In this document: one piece after another, positions 1 through 64,000 of the stretch
Layout: every line of letters starts with the position of its first letter
How positions within the stretch are numbered: position 1 is the stretch's first letter
DNA from: an uncultured virus (IMG/VR IMGVR_UViG_3300023371_000084)
Taxonomy: Duplodnaviria; Heunggongvirae; Uroviricota; Caudoviricetes
IMG/VR virus record: IMGVR_UViG_3300023371_000084
Length of the DNA stretch: 64,000 nucleotides
Strand: one strand, 5' to 3'
The notes under the pieces: model-generated
Told to the model about the DNA's origin: nothing
What the model saw: only the letters and a program-made list of their open reading frames with translations
Database searches by the model: none
Position numbers and translations under genes: made by a program

Positions 1-212
1 CTCCGCCGCAGCTCAACGCAAGATCGTGCTTAGAAGCGTACTTATCAATCTCGTCGATTACGCGAACTGCAACATCAAGAGCATGCTTTTGCTCATCGTT
101 TGCAACGCTGCGCACAGACAGAAGATGGGCGCACAGCTCCGTTTTCAGTCGAGTTCCCTTAACGGTGTTTTCCATACTTCACCTGTTCCTTCCTATTTGT
201 ATAGGCAGGATT

Positions 213-500
213 TTACTCCTCGCCGATAATCTCCAGAATCTTTTCACGAACCTTGTTATTGTCCTCGATTGCGCGGACACACTCTTCTCGCTTACCCTTT
301 GCGAAGTTTTCCAGAATGGTAAAGCGCTCAACGGAAGCCTGAAGCTCCTCGTTATTGGCCTGCAAGCTCTGCGCAGTCTGTCTAAACGTCCTGACGGCAT
401 TCTCGCGCATCAGGTTCAGATGAGCGACGTCATCTGAAATCTTGGTAGTGGCCGCAGAAATGACTTGCTCGGTTGTCTTCTTCTTATTCATCATACCCAT
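213..500 (-). CDS. hypothetical coiled-coil protein
   Basis: ORF with GGAG RBS, co-oriented with neighbours. Confidence 0.6.
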   Translation of the reverse strand: MGMMNKKKTTEQVISAATTKISDDVAHLNLMRENAVRTFRQTAQSLQANNEELQASVERFTILENFAKGKREECVRAIEDNNKVREKILEIIGEE

Positions 501-769
501 TTTCTTTTTCTCCTTTTTTCATCAATATGCGTACAAAAGTACCTCGACCTTGCAAGAAAACGCACGCTTGAGCATTTCCTTGATCTCCTGAACGGCACCC
601 TTGCAATAAGCGCTCGTATATCCTTCCGCCATACTGGTGGCAAGGACTTGACCTGCTGCATCCCGCTCAAGCCTTAGAGCGATATCATGCTGATTGGCAA
701 AATCAATGACTGGCTGTGCCGTCTTCATGATCGAATCCGCATCAAATACTTTGGTGTGAATCTTCACGA

Positions 770-1054
770 TCAATTTGCTGAACTTCTTTTCTCCCATACA
801 CATTTCTCCCATTTATCCAGCGTCACAGGCGTAAGCCCACCATCCACATAGGCAATGCCACGGAGCCAGCCAAGGAAGTAAGCAAGCTTGATGAAGCTGA
901 AAATACGCTTTGACTTGGTTTTGTGACTGAGCTTATCCAGATAAGGCGGATCAAGATCCTCCGCATTAAACCCCTGCTTGATGGCCGTCTCTTTTACCCA
1001 TTCGTACTGGCGCTTCAAGTTTTCACTGTTCCATCTGTGCGCCATGATCACCAC
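770..1054 (-). CDS. hypothetical protein
   Basis: ORF in the minus-strand gene run. Confidence 0.55.
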   Translation of the reverse strand: MVIMAHRWNSENLKRQYEWVKETAIKQGFNAEDLDPPYLDKLSHKTKSKRIFSFIKLAYFLGWLRGIAYVDGGLTPVTLDKWEKCVWEKRSSAN

Positions 1055-1399
1055 TCCATGTAGCGGATAATCTCATCGCCACACTCGCTGCAAACGTAAT
1101 GGCTGTAACCCTTCCTCACGCCACGCAGCATATAGCCTGTATAGCAATCCGGGCAAACACCCTCGTTCCACTTTCCTTCGTTGACCATGTTGATGCCAAA
1201 CGTCAGAAAGAACAGAATGATTAAGGCAATCGCACTGCCAAGGATATCCGGCGGAATGCTTTGAAGAAAAGATTTGATTTTCGACACTTGATCACCCCAT
1301 AAAATGCTCGTTTTATTGTGTATAAATAGCGCATATATTATCCATACATGCCTATATTTGCGCATTATGGATCGTATATTATACGCATAAATGCATAGA

Positions 1400-1476
1400 T
1401 GGTGGAGCTGAAGGGAATCGAACCCTCGACCTCCTGCTTGCAAGGCAGGCGCTCTAGCCATCTGAGCTACAGCCCC
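1400..1476 (-). tRNA. tRNA-Ala(TGC)
   Basis: Reverse complement GGGGCTGTAGCTCAG...CTTGCAA...GGTTCGATTCC...CTCCACCA; full cloverleaf, encoded CCA. Confidence 0.95.
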
Positions 1477-1485
1477 ATGAAAATC

Positions 1486-1558
1486 TGCATCCACTCTGGA
1501 GTCGAACCAGAATCGTATCCTTTGGAGGGATCGGCACTGCCATTATGCTAATCGATGC
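1486..1558 (-). tRNA. atypical tRNA-Trp(CCA), possibly pseudo
   Basis: T-arm CTGGTTCGACTCCAG, anticodon loop CTCCAAA; mismatches in acceptor and anticodon stems, no CCA tail. Confidence 0.55.
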
Positions 1559-1692
1559 AGAGACTATTTTGCGGCATATCGTTTCAGCTTTCAAATACCC
1601 ACTACTCACCATCGTGGATGCCGCTGCAAGGTTGTCGTCCTGTAAGATGGCTTTTTGTTGAGAACAGGGCTATCTTACCAGTAACCTGCCTT

Positions 1693-1769
1693 TGGTGCGC
1701 CATCGGGGGATCGAACCCCGGACTCCGTGATTAAAAGTCACGTGCTCGTACCGACTGAGCTAATGGCGC
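1693..1769 (-). tRNA. tRNA-Lys(TTT)
   Basis: GCGCCATTAGCTCAG...CTTTTAA...GGTTCGATCC...GGCGCACCA. Confidence 0.95.
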
Positions 1770-1773
1770 AAGC

Positions 1774-2154
1774 TCAATCCGCCACAACGAAATCCCAAAG
1801 CGATGCACGCTCCGCGATCTCGCGGCCTAGAAGATAAAGCTCAAACGAAGCAAGGAACTGAGGCCAAGAAGCGAACTTCTTCTGCGCTTCCGGGTAATCA
1901 TGGATGCATGCACGCCAGATCAGATAATCCATACGCAATGATGTCATCTGCACATGATAGTGCTTGTGATTGCTCGACGAGCTGCTATGATACAGCGTGT
2001 ACTCCTGCGAACATCTATTGATATCCTTATAGATCATCCATTTGCTGTCCTTGGTGAAGATCCTGATGATATCTCCCTCGTCGATCATGTAGGCGATTTC
2101 GCCACACTTGTGATTGACAAACCAGACAACATCCTCTGCTTCTAAATGCCTCAT
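1774..2154 (-). CDS. hypothetical protein
   Basis: 126 aa ORF with GAGG RBS between tRNAs. Confidence 0.6.
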   Translation of the reverse strand: MRHLEAEDVVWFVNHKCGEIAYMIDEGDIIRIFTKDSKWMIYKDINRCSQEYTLYHSSSSSNHKHYHVQMTSLRMDYLIWRACIHDYPEAQKKFASWPQFLASFELYLLGREIAERASLWDFVVAD

Positions 2155-2179
2155 ACGTTCCTCGTTTCATTTGACATTG

Positions 2180-2252
2180 AACCGCGCACGGGGATCGAAC
2201 CCGCAGCTCCGCCTAGAAATAAGCGGCGACTTAACCTTTTGTCCAACGCAGT
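2180..2252 (-). tRNA. degenerate Glu-like tRNA with 8-nt anticodon loop
   Basis: Acceptor ACTGCGT/GCGCGGT, Glu-type D-arm GGACAAAAGGTTAAGTC, T-arm GCGGGTTCGATCCCCGT, loop TATTTCTA. Confidence 0.5.
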
Positions 2253-2446
2253 ATAAAAAACGGCGATGTTGCTGCATCCTTGCCGCAGCTCCTGAGTCCG
2301 TCAGGCTGGAATCGAACCAGCATACTCCATCGCCAGAAAATCGAAGCAAACGTATATCAAGATTCGGATAGATGCTTTATCGACTGAACACCTGCATGCA
2401 TGAGTGCTCCACATCACGCCATTCCCCGATTGTCCTTTGCTTCAAA

Positions 2447-2521
2447 TGGCTGAGGGTGTAGGAATCGAACCTAACGATACGGGAGTCAAAGTCCCGTGCC
2501 TTACCGCTTGGCGAACCCTCA
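2447..2521 (-). tRNA. tRNA-Gln(TTG)
   Basis: TGAGGGTTCGCCAAGCGGTAAGGC...CTTTGAC...GGTTCGATTCC...CTCAGCCA. Confidence 0.95.
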
Positions 2522-2756
2522 GTGTAAATTACTTTTTCTTTCTCATTTCTTTAGCCGCTCTCATAGCGCGATATCTGGCATTCTTATAATCGCGGTGATT
2601 TTTCATCCATGCTTCGCAATCTGACCACGAAGTAAATGCCTTGATATCAAATTCTCCATGAAAAACCTTATATCTAGGATGGGTCTCATGCCTATACCCA
2701 AGATGTTCCATAATGCGGATGATCTGATTGCTTGTCATGATTTCCTCCGTACAGAT

Positions 2757-3126
2757 GATATTGAGGGGCGGGACTTTCACCCGTCCGAGCGATGGCCGAT
2801 GCGATATGCGCACTCTCGCACCCGCAGTTGCTTAATTGCTAATTTCTATGTTTGTTCATCGCTTTTTCACGTCCGTTGATTTTAAGGTGCCTAAGAGGTA
2901 GGGGGATTTGCACCACCACTTCCTGCTTAACGCCGCGCTACACCTTGCATACGCCAACCCCGGCATCCTGCCGCACCTGAGCATGTGCTGTACGGGCTAC
3001 AATGCTCCGGCTTGTACAATCGCGGCTCAACGTCTGTGGCTCTATACTCACTACTCAATACTTTATCTGCTTTGGTTTTATAGGTTTTTATGAAGCGCCA
3101 GCCCAAACTACGCTGCGCTCAACTTT
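2757..3126 (-). ncRNA. candidate large structured ncRNA
   Basis: No convincing ORF; lies directly behind a consensus sigma-A promoter; long-range stems and two T-loop-like hairpins. Confidence 0.45.
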
Positions 3127-3127
3127 C

Positions 3128-4222
3128 CTATATTTTACCACCTTTAGAATGATCTGTCAATACTTTTTCCGCTTTATTTTTAAATTCTTTTTTTACTTCT
3201 GAAAACAGTGATGACACATACTCATCCATGCTGCACAGAAGACGATAGCAGTTTCCATGCGAAGCATGGTTTTTCCAGCTCTGATAGGTTTCTTCAAACT
3301 TCTCCATGGTCATCCGGCCATCGATGACAAGTTTGGCATACTTTTTCAGGCGCTTTTTGATCTGACGCTTATTTTCCCCTGTGAGTTTTCTGATCACCTT
3401 GCCATCGGTTGTCACATACGTATGGAAACCAAGAAAGCGAATACCTTTGGACATTGGAACGATTTCTGTCTTATTATTGAGAGAAAGCTTTAAACCGTCC
3501 AGATATACCTTTATCCTTTTCAGGCACTCTTTCAGATACTCCCTATCATCCGATATCAGGTAGAAATCATCCATATACCTTCCATAGTATTTACAGCCAA
3601 GCCCTTCGGTGATGAAATGATCCATCCCATCCAGATACATAAGCGCAAAGACCTGACTGGATTGATTGCCAAGCGGCAAGCCGTCGCCCTCCACGCTGTC
3701 TATGAACAAATCACATATCCACTGGATGCCCGGATCGTCGAAATACTGCCGGACGCAGCGCTTCATCACATCATGGTTGATGCTATAAAAGAACTTCGTG
3801 ATATCACATTTGAGAATATATCCTTTGGTTCCATGCTCACCATAAAAGGAAAGCATGTTCTGCGACAACCGATCTAGGCCGAACAGCGTGCCTTTGCCAA
3901 TCTGCCCCGCATAATTGTCTAGGATGAAGACATTCTTCATCTTAGGCAGCAGGACTTGATCGCAAAGACAATGCTGCAAAACCTTATCTTTGAAAGCGCC
4001 GGACTTGACAACTCTGCGTTTCGGCTCAGAGATGATAAACTCCTGATAAGGCGAGACCTTATATGTATGAGCAATCAATTGGCGCTTCATGACATAGAGG
4101 TATTCCAGCGCCATGACACTGAACTTTACCGCGCTATTCCGCTTACCCTTACCCTTCATGGACGAGCGATAGGCGCGATACAGGTTTTCAAAATCCGTCA
4201 GCTTTTCAAAGTCAGTCATCAA
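3128..4222 (-). CDS. DGR reverse transcriptase
   Basis: RYMDD catalytic motif, GLPLGNQSSQ (DGR-type SQ), KCDITKFF, FLGF; next to TR and avd. Confidence 0.95.
   Translation of the reverse strand: MMTDFEKLTDFENLYRAYRSSMKGKGKRNSAVKFSVMALEYLYVMKRQLIAHTYKVSPYQEFIISEPKRRVVKSGAFKDKVLQHCLCDQVLLPKMKNVFILDNYAGQIGKGTLFGLDRLSQNMLSFYGEHGTKGYILKCDITKFFYSINHDVMKRCVRQYFDDPGIQWICDLFIDSVEGDGLPLGNQSSQVFALMYLDGMDHFITEGLGCKYYGRYMDDFYLISDDREYLKECLKRIKVYLDGLKLSLNNKTEIVPMSKGIRFLGFHTYVTTDGKVIRKLTGENKRQIKKRLKKYAKLVIDGRMTMEKFEETYQSWKNHASHGNCYRLLCSMDEYVSSLFSEVKKEFKNKAEKVLTDHSKGGKI
3132..3160 (-). promoter_or_regulatory. sigma-A promoter TTGACA-17-TAAAAT
   Basis: Consensus elements plus A-rich upstream tract shared with the phage promoter family; overlaps RT 3' end. 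Confidence 0.75.
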
Positions 4223-4330
4223 AACATTTGTATTTATCCCACGTTGCCGTGAGAAGGGTTATGCGCTCTTTTGATGTGGAGCACTCCTCGTAATTGCACA
4301 AGCAATTTACAGACCTCGCTTATCCACCAG

Positions 4331-4413
4331 AACGGGCGCACGCCGCCATTCTCATTGTCGCAGTAGTTCCAGTTCAGAACACCGTTGGAGTTCACGTTGC
4401 AGACGTTGCGGGC
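4331..4413 (-). repeat. DGR template repeat (TR)
   Basis: 83 bp aligned to 4850-4932; 14 mismatches, 13 at TR adenines (coding strand); AAC-rich. Confidence 0.95.
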
Positions 4414-4442
4414 GCATCAGCGCATAGCCCAAGGAATAATTC

Positions 4443-4808
4443 TCATTTGCTGCGAAGAGACAGGGACATATACTTGATTTCATTGACCAGCTTTGTCCAC
4501 TCTTCGCTGCGGGCAAAGCTAATCCGTTGCGCATAGACGCAGTATTTTACAAGGCTCATCAACTTATTGCACTTGGTTATTGCGCTGGTGAGCAATTCGT
4601 TACGCTTGACCTTCTGATACGAAATATCGGTTCGATACGCATTTGCATCTAAAAGATCGCTATGAATATCAAGTGCGTATTCCTGCATACGGTCGGCCAA
4701 GCGCCTGAATTTTACAGGGAAATGATTCCTGTTGTTGGTTTCATCAAATACAGAGAAGTATAGTTTTTCTGCCTTATCTCCAAGATGAAACCGGAGTTCG
4801 TCATCCAT
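4443..4808 (-). CDS. avd: DGR accessory variability determinant (Avd-like four-helix bundle)
   Basis: 121 aa helical basic protein between target and TR, with C-terminal W..LV.EI pattern. Confidence 0.8.
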   Translation of the reverse strand: MDDELRFHLGDKAEKLYFSVFDETNNRNHFPVKFRRLADRMQEYALDIHSDLLDANAYRTDISYQKVKRNELLTSAITKCNKLMSLVKYCVYAQRISFARSEEWTKLVNEIKYMSLSLRSK

Positions 4809-4812
4809 GATT

Positions 4813-5433
4813 TTACTCAGATACCAAGACGGAAGAATTCAGGATGCAAAACGGGCGCACGCCGCCATTCCCATCGTCGCAGCCGTCCCAGCCCAGAACA
4901 CCGAAGGAGCCCACGCAGCAGACGCTGCGGGCATAATCCTTCACATCATAGCTCACACGGGTAGCCAGCCACCACCACTTGCCATAGGCCGGAAGATACT
5001 CACGATAGCGGCGATACTGCTCCGTAGTCAGCAGAGATACCTTGTCCTGAGACTTTACACTCTTACCCGTACCATCGTCCGCCTCCAGCTTCACGGTATG
5101 CGTGATGATGTTTTCCTTGCCAACGGCCTTGCAAAGCTCATCATAGAAGGTGGTGTCTAGATATGCGCGAACCTTGCTGGTAATCCAATTACCGTCAGAA
5201 CCGAATTCCATCTGCTTCACGAAGTCCTTGGCGATCACGGCAGTCGTCTCAAGAGAATGATCGAGAATGATATACTCGCGGTTGCCAATCTTCACGACGC
5301 TGCCACGCGCAAAGGAGCCAAGCTGCTTGCCCTTCTGCTTTTCGACAAGCATGATGGCGAAGCTGCCGTCCTCGTTCTTATTGACGGTTACGCTGATGCC
5401 GGGGACGTTGTTGATCACATTGATTTCGTTCAT
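4813..5433 (-). CDS. DGR target protein, C-type-lectin-like fold (DUF6273-like), ~206 aa
   Basis: Start MNEINV with AAGGA RBS; WWWL motif and C-terminal GGVRPF; contains VR. Confidence 0.85.
   Translation of the reverse strand: MNEINVINNVPGISVTVNKNEDGSFAIMLVEKQKGKQLGSFARGSVVKIGNREYIILDHSLETTAVIAKDFVKQMEFGSDGNWITSKVRAYLDTTFYDELCKAVGKENIITHTVKLEADDGTGKSVKSQDKVSLLTTEQYRRYREYLPAYGKWWWLATRVSYDVKDYARSVCCVGSFGVLGWDGCDDGNGGVRPFCILNSSVLVSE
4850..4932 (-). repeat. DGR variable repeat (VR)
   Basis: Adenine-specific variant of TR at the 3' end of the target gene. Confidence 0.95.
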
Positions 5434-5479
5434 CTCTTTATCCTTTCTTGTGTTGTGGGTGCTTTGTTGTTGTAAGAAC

Positions 5480-5508
5480 AGTATATAGCATTTTGCCATT
5501 CTTGTCAA
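5480..5508 (-). promoter_or_regulatory. sigma-A promoter TTGACA-17-TATACT for the DGR operon
   Basis: Consensus elements with GAAAAAGTA upstream tract. Confidence 0.75.
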
Positions 5509-5536
5509 TACTTTTTCTGCTTTATTTTTAAAATAT

Positions 5537-6979
5537 TTAGAAAGGCATATCATTTGCCTCTTCCACCTTTTCAGGAGACTTGCCCTTCTTGCGCTTCTTC
5601 GCCTTTTTCTCTTCTTGATCAATAAACTTATCGGACAGAGCAATATTTCTTGCGGCATTAAAGTCTGCATTCACGCCATGCTTAAAATCATGAGACGGAC
5701 ACAGAGGATTCTTGCAAACAAATTCCGCCTGAGAAATACGCTGGCCGGGTTTATCGCTACCACAGAAGGAGCAATTTTGAGAAGTATAGGCCGGATTGAC
5801 ATACCTGACAGTGATGCCGACCTGTTCCGCTTTATAGGAAATGAACTGCTGCAACTGGTAGATCGACCAGCCCTTCAGGATATGGCGCTTCTTATCCTCA
5901 TCAGAGAAGCTTGACAAATCCTCCATATGGATATACTTGGCGCGATTGGCAAGCGCAAAGCGGATAACCTCGCGGCTGACATGGTGATTATACGTTTCAG
6001 CAAAGTGTTTTTCGTACTCCTTCAGCCTATCCAAACCCTCCAGCTTGCGCTTTCGGCCATGACCGCCCTTGGCAAGCGTCATGCGCTTTTGCAGACGCTT
6101 GTGCCTATCCTTAATCTCTTTGCGCTTATCGAGGAAGTCATCGTCTTCACCAATCAGATTCTTTTTACCCATGTATATGCTATTATTCAGCGCAACAGCA
6201 GCGGGTACAGCCTCGCCAAGATCCACGCCGACAACAGTTTCCTCATCCAGCTCATAGGAGCGCTTTGGAATCTTCAAGGTGAGATTGAGCACGATTTCTC
6301 GCTTCTTCTTTGCATCCTTATCCTTGCCGGATGGATCACGCGCCTGCTTGGTTTCCCTGAACCCGATAGAGGACTGCACCACCTTATAAGTTCCATCGAA
6401 AATACGCTCAAACGTCATGCGCAGATCGCTGGAATTCGCTCCCGGCGTACCGATATCGCAATTAAATACGATGCCATTGACAAACTTCATTTCGATCTTG
6501 CACTTGCTGGTGAAAAGATTTTGCTTAAACTCCTCATGAGAAGAAAAGTTATGGGAAAACTGCATGAATCGACTTTCCACCAAGAGCGGCGCATTGCGCT
6601 TGCGATTCTGCAAAGAACGCTCGCCTTTTAGAAGACCTGCTTTGATGGCTGCGGCCATATCCTTTTTAAGCCTTTGGCAAACCGTACTTGGAACAACCAA
6701 TCCAACCGGAAATTTAAATTCATCATACGGGAAGATACTATACTCAGGATCATCTTCCTTTGGAGTTCTTTGTATACGGTCATAAATTCTCTTAATTTCT
6801 TCTTTTGTTTTTCGACTTTGAATAGCCGAATAGACGACAGATGCAGCGTAATTATATGCGCGATTCTGCGACCACATTGCATCATCGATATATTTAAATG
6901 TCCTGTCCACTTCATCCTTCGGATAAAGTGTCAATTTCTTTACAATAATACTCTGATTTTCAAATTCGTTCTTTTTCAT
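5537..6979 (-). CDS. cas12f: Cas12f/TnpB-family RNA-guided nuclease (480 aa)
   Basis: RuvC-I VGVDLG, RuvC-II IHMEDL, zinc finger CSFC...CKNPLC, RuvC-III NADFNAARNIA; adjacent CRISPR array. Confidence 0.88.
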   Translation of the reverse strand: MKKNEFENQSIIVKKLTLYPKDEVDRTFKYIDDAMWSQNRAYNYAASVVYSAIQSRKTKEEIKRIYDRIQRTPKEDDPEYSIFPYDEFKFPVGLVVPSTVCQRLKKDMAAAIKAGLLKGERSLQNRKRNAPLLVESRFMQFSHNFSSHEEFKQNLFTSKCKIEMKFVNGIVFNCDIGTPGANSSDLRMTFERIFDGTYKVVQSSIGFRETKQARDPSGKDKDAKKKREIVLNLTLKIPKRSYELDEETVVGVDLGEAVPAAVALNNSIYMGKKNLIGEDDDFLDKRKEIKDRHKRLQKRMTLAKGGHGRKRKLEGLDRLKEYEKHFAETYNHHVSREVIRFALANRAKYIHMEDLSSFSDEDKKRHILKGWSIYQLQQFISYKAEQVGITVRYVNPAYTSQNCSFCGSDKPGQRISQAEFVCKNPLCPSHDFKHGVNADFNAARNIALSDKFIDQEEKKAKKRKKGKSPEKVEEANDMPF

Positions 6980-7000
6980 ATATTCCTTTATTTATCTTTC

Positions 7001-7278
7001 ATAGACCAGTCAAACGCCTCGACACAAAAGTCTATCCACAAAAGTGCTTGGTAACTGTGTAACCTTGTAGACTAGTCAAACAAGAAACAAGGGTATTATC
7101 ACTGATCAGCAGCTTGGTAACTGTGTTACCTTATAGACTAGTCAAACGCAAAGCACGGCCAGAACTGCCATAGTAAGCTTGGTAACTGTGTTACCTAATA
7201 GACTAGTCAAACGCTGAGAGTGGCAATCAAAGACTTCCTCTTGCTTGGTAACTGTGTTACCTAATAGACTAGTCAAAC
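7001..7278 (-). CRISPR. mini CRISPR array: 4 full 36-bp repeats + partial trailer, 4 spacers (30,30,29,30 bp)
   Basis: Repeats at 7046, 7112, 7177, 7243 (minus consensus GTTTGACTAGTCTATTAGGTAACACAGTTACCAAGC); partial at 7001-7015; degeneration increases leftwards, so the leader is on the right. Confidence 0.95.
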
Positions 7279-7439
7279 CTCAAATCCAGTTACCCAGCAA
7301 CCGTTGTAACACAGTTTTTCGTGAGTGGATCGCCGTCGAATGCTTTGTGATTCAGTCGCGTCCCTCACGTTGCGGCCTCTCAAGTAGGCCGAACGCATTT
7401 CTGCGATTTTGAAACCCTACTCAGTAGGGTTTACGATTA
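7279..7439 (-). ncRNA. leader/tracrRNA-like scaffold
   Basis: Anti-repeats at 7287-7298 (11/12) and 7306-7316 (11/11); hairpins CGGCCT..AGGCCG and AAACCCTAC..GTAGGGTTT. Confidence 0.7.
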
Positions 7440-7538
7440 TCAGTTTCCTTTACCGGACACAAACAGCGCCGTAAAGAGAACAGACAGAACAATCGTCACC
7501 GGAAGAATCCAGAGAAGATGCAAGGCATTCATCATCAT
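7440..7538 (-). CDS. small membrane peptide (32 aa)
   Basis: GGAGGG RBS; MMMNALHLLWILPVTIVLSVLFTALFVSGKGN; overlaps folD stop. Confidence 0.5.
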   Translation of the reverse strand: MMMNALHLLWILPVTIVLSVLFTALFVSGKGN

Positions 7539-8419
7539 GGGCGTACCCTCCGATAACGGCGGACATGCTGACCTTCGCCGCTTTGAAGCTGATACGCCTT
7601 AACGACATTGCGCATGAGCTGCGCCGTCGTCAGCAAGCCAACTCCGCCCGGAACGGACGAAACAAGCGCCTCCGTATCCTTCAGATCGTCCGCCTTGATA
7701 TCGCCGCAAAGCTTTCCGGCTTCATCACGATTCATGCCCACGTCAAACCACATCTGCGCACAGGAAGACGCGATATCGTGATCTTCATTGCACAGGAACA
7801 TCGGCTTGCCAACGGCAGACACCACAATATCCGCATTCTTCAAATGTTCTTCAAGGCGCACCGTCCTGCTATGACACAGAGTAACAGTTGCATGCCTATC
7901 CATCATGAGCTTTGCAAGCGGCTTTCCCACAAGATCGCTGCGGCCAATGATGGTGACATTCTTTCCGGCCAGACTATCCGGCAGCATATACATGATACCC
8001 GTGGGCGTTGCAGGCGTGATGCAATCAAGACCCGCCCAAAGCCTGCCAATACTTGCAGAACATAGGCCGTCCACATCCTTCTTGTAATCGATCAGATCCA
8101 GCAGTTCGCGCTGATGAGGCTTCAAATGATCCGGCAGAGGGAGCTGCAGCATGAGGCCAGTAACGCTATCCATCCCGTTATACAAGCGGATGACGCTTGC
8201 AAGATCATCATAGGAAACAGCCTGCGGAAGACGGACAATGATGGGCTGAATGCCGACATCCTTACACGTCTTCTCCTTGTTCTTTACATACACTTCGCTC
8301 GCATCATCGCCAACCACCTGAACGATAACCAGCGACATTTTGCCAGAGGAAGAAGCAACAGCGCTCTTTACCTCTTCCAGTATTTCGGCTCTTACAGCCT
8401 TACAATCCATGATTTCCAT
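7535..8419 (-). CDS. folD: methylenetetrahydrofolate dehydrogenase/cyclohydrolase
   Basis: YVKNK, QLPLP, KDVDG, GRSDLVGKP, CHSRT, VPGGVG motifs. Confidence 0.93.
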   Translation of the reverse strand: MEIMDCKAVRAEILEEVKSAVASSSGKMSLVIVQVVGDDASEVYVKNKEKTCKDVGIQPIIVRLPQAVSYDDLASVIRLYNGMDSVTGLMLQLPLPDHLKPHQRELLDLIDYKKDVDGLCSASIGRLWAGLDCITPATPTGIMYMLPDSLAGKNVTIIGRSDLVGKPLAKLMMDRHATVTLCHSRTVRLEEHLKNADIVVSAVGKPMFLCNEDHDIASSCAQMWFDVGMNRDEAGKLCGDIKADDLKDTEALVSSVPGGVGLLTTAQLMRNVVKAYQLQSGEGQHVRRYRRVRP

Positions 8420-8423
8420 TGTT

Positions 8424-8870
8424 TCATCCTTCCCTTGGATATGTCCATTCGATGTAAATATGTGCGCAATCTTCAGAGGTGTTAATCAGATTATACGTAA
8501 AGCTATATCCCTGATCCTCAAAATGTTTTTGGCATTCCTTGACGAAAATCCTCATGGTCGTTATATCCCATACCAAATCACTGCTTTCATGCTTATGATA
8601 ATAGAATGCGTAATTTGAGGAGATACGGATATATGTTCTCTCCGCTTGTGCGGCAAGATAAATCGCCTGATACACCTGCTGATAGATATCTTCCTTTACA
8701 GCACGGAAATCTTTCAGTTCTTTTTCGTCTCGCCTTTGCTTGGCTTCGTCTACCATAGCGCGTGCGCTGGATGCATCAAAGCCTGAATATGGCTTCACAT
8801 CTGGAAGAGACAGGATTTTTGCAGCAAGCTTTCCAAAGCTAAAAGCAGAACTCATTTCTTGCCTCCCCAA
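8424..8870 (-). CDS. hypothetical protein
   Basis: ORF in operon. Confidence 0.6.
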   Translation of the reverse strand: MGRQEMSSAFSFGKLAAKILSLPDVKPYSGFDASSARAMVDEAKQRRDEKELKDFRAVKEDIYQQVYQAIYLAAQAERTYIRISSNYAFYYHKHESSDLVWDITTMRIFVKECQKHFEDQGYSFTYNLINTSEDCAHIYIEWTYPREG

Positions 8871-9166
8871 TACCTGTCAATCATCCGCTGCATACTCTCC
8901 CGGCCAACAGGGTTCATCGTATGAAGCTTGACCGGATAGAAGCGCTCGGTTTCTACCATCCAATCCAAGAGTTTGATGTAATCGCCGCCGCGATCTGCGT
9001 AATCGCCTGCGTCGTGGTCAAGATCGATGAGATCGATTTCCTTTCCATTCTTTTCTGCTGCCTCGATAGCGCATTTAGCGGTATCTACGCTTCTGCACCA
9101 GAGCCATTCATGAAAGCAATCGCCGGGAGCCGGACGAACATCATCTATCCAAATCTTCATGCCCAT
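8852..9166 (-). CDS. cyclic-phosphate-processing receiver-like domain protein
   Basis: KIWIDDVR, IDLDHD, GGDY, HTMNPVG motifs. Confidence 0.75.
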   Translation of the reverse strand: MGMKIWIDDVRPAPGDCFHEWLWCRSVDTAKCAIEAAEKNGKEIDLIDLDHDAGDYADRGGDYIKLLDWMVETERFYPVKLHTMNPVGRESMQRMIDRYWGGKK

Positions 9167-9170
9167 ACGC

Positions 9171-9536
9171 TTACTTCCTTTCGACAAGATGGTAGTATTC
9201 GCCATCGTAAGTGACCACATCATACTTTGCACTAAACTCACTGCACGTCATGGAACCGATATGCTCAACAAGCTCTCTTCTTGTCATATCAGCGCTCACA
9301 GGAGACGGCTTGAAGCACGACCAAAGCATGCCATTGAGGAGAACGACGACGGCAGAACACGCGACGAGCGCAGCACGAACGGACTTATATGCACAGCGTT
9401 TCCACATGAAAGCATACAGCAAAAGCACAGTCAACGAGATTGCGCCGATTGCAATGAGCGCATAGAAGTACGGCCTTTCCGTTCCAAATACGTGGTCTAC
9501 GATCATCATCATGTTCATACTGTTTCTCCTTACCAT
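9171..9536 (-). CDS. membrane protein
   Basis: Two hydrophobic segments. Confidence 0.55.
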   Translation of the reverse strand: MVRRNSMNMMMIVDHVFGTERPYFYALIAIGAISLTVLLLYAFMWKRCAYKSVRAALVACSAVVVLLNGMLWSCFKPSPVSADMTRRELVEHIGSMTCSEFSAKYDVVTYDGEYYHLVERK

Positions 9537-9744
9537 TTGTACTTATCAGGATCTAGCTGCTTGCACGTCTTTGAGCACCAGCATCTAAACGTAAACAAGT
9601 CCATGACGGCGCTGTTTTTCGCCGTTCTGCACAGCCAATTGGGAGGACGCTCTTCCATCTCCATGCCGCATCGATGACAGACAAACCTGACTTCAAGCTC
9701 CCCAGTCTCCTGATTTTTCAGATACAGCTTGATTGATCGCCTGC

Positions 9745-9999
9745 TCATTGATCGTCTTCCTCTTCTTCTCCGTCTTCCTCATCATCCATAAAGCCAAAGC
9801 CCTGTGTCTTATTGGCATAGAGCATATAGGCCATCATGATCGCAATCAGGATGCAAAATGCAGCAGCCATCCACCATTCCACTTCCTGCCACATAAAGTT
9901 AGCTGCAAAGGCGGTCAGAAGCGCAACAGTCATATACGTAAGACTTTCCAATACAGAGAATACTGCAAGCTTCAACTTCTCCATGTATTTCCTCTCCAC
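9745..9999 (-). CDS. membrane protein with acidic tail
   Basis: Two hydrophobic segments then DDEEDGEEEEDD. Confidence 0.55.
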   Translation of the reverse strand: MERKYMEKLKLAVFSVLESLTYMTVALLTAFAANFMWQEVEWWMAAAFCILIAIMMAYMLYANKTQGFGFMDDEEDGEEEEDDQ

Positions 10000-10102
10000 T
10001 TCTCAATATAGAATTCCTGACCCAGCCACATGATCATGTAGATATCGCGCAGATTATACACGCGCGGAACCACATAGCTGGTAAAGATGCGAATCTTCTT
10101 CT

Positions 10103-10582
10103 TTAGCTGATCAAACATCTGAGCACCTTCTTTACGACACCGGGAACAGGGGGATGATCCTGCGTGAGTACGTTGACGACTGTGACAACCTTATTGCCGT
10201 TCCTTGTCTGGACAAGCACGTGCGAACCGGGGATAATGGATTCCTTTTGCTTCGTATGATTTGTAATCCGCCATACGTATTCGTTTGGATTGTTGCCGTG
10301 GCAACCTACGATATAGGTTGTCGGCCTGTTTTTATACGGTTCAAATCGTCGTTTGGGCTTTGTGTAATGGTTGACAATGCGGACATCATACTCGGCGATG
10401 CCGTTTTCCATCAGGACGATATAGCCCACGTATCCATCCTGCAATACGCCGGAATGATCAATCACAAGCTCTCTATCAAGCTTTTTATGCTTGTCGTAAT
10501 AGGCAAGACACTTTTCCTTCTTCCACTGCGCAGGCGGATGCGCAATAAAGTGCTGTGGAATCATAATGCTGCTCAGTTTCAC
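10103..10582 (-). CDS. hypothetical protein
   Basis: ORF coupled to the upstream gene. Confidence 0.6.
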   Translation of the reverse strand: MKLSSIMIPQHFIAHPPAQWKKEKCLAYYDKHKKLDRELVIDHSGVLQDGYVGYIVLMENGIAEYDVRIVNHYTKPKRRFEPYKNRPTTYIVGCHGNNPNEYVWRITNHTKQKESIIPGSHVLVQTRNGNKVVTVVNVLTQDHPPVPGVVKKVLRCLIS

Positions 10583-11211
10583 GAGATGCCCTCCTCAAAT
10601 AGTGATTTCAAAACCCTCGGCTTATAGCTGCGGGCATCCATGCCGTCAATGGTCTTGAGCGCCTGATCAAGCCCTTCTCCCGTGGGCAGGCACCCTCTTA
10701 CATCCTTGATGACGCTCATCTCATCCTTGATTTTACGTCGCTTTTCCAGAACGTTATAACGCATCTTCGTCATCATGAATCCCTGATAAGCATTGAGGTG
10801 CTTAAAGTTGAATTCCAGATAATGATCCAGATCGGTCAGCTCGCTATCCAAAGCGGAGAGCAAATTGTTCAGCTCTTCACTTCGCCTCACGATATCTTCC
10901 GCAAAATGGATTGCTGCGTTGATTCGGCTTTGCCACACCTTGAGCACATCGTCCTGCTCCAATACGGGATCGGTATGCACAACGGACGGCGCTTCGGTTT
11001 TTACGCTTTCAGCAGCCGCTTCACGCTCAACCTGCATGACAAAATAGAATTGCCTGAGTCTTCTTGGAAGAGAGCCGCAAATGTTGCTTGCCTTTTCTCT
11101 CTTCTCCCACACATCGCCGTACTTTTCGCCTCTGACGGGAACATAGCGCTTGGAGTGTGCATCATGACGGATATAGCATCCGTTTCCGTCCGTGATCATA
11201 TATCCGCTCAT
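10579..11211 (-). CDS. hypothetical phage coiled-coil protein
   Basis: ORF with ELTDLDHYLE...RRKIKDE segment. Confidence 0.6.
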   Translation of the reverse strand: MSGYMITDGNGCYIRHDAHSKRYVPVRGEKYGDVWEKREKASNICGSLPRRLRQFYFVMQVEREAAAESVKTEAPSVVHTDPVLEQDDVLKVWQSRINAAIHFAEDIVRRSEELNNLLSALDSELTDLDHYLEFNFKHLNAYQGFMMTKMRYNVLEKRRKIKDEMSVIKDVRGCLPTGEGLDQALKTIDGMDARSYKPRVLKSLFEEGIS

Positions 11212-11305
11212 TGTACACCATTACTCACTTTCTATACTTTTTCTGCTTTGGTTTTACAACTTTTGAAAATGCGCCGTCGGCGCAAATCCTTTATCGTTCG
11301 TAAGA

Positions 11306-11536
11306 TCAAGCGATTGCCTCGCCCGGCATCATAGCGAGAAAATAATCCGTGGCGTATTTTTCGACTGCATCACACTCGTCGCTTGTAAGCTTATACCACT
11401 TATGAATCATCAGCTTCCTTGTGATACAGTTAAAAACGACGTGTACAGACTTTTCGCCACAGGTAGCCGTTGCGGTGTAGCATTCCTGCGTGTGACCCTT
11501 TAAGTGCCTAACCTTGCTCATCATCATGTTAAACAT
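11306..11536 (-). CDS. small protein under a LexA-boxed promoter (candidate antirepressor)
   Basis: GAGGGG RBS; promoter and SOS box upstream. Confidence 0.55.
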   Translation of the reverse strand: MFNMMMSKVRHLKGHTQECYTATATCGEKSVHVVFNCITRKLMIHKWYKLTSDECDAVEKYATDYFLAMMPGEAIA

Positions 11537-11571
11537 ATGTATCCCCTCTTTCACTATCTTACGAACAAATG

Positions 11572-11625
11572 CGAACGCTCGTTCCTATCTGTAATCATTA
11601 TACCCTTAAATATCCAAATCGTCAA
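11572..11625 (-). promoter_or_regulatory. sigma-A promoter with Firmicutes LexA box
   Basis: TTGACG-17-TATAAT (11625-11597); CGAACGCTCGTTCC at 11572-11585. Confidence 0.7.
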
Positions 11626-11723
11626 GCAATTAACCAACATTGCCATAGATTACCAAGTATTACTTTTTCTGCATTGGTTTTAAGTCAATCCGAAATTCCC
11701 TTTTCAGGGAATTCGGTATGCAA

Positions 11724-12722
11724 TTACTCATGTTTGATATTGATCAGCGGCCTTAAAGAGCGCTTAAATTGCGAAACATTGCTGACTTCAATACCGTAAT
11801 ACTCCGCATGGATCATCAGGTCTTCCGTATCTACAGGATTCCTGACAGAGAGAATCAATTCCTGCGCACGTTCTTCGCCATACTCTCTGACAAGAGAATC
11901 ATAGAAGCCGCACAGATACAGCAGGCGATAATTGATTTCCATGCCAAACTCATTTTTGACGCAGACGATGATTGTGCGATTGATCAGCGCAGCAACCTCA
12001 GTTTCCGTCCGATCATCAAACGTATCTACCTGCTTTGGCCGGATATTGTATTTGAAATACTTCCCGCGCCAAGAGGCCATGGTGTAATCGCCTCTCCATC
12101 CCGGCAGAGAATCCATGTTATGCACATACTGCAAGAGTTCAAAGCAGCGATCTGTTAAGCGAATCGTCCTTCCGCGAAGATTGATGGTCTTGGTCTCCGC
12201 ATCGATCATCGACCCTTCAAGGTTTACAATTTCCTCAGACTTGGCAAAACCGCAATAGAACAGGAGAAGGATGCACTCGATATACTTTGCACGCTCAGGC
12301 TCATAATGACCCTGTACCCGCTGAATGGCTTCTTCTACGTTCTTATAGGTAAAGGCTGGCTTATCCTGTGCAAGACGCTGCGTGGCCTGCGCACCGCGCA
12401 TACGCTTATCGTACCAAGGATTGACGATAACTTCGTAATGAGAAATATAGAAGTTAAACAGGTCACGATAACCGCTGGCGATCTGGTTGAAAGAATTGTA
12501 GTTGATTACGTAGTTCGGATCTTCTGGGTGGTTGTTGTTATTGAACGACAACACCATCTCAAACAGCTCATCCACGTTCATTTCGACAAGCTGCTTGCCG
12601 ATCTTCTGCTCAAAAGCATACACTTCCGGTCTATCGATCTGCGGCCTGACCTTTTTCGCCTTAACAGGCTCCCAGTCCTTATAATACTGGTCGAACAGCT
12701 CCTTCGTACTGATTTTTGCCAC
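11724..12722 (-). CDS. MrpR/YopR-like repressor (tyrosine-recombinase fold, catalytic residues absent)
   Basis: ILLLFYCGF..EEIVNL box-I-like segment lacking the Arg, no HxxR; size and context match SPbeta YopR/MrpR. Confidence 0.6.
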   Translation of the reverse strand: MAKISTKELFDQYYKDWEPVKAKKVRPQIDRPEVYAFEQKIGKQLVEMNVDELFEMVLSFNNNNHPEDPNYVINYNSFNQIASGYRDLFNFYISHYEVIVNPWYDKRMRGAQATQRLAQDKPAFTYKNVEEAIQRVQGHYEPERAKYIECILLLFYCGFAKSEEIVNLEGSMIDAETKTINLRGRTIRLTDRCFELLQYVHNMDSLPGWRGDYTMASWRGKYFKYNIRPKQVDTFDDRTETEVAALINRTIIVCVKNEFGMEINYRLLYLCGFYDSLVREYGEERAQELILSVRNPVDTEDLMIHAEYYGIEVSNVSQFKRSLRPLINIKHE

Positions 12723-12749
12723 AGTGTTTCACCCTCCATTTCTTTACAC

Positions 12750-12825
12750 ATTATAACACCCGATAAAACCCTAGTCAAGTATTTTACTGTATTATTTTTA
12801 AAAACCAGCATCTTATCGGGGTTAT
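12750..12825 (-). promoter_or_regulatory. repressor promoter with operator copy and inverted repeat
   Basis: TTGACT-17-TATAAT; AACCCTAGTCAA at 12767-12778 over the -35; IR 12753-12766/12813-12825. Confidence 0.65.
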
Positions 12826-12839
12826 CAAGACGGGTTACT

Positions 12840-13145
12840 CTACTGCGCTTTCTTTCTTGGAGATGGCTTCACGCTGAAATCGAACCCCTCTCTGATAAAG
12901 ACGAGTTTTCCGATGCCGGGGATGTAGCGGCCAACATACGGCTTGTTCGGATCGTTTTTCTTCTTGAGATCCCGGCTGAACTTGTCGATCACAGCGCCGA
13001 TGATCTCATCCGTCCGATTGCCTGACATGCTGCTCCACTCTTCTTTTCCGGTCTTAGGGTCAATCCTTTTCTTCCCGATAAAGAGCGTTGAATGCTGATG
13101 TCTGATTCCAATATGGTAATCCTTCCACGATATCATTGGTATCAC
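12840..13145 (-). CDS. hypothetical protein
   Basis: ORF with RBS. Confidence 0.55.
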   Translation of the reverse strand: MIPMISWKDYHIGIRHQHSTLFIGKKRIDPKTGKEEWSSMSGNRTDEIIGAVIDKFSRDLKKKNDPNKPYVGRYIPGIGKLVFIREGFDFSVKPSPRKKAQ

Positions 13146-13369
13146 CCCTTAATCCTGCTGGGAATCGATATCGCGGTCAAGTTTATCCATCTTCTCGCGC
13201 TTTCGATTTGGCCGCTTCACCACAGCTCGTGGCTGATACAGGCTGCACTTCTGGCAAAGACCACCAAACACGGCCTTTTTACCCTGCTTGCACTCGCCCT
13301 CGCACACATAGTTTACACATGGTTCCGTTCTGAATTTTGCCATTGTACACACTCCATTCTTTTGCTTGA

Positions 13370-14344
13370 TCACTTTGATAACTGCTCCACCATATCAAGG
13401 AGCGTATTGATTGCATCCACATGCACCATCGCATCCGCTTCACCTGCGTTCTGTCTTCCCGCCTCATAAGCGGCTTTGAGGATATCCCTCAAATCGCAGG
13501 AATTGAGGCTGACAATGGGCGACTGCGTGCCAATCTGGTACTGCCCATCTCCGACGATATACTCATCAAAGAAACTGCCCATATCATCATAGTATGCGTT
13601 CACCTTCTGCTTGGTGAGGCCGATGTAATGCTTAGTCGTTTTGGTATCTGAGTGATTATAGATCGTTTGCAGAAGCTCCATGGAATCATAATCGCCGGGA
13701 TGGAGCATTCTGGATGTCATGCCGAATGTTTTGCGTGCGCTGTGCGTGCCTACGTTATAGGTGATGCCAAGCGCCTGCGCAGCCTTTTTAATCGCCTTGC
13801 GGTGGCCGTCGTCGGTCAGGATGGTTCCCTTATGCGTGCCGGAGAGCTGCAGGAAGACGGGCTTTTTATACCCATCCTCAGAGGGATCACAGCCTGTTTT
13901 TTCAAGATACAATTCAATCGCTGCACGGCAGGCAGAATTGATTCTTGGATTGGCAAGCTTATCCGTCTTATCCTCTTCGATTTCCAGAAGGTCGCTTCTC
14001 AACTCGCCCGTTTTCGGATTGAAGAAGTGAAGCCAAGACAGGGAGAGCGTATCGCCAACGCGACGCGCCATATTGCAGCCCAGCACCATGAGTAAGTAAT
14101 GAATCCATTGCTCTTTCTCTGCGAAGAAACGAAGCATGTGCCTCATATCCTCCGCTTCAAAGGCGTAAACCTCGGACTTCCTGCCCTTCTGCTTATTCTG
14201 GCAGATCTTTTTGGGCATTCCATCCTTGCGGAGCTTGTCAGGCTTTTCTTCCTGCTTGGGCAGGAGATACAGCACGTTATCCCTGACCGGAACATCCTGA
14301 GACGGATGAAGCTTCATCGGTTCTGCCATCTGTTTCCCCTCCAA
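13370..14344 (-). CDS. tyrosine recombinase/integrase
   Basis: RVGD (Arg), EDKT (Lys), HSARK, NHS, HYIG (Tyr): full catalytic set. Confidence 0.9.
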   Translation of the reverse strand: MEGKQMAEPMKLHPSQDVPVRDNVLYLLPKQEEKPDKLRKDGMPKKICQNKQKGRKSEVYAFEAEDMRHMLRFFAEKEQWIHYLLMVLGCNMARRVGDTLSLSWLHFFNPKTGELRSDLLEIEEDKTDKLANPRINSACRAAIELYLEKTGCDPSEDGYKKPVFLQLSGTHKGTILTDDGHRKAIKKAAQALGITYNVGTHSARKTFGMTSRMLHPGDYDSMELLQTIYNHSDTKTTKHYIGLTKQKVNAYYDDMGSFFDEYIVGDGQYQIGTQSPIVSLNSCDLRDILKAAYEAGRQNAGEADAMVHVDAINTLLDMVEQLSK

Positions 14345-14419
14345 AGTTATTGTTTCTCTTGACTAAGGTTAGTATAACTCCAGCAAAATCATTTGTCAAT
14401 ACTTTTTCGGGATTATTTT

Positions 14420-14806
14420 TTAAATTCTGAATGGGTTTTTCCTTTCATTCGGCTTCATGCGCTGGTCAATACGCTTAAACGCGATATCATGATGCCCAAG
14501 CTCCGCATTCAATTCTTTATAGCATGCGGCACACAAGCCAATACTCCGGTTCCAAGGAATTCGTTTCAGATATGCGCCGCATCGATCACAGTAAAAGCGG
14601 GACAATTCATCATTGGTGAGCCGCTTCATACTCCGTTCCTTCTTGTCTCCTGTTAAAACAAGATGTTGCTCCCTACTAAGTTCCTCATCCGACGACACAA
14701 AAATCCTCGTATGCATATGTGTGCGAACATGCGAAAGCACGCTCCACGGACGAACGCGCATGGATGAAAACGTCCGGTTAGCCGTCAGATCGACATTGGG
14801 CTTCAC
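14420..14806 (-). CDS. zinc-ribbon protein
   Basis: CDRC...CAAC. Confidence 0.6.
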   Translation of the reverse strand: MKPNVDLTANRTFSSMRVRPWSVLSHVRTHMHTRIFVSSDEELSREQHLVLTGDKKERSMKRLTNDELSRFYCDRCGAYLKRIPWNRSIGLCAACYKELNAELGHHDIAFKRIDQRMKPNERKNPFRI

Positions 14807-15558
14807 GACTTAGACCCCATGAGGAAGGTTTTCACTTTGGCAAAGAAGCCCTTCTTCTCCGGCTGGGCATTCGTCGTAATCATGAATCTGCTTGAATTTT
14901 CCAATGCGGACAGACTGCCAAGCTGCTCCTTCAGCTCTTCGATATCCTTGGGCGTAGAAATGCGATGAGCAATATTGCGATTGCCAACATTCTTGGTTTC
15001 ATTGACCATCTTATCCAGCGTGAGATCGCAATACTCGTCTTCCCAATCGCCAAGGTAATAGAACCTGTCATCGACAACACCCTCGCGCTCAGAGAGGAAT
15101 GCGCCAAAGAGAATCGGATCTTTCTTCTGGCGTTCCTTTTCGACCTGACGCTCAACCTTACCTGTATAATCAGTGAAGACGATATAGAGCTGATCAAACT
15201 TATCCTTCACACGGGCGATGATATCCACGATTTCATCCGGGATCTCACGCTCATAGCTTTCGATGTCGATGATCTTGACGACATCTTGCGCCACCTTGTC
15301 AATATAGAACTCAATATCGTCACGATAAACAAAGGTATCAATGCCCATGGCGACGATCTCGCGCTCCTTCTCGATACACTTGAGATGGAACATCAGCTTG
15401 CGCATGCCGGACTTCTGACCTGTAACCTTATACTTTGCCAAAAGCTCCAAGCAATTGTCATAAACGGCCTTGAGCTGCGCGTCATCCACCTTATGACGAC
15501 GCTCCTTGACCTCATCGAAATATTCCTGCGGATTAAGATTCATTTCCTGAGAATCCAT
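14803..15558 (-). CDS. hypothetical phage protein
   Basis: 251 aa ORF, KDPILFG..YYLGDWEDEYCDLT. Confidence 0.7.
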   Translation of the reverse strand: MDSQEMNLNPQEYFDEVKERRHKVDDAQLKAVYDNCLELLAKYKVTGQKSGMRKLMFHLKCIEKEREIVAMGIDTFVYRDDIEFYIDKVAQDVVKIIDIESYEREIPDEIVDIIARVKDKFDQLYIVFTDYTGKVERQVEKERQKKDPILFGAFLSEREGVVDDRFYYLGDWEDEYCDLTLDKMVNETKNVGNRNIAHRISTPKDIEELKEQLGSLSALENSSRFMITTNAQPEKKGFFAKVKTFLMGSKS

Positions 15559-15904
15559 TTTTGCCTCTCCTTTCCTCCATTAGATCCATCCTGAGCACAT
15601 AGCCATGCTGGATAAACCGTTTTAAAAATTCGGCCATCATCGGAGATGCGCCCTCAATCACCATGCGCTGTGTTCCATCCGGCGCTTTGTCGCATTCGTA
15701 CTCAATCTCCATGAGATCAAACAGGGACGCAAAACGACGCTGAACGGGAATCCGGTTGACCTTGGGCAGAACGACCTGAACATTCTTTGGACTTACAACG
15801 ATATGGGCAACGCAGGACTTGGCGTATTCGCCCAAGATGGCCTCCACCTGTTCCTGCGTATAATACGGGGACTTTAGTGCATAGGACATAGCTTCATTCC
15901 TCAC
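15533..15904 (-). CDS. hypothetical protein
   Basis: ORF in operon. Confidence 0.55.
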   Translation of the reverse strand: MRNEAMSYALKSPYYTQEQVEAILGEYAKSCVAHIVVSPKNVQVVLPKVNRIPVQRRFASLFDLMEIEYECDKAPDGTQRMVIEGASPMMAEFLKRFIQHGYVLRMDLMEERRGKNGFSGNES

Positions 15905-16272
15905 TTTTGTGCTCGTTTTCCTTTTTTCGGCTTCAGCTTCATGACAAGCCGCACGTCGTTTGTATCATAATTCCCGCCCCACGAAAAGCGCGGTTCCTGC
16001 AAGACATAAAGCCGTGCCGCCGCAAGCGCTTCCGGCTTATTACGCGCCTTGACGGTAAAGCGCTCATAGCCAAGAAAGAAGTGCCTGACTTCCATCAGAT
16101 ATTCATGCATCATCGCTATCACCTATCATCATGGCCGCGCACCGATTGCATACGGTCATGACCTTTTCGGTCTTCGGGCATCGAACCTTATATTTGACGC
16201 TCTTTGTCATATGACAAGTAGCGCACGTCAAATTCAGATCAAACCAATTCGGAATCAGCTTCAGCATCGTGC

Positions 16273-18186
16273 TTACTCCTCCTTGTCGGCAAATTCGTTA
16301 TTGATCGTATTGACCAAGAGATTACAGCCAAGCTTCTTATAATGCTCCATGATCACGTCATACTGCTTATGGTCAAAGGACATAAAGCGGGAAAGCTTGG
16401 TGACTACGCCATTCGGCCTCACCTTCACATCCCACATCAGTTCTTCCGGGATATCCGGGATATAGCCGTCATAGATGAGCACATCGCCATGGATATGCAT
16501 AGCGGACAGATTGTGCTTACGCTCCTGCTTGAAGGTAACGCGCACATTGTCTTCATGCTGCGCATAGCGGCATTCCACATACTCCTCAAACGTGCAACGA
16601 ATCGGGCGCACGCCGCCAAGCCATTCATCCATCTTGACGATGGTGATTTTCTGGCCGGGATGAATATCCGCCTTTGCCATCTGATAACGGATACCCTGCG
16701 TAAACTGCAAGATGCGATACATGGCCGTCTTGAATTCATCGCCAACTGAAGAGGGGATTGCGCGGACGACATGGACACTCATGGGGAACTTGTTATGCTC
16801 CATCCAAGCGATCATCGCTTGCTTATACTCCTCAAAACGCTCAACATTCCACTTGTTGCCCGCCTCTTCCCAATGATTAACAAGGATGATTTCGGCGCTT
16901 GCATCCTCAAGGCGGTCGGCCTGCTGCGCATACGCTTCATACTCTTCCTTGGTGATGGCCTGCTTGGTTTCGTGGCTATCCGCCATATAAGTCGCGCCAT
17001 CGACCAAGAAGACATAGCGGCAATACGTATAACCCTGCGCATCGACAACGCACATCATCTTGCCCTCACAGAAGATGGCGACGCAATTGCGGGAGAACCA
17101 ATGCACGGTATCCTGCACGTCCTTGGTCATCATCTCGTAATCAAGGAAAGAGCTGATACGCATATCCTCTGTGCGGCTACCACCCGTGCCAGAAATGAAG
17201 CTCCAATCATCCAGAAGCTGAGAGGCAAAGAGCTTATACAGGTCGGCGCACAGATGCACTTCGCGCGTCACCTGACAAGCGACACGGGAGCCGGGATTAT
17301 CGGCATGCTCGCTCTCATATTCGGCAATATCGTCATTCTTGCCATGTTTAAGCTCGATGACATTCTCAAGGAAGTACGGCGTATCCAGATTCTTGACCAC
17401 AGCGCCGGATTCAACAAGATCATGATTGGCGCGGCGGATCTCTTCGCGGCGCTCGCTCTCGCGGCGCTTCTCTTCCTCCTGCGCCATAAGCATTTCGTAT
17501 TCGCGCTTCGAGCGCTCGTCTTCGCTGATTTTATGCGCCAGCTTGGATGCCATAAAGCGCTCGGACATCTGCTTCATCTCCTCGGTGAATTCACCCTGCA
17601 CGTAGCGATAGCAGCCGCTGCAATGCCCACCGTAAAAATTGGTGGTGCCGGGATAATCGCTGTACGGATCACGGTCTTCCGTATAATTGAAGCTTGCGGT
17701 GTACTTATTGAAATACTCGCGGATGGCCTCAAACTCTTCGCTGCCCTTTTCAAACGGCGTTCTGAGGATATCCAGATTGATCGAAGCGTTATAGGCGCTT
17801 CCATCCGTGGTCACGGAGAACTTGCAGAACGGGAAACGGCTGCGCATATGCTTGCGGATGATCGCGGCAATCTCCTTGGCGGAGAGGCTCTTATCCACGT
17901 TGTTACCGATGGTATCGGTTCTGGTCATCTCAAAGAGATCATACGCATTATCTTGCGTATTTACTTTTTCTGCTTTGGTTTCAACGGAAACAGAATCCAG
18001 ATTAGCGACCAGCGACATACGCTCATCGTTCTTCTTGGCGTACCACATCTTCTGCTTCTGGCTCCAACGGAAACCGCCATCCTTGAGCATTTCCAGCACA
18101 GCCTTGTCCGGCTTCTCATCAAAGCGGATCTCAATACCGTTCTTTTCCTCGTTCATCGTGACCTTACACATATCGCTAACCTCCAT
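16273..18186 (-). CDS. LPD29-like polyvalent-protein-domain protein
   Basis: IAAIIRKHMRSRFP.CKFSV...FNY..DPYSDY..NFY; first gene after a repeated promoter. Confidence 0.65.
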   Translation of the reverse strand: MEVSDMCKVTMNEEKNGIEIRFDEKPDKAVLEMLKDGGFRWSQKQKMWYAKKNDERMSLVANLDSVSVETKAEKVNTQDNAYDLFEMTRTDTIGNNVDKSLSAKEIAAIIRKHMRSRFPFCKFSVTTDGSAYNASINLDILRTPFEKGSEEFEAIREYFNKYTASFNYTEDRDPYSDYPGTTNFYGGHCSGCYRYVQGEFTEEMKQMSERFMASKLAHKISEDERSKREYEMLMAQEEEKRRESERREEIRRANHDLVESGAVVKNLDTPYFLENVIELKHGKNDDIAEYESEHADNPGSRVACQVTREVHLCADLYKLFASQLLDDWSFISGTGGSRTEDMRISSFLDYEMMTKDVQDTVHWFSRNCVAIFCEGKMMCVVDAQGYTYCRYVFLVDGATYMADSHETKQAITKEEYEAYAQQADRLEDASAEIILVNHWEEAGNKWNVERFEEYKQAMIAWMEHNKFPMSVHVVRAIPSSVGDEFKTAMYRILQFTQGIRYQMAKADIHPGQKITIVKMDEWLGGVRPIRCTFEEYVECRYAQHEDNVRVTFKQERKHNLSAMHIHGDVLIYDGYIPDIPEELMWDVKVRPNGVVTKLSRFMSFDHKQYDVIMEHYKKLGCNLLVNTINNEFADKEE

Positions 18187-18294
18187 CTATTGCTAAGTTG
18201 TGTTGTTTCTTGACTAAGGTTAGTTTAACTCCAGACGATTCAAAAGTCAATACTTTTTCTGCATTTTCTTTAAAAGAATTTTTAAAGCCATGTG

Positions 18295-18504
18295 TCAATA
18301 CCACACATGGCAAACGCGCTCTTCATCGCCCACGCGATTTCCAAGCTCGTCAAACTCACCTTCAAAACAGGTGAGCACGCCATCCTCGCGCTTCATGGTT
18401 TTAAAATAATCCGCGCCAAAAGACATCGCCTCATCCTTGCCGTCAAAGGTCTTGACAAGATGTTCGTCGTTGCCCTTGGTGATCTCAATACCAAACTTTT
18501 TCAC
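18295..18504 (-). CDS. hypothetical protein
   Basis: GGAGG RBS. Confidence 0.55.
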   Translation of the reverse strand: MKKFGIEITKGNDEHLVKTFDGKDEAMSFGADYFKTMKREDGVLTCFEGEFDELGNRVGDEERVCHVWY

Positions 18505-18899
18505 TTTATTTCCTCCGTCATATGTTCAACAAGAATATCTAGGCGCTTTCTAAGCTGCTCATTATCCAGATACCAGCTTGGATCGCTGCTCAGAAGATCG
18601 GTAATATTTACGCCAAAGGTTTCCGCAATCACGCACAGCTTTAAAAGCGGGATTCTCACGTCTTGACGCGACAGATTCATCCAGCCAAGGACGGTGTATC
18701 GGCATGTATCGGTGATCTTGCAGAGCACTCTGGTTCTCTTGTTGCCGGGATTAAAGCGGCTAGTCGTGCGCTCAATATCATAATAACCGAAAATACGGTT
18801 GATATTGGACGCAACGACTTCCTTGGGCGTACTTTCATAAAGCGCATGCAATTCAAGACATTCTCTTGCTGTCATTGCCATATAGCTTTCTTCCTCCAA
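18501..18899 (-). CDS. XRE-like HTH protein
   Basis: TVLGW...IPLLKLCVIAETFGVNITDLL. Confidence 0.6.
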   Translation of the reverse strand: MEEESYMAMTARECLELHALYESTPKEVVASNINRIFGYYDIERTTSRFNPGNKRTRVLCKITDTCRYTVLGWMNLSRQDVRIPLLKLCVIAETFGVNITDLLSSDPSWYLDNEQLRKRLDILVEHMTEEIK

Positions 18900-18942
18900 C
18901 GTTTCCTATTACAAATTATTGTATCATAAGCGCTGCTGTATT

Positions 18943-20307
18943 TCAAGCAACGCCGCGACGATTTGCACGCGACATAATTTTCGCATTAACATCATTGATT
19001 ACATCGGAAATATCCGTGCCACGACTTTCACAAATTGTTGCAGCAACTTGCGCAATCTTAGGCAGTTCTTCCGGCTTTGCGGTAGATAGCCAACTCGCGT
19101 TTTTCGCTTTCTTTCGATTCTTCAACGCAATACCATGCTTATACCGGATTTGACGATGCAACTCATCATAAGCAAGCTGAAACTGACCAGCAAAATGCGA
19201 AGCCGCACATTTGCGCATAAGCGCATTGATGATTTCAATGTAATCCCACTCCTGAGCTTCAACCATCAGAATCTTACTTTTTGCAACTGCAAGACGCTCG
19301 CGCCATTCTGCCTGCTGGCGCAGCTTTCTTTCCTGCTTCAAGTCCTTCATCAGCCTGATCATCACATCCGGATTGAGCAGCGCTTCCTCCAGCTTCTCCG
19401 GGGTCATATACGCGCCGTGTTTGCGGATCGTCGGAATGACTTCATGGGTAATCCAGCGCTTAAAGGCTTTCGCCTCCGGCTTGCGGCTTCCGAGGACGAG
19501 CGCGTACAGACCGGGTTCGTTGATAATAGTCTTATTTGGGTTGCCGCGATTTCCGTCGGTTAAAGCGACGGTATTCTTTTCATCGTCGTCAAGCCTCTTA
19601 ATCACATCACGACTGTTATTAATCTTCAACGCCCTGCACACGTCCGCCGCGACAAACCACGGTTCACCATCTTTCATGACCGTTCGGATTTCGCCGAACT
19701 GATCGCTGACAAAGGAACGAATGGCATGGGAGATTTGCTTTTCGGATTCCATGCGGTTCATTTCGGAGACGGTCAGGACAGATTCAGAATCTTCTGCAAT
19801 GATTGGTTCGACAACAATAGCAGATTCGGATTTCTGCACAGCAATGGCTTCAGGTGCAATGGGCGTTTCGCTTTCAAGCTTATTGCCAGATTCACTACAT
19901 TCCATTTCCTTTTGCAGCAGTTTGCGATATTCAATAGCTACGGGCGCTTTTTTAAACATTTCAGCAAGATAAACCATTGCTTCTTTTGTCAGACCAATGC
20001 GCGTCAAATTTCCATAGAGAATTCGCGTATCATCTAGCGCATATTCCTTTACGCCATTACAAACCACTGTTGCACGGTATCCACTCTGAATCAGCATATC
20101 TTTGGTGATATGGATTAGGCAAGGAGATCCATCAACCCCCCCCCGGAACGCCTTTCCGGTACAGATTGCATTTGAACATCGCCCCTTGCTCATGCCGAAG
20201 TACATATCCGCCATATCCGTTGTCAGAACATCCAGTTTCGGTAAAGTACGAATTGGCTTAACCTGTTCGAGAAGTTCAATTTTTCTCTGCATTGAAACAT
20301 TGCTCAT
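18943..20307 (-). CDS. BRO-N domain antirepressor-like protein
   Basis: FGEIRTV..DGEPWFVAADVCRAL...INEPGLY.LVL.SRKPEAKAFKRWITHEVIPTIRKHG.Y. Confidence 0.85.
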   Translation of the reverse strand: MSNVSMQRKIELLEQVKPIRTLPKLDVLTTDMADMYFGMSKGRCSNAICTGKAFRGGVDGSPCLIHITKDMLIQSGYRATVVCNGVKEYALDDTRILYGNLTRIGLTKEAMVYLAEMFKKAPVAIEYRKLLQKEMECSESGNKLESETPIAPEAIAVQKSESAIVVEPIIAEDSESVLTVSEMNRMESEKQISHAIRSFVSDQFGEIRTVMKDGEPWFVAADVCRALKINNSRDVIKRLDDDEKNTVALTDGNRGNPNKTIINEPGLYALVLGSRKPEAKAFKRWITHEVIPTIRKHGAYMTPEKLEEALLNPDVMIRLMKDLKQERKLRQQAEWRERLAVAKSKILMVEAQEWDYIEIINALMRKCAASHFAGQFQLAYDELHRQIRYKHGIALKNRKKAKNASWLSTAKPEELPKIAQVAATICESRGTDISDVINDVNAKIMSRANRRGVA

Positions 20308-20338
20308 AGTTTACTTTCCTTTCTTTATGTACACATAT

Positions 20339-21562
20339 TTACATAGCGGACTGCATGAAGCTCTTGATGGCCGGAATATACTCTTCTGCAATTCGTACAG
20401 GGAGAACCAGACAAAGCATATCGCCATGCGTCAAAAGCAGCGGATGCACATTGATACTTGTCATCATATTATAGCTATTGGTGCCGGAAGCGATAACAAC
20501 GTCGTCATCGTCATACTCCTTGATCGCGGTGAGCGCGTCATATACATAGCGGACATTAAAGCTATGGAAGTATTTGTCGTTCATGCCATAATCCGGGCTA
20601 TAACCTTCAAGCTCATCCATGGTATGAATCTCAGAATGCATCATACCCGTGCGAAGCTGGCCGTTTACAATGTGCATATGCATCGATTTTGCGCCGACTT
20701 CATCGGTGCAAATGCAATTCGCTTTATATCCCTTGACGATCTCAGACAGCTCCTTGACGCTCAGACGATAGGAAAAATCAAACTGCGCAGGGATGATCTT
20801 TTCAACCTTGAGCGGATCGCCGGGAATATAGCAAATGCTGTATTCAAAATCGCCGCCGATGACCTTCATATACTTACCAAAGTCATGCACATGCAGCACG
20901 CCCTTGGCACTCTTGCCCTTGACGATCTTCTTCAGATGAGCATACATATCGCCATGCACGGCCTTATTAAAGCCGTTCATCTTGACAGAATCAACCTCAT
21001 CAACCGCCAGCTTAACCGCATGCAGGCGATAACCATCCAGCGCAACCAGCTTCATCAGACCGCCATTGAAATTGAAGCCGTTAAGCACTTCACGACCACC
21101 GCTTTCCTCAGCCTGACTTCTGGCGCAATCCGTAGCGCGAAGCATGGACATAAGCACATCAGCGCCTACGGCAAAGAGCTGCCCACCATCCTTGGCATCC
21201 TTCACATTACCGACGAACATGCATTCCAGATCCATATCTGCTGCACGGGTGACAACCTCGCTGCGCTTCTTGCCATTGCGCACGACAAACGCCTTTCCCG
21301 CCTCGATGGAGAGGAAACCGGGCATTGCGTATACCTTCTTCATGTCGTCGGCATTAACATACGCTTCACCCTGCTCGACAACATGCGCATCCAGCTTGAT
21401 TTTCAGCGCATAAAGGCCATTGGTGGCGAAAAGATACGCACCGGAATCATCAGCGATAAGCTTGATGCACTCCATAAGATAAATCACCGGACGACCTTTG
21501 ATGAGCGTCATTGCCCTATCTACAGCCTCCTTAAACTGCTTGCCATCAATGCTGATCTTCAT
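20339..21562 (-). CDS. divergent DNA polymerase III beta-clamp homologue
   Basis: LFATN, REVLNG, VALDGYRL, FNVRYVYDAL, C-terminal LVLPVR. Confidence 0.75.
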   Translation of the reverse strand: MKISIDGKQFKEAVDRAMTLIKGRPVIYLMECIKLIADDSGAYLFATNGLYALKIKLDAHVVEQGEAYVNADDMKKVYAMPGFLSIEAGKAFVVRNGKKRSEVVTRAADMDLECMFVGNVKDAKDGGQLFAVGADVLMSMLRATDCARSQAEESGGREVLNGFNFNGGLMKLVALDGYRLHAVKLAVDEVDSVKMNGFNKAVHGDMYAHLKKIVKGKSAKGVLHVHDFGKYMKVIGGDFEYSICYIPGDPLKVEKIIPAQFDFSYRLSVKELSEIVKGYKANCICTDEVGAKSMHMHIVNGQLRTGMMHSEIHTMDELEGYSPDYGMNDKYFHSFNVRYVYDALTAIKEYDDDDVVIASGTNSYNMMTSINVHPLLLTHGDMLCLVLPVRIAEEYIPAIKSFMQSAM

Positions 21563-21998
21563 GTGCTGCTTCCTCCTTCAATTTGTCCATAAACTGATCG
21601 CGCTCGGCTTCTGTATTGAACCATACGTCATAGAAATTCTTTTCTTCTGGCTTTGTACGGATCTCGATTTTGTTAGACGGCTTTTCAATGCCGTATGCGC
21701 TCATCTTGCGCATCTTAGGAAGTCCATCCCGGCCAACATCCAGAGGGCAAGGGGAAACGTACTGCCTGCCATGGCGTACATAGCGCACGCCGAAGTAATG
21801 CCTGCTGCCCTGCGGGACAAGCTCGGAAAGCATGGCTTCATAGCCGGAAAGCGGATTCTCAAACTCCACCTTACCCCACGCCTCGCCGTCGATCTCCGGG
21901 CAGTATGTCTTTTCCGGGAAGTTCTCGACGGAAAGCGGCTTTAAATGGTTGGGCAGAGAGCCGGGTGTGATCGGTCTTTCTGTGCTGAAATAAAACAT
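21546..21998 (-). CDS. DarA-C-like (defence-against-restriction) domain protein
   Basis: YFSTERP..PGSLP...AWGKVEF..PLS. Confidence 0.55.
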   Translation of the reverse strand: MFYFSTERPITPGSLPNHLKPLSVENFPEKTYCPEIDGEAWGKVEFENPLSGYEAMLSELVPQGSRHYFGVRYVRHGRQYVSPCPLDVGRDGLPKMRKMSAYGIEKPSNKIEIRTKPEEKNFYDVWFNTEAERDQFMDKLKEEAAHEDQH

Positions 21999-22101
21999 CT
22001 CTTTTATCTCCTGTTAATCTCGTTTTAGGTGTTGTTTCCTTTGACTAAGGTAATTGTAACTCCAGCTCCATGCTTTGTCAATACTTTTTCTGCTTTATTT
22101 T

Positions 22102-22425
22102 TCAAAGAATCATTAAACGCGATTGGCACTCAAAATAATACTCGTCCGTAATGACCATGGCTTTCGTGATGAACAGATACAGGCCAACCAGACCAGCAGC
22201 AAGGCCAAGCCCGCGCAGCATGGGCATATTCAGGCAATACCCGACAATGATGAGGATCGCGCCCACAACAAAGGCTACGCCGCCATAGAAGCGCTGCCTG
22301 CGGAAATACATATCCATCCTGCGGCGCTCCTTCAAGATATCCTGAATGTGATTCTTTGCAAAGGTCTTGCACAGGTTGTCCCAATCATCGCAATTCATAT
22401 AGATTTCAGACCTACGGCGTGCCAT
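22102..22425 (-). CDS. membrane protein
   Basis: Two hydrophobic segments; GGAGG RBS. Confidence 0.6.
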   Translation of the reverse strand: MARRRSEIYMNCDDWDNLCKTFAKNHIQDILKERRRMDMYFRRQRFYGGVAFVVGAILIIVGYCLNMPMLRGLGLAAGLVGLYLFITKAMVITDEYYFECQSRLMIL

Positions 22426-22440
22426 GTTGTTTCCCTCCCT

Positions 22441-24438
22441 TTAAGCCGTCAGAAGCGGCATCGCATTGGTTTCAATCATATAGTCATTCGGGCAATGCAT
22501 GATTTCCTCGTACTTCTCACGGCCTTGGAATTCATCGACGACGCGCCTGCTTTCCTCGTCCATCTCCTGATAGCTGACGGAACCATAGGACGGCGGAAGC
22601 CAAGAACGCTGCCTGCCCACGTAGATATTGAGCCTGTCTACGATCTTCTGATCATGGAACTTGATATGACAGGTTCCCTTCTTATAGAAGGTAACAGAGA
22701 AATACTTGCAGACGATGTTGCTGGATCTGCCGCACGTCGCAGCGCTTTGCAGACTGGAAAACAGATCGACGCTGCCCGTTTCGCCCTTGTCCAGATAGTT
22801 GAGTGCCTTTTCCAGATCATCCAGCACAGAGAAGCAGCCACGCGCATCAATATCCTCCAGCACATCGCGGTAATGACCGTGCTTGTCGGGCTTGAAGCTC
22901 TTTGCAAAGCAGCCCCACGTCGGAATGATACACTTCTGATTGACGCAATGCGCCTTGTTGGTCTTCCAGCCGTTATAGTAATGGATATTATCGTTTGCGA
23001 TATCCTTATGATAGGCATGCTCATTGGAGAGCTTGTCAAAGCACTTGACGATAGCCTCCTCCACGCCGCTGCAAAGCTGGGCGCGGATCTTCTCAAGCAC
23101 CTGCTGCACATTGAACATGGAGAATTCATAATCCCGCATGTCTTCAATGATAGAGCTGTAATCCTTGCGCATCTGCGAAGTCATGCGCTCTCGCAGTTCC
23201 GGCAAATCGAACAGCTCGCGCCAATAACGGCCACGCGCAATGCGCAGGAAACGATTGACATCCTCGCTACTGCCGCTGAAATCATGATCTCCAATCTTCA
23301 GCTTGATAATGGGCGCAGAATACTCCCCTTTGCCGTTATGGATATGCGGCTTTACGCCGTTATACTTTTTCATGAGGTCGATTCCGGCTTCACAGAGGAT
23401 ATCATACTCGCGGATCAGGCGCTCCACCTGATTGGCCGGAGCAACTTCCTGCATGCCAAAGTATTCAAAGCGCTCTTCCCTCGCCTTTTTCAGCCCTTCC
23501 CACAGGGTATCATCCTGTAAGGACTTCGGGATATTGATATTGATGAGGGCGACATCCACACGCGCACGACGCGCAGCATGGGCAAAGGCGTTTGACAAAT
23601 AGCGGATAGACGCACCACGGCGGCGCAGCTCCTTGATGAGCGCTTTGCGGCTATTGGTATACGGGTTACGAATGGTTTCCGCATTGAGGATACAGGCAAT
23701 CTGACCGCCATTTTCGCACAGTTCAAGCGCCTTGAGCAAATGTGCATCGCCGTCTGCAAAGGGCGGGTTCATGAGAATAAGGTCATAACGCTTGCGGGTA
23801 TAGTAACTGAGGAAATCGTCATGCACGACACGGAACCCCTTGCCGATGAGCATAGCCTGCAAATTGGGATCGATTTCGATACAGTCGATATCATCCAGAT
23901 CGTGATAGCTATACCCACGGAAGCCGTTCTCATTGCGCTTCATGGCGAATTCAAGAAGGTCGCCACGGCCTGCGCTGGGTTCCAAGATTGTGCGCACCTT
24001 GCGCCAATCCACGCCGGACAGGAGCTTGCCTGCCACATCGGACGGCGTAGGATAGAACTGCGTTTCGCCTGCGGGCAGATAGGCAGCGGGCGTGAAGGTG
24101 TTCTGTCTGTTCTTCTTCGCCTCTGCCTCCCGCTTTGCTTCAAGATATGCCTTGGCAGGATCAAGTAGCGCACGCTTGCACTCAATGAGTGTATCATAAT
24201 TGCCGATTTCAGACCTTCTCTGGAACTTGCTATGGCCGAACGTCCTTTCATCCACATAATTCACATAGACGGTATATGGCTTTTGCCAAGCGTATGGGCG
24301 GATCTCCCGCCACATGATCTCTCCGACATCCTCGCCGGAGAGACTGCACAAATAATGCTTGATCAAGCCGCCCTTATCGCCCGTGCGCGTGCAAATCAGC
24401 TCGGCCATAATGTACTTGTCATGATGTCTGTTTTCCAT
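22441..24438 (-). CDS. adenine DNA methyltransferase with DUF4942-like C-terminus
   Basis: QFYPTP, ILEPSAGRG, MNPPF; C-terminal TFYKKGTCHIKF; start MENRHH after AGGAG. Confidence 0.85.
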   Translation of the reverse strand: MENRHHDKYIMAELICTRTGDKGGLIKHYLCSLSGEDVGEIMWREIRPYAWQKPYTVYVNYVDERTFGHSKFQRRSEIGNYDTLIECKRALLDPAKAYLEAKREAEAKKNRQNTFTPAAYLPAGETQFYPTPSDVAGKLLSGVDWRKVRTILEPSAGRGDLLEFAMKRNENGFRGYSYHDLDDIDCIEIDPNLQAMLIGKGFRVVHDDFLSYYTRKRYDLILMNPPFADGDAHLLKALELCENGGQIACILNAETIRNPYTNSRKALIKELRRRGASIRYLSNAFAHAARRARVDVALININIPKSLQDDTLWEGLKKAREERFEYFGMQEVAPANQVERLIREYDILCEAGIDLMKKYNGVKPHIHNGKGEYSAPIIKLKIGDHDFSGSSEDVNRFLRIARGRYWRELFDLPELRERMTSQMRKDYSSIIEDMRDYEFSMFNVQQVLEKIRAQLCSGVEEAIVKCFDKLSNEHAYHKDIANDNIHYYNGWKTNKAHCVNQKCIIPTWGCFAKSFKPDKHGHYRDVLEDIDARGCFSVLDDLEKALNYLDKGETGSVDLFSSLQSAATCGRSSNIVCKYFSVTFYKKGTCHIKFHDQKIVDRLNIYVGRQRSWLPPSYGSVSYQEMDEESRRVVDEFQGREKYEEIMHCPNDYMIETNAMPLLTA

Positions 24439-24451
24439 GGTATTTCTCCTT

Positions 24452-25591
24452 TCAAGCTGCTTTGCAGCGGGTGATGATCGTCTGTTTGACACCGTCTCGC
24501 TCGTTGTGCCCCTTGACGGTGGCTTTGATTTTGTCTGTCTGCTCCATGAGCTTGGAACCATACCAGATATACACGCATCCGGCCTTGTCCGTGAACTTAT
24601 ACATGTAGGTGTGGCCGTAGTCACTGAGCCAAAAAGTCAGGAGCTTCATATCGGACAGTTCAATGGTGAGGCGCTGACCGATTTCGCCGACATGCTCGGA
24701 CGTGCTCGCCTCAGCCTCTGCCTTCAGCCTTGCCTCGTTATAGCGCATGTAGGCAAGCGGTGCATACGCCATAAAGCCAAGATGAGAGGTCTTGCAGTAA
24801 CCGCGCTTTAAAAGCGTCTGCACGCTGTCAAGAAGATGCTTTGCAGCGGTTTCCAGCGTCATCGCCTTGATCTCTTCGGCAATCTGATCGGCCTCGTTCA
24901 TTTCGCTGACCGTTGGCTCTTCGCCCTTGATGATCAAGTCTTCCAGCTTTTCCTTGTTGCTGCCCACCTTTGAAGCGGCCTTATAGCCATAGGCTTTCTG
25001 CACCCTGATCGCCAGAGCCAGCACGCGGACGGTCTCATACAGGCGGCTTGCCGGAGCTTTAGAAAAATCCCGGCTGTACACGTCGCTTCTGAGAAGGATA
25101 TCACAAAGCTGCTTGAGGCTCAGGATCGCGCTGGGGTCGATGCCCGTATAATCCTTCAGGCAAGTACGGCCAACCTGCTTATCGTTCCCCTGCTCATCGC
25201 GGACGATGAAGGTTGTGAGCTGGTTGTGATTGCCGCCGCAATGCTCGCAGCGGGCAACCATCGTGCGCCATGCCGGACTTTGCTCGTCTGTGAGCGCGTA
25301 CACCACATTGCCATCCGGCGAATGCTCGATCTTGGCGACGACAGTATAGCCGTTCTTTCGGATCACTTCGGCATCCAACTGAACGTCGAACACTTCCATC
25401 AGGCGATCATCAACCTTGCGCTTGCAGTGGTTGATCTCATCCGCCACGTAGACGCTGATGCGCTTTGCGTAGGGATCGCCAAGGGAAATGCTGACCTTCT
25501 GGCCGTAGGCATCTGCCTTGCGCTGATAGCGGGCAAACTCGCGGCTGATCGTCTCGCGCTCGCATTCCGGGATGATGTACGTGCTCTTCAT
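24452..25591 (-). CDS. phage protein with Zn motif and OB-like C-terminus
   Basis: CEHC...QVGRTC; C-terminal KATVKGH..RDGVKQT. Confidence 0.65.
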   Translation of the reverse strand: MKSTYIIPECERETISREFARYQRKADAYGQKVSISLGDPYAKRISVYVADEINHCKRKVDDRLMEVFDVQLDAEVIRKNGYTVVAKIEHSPDGNVVYALTDEQSPAWRTMVARCEHCGGNHNQLTTFIVRDEQGNDKQVGRTCLKDYTGIDPSAILSLKQLCDILLRSDVYSRDFSKAPASRLYETVRVLALAIRVQKAYGYKAASKVGSNKEKLEDLIIKGEEPTVSEMNEADQIAEEIKAMTLETAAKHLLDSVQTLLKRGYCKTSHLGFMAYAPLAYMRYNEARLKAEAEASTSEHVGEIGQRLTIELSDMKLLTFWLSDYGHTYMYKFTDKAGCVYIWYGSKLMEQTDKIKATVKGHNERDGVKQTIITRCKAA

Positions 25592-28500
25592 GGTGTTTCC
25601 TCCTCACAGCCTTGTAACTCGTTGACTATGGTTAGAGTATAACTCCAGACGCTTTATTTGTCAATACTTTTTCTGATTTATTTTTAAAAGGATTTTTAAA
25701 GCCCGCGATGATGCGGGCATAATGGCTTATTCAAAATCGGCAAGGAACTTCTTGCACTGCCTGACCGTGCGGTAGGCGGCGGCATGCTCCGTAGAATCGT
25801 CAAGCTGCTCTGTTGCCATTTCCAGTATGTCCTTGACATCTGCGACGACACAGGGCAGTTTATCAAGCTCTGCGTCCATCTCCTGCTGAGAAGCGTACTT
25901 GCCACCCTCCTGCGTATAATCCTGAATCGACCTGTAATAAGCGTACTCCTTGATCGCGTATGCACGCCTCAGATAGCCCCACCTTGCCATGCTGCTTAAC
26001 CTCCCTCAAACAAGAACGCCCAATACGGGAAACCATTGGATGCATTGCAGCCCTGCAAGATCGCCATCAGCTTGACGGGCTTGCCCAAATAAAGGCACAG
26101 GAAGCGTTCAACATCCTCCGGTTTGCGATTTGCAAAGGACTGTGCATGATTGCCCCAAACCTTTTGACAAGCCTCATCAAAGCCGTCCCGGTTCCAACTG
26201 AGCATCCTGTCAGAATACATACCATGCACTCTAAGCTCGTTAAAGCCTTTGGCCTTATACAGCACGTACTCATCATAGGAATACGGGTAATCAATCGGGT
26301 TTCTCTTGACGGGCATACCGTACAGATCGAGATACTTCTTTGCAGCATACTCCTGATCATGACAAATCCACTTGCCAAGATACTGGCTTTTCCACATATC
26401 CACAGCGTTTATCCTCCGCTTGCCACTTCTCTGCTCAGACGGTTAATGAACCTCGTCAAAGCGCCGATCTGCTGCGGCGTATACTCATAGTCCTCAATTA
26501 CAACGCCTCGCTCGTCGATCATACGAATCCAGTTCCCGTCGGGCGATGCAACGTGCTTCGCTTCTTCAAGCAATTCGGCCTTGCTCATCGCGTCCGGGTC
26601 TTGCTCGGTGGAATCAAGATAATCCCACAGGATATCGGGTATCTTCATCGTTCATACTCCTTTTATGTGGTTATTCGTCAAACTGCTCCACCAGCATGGC
26701 AAGCGCTTTTGAAATGGAAAAGGCATGGCCTACATTCTCTTTATTGATATAAAGAACGTAGCATACACTTTCGCTCTTCACGTCGCAGAGTTCATGCACT
26801 TCCCATTCGTGCCTGTATTGCCCAATAATTCCGCTGGCAACCACTGTATGCCTGATCTTTTCCATTTGCGTCATGCCTTTCTATCAATAGTCGGTTCCGG
26901 TTTCGATCTTGTACAGCGTCTTCGTGGCCTCGATCTTGGGGCAAAGCTCATCACGCTTGGCCTCGATATACTCCTCCATACCGGGCTTTCCGGCCATGCG
27001 CGTTTCCCAGCTTTCAAGCTCCGCCTCCATCTGACGGATCGCGCGGGAAAGGATTTCGGTATAGGTGATCATGGGTTCCTGCTTCTTCTGCTTTGCCATT
27101 TTCATTTCCTCCATGATTTCTATTTACTTACAGTAACGATTAAAGAACCGGGTAAACGCCCCACGCTCGGAAGCGGAAGCGAATTCAAAGCGTCCGCTGT
27201 CGTACCTCGTATCATTGAGATACCTTGCTGCGGCCAGCACGCTTTGATCGTCCCTCGGAATGCAGGCGCTTTCCAGATAATCGCCGATGATCGGCGTTCG
27301 GATAGCCTTGCTATATAGCGTAGAATTCATGTCGGCTCCCTCCATCTTACCATACTTGAGAATTGGCGTCTAGTTCAAAGATCAACTTTAGTATCTCTCT
27401 GACTAAGGTTAGTATAACTCCAGACGGCACATTTGTCAATACCTTTTCTGCATTATTTTTAAATTTCTTTGAACTTATTTCCCGGTGATCTCAACGACAT
27501 GCTCCGCATGCACCTTATACTCTTTGTTATCAGCAGTGAAAAAGGCATAGCCATCCGTGAAGGTGATGTCGTTTTCGATTTCCAGACTGACATAACCAAG
27601 GCCGTCCCTGATGGTGATGATCATGATTTATCCTCGCTTTATTGTTATTATTTCATATCAATTTCCACGGGCGGAAGCTCCGGCATAGCCTCTTCGCCCG
27701 CCTCGACAAGCTTATGCGCCGCATAATGGCTCGCCCTGCTCTGGAAGAAGCTCTCAATCTCGCCCTTACCCTCGCGGACAGTCTTTTCCATCTGCTCATG
27801 AAACTGCGACACCTGAAAATCCTGATTGGTGCCGATATCGGCACTGATGGAATTAAGCGCACACAGGATCTCATGCTGCTCTGCCTTATTAAAGGACTTT
27901 TTACCCGCGAAAAGCTCCCGCACGCGCCCAATAAGCGCCTGCGTATTGGCGTAGGTCTTCTTCAGGCTCTCGCGGAACTCGTCAAGATGCACGCTCGCCT
28001 TATCTACGAACGGGCATTCCGGGATGCGTCCTTCACCCTTGAAATAGGTGAGCGTGACCGGGATACCGTCTCCGACGTTCATAGAGGTCATGATCTCGGC
28101 GAACTGCGAATACGACATCTCCACTTCGATCAAACGCTCATTACCATAATACCAGTCCTGATTGAGCCTGCGGCGCACATGTCCGCGCTTAATGGTGAGC
28201 TTGATGGTATCGCGGTGCTTGATGGACGAACCAAACAGCGGCATGCCGACGTTTGACGACATCTTACTGACACTCATCATCGCATACGACGGGTGATCCT
28301 CGCGCTCGCCAAGCACATCCCTGCAACGATCTTCCATGGTGTTTCCTCCTGTCTGCAATCCTTATTTACTTGCAACAACCACAGTGCATTCGCGGTTATT
28401 CCGGTTCCCTGTATAAAAATGATCTACCTTCAGGCCAAGAATGACGCGATTTGACATCACGTTTCTTGCTTCTCCTTCTGCAAATACATTAAAGCTTTCA

Positions 28501-31500
28501 TCCTCAACGCTGATATATTCATCATTATGTGCCATTCTGACAAGCTGTCTCACAAACATAAACAACCTCCGTATTATTAAGCTGGATTGATGCCAAGCAC
28601 CTTTTCACAAGCTGCATACAGATCATCCGTCGTGACATTGAACCCGGCATGCCAAGAACCTGCGCTTGCCGTGTCGATGATCTGCGCAACATGCGCAAAC
28701 GTCACATCCTCCGGCGCAACGGCAAAAGGATAAACAGCGGACGTTTCGGATTCAAAGATCAGAAAATCCTTGACATCCTTCTGCCCCTTGCTCAGAAGCA
28801 GATCGTTTGTATCAAACAGGCCATGCTTCACCATGATTTCAGCCCCCCCCTTTTTACAACCTTTCAGATTATCCGCCTGAACGGGCGTTGTGACGATAAT
28901 ACGTTTATCGTATTCATACATCCCCGCTTTTATCAGCTCATGCACTTCTTCCTTGGAAATGACCGTTTGATTAAAGAGTATGCAAACTTCTTTTTCCGTT
29001 CCTTTTACAAGTTCGCCATCGGAATTACACATGCCGGATATAAAATCAATTCTCATTACATCATTCATTGCGATTCCCTCATCTCGTAACCATGATTGGC
29101 GCATGCACAACTGACATACGCTTCATAGAGCTGCTGCGCCGTCTTATCGCCGCTTTTCCCTCGCTCAAGGAACTGCGCATGCGTCATGACGTTGTAATAG
29201 TATTCAAGCTGCCTGCTATACGGCAGATTCAGGAAATGAACGTGGAATGCCTCGGCCTGATGCCTCGCATGCTGGTGAATCCGGGCAATACTTTCATCGG
29301 AAAGACCGTGATTCTTAAAGAGACGCACGCCGCCGAACTCGCTGATATGCGCGACGGTCTTATAGTTGCCACCCTCATTCCGGCTTCTATCCCATACCGT
29401 GATTCCGTTGCCAAGGCAACCAAACATCAGATCGTTCTTCATTCTGTATCCCTCCATCTACCATTGCATGTCATTGACTATGGTTGTATTATAACTCCAG
29501 CGTATGCATATGTCAATAGTTTTTCTGTATTATTTTTCAAAGATGAAGATTATTCAGTGCATTTTCAAAATGCTCGCTCGTCACGTAGGCGACAATATCC
29601 TTTTCGTGCCGCGCGATCCTCTTTTCCAGCAGCTCGCGCTGCTCCGGGTGCTTTTCCAGCAGGGCTTTATCCGTCTTATAGCGGTAAACATAGTTCTTGA
29701 GCCTCGGCGCGGGCATGTGTCTGACCATGTTATTCCTCCGTTACACTTCGATCATCTGTTTTAAAAGCTCTTCAACCGTCGTATGCCATTCCTGCGCATA
29801 CTCCTCCAGCGCATCATGACAGATATACGCATCCTCTTCCTCGACGATGCCCCACAGATCCCAATACTGCTGCATGATGAAATATCGACGATGATCTTCA
29901 ACAAACATTCTCTTTAACCTCCCGCAACCTCATTGAGCACGTGCGAACATCCAAACAGAGCTTTTCTCGCTCCGATGATAATCAAATCCTCATCCGTATA
30001 CGGAAAGGTATTCACAGACGTTTTCACATGTGTTTCAAACTTTCGTCTTGATATCGCCGGGGAATTTTCATACGCGATAACCCGTCCCGTACCCACTTCA
30101 ACGATACCATGATGCTTATTTGTATCAAAGCCAATCCACATGGTTTTACCTCCACACCTTGATTTCCTGACCGCCTTTGACGACGATATAGCGGCTATCG
30201 CCCAGCCATACAATCGCTGACGGCGACACGTCGTACTTCTTTGCAAGCTCAAGCTTTTCCCGCTTTGCTCTTTCTATCGCCAGTTCTGCACAAGGCTTCA
30301 TCTTCTTCACTCCTTTTTCAGATTCCAAAGGATTGTCAGTTTTCCAAGATCATTGTTTTCATACACAGGAACATCAGATTTCATGATGATCCCGGTGTTT
30401 GTATTATCCAGACCATAGCTCACTTCATAGCCATGTTCTTTCAGAACTCTATGAAAAGCATTGGATGCTGCGGACAGTGCATGCACAAGCTCGTTTCGTT
30501 CGTTACTACTCATTTTGTCGCCCTCCTTATTCATACTTTTCTTCATCCTGCCAGAAGAATTCAGACACTCTGCTGCGGCCAACCAGCGCCTCAAGGCGGT
30601 CAAGTGCGTGCTGGTAATCCGTGGCCGGGATCTTGATTTCGGTCAGTTCCGGCTCTTTGATGTTATAAATCGGATTGAGGTTAGCGCCGAACGTGTAGAG
30701 CTTCAAATCTTTTCTGCTCACTTCGATCATCCTGTTTCCCTCTGCCTTGATCATGGTTTCTTCCTCCTCATCTCCACACGATTCGATGCGGTACAAACGT
30801 GACTTTGATGCCAGACTTCATCGGCATATCCGGCTCGCCCTCGTCTGTGACGGTGTACAATTCCGGCTTCCACCCGCTCATCGGCGATATATCTGCCCAT
30901 ATTCTGCCGTTTTCATCCTTGTAAAGCGGACGGCTCCAAGCGTCCACATCCATAAAGGTCAAGGTCTTTTCCTTGATGGTTTCCATGATCGTCGCCTCCT
31001 TACAGGTGATGGTTGTATTTGAATCGGCTATTGTTTCCGGCCAGCTTGATCTCGGTGACTTCAAACACGCTGCCGTCTCGCTCGCAGTGCTCCGTCCATC
31101 CGGTGCCGCCGTAGGTCTTGATCAGGTTCTTGACGTGCGTGATAGACAGCCCGCCAAGCGTATCATCCACACGATCAACCAGCGGCCTACGGTCATCCGG
31201 GATATGGTCAACGCAAATCTCTCTACCAGTCTTCAGGATCACCGCGCAGCCCTCGGCCAATTTGGTTTCTTCCGGCGTATTCTCCGGGAATCTGTAATAA
31301 TGAAGTCTCATCGTGTTTTCCTCCCTTATCGCTTTACTCTTTCGACCGTCGCCTTGCCAAGCTTGCCGTTTTCGTTAATCTGCGCTGCGATGTTGTCCGC
31401 TTCCTTCTTCGTGTCGTGCCTGCTATGCACATACTTATGACAACCGTTGGTTCCTTCGATCATTCTAGGGGAGATATCAACCACGACTTTCCACTTCATC

Positions 31501-34344
31501 GTTCCGTCCTCCTGTTTCGTTTTACCGTTGCTGTTCCTTGACTACGGTTAGATTATAACTCCAGTTCAATCTTGCGTCAATACTTTTTCGGTATTATTTT
31601 TAAGAAATTTTCAAAGAAAAAATCCGACCATTTCAGGCCGGATCACCAATACCATTTTTCTGTACTTCTAAAAACTTCAATGCCGTCTGTATATCCCATT
31701 TCGGCCAGCAACTTGCACATCAGCGCGTCCATGCGCTCATGCTTATCGTCATTTGAAAGATCCTCGTCTGCACGAATCTGCTGCATCTGCTCATAGAATT
31801 CCTTTGGTGTCATGATAGGGCGCTCACTTTCCTCTGTAATTGCGGATGATCCACTGCTGTTCCTTCTGTGGCTTTCCGATACAGCGGCGGTGCAGCTCGT
31901 CCAAATCTTCCCTTGTAAACGGCTTTTTGCGATAGCCCCGGAAGTCATAGGTATCATTGACAGGAACCTTTGCGCCGCACCAATTGCCGAACTTATACAG
32001 CACAACACAAAGCGCGGACAGAACCGCCATAGTTACAAGGTCTCCCATGATCATCCCTCCATGGTTAAAATGTGCGTTTTATCGTCGTTTTCCGGCCTCT
32101 ACAAGCCCATTATAGCGGGTTTTGAGCGTTTGTCAATATCGCGGCAGGCAGGAAAGCAGCTCGCCGTCATCGTCCAGACAAAGCCACATACAGCCGCACT
32201 CATGCGCCAGCTTCATGCACATAAGCAGATCGTCGGGGATACCCTCGTTTTCCTCATTATACATGCACGCGCAGGAGATGAGAAAACCATACTCGCCCTT
32301 TGCGTAGACGGCCATGGGCAGGACAACGCCAAACTCCGCGCTTGCCTCCCTTGCAAGCTTCTGCCACGTTTCATCGGACACGTGTCCATTGGAGATCGTC
32401 AGCATCTTTGTGATTTCCATTTGCTCATCCTCCCGCTTATGCGTACTTCGTGCGCTCGACTTCGGTCACTTCAAGGCCGCGATCCTCATCCACCAGCTCG
32501 CTTTTGAAAAGCGCTGCCACACGCTCCTGAGCATCCAAATAATTCGCGGCCAGCAGCTCGACGGTGACGCTTGCATACTGTGCGGGAACCTCCGACAAGA
32601 CCAGCAGGCGCACCCGGAAACGGCGCAGGCGCGTCGGCCTGCCATCCACTTTGATCATGCGCACGGAAAACCCTCCTGCTGCTCGTCAAACAATTCATCA
32701 TCAAAAGCATGAATCTCTTTGCCGTCCGGCATGCGGACTTCGTACATGCTGCCGACTTCCTCCTCGTCACACTCGCTTGCAGTCAACTTCCTGAGAATTT
32801 CCACCTTCAGGCCGTTGTGCTTGCGCAGCTCGCTATCATGCGTATAGAAGTATTTCATCGTCATCCCTCCGTCAAATCAGACCAAAGCGCCAGCGGCCAC
32901 GGCGCTGCTCGACCATCGTGCTATCCAGCACGGCGTTTTTCTTCGCGTTGAATACGGTTCCATCATCCCGAATCCGGTATGAATCCGAATAGTAAAACTC
33001 ATTGATCATCGTTTCCAGCGCTTCACGGGTTCCGGCGCTGCAGATGAGCTGCCTGATTTTCTTTCTTTCCATCCGTCACCCCTCCTCATAATTGATGATG
33101 ATGTCGGTGGGTTCATCCTCTCCCGGCCTATATGTGACAGTCTGAATCCGCTGCATAAGCTGTTCGTATTCCACGCAGCAGATCATATTATCATCATTGC
33201 GTAACTGCGGATTGATCAAATCCACAAAGATGCCGGGATAGTCAGGATCGGCTTTTTCATACACATGCAGCTTTCCGATGGGCGTATCAATGTAAAACTC
33301 CTTTTTGTTTTCCATATCAAGCGGCCTCCTCAATCCGGTCAATCTTTGCTTTCAGGTTCCACTGTTTGATATACAGGCGACCTTCCGCCCGCGCCTGCGT
33401 CTTATTGGCGCAGCGCACCTTGACGGGATCGTCCGGTGCATCCGTGAAATAGACGTTATACAGCTTTTCCATTCTGCGGCTCCTTTCTGTACACCTTATA
33501 GCGGATTTCTACGTCTCCGCGCACGGCATGATCAAGCACTCTTCCGCTACACAGATCGTATCTTTTACCATTAATCGCCCCGGTTCCATACACCCACATC
33601 CACGGGCAATCACTTTCCATAGCAAACTGTTTAGCTTGCCAGAATCCGCCGTTATACTCATCCGCACGCTCTGCTAAGATCCGTTTGATACCATCCAGCA
33701 CAGCCTGCTCCTGCGGCGTTACGTCACGGTATCCGGCGCTGTAAATGACAAGCTCGTCTCCGGTGTACTCGGTCAGCTTCGCGTTATCCAATCGCAGCTC
33801 GCTTTCCTCGCCGGACATGTTGCGCAGGAAGATGCCGACAGAATTGCTTCGCGTGACCGGGCGCTTTCCACGCAGACGTTCCGGGATCTGCTCGCCCGTG
33901 TCGCCAAAGCGTTCCATGATTTCAAGAACCAAGCAGCCGGAATTTGCATCCCGCTTGAGCTGCGCCAGCGTCATCCGCTTTTCCATTGGATCATCCTCCC
34001 TGTTATTTTCGTGCTGCCGCAAACGCCGCTTTATTTTTCGGACATTTGGATACATCAAAGTCGATGACGACGCTTACATATCCTGCGTGCGCTTCCACTT
34101 CCAGAACTTCCGATTCCGCAAGATCCTCATCCGGCACATCACAGTCTATTTCCGTTCCATCCGAATCGTACAGCCCAATGATGCCTGCGCCCCGGTATTC
34201 TTCCGATTCCATGAATTCAGCATATGTCATCTTCTTTTCCATTGGATCGCCCTCCGTTACTATTGTATGTCTCTGACTATGGTTAGATTATAACTCCAGA
34301 CATCCCATTTGTCAATACTTATTCTGTATTATTTTTAAAGAGTT

Positions 34345-34524
34345 TTACAGTTCCGTTCCGCGCTTCCTGCATGTGAATTCAGTTTCCACGACCACATCTT
34401 TTTCCATGTCGATCTTTCCGTTATCATACATCACTTCAGCTTTGGCGCAAGCGGCCTGCTCATCCTCCGCCTCAACGCGCACGATCTTGCGCACGGACTC
34501 GCAAACCTCAATGAGAAATTCCAT
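34345..34524 (-). CDS. DpnD/PcfM-like small protein
   Basis: MEFLIEVCESVRKIVRVEAEDEQAACAKAEVMY pattern; below the ORF-track cutoff. Confidence 0.5.
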   Translation of the reverse strand: MEFLIEVCESVRKIVRVEAEDEQAACAKAEVMYDNGKIDMEKDVVVETEFTCRKRGTEL

Positions 34525-37500
34525 CTTTAAGCCTCCGGCTTTCCGCTTGTGATATAGTCGCGCGTCTCCTCATACTCCACGATAAACGCCGCTTTTTCCA
34601 TGCCCTGCGTCCACTTGAGCACATCCGCGCTGACCTTTGCAATCCGGCTCTTTCCATCCCGGAAGAACCGCGCCCAACATTCCACCCAAACCGTCAGACG
34701 GAAATCGTTCTTTGTAACCGTCAGTTCCGGCGTTCCGATCAGCTCATCAAACATGATATGACCGCCAAGGTTTCCGCGCACAACTCCTTCAATGGTATCC
34801 ACGTCGATCCAATCGCTTTCCGCCGCAAGCTCATTTGCCTGCTGCACTTCCGCCAGCGTAATGACACGCTCATCCAGCTTGATTTTCATGTGTTGTTCCT
34901 CCTCTTCCGTCTAACGGTCTATCACTTGATCATGAACCGGATAAACGTCTTGCAATCCGTTTCCGTTCCAAAGAACTTTGTCCATCCGCCATCCGGCAGG
35001 CGGATCGTGAAATATCCTTCCGGCTTCAGATCGTACTTCACGCCCTTATAAAGCTTTTCCACTTCCATTCCTCCGTTCCGCCATCAGTACACGATCAGCG
35101 CATGATAAACGCCCGTTCCATCCGCGCCCCACGTCGGCACGATATTTTCCAGCAGTCGGCCTGTAGGCATCCATGTATCCATGCAGAAGCTTTTTCCGGT
35201 CAGGCCGTTAGAAAGCACCACGGGGTTAAATCTGCGGATGAATTCGTTTTCCGTTTCCATCTCGATTGCTTCCGGCGCGTTTCCGTCGTATACGCGATTG
35301 ACGTTCCAGACGATCCCCGGCATAACTTCCGATGCAATGATCATGATTTTCCGCCTCCTAGTGTTGTATCTCCTTGACTAAGGTTATTATAACTCCAGCG
35401 GTTGTATTTGTCAATACTTTTTCCGCTTTATTTTTAAATTAATTATAACGCAGGGTTACAAACCATTCGTCGTTTTCCAGCCTGATTTCCATTATCGTCG
35501 AATTCTGAACACGAAACATCGTCATCGGATCGCAATAGTCATCGCTTGTAAAATGTTCCTCATGGTACACCCACGCCCAATAGCCTGTCAGGGTGTAATT
35601 GATTTTCCGTTCATCGTCGGGATCAAGTTGGCACCACTTTTTAAAGTTCATACCAACATAGCTTTTCCGCTTCTTCATGGTTCCGCCCTCCGTTCTGTTA
35701 ATCGTTCCGGCCATCGTTCCGCCTGCGTCAAGCCGCCTTGCAATCAAAGAAGCAATGGCGCAGGACTTTCCACGCAAAGCACGCGAATTCATCCCCGAAC
35801 AGCTCTTTGTCGATGAATTCAAAGAGGCCGGACGCGCCGCCACGCGCAAGCACTTTTGTGCGCTTCAAACTGAAAACGAATTCGCTGCAATCCTCCACGC
35901 GAACGGTTTTCACGACTCCGTTCCGGCTGACGGTTAAGTGTTCGTTATCGCCGGGATACACGGTAAACGTCCAGTCGGCAACCTTCTCAAATTCACGCGC
36001 CTGCATGTTATAGCGGCGTTCCTGATACCCTCTAGTCATTTCCCGTTATCCCCTTTTCTTTGAATTTGCCGCGCCCGTGCAGCGGATCACATGGGGTGCA
36101 GCTTCCTTGCCCGCTTCAACCTGTCTCTTTTCCGCCCGGTTGCCCGACTTTCATCTTCAGGCCGTTCGGCCTGCCTGCCCGGTTTAACGACGGTTACGTG
36201 CCGTCGGCGGCTTCCCGTGACGCTTGCAGCGTTTCGGCTGGAGGCCATCCAGCCATCATCAGACGGGATTTATTCGTAAATCGCTTCAATTTCCCCGGTT
36301 ACGTTGTTTGTAACCTCTACGGCCAGCACGTCGCTAAACTTTGCATAATCGGCGGCTGCTGCATGGGCAATTGTCGGTTCATGGTGCCTGACGAAAAGCG
36401 GCGGGTTTTTGGTGCTAACCGGGATAATGTGTAGCGTATACATTTGATTGCCTCCCTTGCTTCACTGTTTGATGTCCTTGACTATGGTTAGAGTATAACT
36501 CCAGCCCGCCGCCTTGTCAATAGTTTTTCTGCATTATTTTTCAGATTTTTAAAACGTCTGTTCCCATGCAAGAAGCTTGAAAGTCGCCACGCAGGAAACC
36601 GGGATCGCCAACAACCAAAGGATATCAGGCATAATATGTTACCTCCTCTTACTTGACAAGCTTCAAGATACATTCGACGGCTTCAACGGATGAAATTCGC
36701 CCGCGCTTGCAGTGCTCAAGAATGCGCCGGATCTCAACCTTATAGCCATCTGACAGCGCCGGATTCTTCAGGAATTCGCCTGCAAATTCGACGACGTACC
36801 GCTTGCAATTGCCCTTCATGCTGCGCCCTCCCTTCAACCGACAATCACGCCGCCATAGGATCGCGCGGGCGCTTCTGCCCACTGCGTTTCAATCCATGCG
36901 TCATTAATCGCCGCCGTCAGCTTTTGCAGCGTGGAGAACGTGCGACGGGCGCAGGGCTTGCCCAATTCAAGATCATTGAGCACAATAGACTTGCCCATGC
37001 CATGCGACACAAGCATATTGCTATTGATGCGGCTTTCGACGTAACGGGAAATATGCACTTCAGGCTGATGACGGCCAGTAGGCACCTGAAACGTCTGACC
37101 ATACGCATTTTTGCGCTGCTCGTATTCAGGCATGAACCAGATAACCGCGTGAAGCTGGGAACCGTCTGCCTGCTTGACGATGCGGATCACCTGCTTTTCG
37201 CCATGCGTCAGAAAATACTGCAGATCGAACATGAAGCCGTTCTTGCACGCTTCATTGTACTTGTTAAGCTGCGCCCTAGTAATGCTTGCCATATGATACA
37301 CTCCCATTTCTTAATCTAGCAGGATCGCGGGCTTTGAACCGCCGTCGGCTGCATTACACGTCGCCCGGTATGGGCGGCGCGTCATCTGCATTACAGGAAG
37401 TCGATAGAGGATTCGACCATCTTATACATGACGGACTCCTGATTAAGAACCGTCTTAATCTGCATGATGATCGGCTTGATCTGTTCGCGCGTAGCGCCTG

Positions 37501-38147
37501 CGCACTCAACACGCAGCGACGGTTCAACCACGACTTCACCGTTTTCGTGGCGGTAAACGCCCTGCGCCTCAAGGATCGTAGCGCACAGGCCAGCGCCGCA
37601 AAAGATGTTCGTGATAACCTTGTATGCGTCAAGCGTGCCGATCTCCTGACGCTTGCTATCCTTATCAAAGAGGCCAACGGTAATGATGTGTTCAGTCATG
37701 GTTTTTACTCCCTTCAAGCTTTAAGTGTTGGTGTTTCTTGACTACGGTTAGATTGTAACTCCAGCTTACGCCGTTGTCAATACTTTTTCTGATTTATTTT
37801 TGAAAAAGTTTTTTGCCGGGATTTTACCGTCCCGGCGCGGCTTGCTTTTCAGTCATCCCAGCGGATGCCGTTACGCTCAATGTAAATCATCAGCGCGTCA
37901 ATCATCGTCTTATTAAAGCTAGGATCTTGCTTTGCACGCAGCGTATATTTGCCGAGCATATGCAGCGGGTCTTTATGAAGAACCTTCACGTCGAATTCGA
38001 TGGACTCCAGACAAGCGTTAATGCCGAACATTTGAATACCTCCTGTTTTGACGTTTACCGTTTGTTGTCGTTGACTATGGTTGTATTATAGCTCCAGCAT
38101 TAACGCACGTCAATAGTTTTTCTGCATTTTCTTTCAAAGAATTTTCA

Positions 38148-38273
38148 TTCATTTGTCGCCCTGCTGCCCTGCCTGCGAGGATGGCCGGAAGTGCTGCCGT
38201 TGTCGCTCAACCCGGCCAGCGCCCGCCCTGCTGCCCTGCCTGCGAGGATGGCCGGATATCAGCGACAAATGAA
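38148..38273. repeat. two 33-bp direct repeats inside a 12-bp inverted repeat
   Basis: DR 38157-38189 and 38224-38256; IR TTCATTTGTCGC/GCGACAAATGAA. Confidence 0.85.
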
Positions 38274-38699
38274 AAGAGGCGCTTCTTTTGCGCCCCTTGT
38301 CAATCATTTTTCTGCATTGGTTATTAAGAGAAATAGATAGTATATTCGTTGCGCGTCGTGCTTTCGTTACCTTCATAGACGCAATACACAAACAAACTGT
38401 TTTCAACCTCTTCACCGTTGAACATGTACGACTGAGTGCAAGACCATGCGCCCGCGCCATTGTCGCGGCGATTCGTTAACATGCCGACTTCAATACCAGC
38501 CTCATAAAGTTCGCGCCACATATCGCGGATCTCAGACGGTTCATGCCAGCCGGAATAACGGGAAACGATGTGATTGATTCGGTTCAAATCACGCTTGCTA
38601 ATCTTCATAACGTTGACCCCTTTTCATATCAATAACTGTTTGGTTGCATTGACTATGGTTAGATGATATCATATCTGTTTGCGCTTGTCAATACTTTTT

Positions 38700-39778
38700 C
38701 GGCATTATTTTTCAGTGTGCATTTTGTGGTGTATTATATGAAGGAATGGAGATGGAAAGTGAAGGAAGGGAAGAAAAAATGTGAACCGCTCAAGCCTATT
38801 GAAAGCGGATTGCAGGCAATGCCGGAACGATCCCGAAACAGATACTATGTCAGGTGAGGTATATTGTCACGCATAGATGCATGCATTGCTTGACACATAC
38901 TGACAGATGATCATGCAGGCCAGCGCAGAAAAACAGGCTGCATTATAAGTCTGTTTTTTGACCTTTTACGGACTTAAACCCGGCAAAGGTTGAGCGTTTG
39001 TTATTGGTTTATATCTATACGACCGGGGGATAGTTTACATCTTCATAACTAATAGGCATGCAGATTGGGGATATACGCGCTGTATTTCACTCTCAGCAAT
39101 AAAATTTCCAACCTCTTCCCCCAAATTCACAAACCCTCAAACTTTGGGCGTTATCGTAATCATCTCCGAAGTTCGTGTAAACACTCAAACTTTGAGCGCT
39201 TCAATCGAAAATATCGAAGTTCCCCGAAATCGATTCAAAAGAAACTCAAGTCCGCAAATGTTGGCGCTTACAATGCAAAAACTTCGGTGATTTTCAGAAA
39301 TTTACCGAAGCATTTTTTGACTGAAACAAAAACTTGTGAGCCGCAAAAATGGAAAATCGCAAAGTTTGGGAATCATATCCTGCCCCCACTATTCACATCA
39401 ATCTGTTTGAATAAAAACGGCAGGAGCTTATCACTCTGAATGGAGCGTCAGCGCAATGAAGAGTGATAAGCCTGAATTGCAGACAAAAGTTTCCGTAATT
39501 TCATTGCGCACAAATACAAGTATTTGCGCGCTGCTCGATCAGACAAGCTGATCTCGCAATCATACAGGGAATTTCCTTTCTGGTTTAAATGGACGGTCGT
39601 TTTTAAAAACAAACAGATACAGTATTATATACTACGTATATATTATTAGACATAAGTTACGTATATAATACTGTAATGCAAAAATATATGTATACGTAAA
39701 TATATGTCTTTCTAAGGAGATGCAATTTTTCCACAAACCGCTCTTCAAAAACCTTTTAAAAATAAAGCAGAATAAGTA
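38700..39778. other. non-coding strand-switch region (candidate origin or packaging region)
   Basis: Divergent promoters either side, 48-bp-spaced repeats, several palindromes, AT-rich stretch. Confidence 0.5.
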
Positions 39779-39814
39779 TTGACACGCACACAAACTGGAG
39801 TTAAAATATAGTCA
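39779..39814 (+). promoter_or_regulatory. plus-strand copy of the repeated promoter
   Basis: TTGACA-cgcacacaaa-CTGGAGT-TAAAAT-ATAGTCA. Confidence 0.8.
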
Positions 39815-39838
39815 GAGGTTAAGCAAGGAGAAAAGACA

Positions 39839-40513
39839 ATGAGTTACGTGAAAGTGCCGCGCGGTCTGATTGAGGATCAAGACCTTGGAGACAAGCGGGT
39901 TCTCATATACATAGCCGCTGTTCTTTCGAATTGCGATGAAAACAGTATAGACAAGCTTGTGACCTATTGCGGTTATAGCCTAGATAGGCACTCAGGAACA
40001 GTAAAAAGCCAGTTCGAAGATGTGATCAGGCGTTTAGTGAGCAACGGATACCTCCAGTTCAGGCACGGCCATTTTGTCATTGGCCGCGTAAAAGATTGCT
40101 TTGGGATCATCTATCGAGATGAGATTGAGAAGATTATGCGTGCGCGAGAAGTTCGAAAGCATACACAGCAGCGCGTGAATCATGCTCATGCACTTTTACT
40201 TCTATCCTGTGTGCGATGCTATATGTTGCGGTCACATGATGCCCCGCATTACTCCAATCTACTGAAACGGATTTCTGAGAACATCGGAATTTCTGTGCGA
40301 AGCATTTCCGGTTGCGTGCGAGCGCTCGAAGACTTAGATATACTGCATAGCGAAGAACTTCCAAGATATAAAGATGAGAACGGGCTTTGGCACTCAAACG
40401 TTAGAATATTTGTGAATCGGCAATGCCGCGCTGTACCCTCATCAAAAAACTACGATTGGCGACAGGTTACAAGATGCGGTATCCAGATGATACTGAGGAA
40501 CCAAGTCAACTAA
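39839..40513 (+). CDS. putative winged-helix DNA-binding protein
   Basis: ISENIGISVRSISGCVRALEDLDIL HTH-like segment. Confidence 0.6.
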   Translation: MSYVKVPRGLIEDQDLGDKRVLIYIAAVLSNCDENSIDKLVTYCGYSLDRHSGTVKSQFEDVIRRLVSNGYLQFRHGHFVIGRVKDCFGIIYRDEIEKIMRAREVRKHTQQRVNHAHALLLLSCVRCYMLRSHDAPHYSNLLKRISENIGISVRSISGCVRALEDLDILHSEELPRYKDENGLWHSNVRIFVNRQCRAVPSSKNYDWRQVTRCGIQMILRNQVN

Positions 40514-40543
40514 GCTAAGACACACAGGAGAACGTATTATGAT

Positions 40544-40906
40544 TTGAGTAGCATTAATTTAAAAACGTCTAGGCCAAGTAAGGATATGACCGATGCGCAA
40601 TGGCAGGAATACTTTGAGCAGATGCGATCTTCGATCCGGCCAACAACCGAACGCAAGATGCGCAGAACGGGTTTTCGCTATCGTCAAAGTAGCGCACTTG
40701 ATATCCCAGATTCCTATCATGGCGAAACTATGTGGCAACGTTACTGTGATTTCATCAATGGCATTTTAAGCTCAATTCGTCATGGCGAATCTGACTATTG
40801 CTTCTATACGTATCAAATTGCAGAACTACTTCGTTTTGAAAATACACGGTTGAGATCCGAATGGATGCCGAACAATGGATGTTTCAGAGTTTGGGTTCAA
40901 AAGTAA
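40544..40906 (+). CDS. hypothetical protein
   Basis: ORF with AGGAG RBS. Confidence 0.6.
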   Translation: MSSINLKTSRPSKDMTDAQWQEYFEQMRSSIRPTTERKMRRTGFRYRQSSALDIPDSYHGETMWQRYCDFINGILSSIRHGESDYCFYTYQIAELLRFENTRLRSEWMPNNGCFRVWVQK

Positions 40907-40941
40907 TCAGATGTGTAACCAATAGAAATACGAGGTAGATT

Positions 40942-43725
40942 ATGCAGCAAAAGAGTTGTCATAGACTGATTTATAAGTTGCACAGCAAGCAACTGAAAAG
41001 AGCGAAGTGGAATCTGACAATAGACTTGTATAAAGCGCTACAGGAGCAGCCAAAGTCTGTTGTTGCTCTGAATGATAGCCAAGTCCTCCGATTCATTGAC
41101 ACAATCAATGGGATTGAGGACATCAACGGAAAGGTGTCAGAAATTAATCGGCGCATCAAGGCTGAAAAGAAGAAGCCGCGAAGCCGCGAAACCAAAGCAA
41201 ATATCAATAACCTTTATAGAGCTCTGTATGATTTGCAGTTCCAAAGCGATTACGTATGCGTGATCATGGACAGCAATTCAGATTATGACCGCGCGAACAA
41301 GGGATTCTCAATCAATGGAATCCGCTATCGGCGCTTTCTTGGAACCAATGGAGGTATCAAGAATTCTACCATCGTCTATGTCAAAGAAGCTCTATACCCG
41401 GAACTGAAAAAGCGGCTTGACAATGGGCGCAACATGAATGTTCCCCTTGTTCCTGCAAAGCTTGAAGCTTATCAAGCGCTTGTTTGTTCCGGCTCTACCC
41501 CACTCCCCGCGCCGAATGGCATCATTGTTGTTGACGATTGCATTACGCATTTTACAGATAACGTCATCCTAATCAACGATGAAACAGACGGCGAGCCGAC
41601 CATGACCTTTGAAAAAGACTATAAAATCGAACATAACGATTCGGATGGATATGGATTAATGCTCCCCTCCTACTCTCGCCGTGTCAATGCGTATTTGACC
41701 GGAGACGGAGAGAACACTATTTCAGGCATGAACACGCGATATTCGTGGACGAAGGGCATGGTTTACACCTTTGACTTTATCGAGTTTGCTGAGAAGGTTG
41801 CCGGGACGTATGAGATCACAGATATTTGGGGTTGCAAACGTGATATCCGCGATGCCGAAGTCATTTTGACGGCATCAATGCTCAAGCTTTGGAATTGCTA
41901 TGAGAGCTGGGAGGATTATTACAGGAATTGCGAGGAGAACGGATATCAATTCTCTGTGACCAAGACAACGCCAATGGAGCTTGAACATGTTCGTGACACG
42001 AACTATCAGTTTCTGCAAAGCTATACGCTGACGGATGAAGAGCTTGCCGAGCTTTGCCAGCCAACGATTGACGAGATCAAGGATGTCATTGGACTAGACT
42101 ATCGCAAGACGCTTGCTTTTGCGGCGGGATTCGGACTCAATGATCGAAACGCCTTTGAAGAGAGCGTGCCGAATTATGCGCGAGCGCTCATGGCAGACAA
42201 GCGAATGATCAACGACCCATTCGTAAGACGCAAGGTTTGGAACATGATTTCCAAACGGATTGACGCAGCAAAACGCGGCGCGATTCGTGTGAATGCCAAT
42301 TACGCCATGATCTCAGGAGACCCTTATGCGCTTGCTCAAAGCATGTTTGGTTTAGAAGTGACCGGACTTCTCAAGGCTCAGGAAATTTACCATAAGTATT
42401 GGATTGATAAAGGATCTGATGAGCTGGTTTGTTTCAGAGCACCGATGACATGCCACAACAACATTCGCAAGATGAAGCTGTGCAAGAGCGATGAGGCGGC
42501 GCATTGGTATCAGTATATCAAGACTGCGTTGATTTACAATTGCTGGGATACTGCTTGCGATGCAATGAATGGCGCAGACAAAGACGGCGACACCAATATG
42601 TGTACAGACAATCCTATCCTCCTCAAGCGGACGCTGAATTCGCCCACAATTATGTGTGTACAGCGAAAGGCTGAGAAAAAGGTTGCAACAGAAGATGATA
42701 TTGTGCAGGCAAACAAGCTTGCATTCAATGATGACATCGGCGTTGTAACGAATCATGTTACCAGCATGATCGAGGTGCAAGCCGGTTTTGAGCCGGATTC
42801 TGACGAATATGAGGCACTAAGTTATCGCATCATGTGCGGCCAGCTTTACCAGCAAAATACGATTGATCGCGCGAAGGGAATTATTGCAAAACCAATGCCC
42901 GTATACTGGTATAGCTATCGTGAGCTTGCGATTCATGACGAAGATGACGAAGATGTTATTGAACAAAAGGAATTCAATAGAAGGATTGCTGCGCTGCGCA
43001 AGCCGTACTTCATGTCATACGTATATCCGACGCTCAGGTCTGACTACAAGCAGTACATCAAGACCGCGAATAAGAATGCCTGCCGCAATTTCTTGGATTA
43101 TGGAATCAACAGCGTTTCGGATCTGAGTAGTTACCCAGAGAAGACGGAGCAAATGGAAGTTTTTCTGTCTTACTATGATCGCCTAATGCCAACGGGCAAC
43201 AATAGCTGTGTGGTCAATAGAATTTGCTGGCTGTTTGAAAACGAGTTTAAGAACTTCTCTTCGGCTATGACCGATATGCCGGATTTTGATTACGATATCA
43301 TGAAGGGCGACGTATCGTACAGCAGGAGCATATTCAATAGAATCAGCAAGCTATATTGTGAGCACAAGATCAGGTGTAATAAGCTCATTCAGTCCATGAG
43401 GACAGAGCGGGTTGATGACGAGCACATTATCAGTGAGCGTATGCGCATTATGGATTCATTCCAGAAAGAGTGCTATTGCGAATGCTCCAATGAGGATGAG
43501 CTGTGCGATATCGTTCTTGATATGTGCTATCGAAGCGAGAATTCGAAGCAGTTCGCTTGGGATATTTGCTGGAAGGTCATTTTGAAGAACCTTCTGCAAA
43601 AGAGTGGTGGATATATCGAATACCCCGCCCTTGTTGAGCGTGATGGAGATTTCGAGTTTTGTGGAAAGCAGTTTACTATGGTAAGTAAGAACGTTTTAGA
43701 GGGCGACAATGATTATACTGAATGA
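40942..43725 (+). CDS. YonO-like single-subunit (two-barrel) phage RNA polymerase
   Basis: 927 aa; DGYG, KGM, FRAP and NGADKDGD (DxDGD) motifs; position upstream of late genes as in SPbeta. Confidence 0.85.
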   Translation: MQQKSCHRLIYKLHSKQLKRAKWNLTIDLYKALQEQPKSVVALNDSQVLRFIDTINGIEDINGKVSEINRRIKAEKKKPRSRETKANINNLYRALYDLQFQSDYVCVIMDSNSDYDRANKGFSINGIRYRRFLGTNGGIKNSTIVYVKEALYPELKKRLDNGRNMNVPLVPAKLEAYQALVCSGSTPLPAPNGIIVVDDCITHFTDNVILINDETDGEPTMTFEKDYKIEHNDSDGYGLMLPSYSRRVNAYLTGDGENTISGMNTRYSWTKGMVYTFDFIEFAEKVAGTYEITDIWGCKRDIRDAEVILTASMLKLWNCYESWEDYYRNCEENGYQFSVTKTTPMELEHVRDTNYQFLQSYTLTDEELAELCQPTIDEIKDVIGLDYRKTLAFAAGFGLNDRNAFEESVPNYARALMADKRMINDPFVRRKVWNMISKRIDAAKRGAIRVNANYAMISGDPYALAQSMFGLEVTGLLKAQEIYHKYWIDKGSDELVCFRAPMTCHNNIRKMKLCKSDEAAHWYQYIKTALIYNCWDTACDAMNGADKDGDTNMCTDNPILLKRTLNSPTIMCVQRKAEKKVATEDDIVQANKLAFNDDIGVVTNHVTSMIEVQAGFEPDSDEYEALSYRIMCGQLYQQNTIDRAKGIIAKPMPVYWYSYRELAIHDEDDEDVIEQKEFNRRIAALRKPYFMSYVYPTLRSDYKQYIKTANKNACRNFLDYGINSVSDLSSYPEKTEQMEVFLSYYDRLMPTGNNSCVVNRICWLFENEFKNFSSAMTDMPDFDYDIMKGDVSYSRSIFNRISKLYCEHKIRCNKLIQSMRTERVDDEHIISERMRIMDSFQKECYCECSNEDELCDIVLDMCYRSENSKQFAWDICWKVILKNLLQKSGGYIEYPALVERDGDFEFCGKQFTMVSKNVLEGDNDYTE

Positions 43726-44581
43726 AAAGGAATACGCAGAGGAATGCCTAAAGAGCGGTATCGTGAACGGTAAGCCTCTGCATACGATCAATATATTGGC
43801 AAAATACTACCATCACATTATGGGGTATCGAAAAAAGCAAATTGCCGATCTGCTGCTTGCTTTCCTAGAAAAGCACTATCCATGCTATGTCTATACAAAG
43901 GATTATTGGATTGACAGTATTGAGCATGCGGCGCAGAATGCGGGAAAGTTTGCATTACACGAAATCAATGATGTGCGCATTACTGAAAATGAGCTCGTTG
44001 CTATTTCCACGTTGGGCAACAAGGTACTTGAGCGACTTGCATTTACCGTCCTTTGTATCGCAAAGCTCAACAATGCTAGGAACCCAAACAACAATGGATG
44101 GGTAAACACTGAGGATAAAGAGGTATTCAAGATCGCGCGGATCTCAGACAATACGATTGATCGGCAGAAACGTATTGGCAAGCTATGCGCAGCAGGGCTG
44201 ATCGAATTACCAAAGCGCATTGACAATGACAGCTATCGCGTAACGTTTATCGACGACAGTTCCCCCGTTGTTTTAACCATCTCAGATTTCAGAGAGCTTG
44301 GGTATGAATATCTGAGGTATGTCGGCGGTAATTTCATCAGATGTCAGGAGTGCAACATCCTGACGCGAGGAAACAAGAACGGAACAAAGCGTTATTGCCC
44401 AAATTGCGTTGCGTATTCTCCAAAGGAGACCAAGGAGGTAACGTGCATAGACTGTGGCGAACTGTTTGAAATCTCATCGAAAAACAATTCGTCTAGGAGA
44501 TGTTCGTACTGTCAGCGTGTTAGAAAACGCGAATTGGGGCGGTTGCGTTTGCAGAAACACCGCAACAAAGAGGCAATGTAA
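43709..44581 (+). CDS. zinc-ribbon protein coupled to the RNA polymerase gene
   Basis: Four C-terminal CxxC pairs; overlaps RNAP stop. Confidence 0.7.
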   Translation: MIILNEKEYAEECLKSGIVNGKPLHTINILAKYYHHIMGYRKKQIADLLLAFLEKHYPCYVYTKDYWIDSIEHAAQNAGKFALHEINDVRITENELVAISTLGNKVLERLAFTVLCIAKLNNARNPNNNGWVNTEDKEVFKIARISDNTIDRQKRIGKLCAAGLIELPKRIDNDSYRVTFIDDSSPVVLTISDFRELGYEYLRYVGGNFIRCQECNILTRGNKNGTKRYCPNCVAYSPKETKEVTCIDCGELFEISSKNNSSRRCSYCQRVRKRELGRLRLQKHRNKEAM

Positions 44582-44891
44582 CGCTCACAATTTTAGGATG
44601 AATTTCAAAATACCTCCCCCAACGCCCCAACCTTTGAGGGCTACAACGCCTGCGATAAAAAGTTCGATTTTTGTTATTCTGGAGGGTATATACCCTTTCA
44701 TCTTTCTCATTTCTTTATCTTTCTCTTTTCTTTGTGCCATGCTGACGCAGTATTCGCTCTGCGTCGGCATGCAATCGAAAACACTGCGGCTGTGAAAATC
44801 ATCCTTCTATGTAATTTAAAAGATTGGATATGTATACAAATTGATTTTCAGATTCCCGCTTTTATATACATATGGCGTTTCGCCATAATAT

Positions 44892-44967
44892 TCTCAGTTA
44901 GCTCAGTTGGCAGAGCATCTGACTGTTAATCAGAGGGCCGCTGGTTCAAGCCCAGCACTGAGAGCCA
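44892..44967 (+). tRNA. tRNA-Asn(GTT)
   Basis: TCTCAGTTAGCTCAG...CTGTTAA...GGTTCAAGCC...GAGAGCCA. Confidence 0.93.
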
Positions 44968-44971
44968 ATAA

Positions 44972-45058
44972 GGGTAAGTAGAGCGTAATTGGTATCGCCC
45001 CGGACTGTAAATTCGGTGCCAATGGCCGTTGTAGGTTCAAGTCCTACCTTGCCCACCA
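44972..45058 (+). tRNA. tRNA-Tyr(GTA)
   Basis: Loop CTGTAAA, long variable arm, T-arm GTAGGTTCAAGTCCTAC, CCA. Confidence 0.9.
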
Positions 45059-45084
45059 AGTAGAAATGAGAATTTCAGAGAGTT

Positions 45085-45118
45085 AGGCGTTTCCTGCATT
45101 TGTAGGATGCGCCTTTTT
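45085..45118 (+). terminator. intrinsic terminator
   Basis: AGGCG..TCCTGCA/TGTAGGA..CGCCT hairpin + T tract. Confidence 0.6.
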
Positions 45119-45131
45119 ATGGTGGTGAAGA

Positions 45132-46364
45132 GTGAGAATGATTTCAGAATTGCAAAAAAAGATACAAGATTGTGGTTTGACACTGGAACAATATGAGGCT
45201 TGCTTGGCAGATGCAACTGCAAAGGTGAACCGTACTACGGACATCGACTGGCAGGAGATCGTAGAAAAGTATAACCTCAACGTTCATTATGACACATTGC
45301 GCAAGGCGACTCAAACGATTTTCGGAGGCGCTTTCGTATCGGAATACTACAAAGAAAAACATGCTGCCAAGTCTGGCAACAATAGCTATCTGACTGAGAT
45401 TCGTGAAGCAAAACAGGCTGTACGGATGGAAAAGCAGCAGCTCTTTGATGAAAGAACTGCGCTGAATAAAAAGCTTCGTGAGGCTGCGAGGATTCAAAAT
45501 GATCTGAGCCACCTTGAATCTCTTATTAAAGAAAGAGCAGCTATCGAGTTGCCTGTACATGAACAGCCGATCATTTCTTCTGGCAATGATCTGGTTGCAT
45601 GTTTGTCAGACTTTCATTATGGAGCAGATACCGACAGCTCATTTGGTCGTTACAATTCGACTATCGCCGCAGAGAGACTGTCTGAATACATTGAGAGAAT
45701 TATTGAGGTTCAAAAGACTCACAACGCTGAGAATCTATATGTGCTATTTCTTGGCGATCTGATCAATGGTGAGATTCATTTTACCGTGCAGCTAGAAAGC
45801 AGAGAGATGCTTGTGCAACAAGTTCAAGAGGCGGCGGAATTGCTCTCCAGCTTTGTTTATCAATTGAGCAGCCATTTCAACAATGTATATGTGAATGGCG
45901 TTGCTGGCAACCACAGCCGAACCTCATTCAAAGATCAAGTTTTGCGTGGTAACAGATTAGATAACTTGATCCCATGGTATATGAAAGCAAAACTGCAGCA
46001 TATCGACAATATCTTCTTTATGGATTCACAGAACTATGACCCTACCATCGGAAGCTTAACAATCCGTGGTCAGGAATACTGGATGGTTCATGGCGATTGG
46101 GATTCATTTAATGAAGCAGGTGTATCCAAGTTGATTGTAATGATTGGACATAGACCTGCTGCAATCTTCTATGGTCATATGCACCACAACAGCTACGATG
46201 AAGTGGCTGGCGGTGTTCAAATTATTCGCAGCGGTTGTTTCTCAGGATCTGGGGACGATCACTGTGTTTCCAAGCGTATAGCTGGCTTGCCTAGTCAGGC
46301 AGTGGCTGTTGTTGATAGCAATGGTGCGAAATGTTGCTATCCTATTCGTTTCAAGAGAAAGTGA
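45132..46364 (+). CDS. calcineurin-like metallophosphoesterase
   Basis: SDFH, LGDLING, GNH, HGD, GHMH. Confidence 0.85.
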   Translation: MRMISELQKKIQDCGLTLEQYEACLADATAKVNRTTDIDWQEIVEKYNLNVHYDTLRKATQTIFGGAFVSEYYKEKHAAKSGNNSYLTEIREAKQAVRMEKQQLFDERTALNKKLREAARIQNDLSHLESLIKERAAIELPVHEQPIISSGNDLVACLSDFHYGADTDSSFGRYNSTIAAERLSEYIERIIEVQKTHNAENLYVLFLGDLINGEIHFTVQLESREMLVQQVQEAAELLSSFVYQLSSHFNNVYVNGVAGNHSRTSFKDQVLRGNRLDNLIPWYMKAKLQHIDNIFFMDSQNYDPTIGSLTIRGQEYWMVHGDWDSFNEAGVSKLIVMIGHRPAAIFYGHMHHNSYDEVAGGVQIIRSGCFSGSGDDHCVSKRIAGLPSQAVAVVDSNGAKCCYPIRFKRK

Positions 46365-46377
46365 TGGAGTGAGAATT

Positions 46378-46656
46378 ATGGGTAAGAATGAATTGGTTAT
46401 GAATATTTCTCAGCGAACAGGGCTTGCAAAAGAGCCTTGCGAAGCTGTTATTGACGCATTTGCAGAGGAGATTAAAGACGCTCTGGTAAATGGCGAAAAG
46501 GTTATGATCAGGGGTTTTATGAGCTTTGAGGTAGGCACTCGTCGTGAGCATGACGCACGTAACCCGAAGACTGGCGAAATGGAGCTCTGCCCTGCGGTGA
46601 AAACCGTGAAATGTAAAGTTGGTCAAGCCATAAAAGATGCGGTCAACGGAAAGTGA
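46378..46656 (+). CDS. HU-family DNA-binding protein
   Basis: KNELV..I...GEKV.IRGF.SF...ARNPKTGE. Confidence 0.9.
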   Translation: MGKNELVMNISQRTGLAKEPCEAVIDAFAEEIKDALVNGEKVMIRGFMSFEVGTRREHDARNPKTGEMELCPAVKTVKCKVGQAIKDAVNGK

Positions 46657-46666
46657 GGATATAAAT

Positions 46667-47122
46667 ATGGAACAGGTATTTCTAAATGATTGCGAATTGC
46701 TTTCCGATATGATGTACGAAGACGCATCCGAAGGTAAAACTGTGTATGCCGTGCTGTTTTATGAGCAGGCTGCGGAACTGATGAAGCGTCTGCTGGATTA
46801 CAGTGATGTTGATCTGTGCGATATCGAACTGGCTCCGGGAGACATGAACGGATACTATCACGAATACTATGTCGTTCTGGATACCGATATGGTTATTCAT
46901 ATTCAACCTGCTTGGCATGCAAAGAATGAGTATTGCGGCGAAGGTTATTACGGCTTTGACGCTGATCTCATTTACATTGATGGAGAAGCAAACTCTGCTA
47001 TTCTGCGTGGGCAGGAAATGAATAACTGCTATGAGATCGTGTGGGAAGAAGACGACTGCTGCTTTGGTTGCGCTCCGGTTGTCGTGAATGTGAACGCTCA
47101 TTTCGACATCGGCATTGATTGA
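46667..47122 (+). CDS. acidic hypothetical protein
   Basis: ORF with GAGG RBS. Confidence 0.6.
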   Translation: MEQVFLNDCELLSDMMYEDASEGKTVYAVLFYEQAAELMKRLLDYSDVDLCDIELAPGDMNGYYHEYYVVLDTDMVIHIQPAWHAKNEYCGEGYYGFDADLIYIDGEANSAILRGQEMNNCYEIVWEEDDCCFGCAPVVVNVNAHFDIGID

Positions 47123-47151
47123 TGATTGATGCGCTATTGTAGTTTGGAGAG

Positions 47152-48087
47152 ATGGGCATGACAAACGAAGTGAATTCTGGCAGCGCAACAAAATATACGT
47201 GCTGCCAATGCGGAGATAATCTGGCGCTGAATCGCTTTTTTAAGAGCAACAGCGAATTGTATGCTGGAATAGGCCATCTCCCAATCTGCAAGGATTGCTT
47301 GGTGCGGGAGTATAAGCGATATAGAATTGAATATCAGAATGCTCATAGAGCAATGCAGCGTTTATGTATGATGTGTGACATCTACTATGACGCTGCTTTA
47401 TTTGATAATTGTTATGACGACGATGATACCATTGTTGGAAACTATATCAAGAAAACGAACATCCGGCAATACAAAGGCAGAACCTTTGATACGACCATTC
47501 ATGAAAGTGGTCTATATTTTACTGGCGAACAGTCAAACGATGTGCCAGACGAAAACGGCGAAGGAAAAGAAACGCCAATTGATCCAAGGCTGATTGAAAA
47601 ATGGGGAGCTGGTCTGACGCAAATGGACTATGACTTGCTTGAAAACCATTATAGACAAATCAAGTCTTCCAATCCGAAATGCGATAACAACCAAGAGCTT
47701 TTCATCTTTGACCTGTGCTACACAAAGATGCAGCAGATGAAAGCTATCAGGGAAAACCGCGTTGATGATTACAACAAAATGACGGAGTTGTACAGAAAGA
47801 CTTTCTCGCAAGCCGGACTGAAAACTGTTCAGGAAACCAGCAGCAATAACGAAGACTGCTGGGGTATCTGGCAAGCGAGAATTGCTCAATACACACCCGA
47901 AGAATACTATAAGAACAAGAAGCTGTATAAAGATTTTGACGGAATTGGCGATTATATGGAGCGCTTTATTTTGAGGCCGCTTCGCAATCTGATGTTTGGT
48001 ACGCAGGATCGTGACCCGGAATTCTGTGTGCATGACGACACTGAGGAAAACGACGATGTTGACTCAGACACAGAAGACACGCTATAA
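47152..48087 (+). CDS. Cys-rich protein upstream of terminase (putative small subunit)
   Basis: CCQC..PICKDC; synteny. Confidence 0.55.
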   Translation: MGMTNEVNSGSATKYTCCQCGDNLALNRFFKSNSELYAGIGHLPICKDCLVREYKRYRIEYQNAHRAMQRLCMMCDIYYDAALFDNCYDDDDTIVGNYIKKTNIRQYKGRTFDTTIHESGLYFTGEQSNDVPDENGEGKETPIDPRLIEKWGAGLTQMDYDLLENHYRQIKSSNPKCDNNQELFIFDLCYTKMQQMKAIRENRVDDYNKMTELYRKTFSQAGLKTVQETSSNNEDCWGIWQARIAQYTPEEYYKNKKLYKDFDGIGDYMERFILRPLRNLMFGTQDRDPEFCVHDDTEENDDVDSDTEDTL

Positions 48088-49888
48088 GAGCAGACATGCC
48101 GATGAACGTCAAAAGGAGCTATACACAAAGTTTCCAAGCAACAGCTTTCTTGGAAATGAACAGAATATGGATCACGTATTCCTTTGGAATACGTTCTTCA
48201 GACGGAACCTGCATCGGTTTGCGATAGATTTTCTAGGCATTAACCTTCATTGGTATCAGGCAATTTTGCTTTATATGATGGGTATATGTCAGTTTATCGT
48301 GATTATCGCAAGCCGTGCTTCGGCGAAGTCTTTTATTATTGCCTTGTATGCGTGTTGCCGATGTATCACGCGGCCATATTCGAAAATCGTGCTTGCAAGC
48401 GCAACAAAGGGACAATCAAAGTTGATTGTCTCAGAAAAGATACAAAACGAGCTTATGGGCTTATCCCCCATGCTTCGCAGAGAAATCTCTAGGATTAAAG
48501 ACAATCAGAATGAGGTTATTGTGTATTTCAGGAATCACAGTACGATTACGGTTGTTCCTGCAAGTGAAAATGGTCGTGGTTATCGTTCAAATGCGGTTAT
48601 CCGTGAAGAGTTCAGACAAATACTGAAATCTATTGACGATAGCATCCTATCCCCCTTCCAGACGGTCAGACAGGCTCCTTATATGACAGATGAGTTCTAT
48701 GCGAGCATGCCGGAAATTCAGGAAGAACCCGTTGATATCTACATCAGCTCAAGCTGGATTGATAACGGGCATTGGATGTGGAAGATCGTTGATCAGGCGT
48801 TTGGCGACATGCTTGCTGAAAAGAACGGATGTCTTCTAGCCTTTGACGAGAGCATTACGCTCAAGCATAACATCCGCACAATGAAGCAGATGCAGAAGGA
48901 AAAGAAGAAACAAGACCCGCTTACATGGCGTATCGAGTTCTTGAATGAGCGTGTCAAAGAAAACGAGCATGCTTTCTTTACCTATTCGATGCTTCAGGAG
49001 AATCAGCGGCTTGAACGCCCATTCTATCCAAGAGCAACGCTTGATTATCGAATTGGAAAGAAAAATCCATACGCAATTGCTAAACAGACTGGCGAAATTC
49101 GTATTGTTTCCTGCGATATGGCGTTTATCGAAAACAAGAGAAACGATAATTCTGTTTTCTCCTGTATGCGCTTGTTACCGGAGCGCGTAACGCATCAGCG
49201 TGAGTCCTCCAGCGACATCATCATTGATAACGGATATCGAAGGGTTGTACCTTATATCGAATCTGTGCAAGGCGGAGAAACGCTGAAACAAGCAATTCGT
49301 ATCAGGCAATTGTTTGAGGATTTCGATGCCGATTACATTGTACTGGATACAAGAAACGCAGGTGTGGCGATCTATGACATGCTTGCAAAAATCATGTACG
49401 ATAAAGAGCGCGATTGCGAATATTCCCCTCTTGTTTGTATGAATGATGACACGTTTGCAAACAGAATTAAGATTGAGGGCGCGAACCCGTGCATATTCGT
49501 TGTTAATGCTTCTCAGAAAATGAACAGCGATATCGCTCAAGACTTCAGACGTGTGCTAACTGAACATCTCATTGATCTTCTTGTTGGATTTGATCGAGCA
49601 AGCGAAGAGATACTTCCAAACTATAAGGAGTACATTTCTTCCTCTGATCCGAATGTGCAATTCTTCTATGAAACGCCATTCCTTGAAACACAGGAGTTAA
49701 TTAGTGAGACGGCTTCGCTTACATACGAAAAGAAGGAGCAGACGGGAGCAATCGTCATTAGAGAGGCTGGCGCAAACCGAAAAGACCGTTACACGTCTTG
49801 CAGTTACGGTTCTTATTTTGCTTCACTTCTTGAAAAAGATTTGATTTCAAATAATGACGAGTACGAATACGAAGTGCTCATTAACTGA
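47996..49888 (+). CDS. terminase large subunit (true start probably slightly downstream)
   Basis: ASRASAKS Walker-A-like, RGYR..VIREEF Walker-B, IVSCDMA nuclease, KDRY. Confidence 0.85.
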   Translation: MVRRIVTRNSVCMTTLRKTTMLTQTQKTRYKSRHADERQKELYTKFPSNSFLGNEQNMDHVFLWNTFFRRNLHRFAIDFLGINLHWYQAILLYMMGICQFIVIIASRASAKSFIIALYACCRCITRPYSKIVLASATKGQSKLIVSEKIQNELMGLSPMLRREISRIKDNQNEVIVYFRNHSTITVVPASENGRGYRSNAVIREEFRQILKSIDDSILSPFQTVRQAPYMTDEFYASMPEIQEEPVDIYISSSWIDNGHWMWKIVDQAFGDMLAEKNGCLLAFDESITLKHNIRTMKQMQKEKKKQDPLTWRIEFLNERVKENEHAFFTYSMLQENQRLERPFYPRATLDYRIGKKNPYAIAKQTGEIRIVSCDMAFIENKRNDNSVFSCMRLLPERVTHQRESSSDIIIDNGYRRVVPYIESVQGGETLKQAIRIRQLFEDFDADYIVLDTRNAGVAIYDMLAKIMYDKERDCEYSPLVCMNDDTFANRIKIEGANPCIFVVNASQKMNSDIAQDFRRVLTEHLIDLLVGFDRASEEILPNYKEYISSSDPNVQFFYETPFLETQELISETASLTYEKKEQTGAIVIREAGANRKDRYTSCSYGSYFASLLEKDLISNNDEYEYEVLIN

Positions 49889-49899
49889 AAAGGAGGGCT

Positions 49900-51564
49900 A
49901 TGCCAATGGGAAACACAAATTCATCCGCATCGCGGACTCAGAGGAATCGTCCTCCGAAACGCTATGCAAATAAACAAGCACAAAACGCGACGCAGGTTGA
50001 TGACAAGACAAATGAGTTTTGCTCTATGTCAACTTCGCAGAGCCGTTCTATGTGCTATTTCGGACTCAATATCTTTGATCTATATTCGCAGGAAGCACTT
50101 GCGGCTCTAGTCAAAGATCCAATTAACAACAACCAGATTTTGCGTGAAATATCGCTAATCCTATATGGAAGCAATGGCACATATACAAACACCGTTGACT
50201 ATATGACGGCTCTGCCAACGCTGGATAAGGTTGTTGTGTCACATGGCAAAAACGAGAATAAGAAGAAACGCAACAAAGAATTGATGGCCTCTACGCTTAG
50301 AACGATTAAAGATAAAGAAATTATTCGTGATGCGCTATTCAGGGGTATGGTTGAAGGTGTTGCGTTTTATTACTTTGAAACCACAGCACGCCCATATTCC
50401 AGCAGAAAAACGATGAGCGATTACGATGTGGACTGCATTACGGAGATCAATGAGCTTGGCATTAATGCAAGCATCATTTCCCTGCCAACCGACTACACGC
50501 GAATTGTTGGTATCAAGAATTCATCTTATGTTCTTGCATTTAACCTTGATTACTTTGACTTGGCCACTGGAGAGTCCACTGAAAACAAGCTAAGAAAATA
50601 TCCAAAGGAGATCAGGGACGCATACCACAACCGAAGGAATAATCGGAATAAGAATGACAACGGCAATTGGGTTGTCCTAGATAATGCACATACCATTACA
50701 CATAAGATTCGCTCAAAACGTGAAGAGCCATACGGAAGACCGCTTGTGCTTGCTGCGATCACAGACATTTTGTACCGTGATTATTTTACGGACACAAAGA
50801 GAAGCGTGCTTGACGAGATCAACAATAGAATTGTTTACCAGACTTTCCCAGAAGGTAAAGAAAAAGGTACGTCCGCGCTGACTAAGCAACAGCAGCAGGC
50901 TCAGCATACGGCTGTTCGCGGTGCTGTTATGACAAAGAATAATCGCGGAGGCACTTCCTTCTTCTCTGTTGCTGCTGGCACAAAGATTAATGCGCTTGAC
51001 ACATCAAACACGGACATCTTTGATGAGAAGTATGAGTCCGATCTTGACAACAAGATTGCGTTGGCGCTTGGCTTTGCTGGCAATGCCCTATCTGGCACTG
51101 GAAGCGGAAGCTATTCAGCACAGGAAAGTAACCTTGAATTGGTCACATCACAAATTCTGCAATGGATTGAGCAGATTGAAAGCGAATTGAACAAATGTAT
51201 CAATTCGAGCATTATTAAAGATAAGGCCAATTGGGTTGAGTGCAAGTATCTGCCCATTACGCATATCAACAAGAAATCAATGGTTGGATATGCTAAAGAG
51301 CTTTACCTTCAGGGCTGTGGCAGTTTGTCTCTTTGGAGCGCTGCATGCGGCATTCAGCCCGAAATCTTCTACTCCATGCTTGATGAGGAAATTGAGGCTG
51401 GAATCTATGAAAAGTATAAACCGCATCAAACGAGTTTCACAATGTCTGGGCAGAACGGAGAAAACAAAGGTGGCCGTCCGATAACGGATAATCCATCAGA
51501 AAAAACCGTTCAATCCAGAAGCAATCACGGAAATGCGCTGCCTAGTCCAAGTGACAACAGGTAG
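49900..51564 (+). CDS. portal protein
   Basis: 554 aa after terminase; YGRP, C-terminal GGRP. Confidence 0.75.
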   Translation: MPMGNTNSSASRTQRNRPPKRYANKQAQNATQVDDKTNEFCSMSTSQSRSMCYFGLNIFDLYSQEALAALVKDPINNNQILREISLILYGSNGTYTNTVDYMTALPTLDKVVVSHGKNENKKKRNKELMASTLRTIKDKEIIRDALFRGMVEGVAFYYFETTARPYSSRKTMSDYDVDCITEINELGINASIISLPTDYTRIVGIKNSSYVLAFNLDYFDLATGESTENKLRKYPKEIRDAYHNRRNNRNKNDNGNWVVLDNAHTITHKIRSKREEPYGRPLVLAAITDILYRDYFTDTKRSVLDEINNRIVYQTFPEGKEKGTSALTKQQQQAQHTAVRGAVMTKNNRGGTSFFSVAAGTKINALDTSNTDIFDEKYESDLDNKIALALGFAGNALSGTGSGSYSAQESNLELVTSQILQWIEQIESELNKCINSSIIKDKANWVECKYLPITHINKKSMVGYAKELYLQGCGSLSLWSAACGIQPEIFYSMLDEEIEAGIYEKYKPHQTSFTMSGQNGENKGGRPITDNPSEKTVQSRSNHGNALPSPSDNR

Positions 51565-51594
51565 TGCATTTTATATTGCATAAGAATGAGGTGA

Positions 51595-52503
51595 TTGATT
51601 ATGGCGGTTAATGGTATCGTCGGCGCGAACTATTTGCTGACGAGAGTTGGAAATTCTTATGATGATGAAGACTGTGTGCATGCTGTTGTCATCAATTTAA
51701 TTCGGAATTGCGCTGGCGGTAATTCAACATATCGCACTGCAGGATGCACTGAATTATGGAATTCATTTACGAAATACAAACCGGGAAACAAATACCATCA
51801 CATTGTAAGCCGCAAGACGCTTGCAGAGGCCAAAGAAGAAGGTTTGCTGATTGGCGATCTGCCTGTTATCTATAATGCCTCAACTGGAAAATGTGAGCAT
51901 ATTGCCTACTATATGGGCGGCATTGGAGGCTATGAGTGTATCCACAGCAGTGCCACCAAGGGAGAGGTTTGTGGCACGATGCTTAAAAACGGTTTTACGC
52001 ATGTGCTCAGGCACCGCGACATCATCGGCGTTTTGACAGATGGTGTATCAAATGAAGCGAATCATGATGATGTGATGGATATCCTGATTCCTGATGAAAG
52101 AAATGAGGATATCAATATGAATATTTTGTACTATGCAAAAGTTGCAACGAATGGCGGTGCTTTGAATTTACGTTCAAGCGCCAAGAAAGCAAACAATATT
52201 GTTTGTGAAATCCCGTTTGGCACAGAGCTTCCTGTGTATTCCACCACCGCTGATGGTTGGACTCAGGTGAGCTATAACGGAGCATATGGTTATGTATCAA
52301 GCGGCTATTTGATGCATTCACGCAATGCCGAAGATGCTCCCGTGAACGCCGATAGCGGCGACAATGAAGCTCCGATTGAGCAGCATACCGGGTTTGGCGG
52401 AACTTGGGGCGTGTTTATTCCATGCTCAACTAAGCTCTCTGCAAACTCGCTTGCTAATCACTTTGCCAATGGCGAGGTTATCAAGGTAAAACTTGGTGAC
52501 TAA
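51595..52503 (+). CDS. NlpC/P60-like cell-wall hydrolase with SH3b domain (endolysin)
   Basis: DC...HIAYY...IHSS; LNLRS...GW.QV.YNG.YGYVS. Confidence 0.7.
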   Translation: MIMAVNGIVGANYLLTRVGNSYDDEDCVHAVVINLIRNCAGGNSTYRTAGCTELWNSFTKYKPGNKYHHIVSRKTLAEAKEEGLLIGDLPVIYNASTGKCEHIAYYMGGIGGYECIHSSATKGEVCGTMLKNGFTHVLRHRDIIGVLTDGVSNEANHDDVMDILIPDERNEDINMNILYYAKVATNGGALNLRSSAKKANNIVCEIPFGTELPVYSTTADGWTQVSYNGAYGYVSSGYLMHSRNAEDAPVNADSGDNEAPIEQHTGFGGTWGVFIPCSTKLSANSLANHFANGEVIKVKLGD

Positions 52504-52509
52504 TCCATT

Positions 52510-52776
52510 ATGGAGGTTGCCAAGATGAACACAAATGGCAAGTATGTCCAGTATAGCAAACGAGTTGTCAGCATTGCTGGCATCGCATATTTGATTCAGC
52601 TCATTGCAACAATTACGCTAGTGTGCGTATACAACTACGCAGCGAGTGCATTGCTGGATATTCTGGCGACGACAACCGGATTGGTTGGCGTAATCTTTGG
52701 ATGCTATACGGGTAATTCTGCTGCTGAAAAGTATATTAGAAATAAGGCAGCAACAAACCTTAGTCCTTCTGGCTGA
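52510..52776 (+). CDS. putative holin
   Basis: Two hydrophobic segments, after the endolysin. Confidence 0.6.
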   Translation: MEVAKMNTNGKYVQYSKRVVSIAGIAYLIQLIATITLVCVYNYAASALLDILATTTGLVGVIFGCYTGNSAAEKYIRNKAATNLSPSG

Positions 52777-52849
52777 TGAAATATCAGTTTTATCTTGAAG
52801 GATTCATGATGATTTGAAGTGTGTATGCACTTCTACCCCACTGTAATAA

Positions 52850-52873
52850 GAGGGCAACATATGCCCTCTTTTT
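52850..52873 (+). terminator. intrinsic terminator
   Basis: AGAGGGCA-acata-TGCCCTCT + T tract. Confidence 0.7.
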
Positions 52874-52895
52874 ATATACAGATTTTTGACGGAAG

Positions 52896-54092
52896 GTGGT
52901 GAGAAGATTGAAAACATTTGAGCTATCTAAAAGAAATACAAAAAATGGACGAAGAAAATTCAAAATTGTCCTTTGTGAAGTATTTCATGAAGACACGATT
53001 GACGAAGAGAATCAGGTTGGAACCAAGTACAACCGAAACGGCATTTCGTGGATTGAACCGTATGTTCGGGCGCATTTGGATACGATTCCCGGCATGTTCC
53101 TGCGAGCGGAATTTTTGGACGAGGATCGTACTGAGCTAAACGGACATGGCGAGACAGGCTTTGAAGATGGTATGCCGGTTTTTGAAAACGCTGTTGATAT
53201 CGGTACATTTACTAAAGGGTACATCGAAGATGTTGAAACGGAAGACGGCGTAAAGATGTATTGCATCGGCGAAGGTGAGATTGACGCAGCGTGTTACAAC
53301 AAGTTCGTCAAGAAGCTGGACAAAGATATTTCAAGCGGATCTCCACCTTACGGAAGCGTTGAAATTTTAAAGACCGACGATAACGATGCAATTGTTTACA
53401 AATATGGATATGTGCCTGAAGGCCGTATCCCGGTTGAGTTCCAATTCTCCGGTTACGCATTGCTTGGCGTTCAGCCAGCAGATGATGCGGCATATATCGT
53501 CGAGCTGAATAATGAGAACAAGGAGGATGCCACTACTATGACTGAGGCTGAGATTAAAGAGCTGGTTGCTCAGACCGTGAATGAAGTGTCTGCGCATACA
53601 AGCGAAATGAATAAGTGCAAGGAAGAGTGTGAAGCCAAGATCAGCGAAGCGAATGCTACCGTTGAAGAGGCTACTGCAAATGTTGCTAAGCTTGAAGCTG
53701 CACTTGATGAGTGCAAGAAGGAGCTTGGCGAAAAGTATGAGGAGATTGATAAGCTCTACAAGGAGCTTGATGAGCTCCGCGAAATGCTTGCGAAAGCAAG
53801 GGCTAAAGAGCGCGTTGGCGAGCTGAATGAGGCTATTAAGGAATTCTCTGAGGAAGAGAAGCAGTATGCTCAGGCCGAGATTGATGCGTTCAATAGCGAC
53901 CCGGTGAATTCCGAGATTAATTCTGTTGTGAATAGGATCTGGGAAGGTATCGGCAAGAAGTCTAAGGCTGATGCAGAGAAGCAGGCAGCTATCGTTGCCG
54001 AGCAGAATGCGGCTTCCGCTGCTGAGATTGAAGATATTTTCAGTGAAGTGAGCGCACCCGTTGCGAACACGGAAGATGAGAACATTTTCTAA
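52896..54092 (+). CDS. prohead protease/scaffold-like protein
   Basis: GHG, GSVEI, ALLG..PA N-domain plus acidic coiled coil; precedes capsid. Confidence 0.7.
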   Translation: MVRRLKTFELSKRNTKNGRRKFKIVLCEVFHEDTIDEENQVGTKYNRNGISWIEPYVRAHLDTIPGMFLRAEFLDEDRTELNGHGETGFEDGMPVFENAVDIGTFTKGYIEDVETEDGVKMYCIGEGEIDAACYNKFVKKLDKDISSGSPPYGSVEILKTDDNDAIVYKYGYVPEGRIPVEFQFSGYALLGVQPADDAAYIVELNNENKEDATTMTEAEIKELVAQTVNEVSAHTSEMNKCKEECEAKISEANATVEEATANVAKLEAALDECKKELGEKYEEIDKLYKELDELREMLAKARAKERVGELNEAIKEFSEEEKQYAQAEIDAFNSDPVNSEINSVVNRIWEGIGKKSKADAEKQAAIVAEQNAASAAEIEDIFSEVSAPVANTEDENIF

Positions 54093-54117
54093 ATGAACGA
54101 AAGGAAGGACAAACAAT

Positions 54118-54546
54118 ATGATTAAAGTTGAAACTCTTGGCATGATCGATGTTGCCAAGATTAATCCCGTTCTGAAGGCGGAAAAGGCCGTGAAGAACTA
54201 TTCATTTCTGACTGATAATGAAATCGTTTATCTGATTTCTAATACTGTTGTCGGCGACAATGCTTACAACAAGGATGTGGTTTTTGCTGCTGGCGAATAC
54301 CTGAATGGTTATGAGGTTGCCATGTGGAAGAACCAGAAGCTCGTTATTGATGAAGAGCACATTGCCTATGCTGAGGGCAAGAGCTATGCGGATCTTGAGG
54401 CTGGCGTTTCCATGCTGACCATCAATGAGGATGGCACTCTGGCTGTTGCCGATGCTGCGCCTGCGAGTGGCGTGTACTTTGTCGTGACCGATAAGGTTAT
54501 GCTGACTGGCAAGGCTGTTAAAGCCCGCGTCATGATTGCTGGCTAA
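54118..54546 (+). CDS. head decoration/minor capsid protein
   Basis: Synteny and strongly biased codon usage. Confidence 0.55.
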   Translation: MIKVETLGMIDVAKINPVLKAEKAVKNYSFLTDNEIVYLISNTVVGDNAYNKDVVFAAGEYLNGYEVAMWKNQKLVIDEEHIAYAEGKSYADLEAGVSMLTINEDGTLAVADAAPASGVYFVVTDKVMLTGKAVKARVMIAG

Positions 54547-54576
54547 TTGAATACATAGGAAGGATGGCATACAATT

Positions 54577-55677
54577 ATGAATACTTTTGAACTAAACAAT
54601 GTCCGCAAGGATGCCGAGGCGTTCAACGGCAAGTTCTCCAAGCAGTCTCCCGTTGTTGAGATTTTCTCTGCGATGGTGAATGGCGAGAATCTTGACCGCT
54701 TTGGCAAGGCTGCGGATAAGGCTGTTGCCTATATTAAGGAGCTTGGCTCCCGTTCCGAGAATGGTGACTTCTCTGCTGTTGCGGAGCTGAACACCCTGCG
54801 TCGTTTTGTGATTGAGGCTCCGGTCATGGAAGAGCTGAAGCTGCTTGGCATTTTCGGTTCTTACAAGAATGTTGGTTATGATGAGACCATCGAGCGTGAG
54901 ATTTACACCCATGTTGGCGAGCGCTCCCGTGAGCAGGCTGCGAGCGGCGATGTCGTGTTCCCGGCCATTCACAAGGAAATCTATCAGGTTCCGACCTTCA
55001 CGGTTTCCGGCGGCTATGCTGTGGATTACCGTCGTGTCGCGCTGGGCGATATGTCCAAGGAGAACGAGGGCGTTGCTCAGGTGAAGACTGACATTATGAA
55101 CCGTGCAAAGCTGGCGATTATCAACCGCGTGTACAATGCGATCAAGAACGCTTCTGGCGTGAAGTATATGTATGAGGGTGCTGGCCTGACTAAGACTGGC
55201 GTTGACGACGTGCTGGGCAAGGTTCGCCGCAATGGACGTCCGACCGTTATCGGTGATTATGCGCTGATTTCTCAGTTCACTCCTTGGGCTGGCTATGTTG
55301 GCAACATCAACAACAATGTTATCACTGGCATTTCCGAGAAGGTTATGAACGAGCTGGCGCAGAACGGCACCCTGTCTATGTACAATGGCGCTGTGCTGTC
55401 TGAGATGCCGAACCCGTACAACTTCTACGAGATGAACGAAGCTGGCGACAACTTCAAGACCCTGCTTCCGGCTGGCCTTGGCTTTGTCGTGCCGACTGGC
55501 GTGCAGTCTCCGATTGCGACCTATTCTCGCGGTGGTCTGACTTCCTGCACTGGCACCGATGTCAAGAGCGGCAAGATCATGACTCGCTTCGACGTTGAGG
55601 TTGGTTGTGACGTTGCGAAGGGTCACGAGCACAAGATTGGTATGATTTACGATACCAACGTTGGCGGCCTGAAGTAA
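54577..55677 (+). CDS. major capsid protein
   Basis: 366 aa, strong codon bias, followed by a terminator; synteny. Confidence 0.8.
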   Translation: MNTFELNNVRKDAEAFNGKFSKQSPVVEIFSAMVNGENLDRFGKAADKAVAYIKELGSRSENGDFSAVAELNTLRRFVIEAPVMEELKLLGIFGSYKNVGYDETIEREIYTHVGERSREQAASGDVVFPAIHKEIYQVPTFTVSGGYAVDYRRVALGDMSKENEGVAQVKTDIMNRAKLAIINRVYNAIKNASGVKYMYEGAGLTKTGVDDVLGKVRRNGRPTVIGDYALISQFTPWAGYVGNINNNVITGISEKVMNELAQNGTLSMYNGAVLSEMPNPYNFYEMNEAGDNFKTLLPAGLGFVVPTGVQSPIATYSRGGLTSCTGTDVKSGKIMTRFDVEVGCDVAKGHEHKIGMIYDTNVGGLK

Positions 55678-55686
55678 AAAATATAC

Positions 55687-55716
55687 GCGGGGTATATTTC
55701 GGTATACCCCGCTTTC
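55687..55716 (+). terminator. intrinsic terminator
   Basis: GCGGGGTATA...TATACCCCGC + TTT. Confidence 0.7.
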
Positions 55717-55724
55717 CCTATAAG

Positions 55725-55922
55725 GTGATAGTTATGGAAATAGAAAAACCTTTCTACTGCTATTCCTTGAGGCTATTTCACTATTTGTCTGCGTTTGGAG
55801 AGAAATGCCATTCGTCCAAGATTAACGGCAATAGCGGAAAACGTTATTGGGTTTTTTCAAAATCGAAGAGGCTGGATGACATTATTGCATCCTATAATGC
55901 AGAGAAATATCGTTTTAGTTGA
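55725..55922 (+). CDS. small DUF5659-like protein
   Basis: FYCYSLRL..YL...YWVF. Confidence 0.5.
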   Translation: MIVMEIEKPFYCYSLRLFHYLSAFGEKCHSSKINGNSGKRYWVFSKSKRLDDIIASYNAEKYRFS

Positions 55923-55955
55923 TATCAATACATTAGTTGAAATGAGGAATCAATT

Positions 55956-56444
55956 ATGGAAGAGATTACCAAGCAAGAAGAGTTGAACCTTGATACAAAG
56001 GTTACGATTCGAAATATCGCCGGATGGACGGTTGGCTTTGCCCGTATCGTTGAAAATCATGGCGATGTGAGCATTGTTGCAGACGGCAGCGTGAGGCTGT
56101 CACGAAATGAGATTATTGCTCAAGTTCAGAATGGCAACAAGCTATTTTGCGGAATTGATGGAAATGGCAGTCATGCCACAATTTTCATTGATGATGCGCA
56201 AACCCGTGTTTATCTCGATTTTGACAGCGAAGACGGAAAGCGCAAGCAGAACATCTTTACTGATGTAAAGGTGAAGACGCTGTTTGATATGAAGAAGCAG
56301 GCTGACTTTGAAAAGAAATTTGTCGAAGAGATCACGACAAGGGCTGAGAAGTATGCTGTTATGCAGGCGATCAAGCGGCTCAATCTCAACGATTTCAGCA
56401 AAATCCGATTTGCGGAGAAGCACACGGGATACAGAATGGATTAA
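55956..56444 (+). CDS. virion morphogenesis protein
   Basis: Synteny. Confidence 0.55.
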   Translation: MEEITKQEELNLDTKVTIRNIAGWTVGFARIVENHGDVSIVADGSVRLSRNEIIAQVQNGNKLFCGIDGNGSHATIFIDDAQTRVYLDFDSEDGKRKQNIFTDVKVKTLFDMKKQADFEKKFVEEITTRAEKYAVMQAIKRLNLNDFSKIRFAEKHTGYRMD

Positions 56445-56456
56445 GGGGTGTAGCCG

Positions 56457-56849
56457 ATGGTGAACACTACTGCAATGGATGTTTTCAGAAGCTTTGAAGC
56501 ATCTTTCAGAGATAAGAGCGTTGTGCCGGAAGAGCTAATGCTTGAATGGCTGCATAAAGCAATCGGAAGATACTCTATTGAGCTTGAGCCATTGGCTTTT
56601 GACGAGGACATCCTGTGTTTTGATTGCAAGCTTGATCGGTATGTAATTGACACGTTAGCTGCATTTATGAAGCAATCCTATCAGGAACGCGAAGTATCAA
56701 AGGTAAACAAGCGTGTATCTATTGTGAGTAAGGATATCAGTATTGATGGCAATAACGGATCAAAGACTGCGGCAAAAAATGAGCTTGATTACGATTGCAG
56801 CAAGTCCGAGCAGATGATTGCTAATCAGATGCCTACTGCATATGTATAA
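56457..56849 (+). CDS. putative head-tail adaptor
   Basis: Synteny. Confidence 0.5.
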   Translation: MVNTTAMDVFRSFEASFRDKSVVPEELMLEWLHKAIGRYSIELEPLAFDEDILCFDCKLDRYVIDTLAAFMKQSYQEREVSKVNKRVSIVSKDISIDGNNGSKTAAKNELDYDCSKSEQMIANQMPTAYV

Positions 56850-56863
56850 GGCGGTGCATCTTA

Positions 56864-57925
56864 ATGGCAATAGCTTGGTATTTGCTAGACGGAAATGAAA
56901 TGACTGGCGGATTTGACTCCGGTGAACTGCGTGAATTGGCGAGCAATGGATTTATGAGTGTGCTGAATTCGGATGCAGCCACAGATGTTGAACTTTGCAA
57001 TTATGACCTAAGCGTTTGTACGCCGATCAAAGCGATTATTCAAAACAACACCGCGAATACAAAGTCCAATACGATGATAAGACAAGTGCTTACTCCTATT
57101 GGTACATGCAAGGCGGGCATGTATATCAAATACAAGAATCGCTACTGGTTGATTGTTGGTCTGGTTGATGACAATACGATGTATGAAAAGTCTGTCGTTG
57201 TACTCTGCAATTATTATGCAGCATGGCTGAATGACAACGGAGAGATCGTTCGTCGATGGGTTAGCGCAGCCTCTGCTTCTCAATATAACAATGGTGAAAC
57301 AAGCTCTGAATATTATCGAATAAGGACAGATCAACTTATGGTGCTTACACCAGATGACAAAGAATGCTTGATGCTTCACTCAGGAATCCGTTTGATCATT
57401 GATAAGCGATGCAAAATCTACGAGCAAATGTTTTCTGAGGACACTATTGTTGATACGACAAACCCCGTCATTGTATATCAAATCACACGTGTTGATTCCG
57501 TATTGTTTGATTATCAGGATAGTGGGCATTCTGAGTTTATGGCATATCAGGACGAGCAGCATGAAAATGATGGGTATTATGTTGTTGATGGAGAAGGATA
57601 TTGGCTATGCGATATTCCGCGTCAGCAGGGCAATTCATCACAGATGGCAGAGATCGAATGTGAAAGCGATATCCTATATCCACAGATTGATCCATGTATT
57701 TTCACTGCAAGGTTCTATGATATCTTTGGAGACGATACCGATGCAGAACCGATTTGGGAAATTGAATCTGATGTAAAGGATAAACTTACCATCGATTATG
57801 TTGGCAACTCAGTAATTGTTTCAACAGACGATATGTCATGCGCTAATCACACGATTAAGATCACTCTTCATGCAGATTCTTTTACTTCGGTAACAAAAGA
57901 GATTCAAATCAAAGCTTTCTTTTAA
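56864..57925 (+). CDS. putative head closure/neck protein
   Basis: Synteny. Confidence 0.5.
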   Translation: MAIAWYLLDGNEMTGGFDSGELRELASNGFMSVLNSDAATDVELCNYDLSVCTPIKAIIQNNTANTKSNTMIRQVLTPIGTCKAGMYIKYKNRYWLIVGLVDDNTMYEKSVVVLCNYYAAWLNDNGEIVRRWVSAASASQYNNGETSSEYYRIRTDQLMVLTPDDKECLMLHSGIRLIIDKRCKIYEQMFSEDTIVDTTNPVIVYQITRVDSVLFDYQDSGHSEFMAYQDEQHENDGYYVVDGEGYWLCDIPRQQGNSSQMAEIECESDILYPQIDPCIFTARFYDIFGDDTDAEPIWEIESDVKDKLTIDYVGNSVIVSTDDMSCANHTIKITLHADSFTSVTKEIQIKAFF

Positions 57926-57937
57926 GGAGCGCAAAAC

Positions 57938-58426
57938 ATGGCAAGAAAAAAGACAACCGCAGAACGCGGAAAGTTTAAGCAAGAGATCAGCAGTGCTCTG
58001 TACAAGAATCCTGATATTCTGGATCTGCTACTTGGAGATACGAGCATGATGAGTTCGTCAAAAGTTCGAACGTTATTCAAGGAGCATGTGAAATCGCATT
58101 TATTCGTTGATGATACAATTACCGATATGACTACTTACATCTTTTACGATATTGCACTTCCGCGGATGTACTCAAATATCAAGGATTGCAAGGTAATTAT
58201 GTATCTTGTTTGTCATCGAGATATTCTTGAGGGATACGGCAAAGAGGGATACTACGGAGATAGAATCGATATTTTGTCTCAGATGGTTGAAGACTCATTA
58301 ATCAACGATAAAAGTGTTTCAAATAAATTTGGCATTGGCGAGCTTACACTAGACAGCATTGAGCCGTATAATGCAACAAGGTTCTACGGATGCTGCATGG
58401 TGTTTTCCGTGCCTAATTTCAGATAA
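57938..58426 (+). CDS. putative tail completion protein
   Basis: Synteny. Confidence 0.5.
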   Translation: MARKKTTAERGKFKQEISSALYKNPDILDLLLGDTSMMSSSKVRTLFKEHVKSHLFVDDTITDMTTYIFYDIALPRMYSNIKDCKVIMYLVCHRDILEGYGKEGYYGDRIDILSQMVEDSLINDKSVSNKFGIGELTLDSIEPYNATRFYGCCMVFSVPNFR

Positions 58427-59223
58427 TGATTTTAGATTACGGAACACAGTTAAGCCCAGATCCGATCACGCTGTCTATCGGGACGCTAAAAAAGCCAAGA
58501 CTTAAAGATATATCACGTATTTCTTTCTCAACATTTAATACTTATGAGGTATTTTTAAAGTGTTCTCCGAAGGAATACTATACGAAAATCTTAAAAAGTA
58601 ATGGCGGAATAGAAAAATGGAATGCCATTGCCGATAGTGATAAGGATATATTGACAATGTATACCTTACTTAAAGATGATGTGCAACTTCAAAATATCTA
58701 TACGCAATTATTCAATTTCTTCTTTGAGGAACGAGTGGTCTTCAAGGAAGGTTTTTTTATTTTGCTCTATGGCGACATTGAGCAAAATAATGAAATTGCA
58801 CCAGAAAATATTCGCGGTGTGATTTCAGAGGATACATTTCCTCAGATTATCGATATCATTCAGCAAATTTGCTGTATTCACAGCAAGGCGGACGAAGATG
58901 CTGCCGATCAGAATTTTAAGAATGACATCGCGCGAAAGTTGTTTGAAAAAATGCAAAAAGCGCTCAAGAAGCAAGAAGAAGAGCGAAAAGTTAAAGCAGA
59001 CAAAAATTTGTCTCTTTCCAATATCATCTCTTCTGTTTCCGCGCTTCATCCTTCTATTAATTTGATAAACATATGGGATCTTACGATCTTTCAATTATAT
59101 GACACTTTTAGAAGGATGCAGGGCAACTTGATTTTTGATATGAATTCCACAAGCGTTTCTGTTTGGGGAGACGAGAAAAACAAGTTTGATCAAACACTTT
59201 GGCACAAGAACTATTATGACTAA
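58426..59223 (+). CDS. putative tail assembly protein
   Basis: IWDLTIFQLYD motif; synteny. Confidence 0.5.
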   Translation: MILDYGTQLSPDPITLSIGTLKKPRLKDISRISFSTFNTYEVFLKCSPKEYYTKILKSNGGIEKWNAIADSDKDILTMYTLLKDDVQLQNIYTQLFNFFFEERVVFKEGFFILLYGDIEQNNEIAPENIRGVISEDTFPQIIDIIQQICCIHSKADEDAADQNFKNDIARKLFEKMQKALKKQEEERKVKADKNLSLSNIISSVSALHPSINLINIWDLTIFQLYDTFRRMQGNLIFDMNSTSVSVWGDEKNKFDQTLWHKNYYD

Positions 59224-59253
59224 AACAATTTTCTGAATTGGAGGAATACAAAT

Positions 59254-60012
59254 ATGCCTGAACTGAATAGAGCGAATCGACAGGTTTGTGATGTCGAAAT
59301 TCGTATTTTGAAGACCATGGCACCTTTCCTGAACTTTGATACTGCCAATGCGACGACCGCCGGTCTGTCCAGTGATAGCGTCTATGCAATGGCTAAGGGT
59401 TCACGTCGTATTGCTTTTGCAAATCCGCTTGAGGGCACGATGACCTTGGAGGCACAGGTTTACCCGTTCAAGTTCTTTGCCCTGCTTGCCGATGGCACGA
59501 TTAAGAACGACGCTGCGTACGCAGCTAAGGAAACCATTGCCTGCAAAGAGGCTGGTGTGCTGCCGATGGTTGTGAACAATGGCGAGATCGTCGCTGGTTC
59601 TGTTTTTGTCTATGCGAAGGGCGAGTTTGGCGATGCCGCTATTGAGGGTACTTTCGCTGATGGCAAGTTTACTGCTACCACTGCGGACAATATTAAGGTT
59701 GGTTCTGAGTATGAAGTTGGCTTTATTGTGAATCGCAATAAGGGTGTGCGCAGGATCTCCTTTACGAATGCTGATCTGCCGCAGGATTACTTTATTACCA
59801 TGAAGACGCTGGACAAGGATGAGCAGGGTCTGCTGACTCCGTTCCTGATGACTGCTTACAAGGCCACTATTCAGCGTAGCTTTGAGCTGTCTTTCAGCTC
59901 CGAGGGCGATCCGGCGACTGTTACACTGACCTTTGACCTGCTTGAGGATGCGAATAAGAACATTCTTGACATGGTTGAGATCGAGGAAGAGCTCATTGTC
60001 AATCCGGCGTAA
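59254..60012 (+). CDS. major tail (tube) protein
   Basis: Strong codon bias, FSSEGDPA..TFDLL, hairpin downstream. Confidence 0.7.
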   Translation: MPELNRANRQVCDVEIRILKTMAPFLNFDTANATTAGLSSDSVYAMAKGSRRIAFANPLEGTMTLEAQVYPFKFFALLADGTIKNDAAYAAKETIACKEAGVLPMVVNNGEIVAGSVFVYAKGEFGDAAIEGTFADGKFTATTADNIKVGSEYEVGFIVNRNKGVRRISFTNADLPQDYFITMKTLDKDEQGLLTPFLMTAYKATIQRSFELSFSSEGDPATVTLTFDLLEDANKNILDMVEIEEELIVNPA

Positions 60013-60095
60013 TGCAGTTTGACACGATATATGCGGGGATAGGCAAGTGAAAACTTACTATTCCCCGCCCTATTAATTAAATATGGTGAAGCGAT

Positions 60096-60344
60096 ATGAT
60101 TAAACAATGTAACGTTATTTTAAATAATGAGCTTGTGACGGTAGTTCGCTTCGGAGAAACCAATATTCAGCTTCCCGCCATTGGCAATGATGCAAAAAGC
60201 ATCTGGGTGTGCCATGAGAACGGGAAGTATTTTGTTGTAGACGAAAACAAGGTGCTTACTTGCACCGAAGAGACTGCCGCAAAGCCTAGAAAACGGGCTT
60301 CGAAGAAAACAACCGAAAAGATTGATGAAACTGAAATTGAATGA
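60096..60344 (+). CDS. hypothetical protein
   Basis: ORF. Confidence 0.5.
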   Translation: MIKQCNVILNNELVTVVRFGETNIQLPAIGNDAKSIWVCHENGKYFVVDENKVLTCTEETAAKPRKRASKKTTEKIDETEIE

Positions 60345-60463
60345 TCGTGACATTGATGAGTTGTATTGTATTTTTTTAGGGGAGATACTACCCAACATCA
60401 TCATCGGTGTCAAGGCGTTATCTCCCCTATCTTTTTGCGTTTTACATACAGGAGAAGACAGAA

Positions 60464-60691
60464 ATGAAAGCGATTCAGTTTGGATCTCTTGAAGAAGCAA
60501 TCGATTGTTATGGACGCGAAAACCTGATTGCAATTGATTGCATCAAGCAGATCATCTTCTACACTACGCATGGTTGTCAGCCAAAGTTTGTCTGGGAGAA
60601 AGAGAATGATCCCGGAAGATTGACATGCTGGTTTTTGAAGAATGAAACAAATTATGTATATAAAAAGTGGCTTGCAAATAGGCCATCATAA
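60464..60691 (+). CDS. hypothetical protein
   Basis: AGGAG RBS before MKAIQF. Confidence 0.55.
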   Translation: MKAIQFGSLEEAIDCYGRENLIAIDCIKQIIFYTTHGCQPKFVWEKENDPGRLTCWFLKNETNYVYKKWLANRPS

Positions 60692-60694
60692 CAC

Positions 60695-61246
60695 ATGAAA
60701 AATGTAGGAAAAGAATTTGAAGATGCCATTAAACGATCTGTTCCGGATCACATTTTATTATATCGTATTCCAGATGCCGCACAATCATTTGGAGGAGGCA
60801 ATCTGAGATTTAGCAGAAAAAACCCATTTGATTTCATTATGTGGGATTCAAAAAGTCATATTTTATGCGCATTAGAAATGAAAACGGTTTCTGGCAAATC
60901 TGTTTCGTTTGAGCGAAACGAAAACGACCAAGGAGATATTCATCTTCACCAGATTCAGGGATTGCAGGAATGGAACAGGTATAACGGCATTGCCTGTGGA
61001 TTCATTATTGAATTCAGGGGCATTGAAACGACAGTATTTGTTGATATACGCGGATTTGAGCGAGTTTCGAACGAGCTTTCAAAGAAGAGCTTTACAATAA
61101 ATGATCTTGATTCTCTTCATATTCGATATATTAAGATTCCACAAAAGAAAATTCGGACTCGATATAAATACGATATATCCAGCTTCGCTGAACAGATTAG
61201 CAAGCATGGGTTTTACGATAAAGAGAAGGTTGAGGAAAAGTTATGA
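60695..61246 (+). CDS. RecU-like Holliday junction resolvase
   Basis: GKEFE, PFDF, LEMKT, HQIQGL. Confidence 0.75.
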   Translation: MKNVGKEFEDAIKRSVPDHILLYRIPDAAQSFGGGNLRFSRKNPFDFIMWDSKSHILCALEMKTVSGKSVSFERNENDQGDIHLHQIQGLQEWNRYNGIACGFIIEFRGIETTVFVDIRGFERVSNELSKKSFTINDLDSLHIRYIKIPQKKIRTRYKYDISSFAEQISKHGFYDKEKVEEKL

Positions 61247-61797
61247 GTATGACAATGAACATTGGAACAAAACTGAATATGCTTGATTACTTGAGCATTG
61301 TCAATGAAATTGCGAATGAGTTTTTTAATGAAGACGGCGATTACCAGCCTCATATCGGACTGATCAACGCAATGTGTGTGTTTTACAACAATTGCGTAAA
61401 GTCGAGCAAATTTGATGAAAAATTCGGTCATGAAATTGTTGACCCGACTGAAATCAGCGAAGTGTTTGAGGACGAAGAGTTTATTCAGGCATTTAATGCA
61501 TCCATCACCGTAACGATGGTTTGTTTTGATTTTGCAAACGCATTTCGTGATGCTATGGATATTGTAAATACCAAGAAGAATTCTGTGAATCAGATTTACA
61601 ACAAGATCAAGAAGCTGGCAAACGATGCAACTACTGTGATGGCGAGCATGGTAACGAAAGAAAATCTGGACAGAATTGACGCAATTACAGATAAGATCAA
61701 GAACGGAACGCTTGATGTGGACGCATTTATTGAGTCTTACGGCTCCTCTGAGATGTTCAAAAGGACACTTGAAAGCGCAAAGAAAGCCGAGGCGTAA
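61243..61797 (+). CDS. hypothetical protein
   Basis: ORF in operon. Confidence 0.6.
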   Translation: MSMTMNIGTKLNMLDYLSIVNEIANEFFNEDGDYQPHIGLINAMCVFYNNCVKSSKFDEKFGHEIVDPTEISEVFEDEEFIQAFNASITVTMVCFDFANAFRDAMDIVNTKKNSVNQIYNKIKKLANDATTVMASMVTKENLDRIDAITDKIKNGTLDVDAFIESYGSSEMFKRTLESAKKAEA

Positions 61798-61800
61798 TTC

Positions 61801-62220
61801 ATGGTTGCCACAAATATGAAGCAACTAGACGATATGCTGAAAAAGCATGTTAAAAAGGCGCTTACCGTTACGTCAAGCAAGATCGAAGCAGACATGTACG
61901 AAGAAACTGGCGGATTTTACACTAAAGGAGAGCCAAAGATGTATGAAAGAACTGGCGCTCTTGGTGATACGCCTAGAACAACTGCAATTATAACCAATGG
62001 CAGTGTGTTTACGTTTAATGCGTATCTTGATCAATCGCATCAGTATACAACTGGAAAATCGCCGTTGATGTCGGATGTTCTTGCGGTTGCGAATGATCAT
62101 AGTTTGTCTGCAACATATGGTCTTATGCCTCCGCTTGGTCGTCAGCATTTCTGGGATCGGGCAGAGAAAAAGATAGAGAGAACACTAAATAAGACAATGA
62201 GAAGCTTCTTCCGAAAGTAA
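61801..62220 (+). CDS. putative tail/neck protein
   Basis: YERTGAL motif; synteny. Confidence 0.5.
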   Translation: MVATNMKQLDDMLKKHVKKALTVTSSKIEADMYEETGGFYTKGEPKMYERTGALGDTPRTTAIITNGSVFTFNAYLDQSHQYTTGKSPLMSDVLAVANDHSLSATYGLMPPLGRQHFWDRAEKKIERTLNKTMRSFFRK

Positions 62221-62241
62221 TTGCATGAGGAGGCGGTTTCT

Positions 62242-63294
62242 GTGGGCAATCAAAAAACAGGAAGAACAACTGTATACAATAACATTACATCAGAAGAAAA
62301 ACTGAAACAGGTAAACCCTGAGAATATCGAGCTAGAAAATGACTTCCTCGAATATCTGGCTTCTGTAGATCGCTCAAAGGGAACGATTAAACAGTATAAA
62401 GCGAACCTTCATGTATTCTGGTGTTGGAACCTTGAATTCAATAAAAATAAATTCTTTGTTGATCTAACTAAGCGAGAAATTGCAAAATTTCAGAATCATG
62501 CAATCAACGTCTGGATGTGGTCTCCAAAGAGGATTCGAACTGTAAAGGCAACCATTTCATCCCTTAGCAATTATGTCGAAAACATACTTGACGATGAATA
62601 TGAGGACTACAGGCCGATTGTTCGAAAAATTGAGTCTCCTGCCGATGTTGCTGTTCGGCAGAAGACAGTGTTTCAGGAAGAAGACCTCCAGCCACTTCTG
62701 GATAGTCTTATTGCAAATGAAGAATACATGAAAGCATGTATGTTGTCGCTTGCAATGAATAGCGGACGTAGAAAGGCAGAGCTTCCAAGGTTTAAGGTTC
62801 ATTATTTTGATAACGAAAACTTGATCTGTGAAGGAGCGCTTTATAAAACACCTGAGAAGGTGACTACAAAAGGACGCGGAAGCAGAGGTAAGTTACTTGA
62901 CATATATACGCTTGCAAAGCCGTTCAAGCCGTATTTAGATTTATGGCTTGCACAGCGAAAGGAGCTCAAGGTCAAGAGCGAGTGGCTATTCCCCCGCTAT
63001 TTCGATGGAAAATGGCTGGATGAGCCAATGTCAACAACGACTCTTGATTCTTGGACAAAAAGCTTTGGTAAATTCTTTGGCAAACCATTTTACTGGCACA
63101 GCCTGAGACATTACCTTACAACGAAACTACATGAATTCGGCATTCCAGACAATATTATTCAAGACATGATCGGCTGGGAATCTGCTGATATGCTGAAAAT
63201 TTATATTGATACGGAAGCTGACAAACAGTTTGAAAAATACTTCGGCGCGGAAGGAATCAAGAAAGGACGAAAGTCTGCGCTTGAAGAGTTATAA
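62242..63294 (+). CDS. tyrosine recombinase upstream of tape measure (YomM-like position)
   Basis: SGRRKAE, TKGR, HSLRH, GW, IY; GTG start after GGAGG. Confidence 0.88.
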   Translation: MGNQKTGRTTVYNNITSEEKLKQVNPENIELENDFLEYLASVDRSKGTIKQYKANLHVFWCWNLEFNKNKFFVDLTKREIAKFQNHAINVWMWSPKRIRTVKATISSLSNYVENILDDEYEDYRPIVRKIESPADVAVRQKTVFQEEDLQPLLDSLIANEEYMKACMLSLAMNSGRRKAELPRFKVHYFDNENLICEGALYKTPEKVTTKGRGSRGKLLDIYTLAKPFKPYLDLWLAQRKELKVKSEWLFPRYFDGKWLDEPMSTTTLDSWTKSFGKFFGKPFYWHSLRHYLTTKLHEFGIPDNIIQDMIGWESADMLKIYIDTEADKQFEKYFGAEGIKKGRKSALEEL

Positions 63295-63303
63295 AACAAG
63301 TCT

Positions 63304-63329
63304 TCACCATTTGAAATGGTGATTTTTTT
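63304..63329 (+). terminator. intrinsic terminator
   Basis: TCACCATTT-G-AAATGGTGA + T tract. Confidence 0.6.
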
Positions 63330-63341
63330 ATGGGAGGAAAC

Positions 63342-64000
63342 ATGTCTGAATTTACAGCAAAAATACAAGCGATTTTAGACACTAAGAAAATCCCATCGCA
63401 AATTGCCAACATTGAAAAATCAAAAATTACACTGAGCAGGTTTACCCTCGATACAAAGAAGTTGCCGTCTCAAATTCAGGCATCCCTTGATCGTCATAAT
63501 TTCATGATCAGGCTGGATGGCATTAAAACTGATAGTCTTACTACTCAGATTAAAACGGCGGCGAATCGATCGGGTAAATCTTTTTCTCAGCAGTTAGTTG
63601 ATAGGATCAATGCACAGCTATCAAATGGTGGAATTGAAGCGTCTATCGCAAGGGTAACTGCGCAATATGAAAAGCTTGGGTCAACGGGGCATGCCAAGCT
63701 CAAAACTATTGGTGCAGATCTTGAAACGTTAAACAGACTTCATAGGGATCTTGCTAAGAATCAAAATGCGCCCAAGGCGCTGATTAAAACATATGACTCA
63801 TACATTGATACACTTACACAAGTAAAAAACAATCTTGTGACCGTATCATCTCAAAGCAAAGTGACGATTAGTTCTCTCCAATCAGGAAAACTCAGCAATT
63901 CAATGAGTGACTGGATGGGAAAAAATACGCGGGCAACAAAGGAATTTGGTTCTGCGATTGATGATCTTCAAAACAGATTACGTTCACTATCTTCGTCTGG
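63342..64000 (+). CDS. tape measure protein, 5' part (runs off the window)
   Basis: GGAGG RBS, MSEFTAKIQAILD..., open to the window end; synteny. Confidence 0.65.
   Translation, partial: MSEFTAKIQAILDTKKIPSQIANIEKSKITLSRFTLDTKKLPSQIQASLDRHNFMIRLDGIKTDSLTTQIKTAANRSGKSFSQQLVDRINAQLSNGGIEASIARVTAQYEKLGSTGHAKLKTIGADLETLNRLHRDLAKNQNAPKALIKTYDSYIDTLTQVKNNLVTVSSQSKVTISSLQSGKLSNSMSDWMGKNTRATKEFGSAIDDLQNRLRSLSSS

Follow-up and report, generated by a model that had tools for sequence, protein, structure and literature searches.

A CRISPR-Cas12f cassette next to a diversity-generating retroelement in a gut-phage accessory region: adjacency without support for a functional link

A diversity-generating retroelement (DGR) and a CRISPR-Cas12f cassette lie side by side in a stretch of 64,000 nucleotides (the window) from an uncultured gut phage. 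Very probably these are two autonomous modules of already-known kinds that happen to be neighbours in an accessory region, and a functional link between them is unsupported. The evidence says that their nearness is a coincidence of location. The adjacency would have arisen because the DGR is inherited vertically and the variable stretch of accessory genes immediately upstream of it is where the cassette sits. The original prediction had offered two views of the locus, namely a functional linkage of the modules, or their independence and the sharing of an insertion hotspot. The latter view has held up, whereas the distribution, order and histories of the modules, and a sister strain, speak against the former.

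The window represents 64 kb of a phage genome with an inferred size of about 150 kb. Family matches confirmed the predicted presence of both modules, and all four genes (cas12f, target, avd and RT) are indeed encoded by the same, minus, strand. In the direction of transcription, the block consists of the putative tracrRNA leader, the 4-spacer CRISPR array and Cas12f (7414-5537), a promoter, and the DGR (5433-3128; Table 1). The distance between the cas12f stop and the start of the DGR target gene, predicted as about 100 bp, was measured as 103 nt (5536-5434), and a terminator scan of the minus strand from 5537 to 5433 detected none, as had been anticipated. Without a terminator between cas12f and the DGR, read-through co-transcription from the one into the other is possible. 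The best promoter match of the region is also located between cas12f and the target gene (TTGACA-17-TATACT, 11/12, at 5508-5480). This consensus sigma-70 promoter represents a phage-wide 21-nt promoter motif with 18 copies. Of the 12 relatives inspected, 7 (L005, L007, L012, L014, L015, L054 and L065) have a similar promoter in front of the target gene, and it is also present in relatives without Cas12f. These observations support the earlier view that a separate promoter allows the DGR to be independent. A leader of about 135 nt (7414-7279) that carries two anti-repeat segments also belongs to the block as originally delimited. Upstream, the cassette edge (7414/7415) falls within the 3' arm of the hairpin that ends the folD unit.

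Table 1. Features of the locus, with positions in the 64-kb window.
Feature	Position	Strand	Remarks
Hairpin	7412..7432	-	9-bp stem, 3-nt loop; ends upstream folD unit; read from sequence
CRISPR-Cas12f cassette (leader, array, cas12f)	5533..7414	-	1882 bp; edges from strain comparison
Leader and putative tracrRNA	7279..7414	-	two anti-repeat segments, inverted repeats
CRISPR array	6980..7278	-	four 36-nt repeats and degenerate fifth, four spacers
Full repeats R1 to R4	7278-7243, 7212-7177, 7147-7112, 7081-7046	-	36 nt each
Degenerate terminal repeat R5	7015-6980	-	abuts cas12f ATG
Spacers S1 to S4	7242-7213, 7176-7148, 7111-7082, 7045-7016	-	all unique, 29-30 nt
cas12f	5537..6979	-	480 aa; stop codon 5539-5537; type V-F1 / V-U3-like
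DGR promoter	5480..5523	-	A-rich upstream element, -35 (TTGACA, 5508-5503), 17-nt spacer, -10 (TATACT, 5485-5480)
DGR target gene	4813..5433	-	206 aa, DUF6273 / C-type-lectin-like fold
VR	4847..4932	-	C-terminal end of target; paired with TR
avd	4443..4808	-	121 aa, DGR accessory gene
TR	4328..4413	-	between avd and RT
DGR RT	3128..4222	-	364 aa
Next phage promoter copy	3132..3175	-	TTGACA-17-TAAAAT, inside RT 3' end
Spacer S2 near-match	32007..32035	-	24/29, start of small hydrophobic ORF, ATG 32048

The block from 5433 to 3128 is a canonical, promoter-led DGR transcription unit with the gene order target, Avd, TR, RT. The stop-to-stop frame of the target extends from 5670 to 4813, but translation actually begins at an ATG (5433) that follows the ribosome-binding site AAGGA. 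The protein matches Pfam DUF6273 (6.2e-8) and phrog_9958 (3.3e-37), and a Foldseek search with its predicted structure (pLDDT 89.4) returned as top match, and as the only one with E below 0.001, the DUF6273-bearing IgA peptidase 9qa6 (5.6e-4), followed by C-type lectins. Avd matches phrog_3206 ('Avd protein of DGR', 7.9e-12); its score with NCBIfam DivGenRetAVD is 21.2 bits, under the model cut-off of 80, and the gene is kept between target and RT in related loci. The RT matches RVT_1 (1.6e-15) and phrog_1423 (8e-111), and its translation displays LGNQSSQ and YMDD motifs, which mark DGR RTs. Relatives of this RT were found at 70 viral loci (33-76% identity), where homologs of Avd and the target precede it whenever the locus extends far enough upstream. 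The final ~20 RT codons overlap the next copy of the phage promoter, which starts the downstream unit. The 86-nt TR and VR are distinguished by 15 substitutions: 13 fall on TR adenines, and the remaining two are a T>G and, at the 3' edge, a C>T. VR falls within the last ~40 codons of the target, and no second VR was found in the 64-kb window. Of the 5 VR differences listed in a comparison of strain contigs, 4 are at TR-adenine positions, and the contigs of run X18, which holds a sister strain, break at VR and TR. By analogy with its family, the RT together with Avd would reverse-transcribe the TR RNA, making errors specifically at adenines, and the cDNA would be written into VR at the 3' end of the gene for the lectin-fold target, the ligand-binding surface of which would thereby be diversified.

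The prototype of such elements is the DGR of Bordetella phage BPP-1, with Mtd, Avd, TR and Brt. The BPP-1 element shares with the present one its parts, the adenine-specific TR-to-VR differences and a C-terminal VR in a C-type-lectin fold, whereas the present target has no detectable sequence similarity to Mtd, which was also absent among the Foldseek matches listed. The DGRs of the Faecalibacterium phages Lelie and Toutatis and their relatives are also among the closest known, with the same order of target, Avd, TR and RT and a VR that ends a DUF6273 / C-lectin-like domain. The only matches to cultured phages at the DNA level were RT segments of FP_Toutatis and Lelie. In contrast to those DGRs, the present one belongs to an uncultured phage of about 150 kb, has a single 206-aa target with one VR in the 64-kb window, and is located among promoter-led units on the minus strand rather than beside tail genes. 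DUF6273 / C-lectin-like targets with VR at the C terminus are among the gut-phage DGRs described in PMC11792537 and 10.1101/2024.10.15.618418.

According to the original prediction, independent carriage of the two modules in related phages would argue against a link, and this is what was found. A Cas12f homolog was present in 2 of 40 DGR-bearing viral records that were searched over their full length (of the 70 RT-related records, the 16 whose RTs are closest, without exception, and 24 more), and an RT relative in 7 of 73 Cas12f-bearing viral records searched. Many viral records are fragments and these absences are soft, except in records that are at least 90% complete, with counts of 1 of 22 and 2 of 24, respectively, and in a bridging contig of the sister strain. 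Within flanks of up to 8 kb, a Cas12f homolog was detected at 1 of the 70 RT-related viral loci; DGR parts were detected in the flanks of 7/80 viral, 0/80 cellular and 7/80 metagenome Cas12f loci. Four complete relatives of ~150 kb (G075, G084, G087 and G088) carry the DGR but lack Cas12f. Neither order nor history is shared between the modules where both are present. The window, L088 and L287 have Cas12f ahead of the DGR, G003, G058, G064 and G060 have the DGR ahead of Cas12f, and L279 has the order RT, target-like gene, Cas12f. This makes a minimum of three arrangements and, window included, the gaps range from 0.1 to 12.6 kb. Across the window, G003 and G059, the RTs are 71% (window-G003), 74% (window-G059) and 74% (G003-G059) identical, whereas the respective values for Cas12f are 41%, 42% and 67%. 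The histories of RT and Cas12f are, as judged from these identities, discordant.

The same separation is seen between strains. Runs X8 and X11 have the CRISPR-Cas12f cassette, as does the window strain, and X11 carries both modules on a single contig (2483-6646). In the sister strain of run X18, however, position 5532 is joined to 7415 with 35 other letters in place of the cassette. The contig concerned (record 12, 8311 bp, depth 18.2, covering 4927-5532, 7415-9554 and 9764-13000) retains both flanks, DGR and folD, with 96-98% identity, and lacks exactly the cassette. This clean 1.9-kb presence/absence polymorphism marks the minimal natural cassette.

Different accessory genes fill the slot upstream of the DGR in different relatives, including NAD-salvage, Thg1-like, PTH2, radical-SAM and ADP-ribosylglycohydrolase genes, and this supports the shared insertion hotspot that had been proposed as a fallback. 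For gut phages, a preprint (10.1101/2024.10.15.618418) reports a hotspot of mixed cargo that includes a DGR, that of the Faecalibacterium phages above. The present locus exemplifies a DGR that anchors such an accessory-gene hotspot of a phage at one edge. In all 6 records with a DGR-type RT and a Cas12f homolog, the modules lie within 13 kb of each other and always on the same strand (edge-to-edge gaps of 3.4, 12.6, 2.3, 1.4 and 6.9 kb on contigs of 46-163 kb). Fisher's combined p-value for this nearness, calculated from module-midpoint distances in five lineages, with the window left out and G058 and G064 counted once, was 0.016 against a uniform null. Some pull towards co-location therefore exists, which we would attribute to the clustering of accessory genes, the comparison being with uniform placement. 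The nearness in the six records, its p-value, the DGR parts that flank ~9% of the viral and metagenome Cas12f loci and the recurrence of several different arrangements could also reflect a loose co-selection, whereby mechanistically independent modules would be retained or mobilised jointly, forming one linked accessory island. Selection would then favour the physical linkage of ligand or host-range diversification with competitor exclusion. We consider this unlikely, as most carriers of one module are without the other, unrelated cargo fills the same slot in relatives, and only the CRISPR cassette, at precise edges, is missing from the sister strain. Moreover, the window Cas12f belongs to another subclade than the Cas12f of the DGR-sharing relatives and, therefore, the DGR and Cas12f did not travel together.

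It seems very unlikely that the recurrent nearness of DGRs and mini-CRISPR-Cas12f systems in gut phages reflects a real functional partnership, either of RT and Avd, as a source of cDNA for spacer turnover, with arrays lacking Cas1-Cas2 or of a diversified lectin-fold protein with Cas12f, although such a link of two RNA-templated 'adaptive' systems would be remarkable if true. At the present locus, a direct coupling, in which the diversified lectin-fold protein would be a partner or regulator of Cas12f, or RT and Avd would provide cDNA for spacer gain, is highly improbable. The independent distribution, the unconserved order and spacing, the discordant histories and the loss of the cassette alone all speak against the partner, regulator or joint module that had originally been envisaged, and outweigh the 103-nt spacing, the common strand and the missing terminator. 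Arrays do differ between strains (the array of run X11 departs from that of the window, with a joint from 6995 to 7112) while adaptation genes were not detected, 0 of the 87 other ORFs in the 64 kb matching a PADLOC cas model at E 1e-5 or better. Nonetheless, spacers and repeats do not resemble TR, VR or their flanks, with only a 9-nt match at chance level. There is a precedent for an unrelated small partner in the Cas12 hacker, a phage miniature Cas12 described as depending on host TrxA (10.1101/2025.01.20.633832), but the present target is of the DUF6273 / C-type-lectin kind, presented in accounts of gut phages as receptor-binding DGR targets.

The 480-aa protein with its array is a type V-F1 (V-U3-like) CRISPR-Cas system in an adaptation-less 1.9-kb cassette. 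It matches Cas12f1-like_TNB (2.9e-17), an alignment of 14 homologs shows no variation at its RuvC residues D253, E353 and D439 or its zinc-finger residues C403, C406 and C427, and the nearest database proteins are one 97% copy and then proteins of 54% and 51% identity. That it is instead a transposon TnpB and the repeats are no CRISPR array is barely credible, even though NCBIfam guided_TnpB is matched at 156 bits (cut-off 100), the PHROG label is 'transposase' and thousands of homologs at ~40% identity include some named IS605 OrfB, since four regular 36-nt repeats with unique spacers adjoin the gene, similar arrays are found next to homologs in phages and bacteria, and the best full-length matches are the PADLOC models Cas12u3 (end to end, 1e-99) and Cas12f (2e-95) and solved Cas12f chains (3e-70 for 8hr5 and 5e-68 for 9nzp, ranging to 1e-56). 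Nor does the locus have the make-up of an IS200/IS605 TnpB transposon: the RuvC nuclease core is homologous to that of TnpB, but folD and the DGR target, and no tnpA, flank the gene, transposon ends are absent, and a CRISPR array replaces the 3' omega-RNA, the 103-nt 3' flank being a phage promoter without omega-RNA or right end.

The arrays of relatives likewise have 36-nt repeats of equal length, start and strand that look alike, and a crude k-mer scan of Cas12f-homolog loci found spaced repeats at 50/80 viral and 37/80 cellular ones. The 3' half of the repeat has complementary segments at two places in the leader (7316-7306 and 7298-7287), the first of which pairs with repeat 1 in the fold of 7400-7213 (-58.4 kcal/mol, z -2.5). 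Upstream anti-repeats of at least 10 nt were present in 7/21 arrays of the Cas12f family and in 0/21 reversed controls; an Rfam search gave no match. The leader is a putative source of tracrRNA, which together with crRNAs from the four spacers would direct a Cas12f dimer to PAM-flanked dsDNA for cleavage. The V-F1 Cas12f proteins of the V-U3 group are described as having 422-497 aa and occurring in Clostridia and Bacilli (Karvelis et al. 2020, PMC7229846). Size, tri-split RuvC and zinc finger, an adjoining array with a putative tracrRNA region and the absence of adaptation genes are common to both; here, by contrast, a phage carries the system, leader and array come before the gene, and the ribosome-binding site and the terminal repeat are fused.

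Spacer S2 nearly matches one of the phage's own genes (24/29, at 32035-32007) with orthologue-like differences, while 0 of 400 shuffled spacers came within 5 mismatches, the best of them reaching 7. This points to at least one spacer having been derived from a related phage's orthologue of that gene, and the likely role of CRISPR-Cas12f would therefore be the exclusion of competing relatives. Viral CRISPR mini-arrays are said in a review to use host repeats and host Cas proteins (PMC11656645). The present array resembles them in being short and without an adaptation module, and in having a spacer related to a gene shared with relatives, the phage's own copy of which carries mismatches; in contrast to them, this phage brings its own effector. 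No actual target genome was found; S2 points to competition between related phages. Al-Shayeb and colleagues reportedly showed in 2022 that virus-encoded CRISPR-Cas is used against competing viruses. The present Cas12f is a compact, phage-borne protein with a candidate tracrRNA, and its family is common in large gut phages, with 497 matching stretches in the viral collection.

The window is phage DNA, with genes for the terminase large subunit (47996-49888), the portal protein (49900-51564) and further structural proteins. A 29-kb viral record, G001, represents the same phage, as it is 100% identical to positions 38141-64000, and the DGR/Cas12f island lies outside its span. Since G001 was rated 19% complete, the genome should measure roughly 150 kb. 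From about 38 kb down to position 1 the genes are encoded by the minus strand (GC skew). The original prediction had described a DGR and CRISPR-Cas12f located back to back on the same strand, about 100 bp apart and with no evident terminator between cas12f and the DGR target. All of these particulars were confirmed: the intervening gap measures 103 nt and contains no minus-strand terminator-like site. Alternative genetic codes opened no convincingly longer frames, and an Rfam search of 2400-7700 returned one tRNA and no other match.

Features of the DGR/Cas12f block and its upstream neighbours (TR, template region)
Feature	Position	Strand	Remarks
Hairpin, end of folD unit	7432-7412	-	
folD (tetrahydrofolate dehydrogenase/cyclohydrolase)	7535-8419	-	Pfam THF_DHG_CYH; just upstream of CRISPR cassette
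cREC_REC (cyclic-phosphate processing receiver) domain protein	8852-9241	-	just upstream of CRISPR cassette
Array leader	between folD hairpin and CRISPR array	-	135 nt
CRISPR array	7278-6980	-	four repeats of 36 nt plus a degenerate one; four unique 29-30-nt spacers
Cas12f gene	6979-5537	-	480 aa
Predicted promoter	between cas12f and DGR target	-	
DGR target	5433-4813	-	
Avd	4808-4443	-	
TR	4413-4328	-	
RT	4222-3128	-	

The suggestion that the two modules are functionally coupled was not supported by their co-occurrence, their order or their sequence identities. Related RTs (33-76% identity) were present at 70 viral loci. The order target-Avd-RT is conserved at every locus whose sequence extends sufficiently upstream, and a Cas12f homolog was present in the flanks of only one of the 70, L007, at 3.4 kb downstream of RT. 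When 40 of the 70 RT-bearing records were searched over their whole length, 2 contained a Cas12f homolog; for RT-bearing records at least 90% complete, this was 1 of 22. Conversely, an RT relative, of DGR type in six cases, was detected in 7 of the 73 Cas12f-bearing viral records searched, and in 2 of 24 that are at least 90% complete. DGR parts were found in the flanks of 7/80 viral, 0/80 cellular and 7/80 metagenome Cas12f loci. The arrangement varies as well: Cas12f precedes the DGR in the window, L088, L287 and G059 (gaps of 0.1 to 12.6 kb), the DGR precedes Cas12f in G003, G058, G064 and G060 (gaps of 1.4 to 6.9 kb), and L279 has the order RT, target-like gene, Cas12f. For the pairs formed by the window, G003 and G059, RT identities of 71%, 74% and 74% go along with Cas12f identities of 41%, 42% and 67%. 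This discordance indicates that the Cas12f of the window was acquired separately from the adjoining DGR. Loci retrieved through FolD were uninformative as relatives of the island (38-39% identity).

We also compared window positions 1-13000 with contigs from four sequencing runs of four studies (X7, X8, X11 and X18). One 8.3-kb contig of X18, with flanks 96-98% identical to the window, covers 4927-5532 and then 7415-9554, with 35 other letters in between. The leader, array and cas12f (5533-7414) are therefore exactly absent from this strain, and the DGR adjoins folD. On one side the cassette is bounded within the 3' arm of the hairpin that closes the folD unit, on the other 4 nt beyond the cas12f stop codon. 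Both modules are present on a single X11 contig (2483-6646, 97.5% identity) and on adjoining X8 contigs, while the X7 fragments are of low coverage and identical to the window. Three joints in X11 (3186/5502, 5538/3155 and 5534/11235) were disregarded, because their sides measure just 20-32 nt and lie within a repeated promoter motif. Independent carriage of the modules had been named beforehand as the outcome that speaks against a link, and this is what the relatives, including the X18 strain without the cassette, revealed, in X18 at the finest level that could be resolved.

The alternative of a shared insertion hotspot was supported. In relatives, the DGR is located after homologs of the window genes at 11724-12722, 10579-11211 and 10103-10582, at a distance of 0.5-5.9 kb. 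This gap is filled with other cargo, namely NAMPT-like, NAD synthase-NADAR, nicotinamidase-like, Thg1-like, PTH2, radical-SAM and ADP-ribosylglycohydrolase genes. For example, the phages of about 150 kb represented by L005, L012, L054, L065 and L004 carry an NAD-salvage set upstream of the DGR (NAMPT-like, NAD synthase fused to NADAR, and isochorismatase/nicotinamidase-like), together with Thg1-like and PTH2 genes. The corresponding stretch of the window contains the cREC_REC-domain gene, folD and the CRISPR cassette. The stretch upstream of the DGR is an accessory-gene hotspot, similar to the one with a DGR that has been reported from Toutatis-like phages (10.1101/2024.10.15.618418). A weak co-selection of the two modules would fit the finding that, in five independent lineages with both, they are closer together than under a uniform null (Fisher p-value of 0.016, midpoint distances), but these short distances, set against a uniform null only, are read as clustering of accessory genes, and we consider such co-selection improbable. 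A direct coupling of the DGR and Cas12f, to which their adjacency in the window had pointed, is highly unlikely in view of their independence in relatives.

The separate promoter attributed to the DGR was recognized in the sequence as well. It reads TTGACA-17-TATACT (11/12 consensus match), and a strong promoter precedes the target in 7 of the 12 relatives inspected, 6 of which have no Cas12f within the examined flanks. The DGR promoter is enclosed by a 21-nt motif, consisting of an A-rich element plus TTGACA, of which 18 copies with up to 3 mismatches were counted between 3053 and 39784, versus 0 expected. The minus strand has 17 of these copies (3053-38706), and the motif appears to be the standard promoter of this phage for minus-strand units. 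The next promoter copy doubles as the last 20 or so codons of RT (3128-3190, minus strand), and the DGR therefore represents one promoter-to-promoter unit. The stretch coding for this terminal RT peptide recurs in a non-genic frame upstream of the target. RT is separated from the next small gene by a GC-rich, ORF-free gap of 315 nt (2814-3127, minus strand), which includes a weak third copy of the motif. This gap showed no Rfam match and folds no better than shuffled sequences (z +0.4).

The DGR and the CRISPR-Cas12f module each belong to already-known kinds. The DGR is canonical, with matches of RT to RVT_1 (1.6e-15) and phrog_1423 (8e-111), and of Avd to phrog_3206 (7.9e-12). The TR and the variable region (VR) form an 86-nt pair with 15 differences, 13 of them at TR adenines, one T>G and one C>T at the 3' edge. 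No second VR was found in the 64-kb window. The target contains DUF6273, and its model, built from 22 homologs (pLDDT 89.4), best matched chain 9qa6, an IgA peptidase that also bears DUF6273 (E 5.6e-4), followed by C-type lectin domains with weak E-values. In reports on Faecalibacterium phages, the VR of DGR targets lies in DUF6273, a C-lectin-like domain that is interpreted as receptor-binding (PMC11792537; 10.1101/2024.10.15.618418; PMC10743442). Of the 5 VR differences listed for other samples' contigs, 4 are at TR-adenine positions and the fifth restores the TR letter. Furthermore, the VR and TR are break points in one assembly. At the sequence level, these differences and breaks are consistent with recent DGR activity. 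Cultured phages have merely a 126-nt RT segment in common with the island.

The CRISPR-Cas12f module is likewise genuine. Its protein matched the full length of the PADLOC Cas12u3 model (1e-99), a Cas12f model (2e-95) and the solved Cas12f-type chains 8hr5 (3e-70), 9nzp (5e-68), and 9nzo and 9nzr (1e-56); 9nzp is among the six entries of a 2026 study on Cas12f orthologues (PMC13186708). A match to the NCBIfam guided_TnpB subfamily (156 bits, cut-off 100) is expected, because this lineage is TnpB-derived. An alignment of 14 homologs shows no variation at the RuvC residues D253, E353 and D439 or at three zinc-finger cysteines. Karvelis et al. 2020 described V-U3 proteins as Cas12f1 proteins of 422-497 aa without adaptation genes, dependent on a tracrRNA and cleaving dsDNA next to a 5' PAM (PMC7229846). 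No cas1, cas2 or cas4 was detected among the 87 other ORFs of the window. Homologs, all with 33-47% identity, were found in 497 stretches of the viral collection, at least 363 of metagenomes and 142 of genomes, the latter mostly from Clostridia and Bacteroidales; a single-protein scan of the viral collection for Cas12f gave no match.

Two segments of the array leader (7316-7306 and 7298-7287) are complementary to the 3' half of the repeat, and the leader folded with repeat 1 gave a z of -2.5. An anti-repeat of at least 10 nt was present upstream of 7/21 arrays of the Cas12f family, versus 0/21 reversed controls. A crude k-mer scan detected spaced repeats at 50/80 viral and 37/80 cellular Cas12f loci, a few of these repeats being remote from cas12f or perhaps part of coding sequence. 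The resolved repeats are 36 nt long, on the strand of the gene and start with GTTT as in the window. At L079, L082, L085, L146, L147, L152 and L156, spaced repeats directly adjoin the phage cas12f homolog on both sides, the upstream and downstream sets having different sequences. A 20-nt similarity between the TR and the leader (repeat family D11, 75%) was judged to be due to chance. In the X11 strain (97.5% identity), the cas12f-proximal end of the array differs (6995-7112), 116 letters being replaced by 24 others, which implies spacer turnover without any cas1/cas2 in the window.

No credible target of the spacers (S1-S4) was found among 50,697 phage records; matches to Escherichia coli and Pseudomonas phages (E of 0.06 or more) were read as chance. 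Exact matches were likewise absent from the viral collection, where S2 was compared over its 29 nt and the other three spacers over their first 24 nt, and 19 related records, in which the 32-kb region is too diverged for this comparison, had no match at up to 3 mismatches. S2 does match the window itself at 24 of 29 positions (32035-32007), and none of 400 shuffled spacers came closer than 7 mismatches. S1, S3 and S4 have 10-11 mismatches to the window, which is random-like. The S2 site lies where a small hydrophobic ORF begins. In the frame of this ORF, two differences are synonymous, one is Ser/Ala and one Ala/Val; the fifth is at the 5' edge of the spacer. Judged from the sequence, this pattern is that of a related phage's orthologue. 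We infer that related phages are the targets of the array, this phage's own copy escaping via mismatches. Viral arrays directed at relatives are treated in a review (PMC11656645).

Elsewhere in the window, the stretches 13370-15558 (minus strand) and 62221-63294 (plus strand) include integrase-like genes, matched by phrog_216 and phrog_1, as well as a transposase-like one (phrog_10081, 1e-97). Two tRNA clusters, at 1400-2521 (minus strand; Ala, Trp, Lys, Gln) and 44892-45058 (plus strand; Asn, Tyr), were also identified, and ARAGORN reported an odd tRNA with a two-base anticodon at 2179-2252. Lastly, a type-P5 twister ribozyme was matched by Rfam at 37327-37390 on the minus strand, with 41.5 bits versus a gathering score of 37.6.

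Follow-up and report, generated by a model that had tools for sequence, protein, structure and literature searches.

A phage-borne Cas12f module whose mini array opens on a type II-A-like leader–repeat junction

The locus: nuclease, mini array and leader

The window considered here is a stretch of 64,000 nucleotides from an uncultured virus of the Caudoviricetes (IMG/VR record IMGVR_UViG_3300023371_000084). Its minus strand carries, within less than 2 kb, a structured leader, a short CRISPR array and a gene for a compact nuclease (Table 1). A first-pass annotation, made from the letters alone, had described the nuclease as a RuvC protein of 480 residues with all three catalytic residues. The description holds: the open reading frame has that length, and D253, E353 and D439 sit in the conserved blocks VGVDLG, HMED and NADxNAARN, where they are invariant or nearly so in 26 homologues and aligned with the solved Cas12f chains. 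From general knowledge of RuvC motifs, we take these three residues to be the catalytic triad. As in type V-F effectors, the small RuvC nuclease is combined with a TNB zinc ribbon (CxxC...CxxxxC; Pfam PF07282, 2.9e-17), and the PADLOC Cas12u3 model matches the protein from end to end (1e-99). The closest solved chains are PDB 8hr5 (3e-70) and 9nzp (5e-68), followed by AsCas12f (1e-35); the first two are named CnCas12f1 and RhCas12f in PMC13186708 and PMC12255294. Judged by homology to these chains, which is decisive here, the protein is a Cas12f of the CnCas12f1/RhCas12f clade.

After a twin at 97%, the nearest homologues are 54% identical. In INPHARED, the DNA search returned no close relative, and the sole gene to turn up in the protein search is from a Bacillus phage, at 37% identity. 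A scan of IMG/VR with the single protein found nothing, and the nearest virus record (29 kb) is devoid of the cas12f locus.

Table 1. Features of the cas12f locus, in positions of the window
Feature	Position	Strand	Remarks
cas12f gene	5537..6979	-	ORF call; 480 aa; RuvC D253/E353/D439; C-terminal zinc ribbon
Terminal fifth repeat	6980..7015	-	3' half degenerate; carries ribosome-binding stretch; abuts ATG at 6979
Mini array	7016..7278	-	Four 36-nt repeats and four spacers; upstream of cas12f, same strand
Repeats 1-4	7278-7243, 7212-7177, 7147-7112, 7081-7046	-	36 nt each
Spacers 1-4	7242-7213, 7176-7148, 7111-7082, 7045-7016	-	30, 29, 30 and 30 nt
ATTTGAG leader-end motif	7279..7285	-	Flush with repeat 1; conserved in relatives
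tracrRNA-like scaffold in the 'leader'	7286..7415, 5' end uncertain	-	Fold z-score -3.7
Anti-repeat	7306..7316	-	Can pair with repeat positions 19-29; in 16 loci its helix shows compensatory changes
Conserved stem in scaffold	GTGAG 7368-7364 with CTCAC 7325-7321	-	Kept in alignment A2, as is the anti-repeat
Hairpin	7416..7436	-	Separates the scaffold from the folD-like gene upstream

The array is also much as first read, with 36-bp repeats and spacers of 29-30 bp: four full repeats are followed by a degenerate fifth, a pattern of decay at the last repeat that is seen in relatives too. Spacer length is equally regular in the family as a whole, since 173 of 231 unique spacers measure 30 nt, 27 measure 29 nt and 20 measure 31 nt. 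Again as in type V-F, the array lies beside the gene and on its strand, in the window as in most of the 80 phage loci retrieved from IMG/VR. Relatives often carry several mini arrays around a single cas12f gene, with differing repeats and a tracr for each. Some relatives in bacterial genomes (L086, L087, L089 and L091) display neither array nor motif, and may be TnpB-like copies. Reading the window's own locus as an IS200/IS605 TnpB element was considered and set aside: it has a four-spacer array, and no transposase family appears among the neighbouring ORFs in Pfam.

Upstream of the array, the leader offers more than a place for integration. The first-pass annotation gave no scaffold role to the stretch preceding ATTTGAG. 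In 83 unique pairs of leader and repeat, the longest duplex that a leader can form with its own repeat averages 10.3 nt, against 8.3 nt when the repeat is non-cognate and 7.1 nt when the leader is shuffled; in 49 of these pairs its end falls on position 28 or 29 of the repeat. Folding an alignment of 16 loci reveals compensatory changes at 9 of the 18 predicted pairs. By these measures of pairing and covariation the leader is tracrRNA-like, with an anti-repeat that co-varies with the part of the repeat adjoining the spacer, as expected of a type V-F tracrRNA. A sigma-70 scan recorded no promoter-like site on the minus strand, either at the junction or in the leader. In two other metagenome runs a variant hairpin takes the place of the one at the outer end of the scaffold (loose ends at 7415 and 7429). 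Taken together, these features are best explained as a type V-F module carried by the phage, which comprises cas12f, an array with four spacers and a tracrRNA encoded in the leader, and which lacks genes for adaptation.

The leader–repeat junction and its likeness to type II-A arrays

That ATTTGAG directly precedes the first repeat, as had been claimed, is confirmed: read from 7285 down to 7279, it is flush with repeat 1, and it does not stand before repeats 2 to 5. The chance of finding a given 7-mer at one fixed place is about 1 in 16,000, and the real test is conservation in relatives. The 80 IMG/VR loci together with the window comprise 131 arrays; once six continuation arrays had been dropped, 125 first-repeat junctions remained, which collapsed to 97 unique ones, with the proviso that the array caller is heuristic and mis-registers some junctions. 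ATTTGAG is present at 41 of these 97 junctions and TTTGAG at 52, as against none of 213 internal repeats, so that the motif passes the test of conservation in homologous loci. A looser count, TTGAG anywhere from -22 to +3 of repeat 1, retrieves 75/97 junctions, 12/213 internal repeats and 518/16,200 random places; the remaining 22 junctions, about a quarter, mostly have one-letter variants of the motif. It is retained in 34 of 54 repeat families while both the leader and the interior of the repeat diverge. Metagenome loci, which overlap the IMG/VR set in part, tell the same story, with the motif at 47 of 75 unique junctions (31 of the 52 new ones) versus 4 of 169 internal repeats. Cas12f loci of bacterial genomes (n = 80) have it at 4 of 71 junctions, only two of these being true junction cases. 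Finally, anti-repeat and motif are some 7 nt apart in certain loci and up to about 100 nt in others, while the motif remains flush with repeat 1, so that it belongs to the array rather than to the RNA core.

The first annotation had attributed the 36/30 geometry and ATTTGAG to one group of type II-A arrays. Group 1 arrays, of the S. thermophilus CRISPR1 type (Van Orden et al., 2017, PMC5382924; Wei et al., 2015, PMC4330368), have the same ATTTGAG leader end, the same GAG/GTTT junction, 36-nt repeats and 30-nt spacers, and ATTTGAG/GTTT is described as the group 1 junction, essential for adaptation at CRISPR1 of S. thermophilus (PMC5382924). The attribution is borne out in bacteria as well. Within the order of a Pseudobutyrivibrio MAG (Lachnospirales), Csn2 is found in 20 of 301 genomes, and of 17 arrays lying beside csn2 or cas9 in that order, 13 have a leader ending in TTTGAG and 2 show the group 2 motif. 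The window array displays these group 1 features: ATTTGAG, a GTTT start, 36-nt repeats and 30-nt spacers.

Whether the repeat itself is related to those of type II-A admits a divided answer. Taken as a family, the phage repeats (75 unique) are closer to Lachnospirales II-A repeats than controls are, with a mean best identity of 22.3/36 to 15 II-A repeats, against 18.25 +/- 0.66 when the interiors of the II-A repeats are shuffled and 17.7 with 16 Bacteroidota V-F repeats. Taken singly, the repeat of the window shows weak similarity: it agrees with its closest II-A counterpart at 21/36 positions, a value that 63 of 1000 interior shuffles attain and that is hence not significant alone. The likeness is moderate, and concentrated at the ends of the repeat.

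None of this makes the locus a II-A system. It has no cas9-cas1-cas2-csn2 operon beside its array, and none emerged from the scan of its relatives for Cas1 and Cas2; only the adaptation interface resembles type II-A. Unlike group 1 loci, the phage locus is without cas9, cas1, cas2 and csn2, its leader encodes a type V tracrRNA, the 3' half of its repeat serves Cas12f, and its protospacers show a flanking motif on the 5' rather than the 3' side. The repeats seem to present two faces: one half, at the 3' end, is fitted to the phage tracrRNA and Cas12f, while the leader end, GTTT start, repeat ends and 36/30 geometry are those of group 1 II-A arrays such as Lachnospirales carry.

Adaptation genes, hosts and spacer targets

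As first stated, the window has no cas1 or cas2, for Pfam places no Cas1 or Cas2 family among 91 of its ORFs; a further 141 ORFs of at least 70 aa match no PADLOC family. For the genome beyond the window the evidence is indirect and comes from 47 records of related phages, of which 22 are complete to 90% or more: neither Cas1 nor Cas2 rises over the cut-off in any (0/47 each).

Lachnospirales is the likely host order. A direct host link did not emerge, because 221 II-A spacers taken from loci of Lachnospirales have no match in the window or the phage loci. Five bacterial assemblies contain such loci; Cas1 is present in four and Cas9 passes the cut-off in two. Neither Cas9-linked array matches the phage arrays well, and the arrays of these assemblies differ in kind or show a loose likeness at most. 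These five MAGs are uninformative about hosts, since phage contigs can be binned wrongly, into a MAG or out of it.

Phages that are nearly identical differ in their spacers. Two bovine-gut runs yielded a contig of the same phage, with 5 other letters in 316, in which a block of the array is exchanged: spacer 4, repeat 4 and spacer 3 are replaced by a single, different 30-nt spacer. Contigs from runs X8 and X10 do not cover spacers 1 and 2, which is no sign of their absence there. Several spacers are common to related phages, and nearly all are unique to one lineage.

As for targets, two spacers of related phages match a provirus contig over 30/30 positions, on opposite strands, inside an ORF that resembles a tyrosine integrase. 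The first 3.1 kb of this contig matches Lachnospirales genomes, with up to 97% identity over 790 nt; all spacers searched against its 28.6 kb give these two known matches only. Three metagenome runs include contigs with a near-match to spacer 1 of the window, set between unlike flanks. Other searches were of little help. Against phage records, the window array gave one 28-nt match (E 0.08), judged to be due to chance, and against the 47 related phage records a single match of 41 nt at 80%, which is not a protospacer; against plasmids the window spacers gave none. A relative's array had no match among the best two candidates in each of 301 Lachnospirales genomes, a result that says little.

Spacer selection guided by Cas9 in type II-A leaves a PAM on the 3' side of the protospacer. 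The first-pass annotation had seen here a puzzle, Cas12f reading its PAM on the 5' side. All three mapped protospacers, which come from two sites and of which one belongs to the window array, have (C/T)CA at -3 to -1, as Cas12f would need, and share no 3' motif. If II-A machinery loads the spacers, PAM selection guided by Cas9 is thus not visible in so small a sample. A 3' N4-TGG PAM was considered and rejected: in the opposite-strand pair it is the mirror of the 5' CCA, and the third protospacer is without it. The (C/T)CA flank of the phage locus, as read from three protospacers, comes close to the C-rich PAM that Su et al. (2024) reportedly described for CnCas12f1. The PAM of that enzyme is given as 5'-CCN.

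How the phage array might be filled

The account we favour starts from what is directly observed, that is, the anatomy of the locus, the conservation of its junction, relatives without cas1 and cas2, the turnover of spacers and one target. During infection or lysogeny, the host II-A Cas1-Cas2 complex (with Csn2, and with or without Cas9) would recognise the phage junction and add spacers at this point. Cas12f of the phage would then use those spacers whose protospacers adjoin a 5' (C/T)CA, and would cut competing elements, for example the integrase gene of a resident prophage; guides loaded by the host would in this way serve the phage against rival prophages. We give somewhat better than even chances to the central proposal, already put forward in the first annotation, that the host II-A Cas1-Cas2 loads the spacers. 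The conserved junction and the relatives devoid of cas1 and cas2 speak for it, the weak II-A likeness of the window's repeat speaks against it, as do the quarter of junctions that have a mere variant of the motif, and the identity of the inserter is inferred from sequence comparison. It has a bolder version, in which a clade of gut and rumen phages would run a chimeric CRISPR system: a II-A docking face would let host Cas1-Cas2-Csn2 write spacers, the other half of the repeat would serve Cas12f and its tracrRNA and, at the boldest, Cas12f would replace Cas9 as the reader of PAMs during uptake. Such a substitution would explain the exact 5' (C/T)CA at all three protospacers, as well as two opposite spacers drawn from one site with the motif on both strands; we nevertheless regard this version as decidedly unlikely.

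Other readings have to be weighed. The array might be a relic of capture, the first array of the clade having been copied from a host II-A system, with a junction that now has another function at the DNA level, for instance as a promoter or a binding site in the expression of the array, and with spacers that change when phages recombine, not through integration by Cas1-Cas2. A II-A likeness that is moderate and confined mostly to repeat ends fits this view, as do the spacers common to related phages and the differences by whole spacer-repeat blocks, as recombination would give; moreover, an adaptation event is not seen in the data. Yet a relic would be expected to decay, and the motif persists in those 34 repeat families around diverging sequence; spacer length is held tightly at 29-31 nt, nearly all spacers are private to a lineage, and the sigma-70 scan met no promoter-like site where this reading could use one. 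We consider it unlikely. The motif might instead act in RNA, TTTGAG/GTTT being a processing or termination site that parts the tracrRNA from the first crRNA and has nothing to do with integration. It lies, indeed, in the loop of the cis tracr:repeat hairpin, and a host RNase might depend on an invariant sequence at that place. However, the bacterial Cas12f loci have the same leader-tracr layout and, but for the two true cases in 71 junctions, do without the motif; its distance to the tracr core is anything but fixed; csn2-linked leaders end in the same motif without such a tracr. Engineered Cas12f guides, as described in the methods of PMC13186708, have this region trimmed and a tetraloop put in, so that the effector does not need it. 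A role in RNA is, to our mind, distinctly improbable.

Less probable still are two readings that change the actors. If the spacers were inserted by an unrecognised phage integrase (a tyrosine recombinase, say) or by Cas12f itself, the II-A likeness would be convergent. Proteins of the integrase family are encoded in the window and in its relatives, and an exact 5' motif at every mapped protospacer is what selection of spacers by the effector would produce, although selection after random uptake would account for it as well. Joint convergence on a 7-nt motif, a GTTT start and 36/30 geometry is unlikely, and we know of no precedent for the insertion of spacers by a phage-encoded integrase or by Cas12f; this makes for a very slim chance. 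The arrays might also be II-A mini arrays that feed the host Cas9, the neighbouring gene being a TnpB-like passenger. Viruses are known to carry mini arrays with repeats of host type (reviewed in PMC11656645), some bacterial-genome relatives of the gene have no array, and the protein scores 156 bits with the NCBIfam model NF040570 (guided_TnpB) for a cut-off of 100, though this model covers Cas12f-like proteins too. Against this, the anti-repeat co-varies with the 3' half of the repeat, in type V manner, rather than with its 5' half, the partner of a Cas9 tracrRNA, the arrays adjoin the gene on its own strand in most of the 80 loci, and the three protospacers have their motif on the 5' side. 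We find this last reading scarcely credible.

Loading by the host machinery, our preferred reading, has its place among known systems. CnCas12f1 (8hr5) and RhCas12f (9nzp), of type V-F1, formerly V-U3, resemble the phage protein over its full length, and have, as in the phage locus, a tracrRNA and an array of 36-nt repeats without adaptation genes. The present locus differs in being phage-borne, in an identity of about 40%, and in its II-A-like junction, which is nearly absent from the bacterial V-F loci examined. Filling by the integrase of another system, as proposed here, has parallels in other arrays without their own cas1 and cas2. A VI-B system of Flavobacterium columnare uses II-C adaptation in trans (PMC8092290, which reports no junction similarity in that pair), and plasmid IV-A3 systems use that of type I-E, with leader and repeat resembling those of the donor (work cited in PMC11656645). 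Unlike in these cases, the receiver would be on a phage and the donor in its host, the transfer would run from II-A to V-F, and the likeness is sharpest at the leader–repeat junction. The virus-borne mini-CRISPR arrays of PMC11656645 come close in another respect, for they are very short, have host-like repeats and target competing viruses; they depend on an effector of the host, whereas the phage studied here brings its own, together with a tracrRNA. A literature search, mostly outside subscription journals, found no paper describing a link between II-A adaptation and phage Cas12f arrays.

Where the many phage, plasmid and V-F arrays without cas1 and cas2 obtain their spacers is an open question, to which this family offers a testable answer: a docking motif of 7 nt, copied from the II-A arrays of the host. 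It enlarges the known set of compact Cas12f nucleases by members whose 5' PAM probably contains C, and provides a rule for predicting the hosts of such phages, namely that they should be sought among bacteria with group 1 II-A systems. If the answer is true, adaptation machinery is used across types, from II-A to V-F, and across genomes, from host to phage; a single repeat combines a half that serves the integrase with a separable half that serves the effector; and the question becomes how two effectors, one reading its PAM 5' of the protospacer and the other 3' of it, reconcile their choice.

The CRISPR module and its surroundings

The window is phage-like in content, with integrase-family genes, DarA_C and LPD29 domains, a weak portal match, seven tRNA genes and one diversity-generating retroelement. 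Its nearest record is an IMG/VR virus fragment, and the stretch itself is found in animal, mostly bovine, gut or faeces metagenomes, in 20 runs that belong to 15 studies, with 6 of the runs possibly being the source sample. Read again on the minus strand, the open reading frame, repeats, spacers and motif are all as the first-pass annotation had described them. It had also noted the lack of cas1 and cas2, and profile scans of the window's ORFs agree: neither gene was found within the 64 kb. In 47 related phage records, of which 22 have a completeness of 90% or more, no Cas1 or Cas2 profile passed its cut-off, and the controls scored.

Features of the window, and the spacers of related phages that share a target
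Feature	Position	Strand	Remark
cREC_REC domain protein	8852-9241	(-)	just upstream of CRISPR module
folD-like gene	7535-8419	(-)	upstream of CRISPR module
Hairpin	7436-7416	(-)	between folD-like gene and scaffold
Structured stretch, ~130 nt	7415-7286	(-)	
ATTTGAG	7285-7279	(-)	
Array: four 36-nt repeats; spacers 30, 29, 30, 30 nt	3' of ATTTGAG	(-)	
Fifth repeat	7015-6980	(-)	3' half degenerate; then ATG of cas12f
480-aa ORF (cas12f)	6979-5537	(-)	
Diversity-generating retroelement	3128-5433	(-)	just downstream of cas12f
Variable repeat	4847-4932	(-)	3' end of DUF6273 gene 4813-5433
Avd-like four-helix protein	4443-4808	(-)	weak NCBIfam match
Template repeat	4328-4413	(-)	diversity-generating retroelement
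Reverse transcriptase	3128-4222	(-)	diversity-generating retroelement
Promoter-like motif copies	5498-5525, 22071-22098, 25654-25681, 27429-27456, 35404-35431, 36510-36537, 37770-37797, 38681-38708	(-)	
Promoter-like motif, ninth copy	39762-39789	(+)	
tRNA-like gene	2179-2252	(-)	
Type-P5 twister ribozyme match	37327-37390	(-)	
927-aa protein	40942-43725	(+)	
Paired spacers (compared loci)	L015:2802-2831; L017, L018, L021 ~2847-2877	opposite orientation	target G354:12474-12507

By homology the 480-aa protein is a Cas12f. It matches the Pfam Cas12f1-like TNB domain and, end to end, the PADLOC Cas12u3 model (1e-99). The closest solved structure is 8hr5 (3e-70), followed by 9nzp (5e-68), AsCas12f (1e-35) and Un1Cas12f1 (8e-20); according to PMC13186708 and PMC12255294, 8hr5 is CnCas12f1, and the order of the structure table makes 9nzp most likely RhCas12f. 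That the protein also passes the NCBIfam guided_TnpB cut-off is expected, since its branch lies near TnpB. Residues D253, E353 and D439 sit in conserved RuvC blocks and, from these motifs, would be catalytic. Its relatives in the protein database number more than 2,500; the best match is a 97% twin, and after it the closest is 54% identical.

What looks like a leader is predicted, from its fold and co-variation, to be a tracrRNA-like scaffold. The 232 nt of 7445-7214 fold far better than shuffled sequences (z = -3.7), and 7316-7306 is complementary to repeat positions 19-29. Over 83 unique leader/repeat pairs of related loci, taken only from motif-anchored arrays with at least two repeats, the longest duplex averages 10.3 nt with the leader's own repeat, as against 8.3 nt with non-cognate repeats (at least 8 positions different) and 7.1 nt for shuffled leaders; in 49 of the 83 its end falls on repeat position 28 or 29. 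When 16 diverse loci are aligned and folded together, a conserved GTGAG/CTCAC stem emerges along with the anti-repeat:repeat helix, and pairing is kept through two-sided changes in 9 of the 18 predicted pairs. The predicted layout is that of type V: scaffold 5', anti-repeat 3', and pairing with the spacer-proximal half of the repeat.

Upstream of the module, the full-length FolD-like gene (methylene-tetrahydrofolate dehydrogenase/cyclohydrolase) and that of the cREC_REC (cyclic-phosphate processing receiver) protein are uncommon cargo for a phage. In two bovine-gut metagenome runs (X8, X10) the hairpin upstream of the scaffold (7415-7429) is swapped for another inverted repeat of 10+10 nt, and one contig of that set diverges completely past 7450, which points to the module's left border as a recombination point between strains. 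The retroelement on the other side is complete, its template and variable repeats being 83% identical over 86 nt, and the differences read fall at T on the plus strand, that is A on the coding strand. A promoter-like motif of some 50 nt (an A-rich block, TTGACA, about 17 nt, a TATAAT-like box) occurs in nine copies in the window and is present in the nearest virus record too; one copy begins directly past the cas12f stop, and none of the nine lies upstream of the tracrRNA and array. Elsewhere, the twister match scores 41.5 bits against an Rfam gathering score of 37.6, and the 927-aa protein matches the eukaryote-type RNA-dependent RNA polymerase family PF05183 (2e-10); crAss-like phage RNA polymerases are related to the PF05183-type fold. 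Within a cluster of four normal tRNA genes, ARAGORN gives the tRNA-like gene an undetermined two-base anticodon, and it is absent from the matches of the Rfam tRNA model.

The junction between leader and first repeat

The first-pass annotation had named ATTTGAG as a leader-anchoring motif of type II-A arrays, and rightly so: according to PMC5382924, leaders of group 1 type II-A arrays (87 of 167 loci) end in it, the junction being GAG/GTTT, and it is required for adaptation in S. thermophilus CRISPR1. The motif is also conserved in homologous loci. Scanned by alignment, IMG/VR yielded 80 phage loci (protein identity 36-44%, contigs mostly of 80-190 kb). Each has one cas12f-like gene, and most have one to five mini arrays of two to eight repeats, placed on the gene's strand before it, after it or both; the mini arrays of one locus often differ in repeat sequence. 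A heuristic caller found 131 arrays which, six continuations of split arrays left out, yield 125 first-repeat junctions, 97 of them unique. TTTGAG stands at 52 of the 97 and the full ATTTGAG at 41, against none of 213 unique internal repeats in either case. Sought over a wider span that tolerates mis-registered starts, TTGAG is found at 75 of the 97, while internal repeats have it in 12 of 213 cases and random places in 518 of 16,200; the other 22 junctions mostly show one-letter variants. The motif is present in 34 of 54 repeat families. Metagenome loci (80, partly overlapping the IMG/VR set) have it at 47 of 75 unique junctions versus 4 of 169 internal repeats, and at 31 of the 52 junctions that the IMG/VR set did not already contain.

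Among 80 Cas12f loci of bacterial genomes, mostly Bacteroidota with some Bacilli and Clostridia, the 5-mer occurs at 4 of 71 junctions, only two being true junction motifs, both in the phage-like clade; the motif is therefore no general feature of Cas12f guide RNAs. In the 16-locus alignment its distance from the anti-repeat varies from about 7 to about 100 nt, yet it always touches repeat 1; it travels with the array, apart from the RNA scaffold.

Several IMG/VR loci (L037, L012, L005, L061 and others) have up to five mini arrays with clearly unlike repeats around a single cas12f, and every one of these arrays has a separate leader with an anti-repeat and a separate junction motif. The arrays adjoining Cas12f relatives of Bacilli and Clostridia (L092, L095, L097, L110, L136, L142, L149, L158) look type I-B-like, their repeats being about 30 nt long and their spacers about 36 nt, and Bacteroidota relatives (L100-L135) have 36-nt repeats of the GTTG...CCAAC kind. 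Possibly every Cas12f lineage takes its array format from whichever adaptation module is resident, but some of these arrays may belong to other systems and just lie nearby.

In the order of a Pseudobutyrivibrio MAG that carries one Cas12f locus of this kind, 20 of the 301 genomes sampled have a Csn2. For 17 arrays, drawn from csn2 flanks and including one linked to cas9, the leader ends in TTTGAG in 13, in the group 2 motif in 2 and in neither in 2. The II-A repeats begin with GTTTGAGA or GTTTTAGA and end in AAAAC or CAAGC, as do the phage repeats, the window's own ending in CAAGC. The mean best identity of 75 unique phage repeats to 15 II-A repeats (two arrays, mis-registered or unrelated, were left out) is 22.3 of 36, against 18.25 +/- 0.66 for II-A repeats with shuffled interiors and 17.7 for 16 Bacteroidota V-F repeats. 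Taken alone, the window's repeat reaches at best 21 of 36, as do 63 of 1000 shuffles. At the level of the family the likeness to II-A repeats is real, if moderate; apart from its two ends, the repeat of the window contributes little to it.

Spacer turnover and targets

Spacers differ between closely related phages, and among 231 unique ones 30 nt is the usual length (173), followed by 29 nt (27) and 31 nt (20). In two bovine-gut runs of different studies, a contig of the same phage (its cas12f differs at 5 of 316 nt) lacks spacer 4, repeat 4 and spacer 3 and has instead one different 30-nt spacer, which joins the terminal repeat to repeat 3.

A 26-nt core common to two reverse-complementary spacers of related phages matched one non-array IMG/VR contig, a 28.6-kb provirus record (G354). 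Both spacers match there at 30 of 30 positions, on opposite strands with a 4-nt offset, inside a tyrosine-integrase-like ORF. CCA directly precedes each, the site reading CCA-N34-TGG, which suggests repeated or PAM-guided uptake at a single site. Over its first 3.1 kb this record matches Lachnospirales genomes, at up to 97% across 790 nt, so that the target, and with it probably the phages concerned, can be placed in that order.

Spacer 1 of the window has a 36-nt match with 2 differences and unrelated flanks in contigs of three metagenome runs (X7, X10, X11), the 5' flank ending, in spacer sense, in TTCA. This match extends 6 nt past the spacer into the start of repeat 2 (7207-7212), so that the target's 3' flank may resemble a repeat start; the likeness could be chance, or it could be a hint on spacer uptake. 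All three mapped protospacers show (C/T)CA at -3 to -1, and their 3' flanks share nothing; with three protospacers at two sites, a motif read at uptake and one filtered by selection look alike. The flank would fit a Cas12f 5' PAM of the C-containing kind reported for the CnCas12f1 branch.

Who might load the array

The repeat has the look of an adaptor with two faces. Together with the leader-encoded tracrRNA, the 3' half would serve Cas12f, while its start, ends and length, together with the last seven bases of the leader, would be what a group 1 II-A integrase reads. The host's II-A Cas1-Cas2(-Csn2) would write spacers into the phage array, and Cas12f would use those adjoining its PAM, by chance or chosen so, against resident prophages and other rivals. 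Loading by host II-A machinery is the simplest account, and we lean towards it, if only slightly, because the junction appears to be under purifying selection, the phages seem to lack an integrase of their own and their 29-31-nt spacers turn over. The conserved junction might also be a relic, retained for some other reason at the level of DNA, which we think unlikely. That it is an RNA processing signal, when it keeps to the array and is rare in bacterial Cas12f loci, is a more doubtful proposition still. An undescribed phage integrase seems improbable, and arrays feeding host Cas9, next to a leader that would pair with the repeat in the type V manner, seem the least probable of all.

Cas12f loci without adaptation genes are known, and so are tracrRNAs in Cas12f leaders. 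Type VI-B is established to adapt in trans through II-C (PMC8092290), and the like has been proposed or shown for plasmid IV-A3 with I-E (work cited in the review PMC11656645, which also treats the virus-borne mini arrays with host repeats that are known). Of a II-A/V-F junction link we found no description in full-text searches of a collection that takes in few subscription journals. What appears to be new is the combination of a phage-borne effector of one type with arrays that bear the exact leader-anchoring motif of another, host-resident type, a junction conserved across a large clade of gut and rumen phages.
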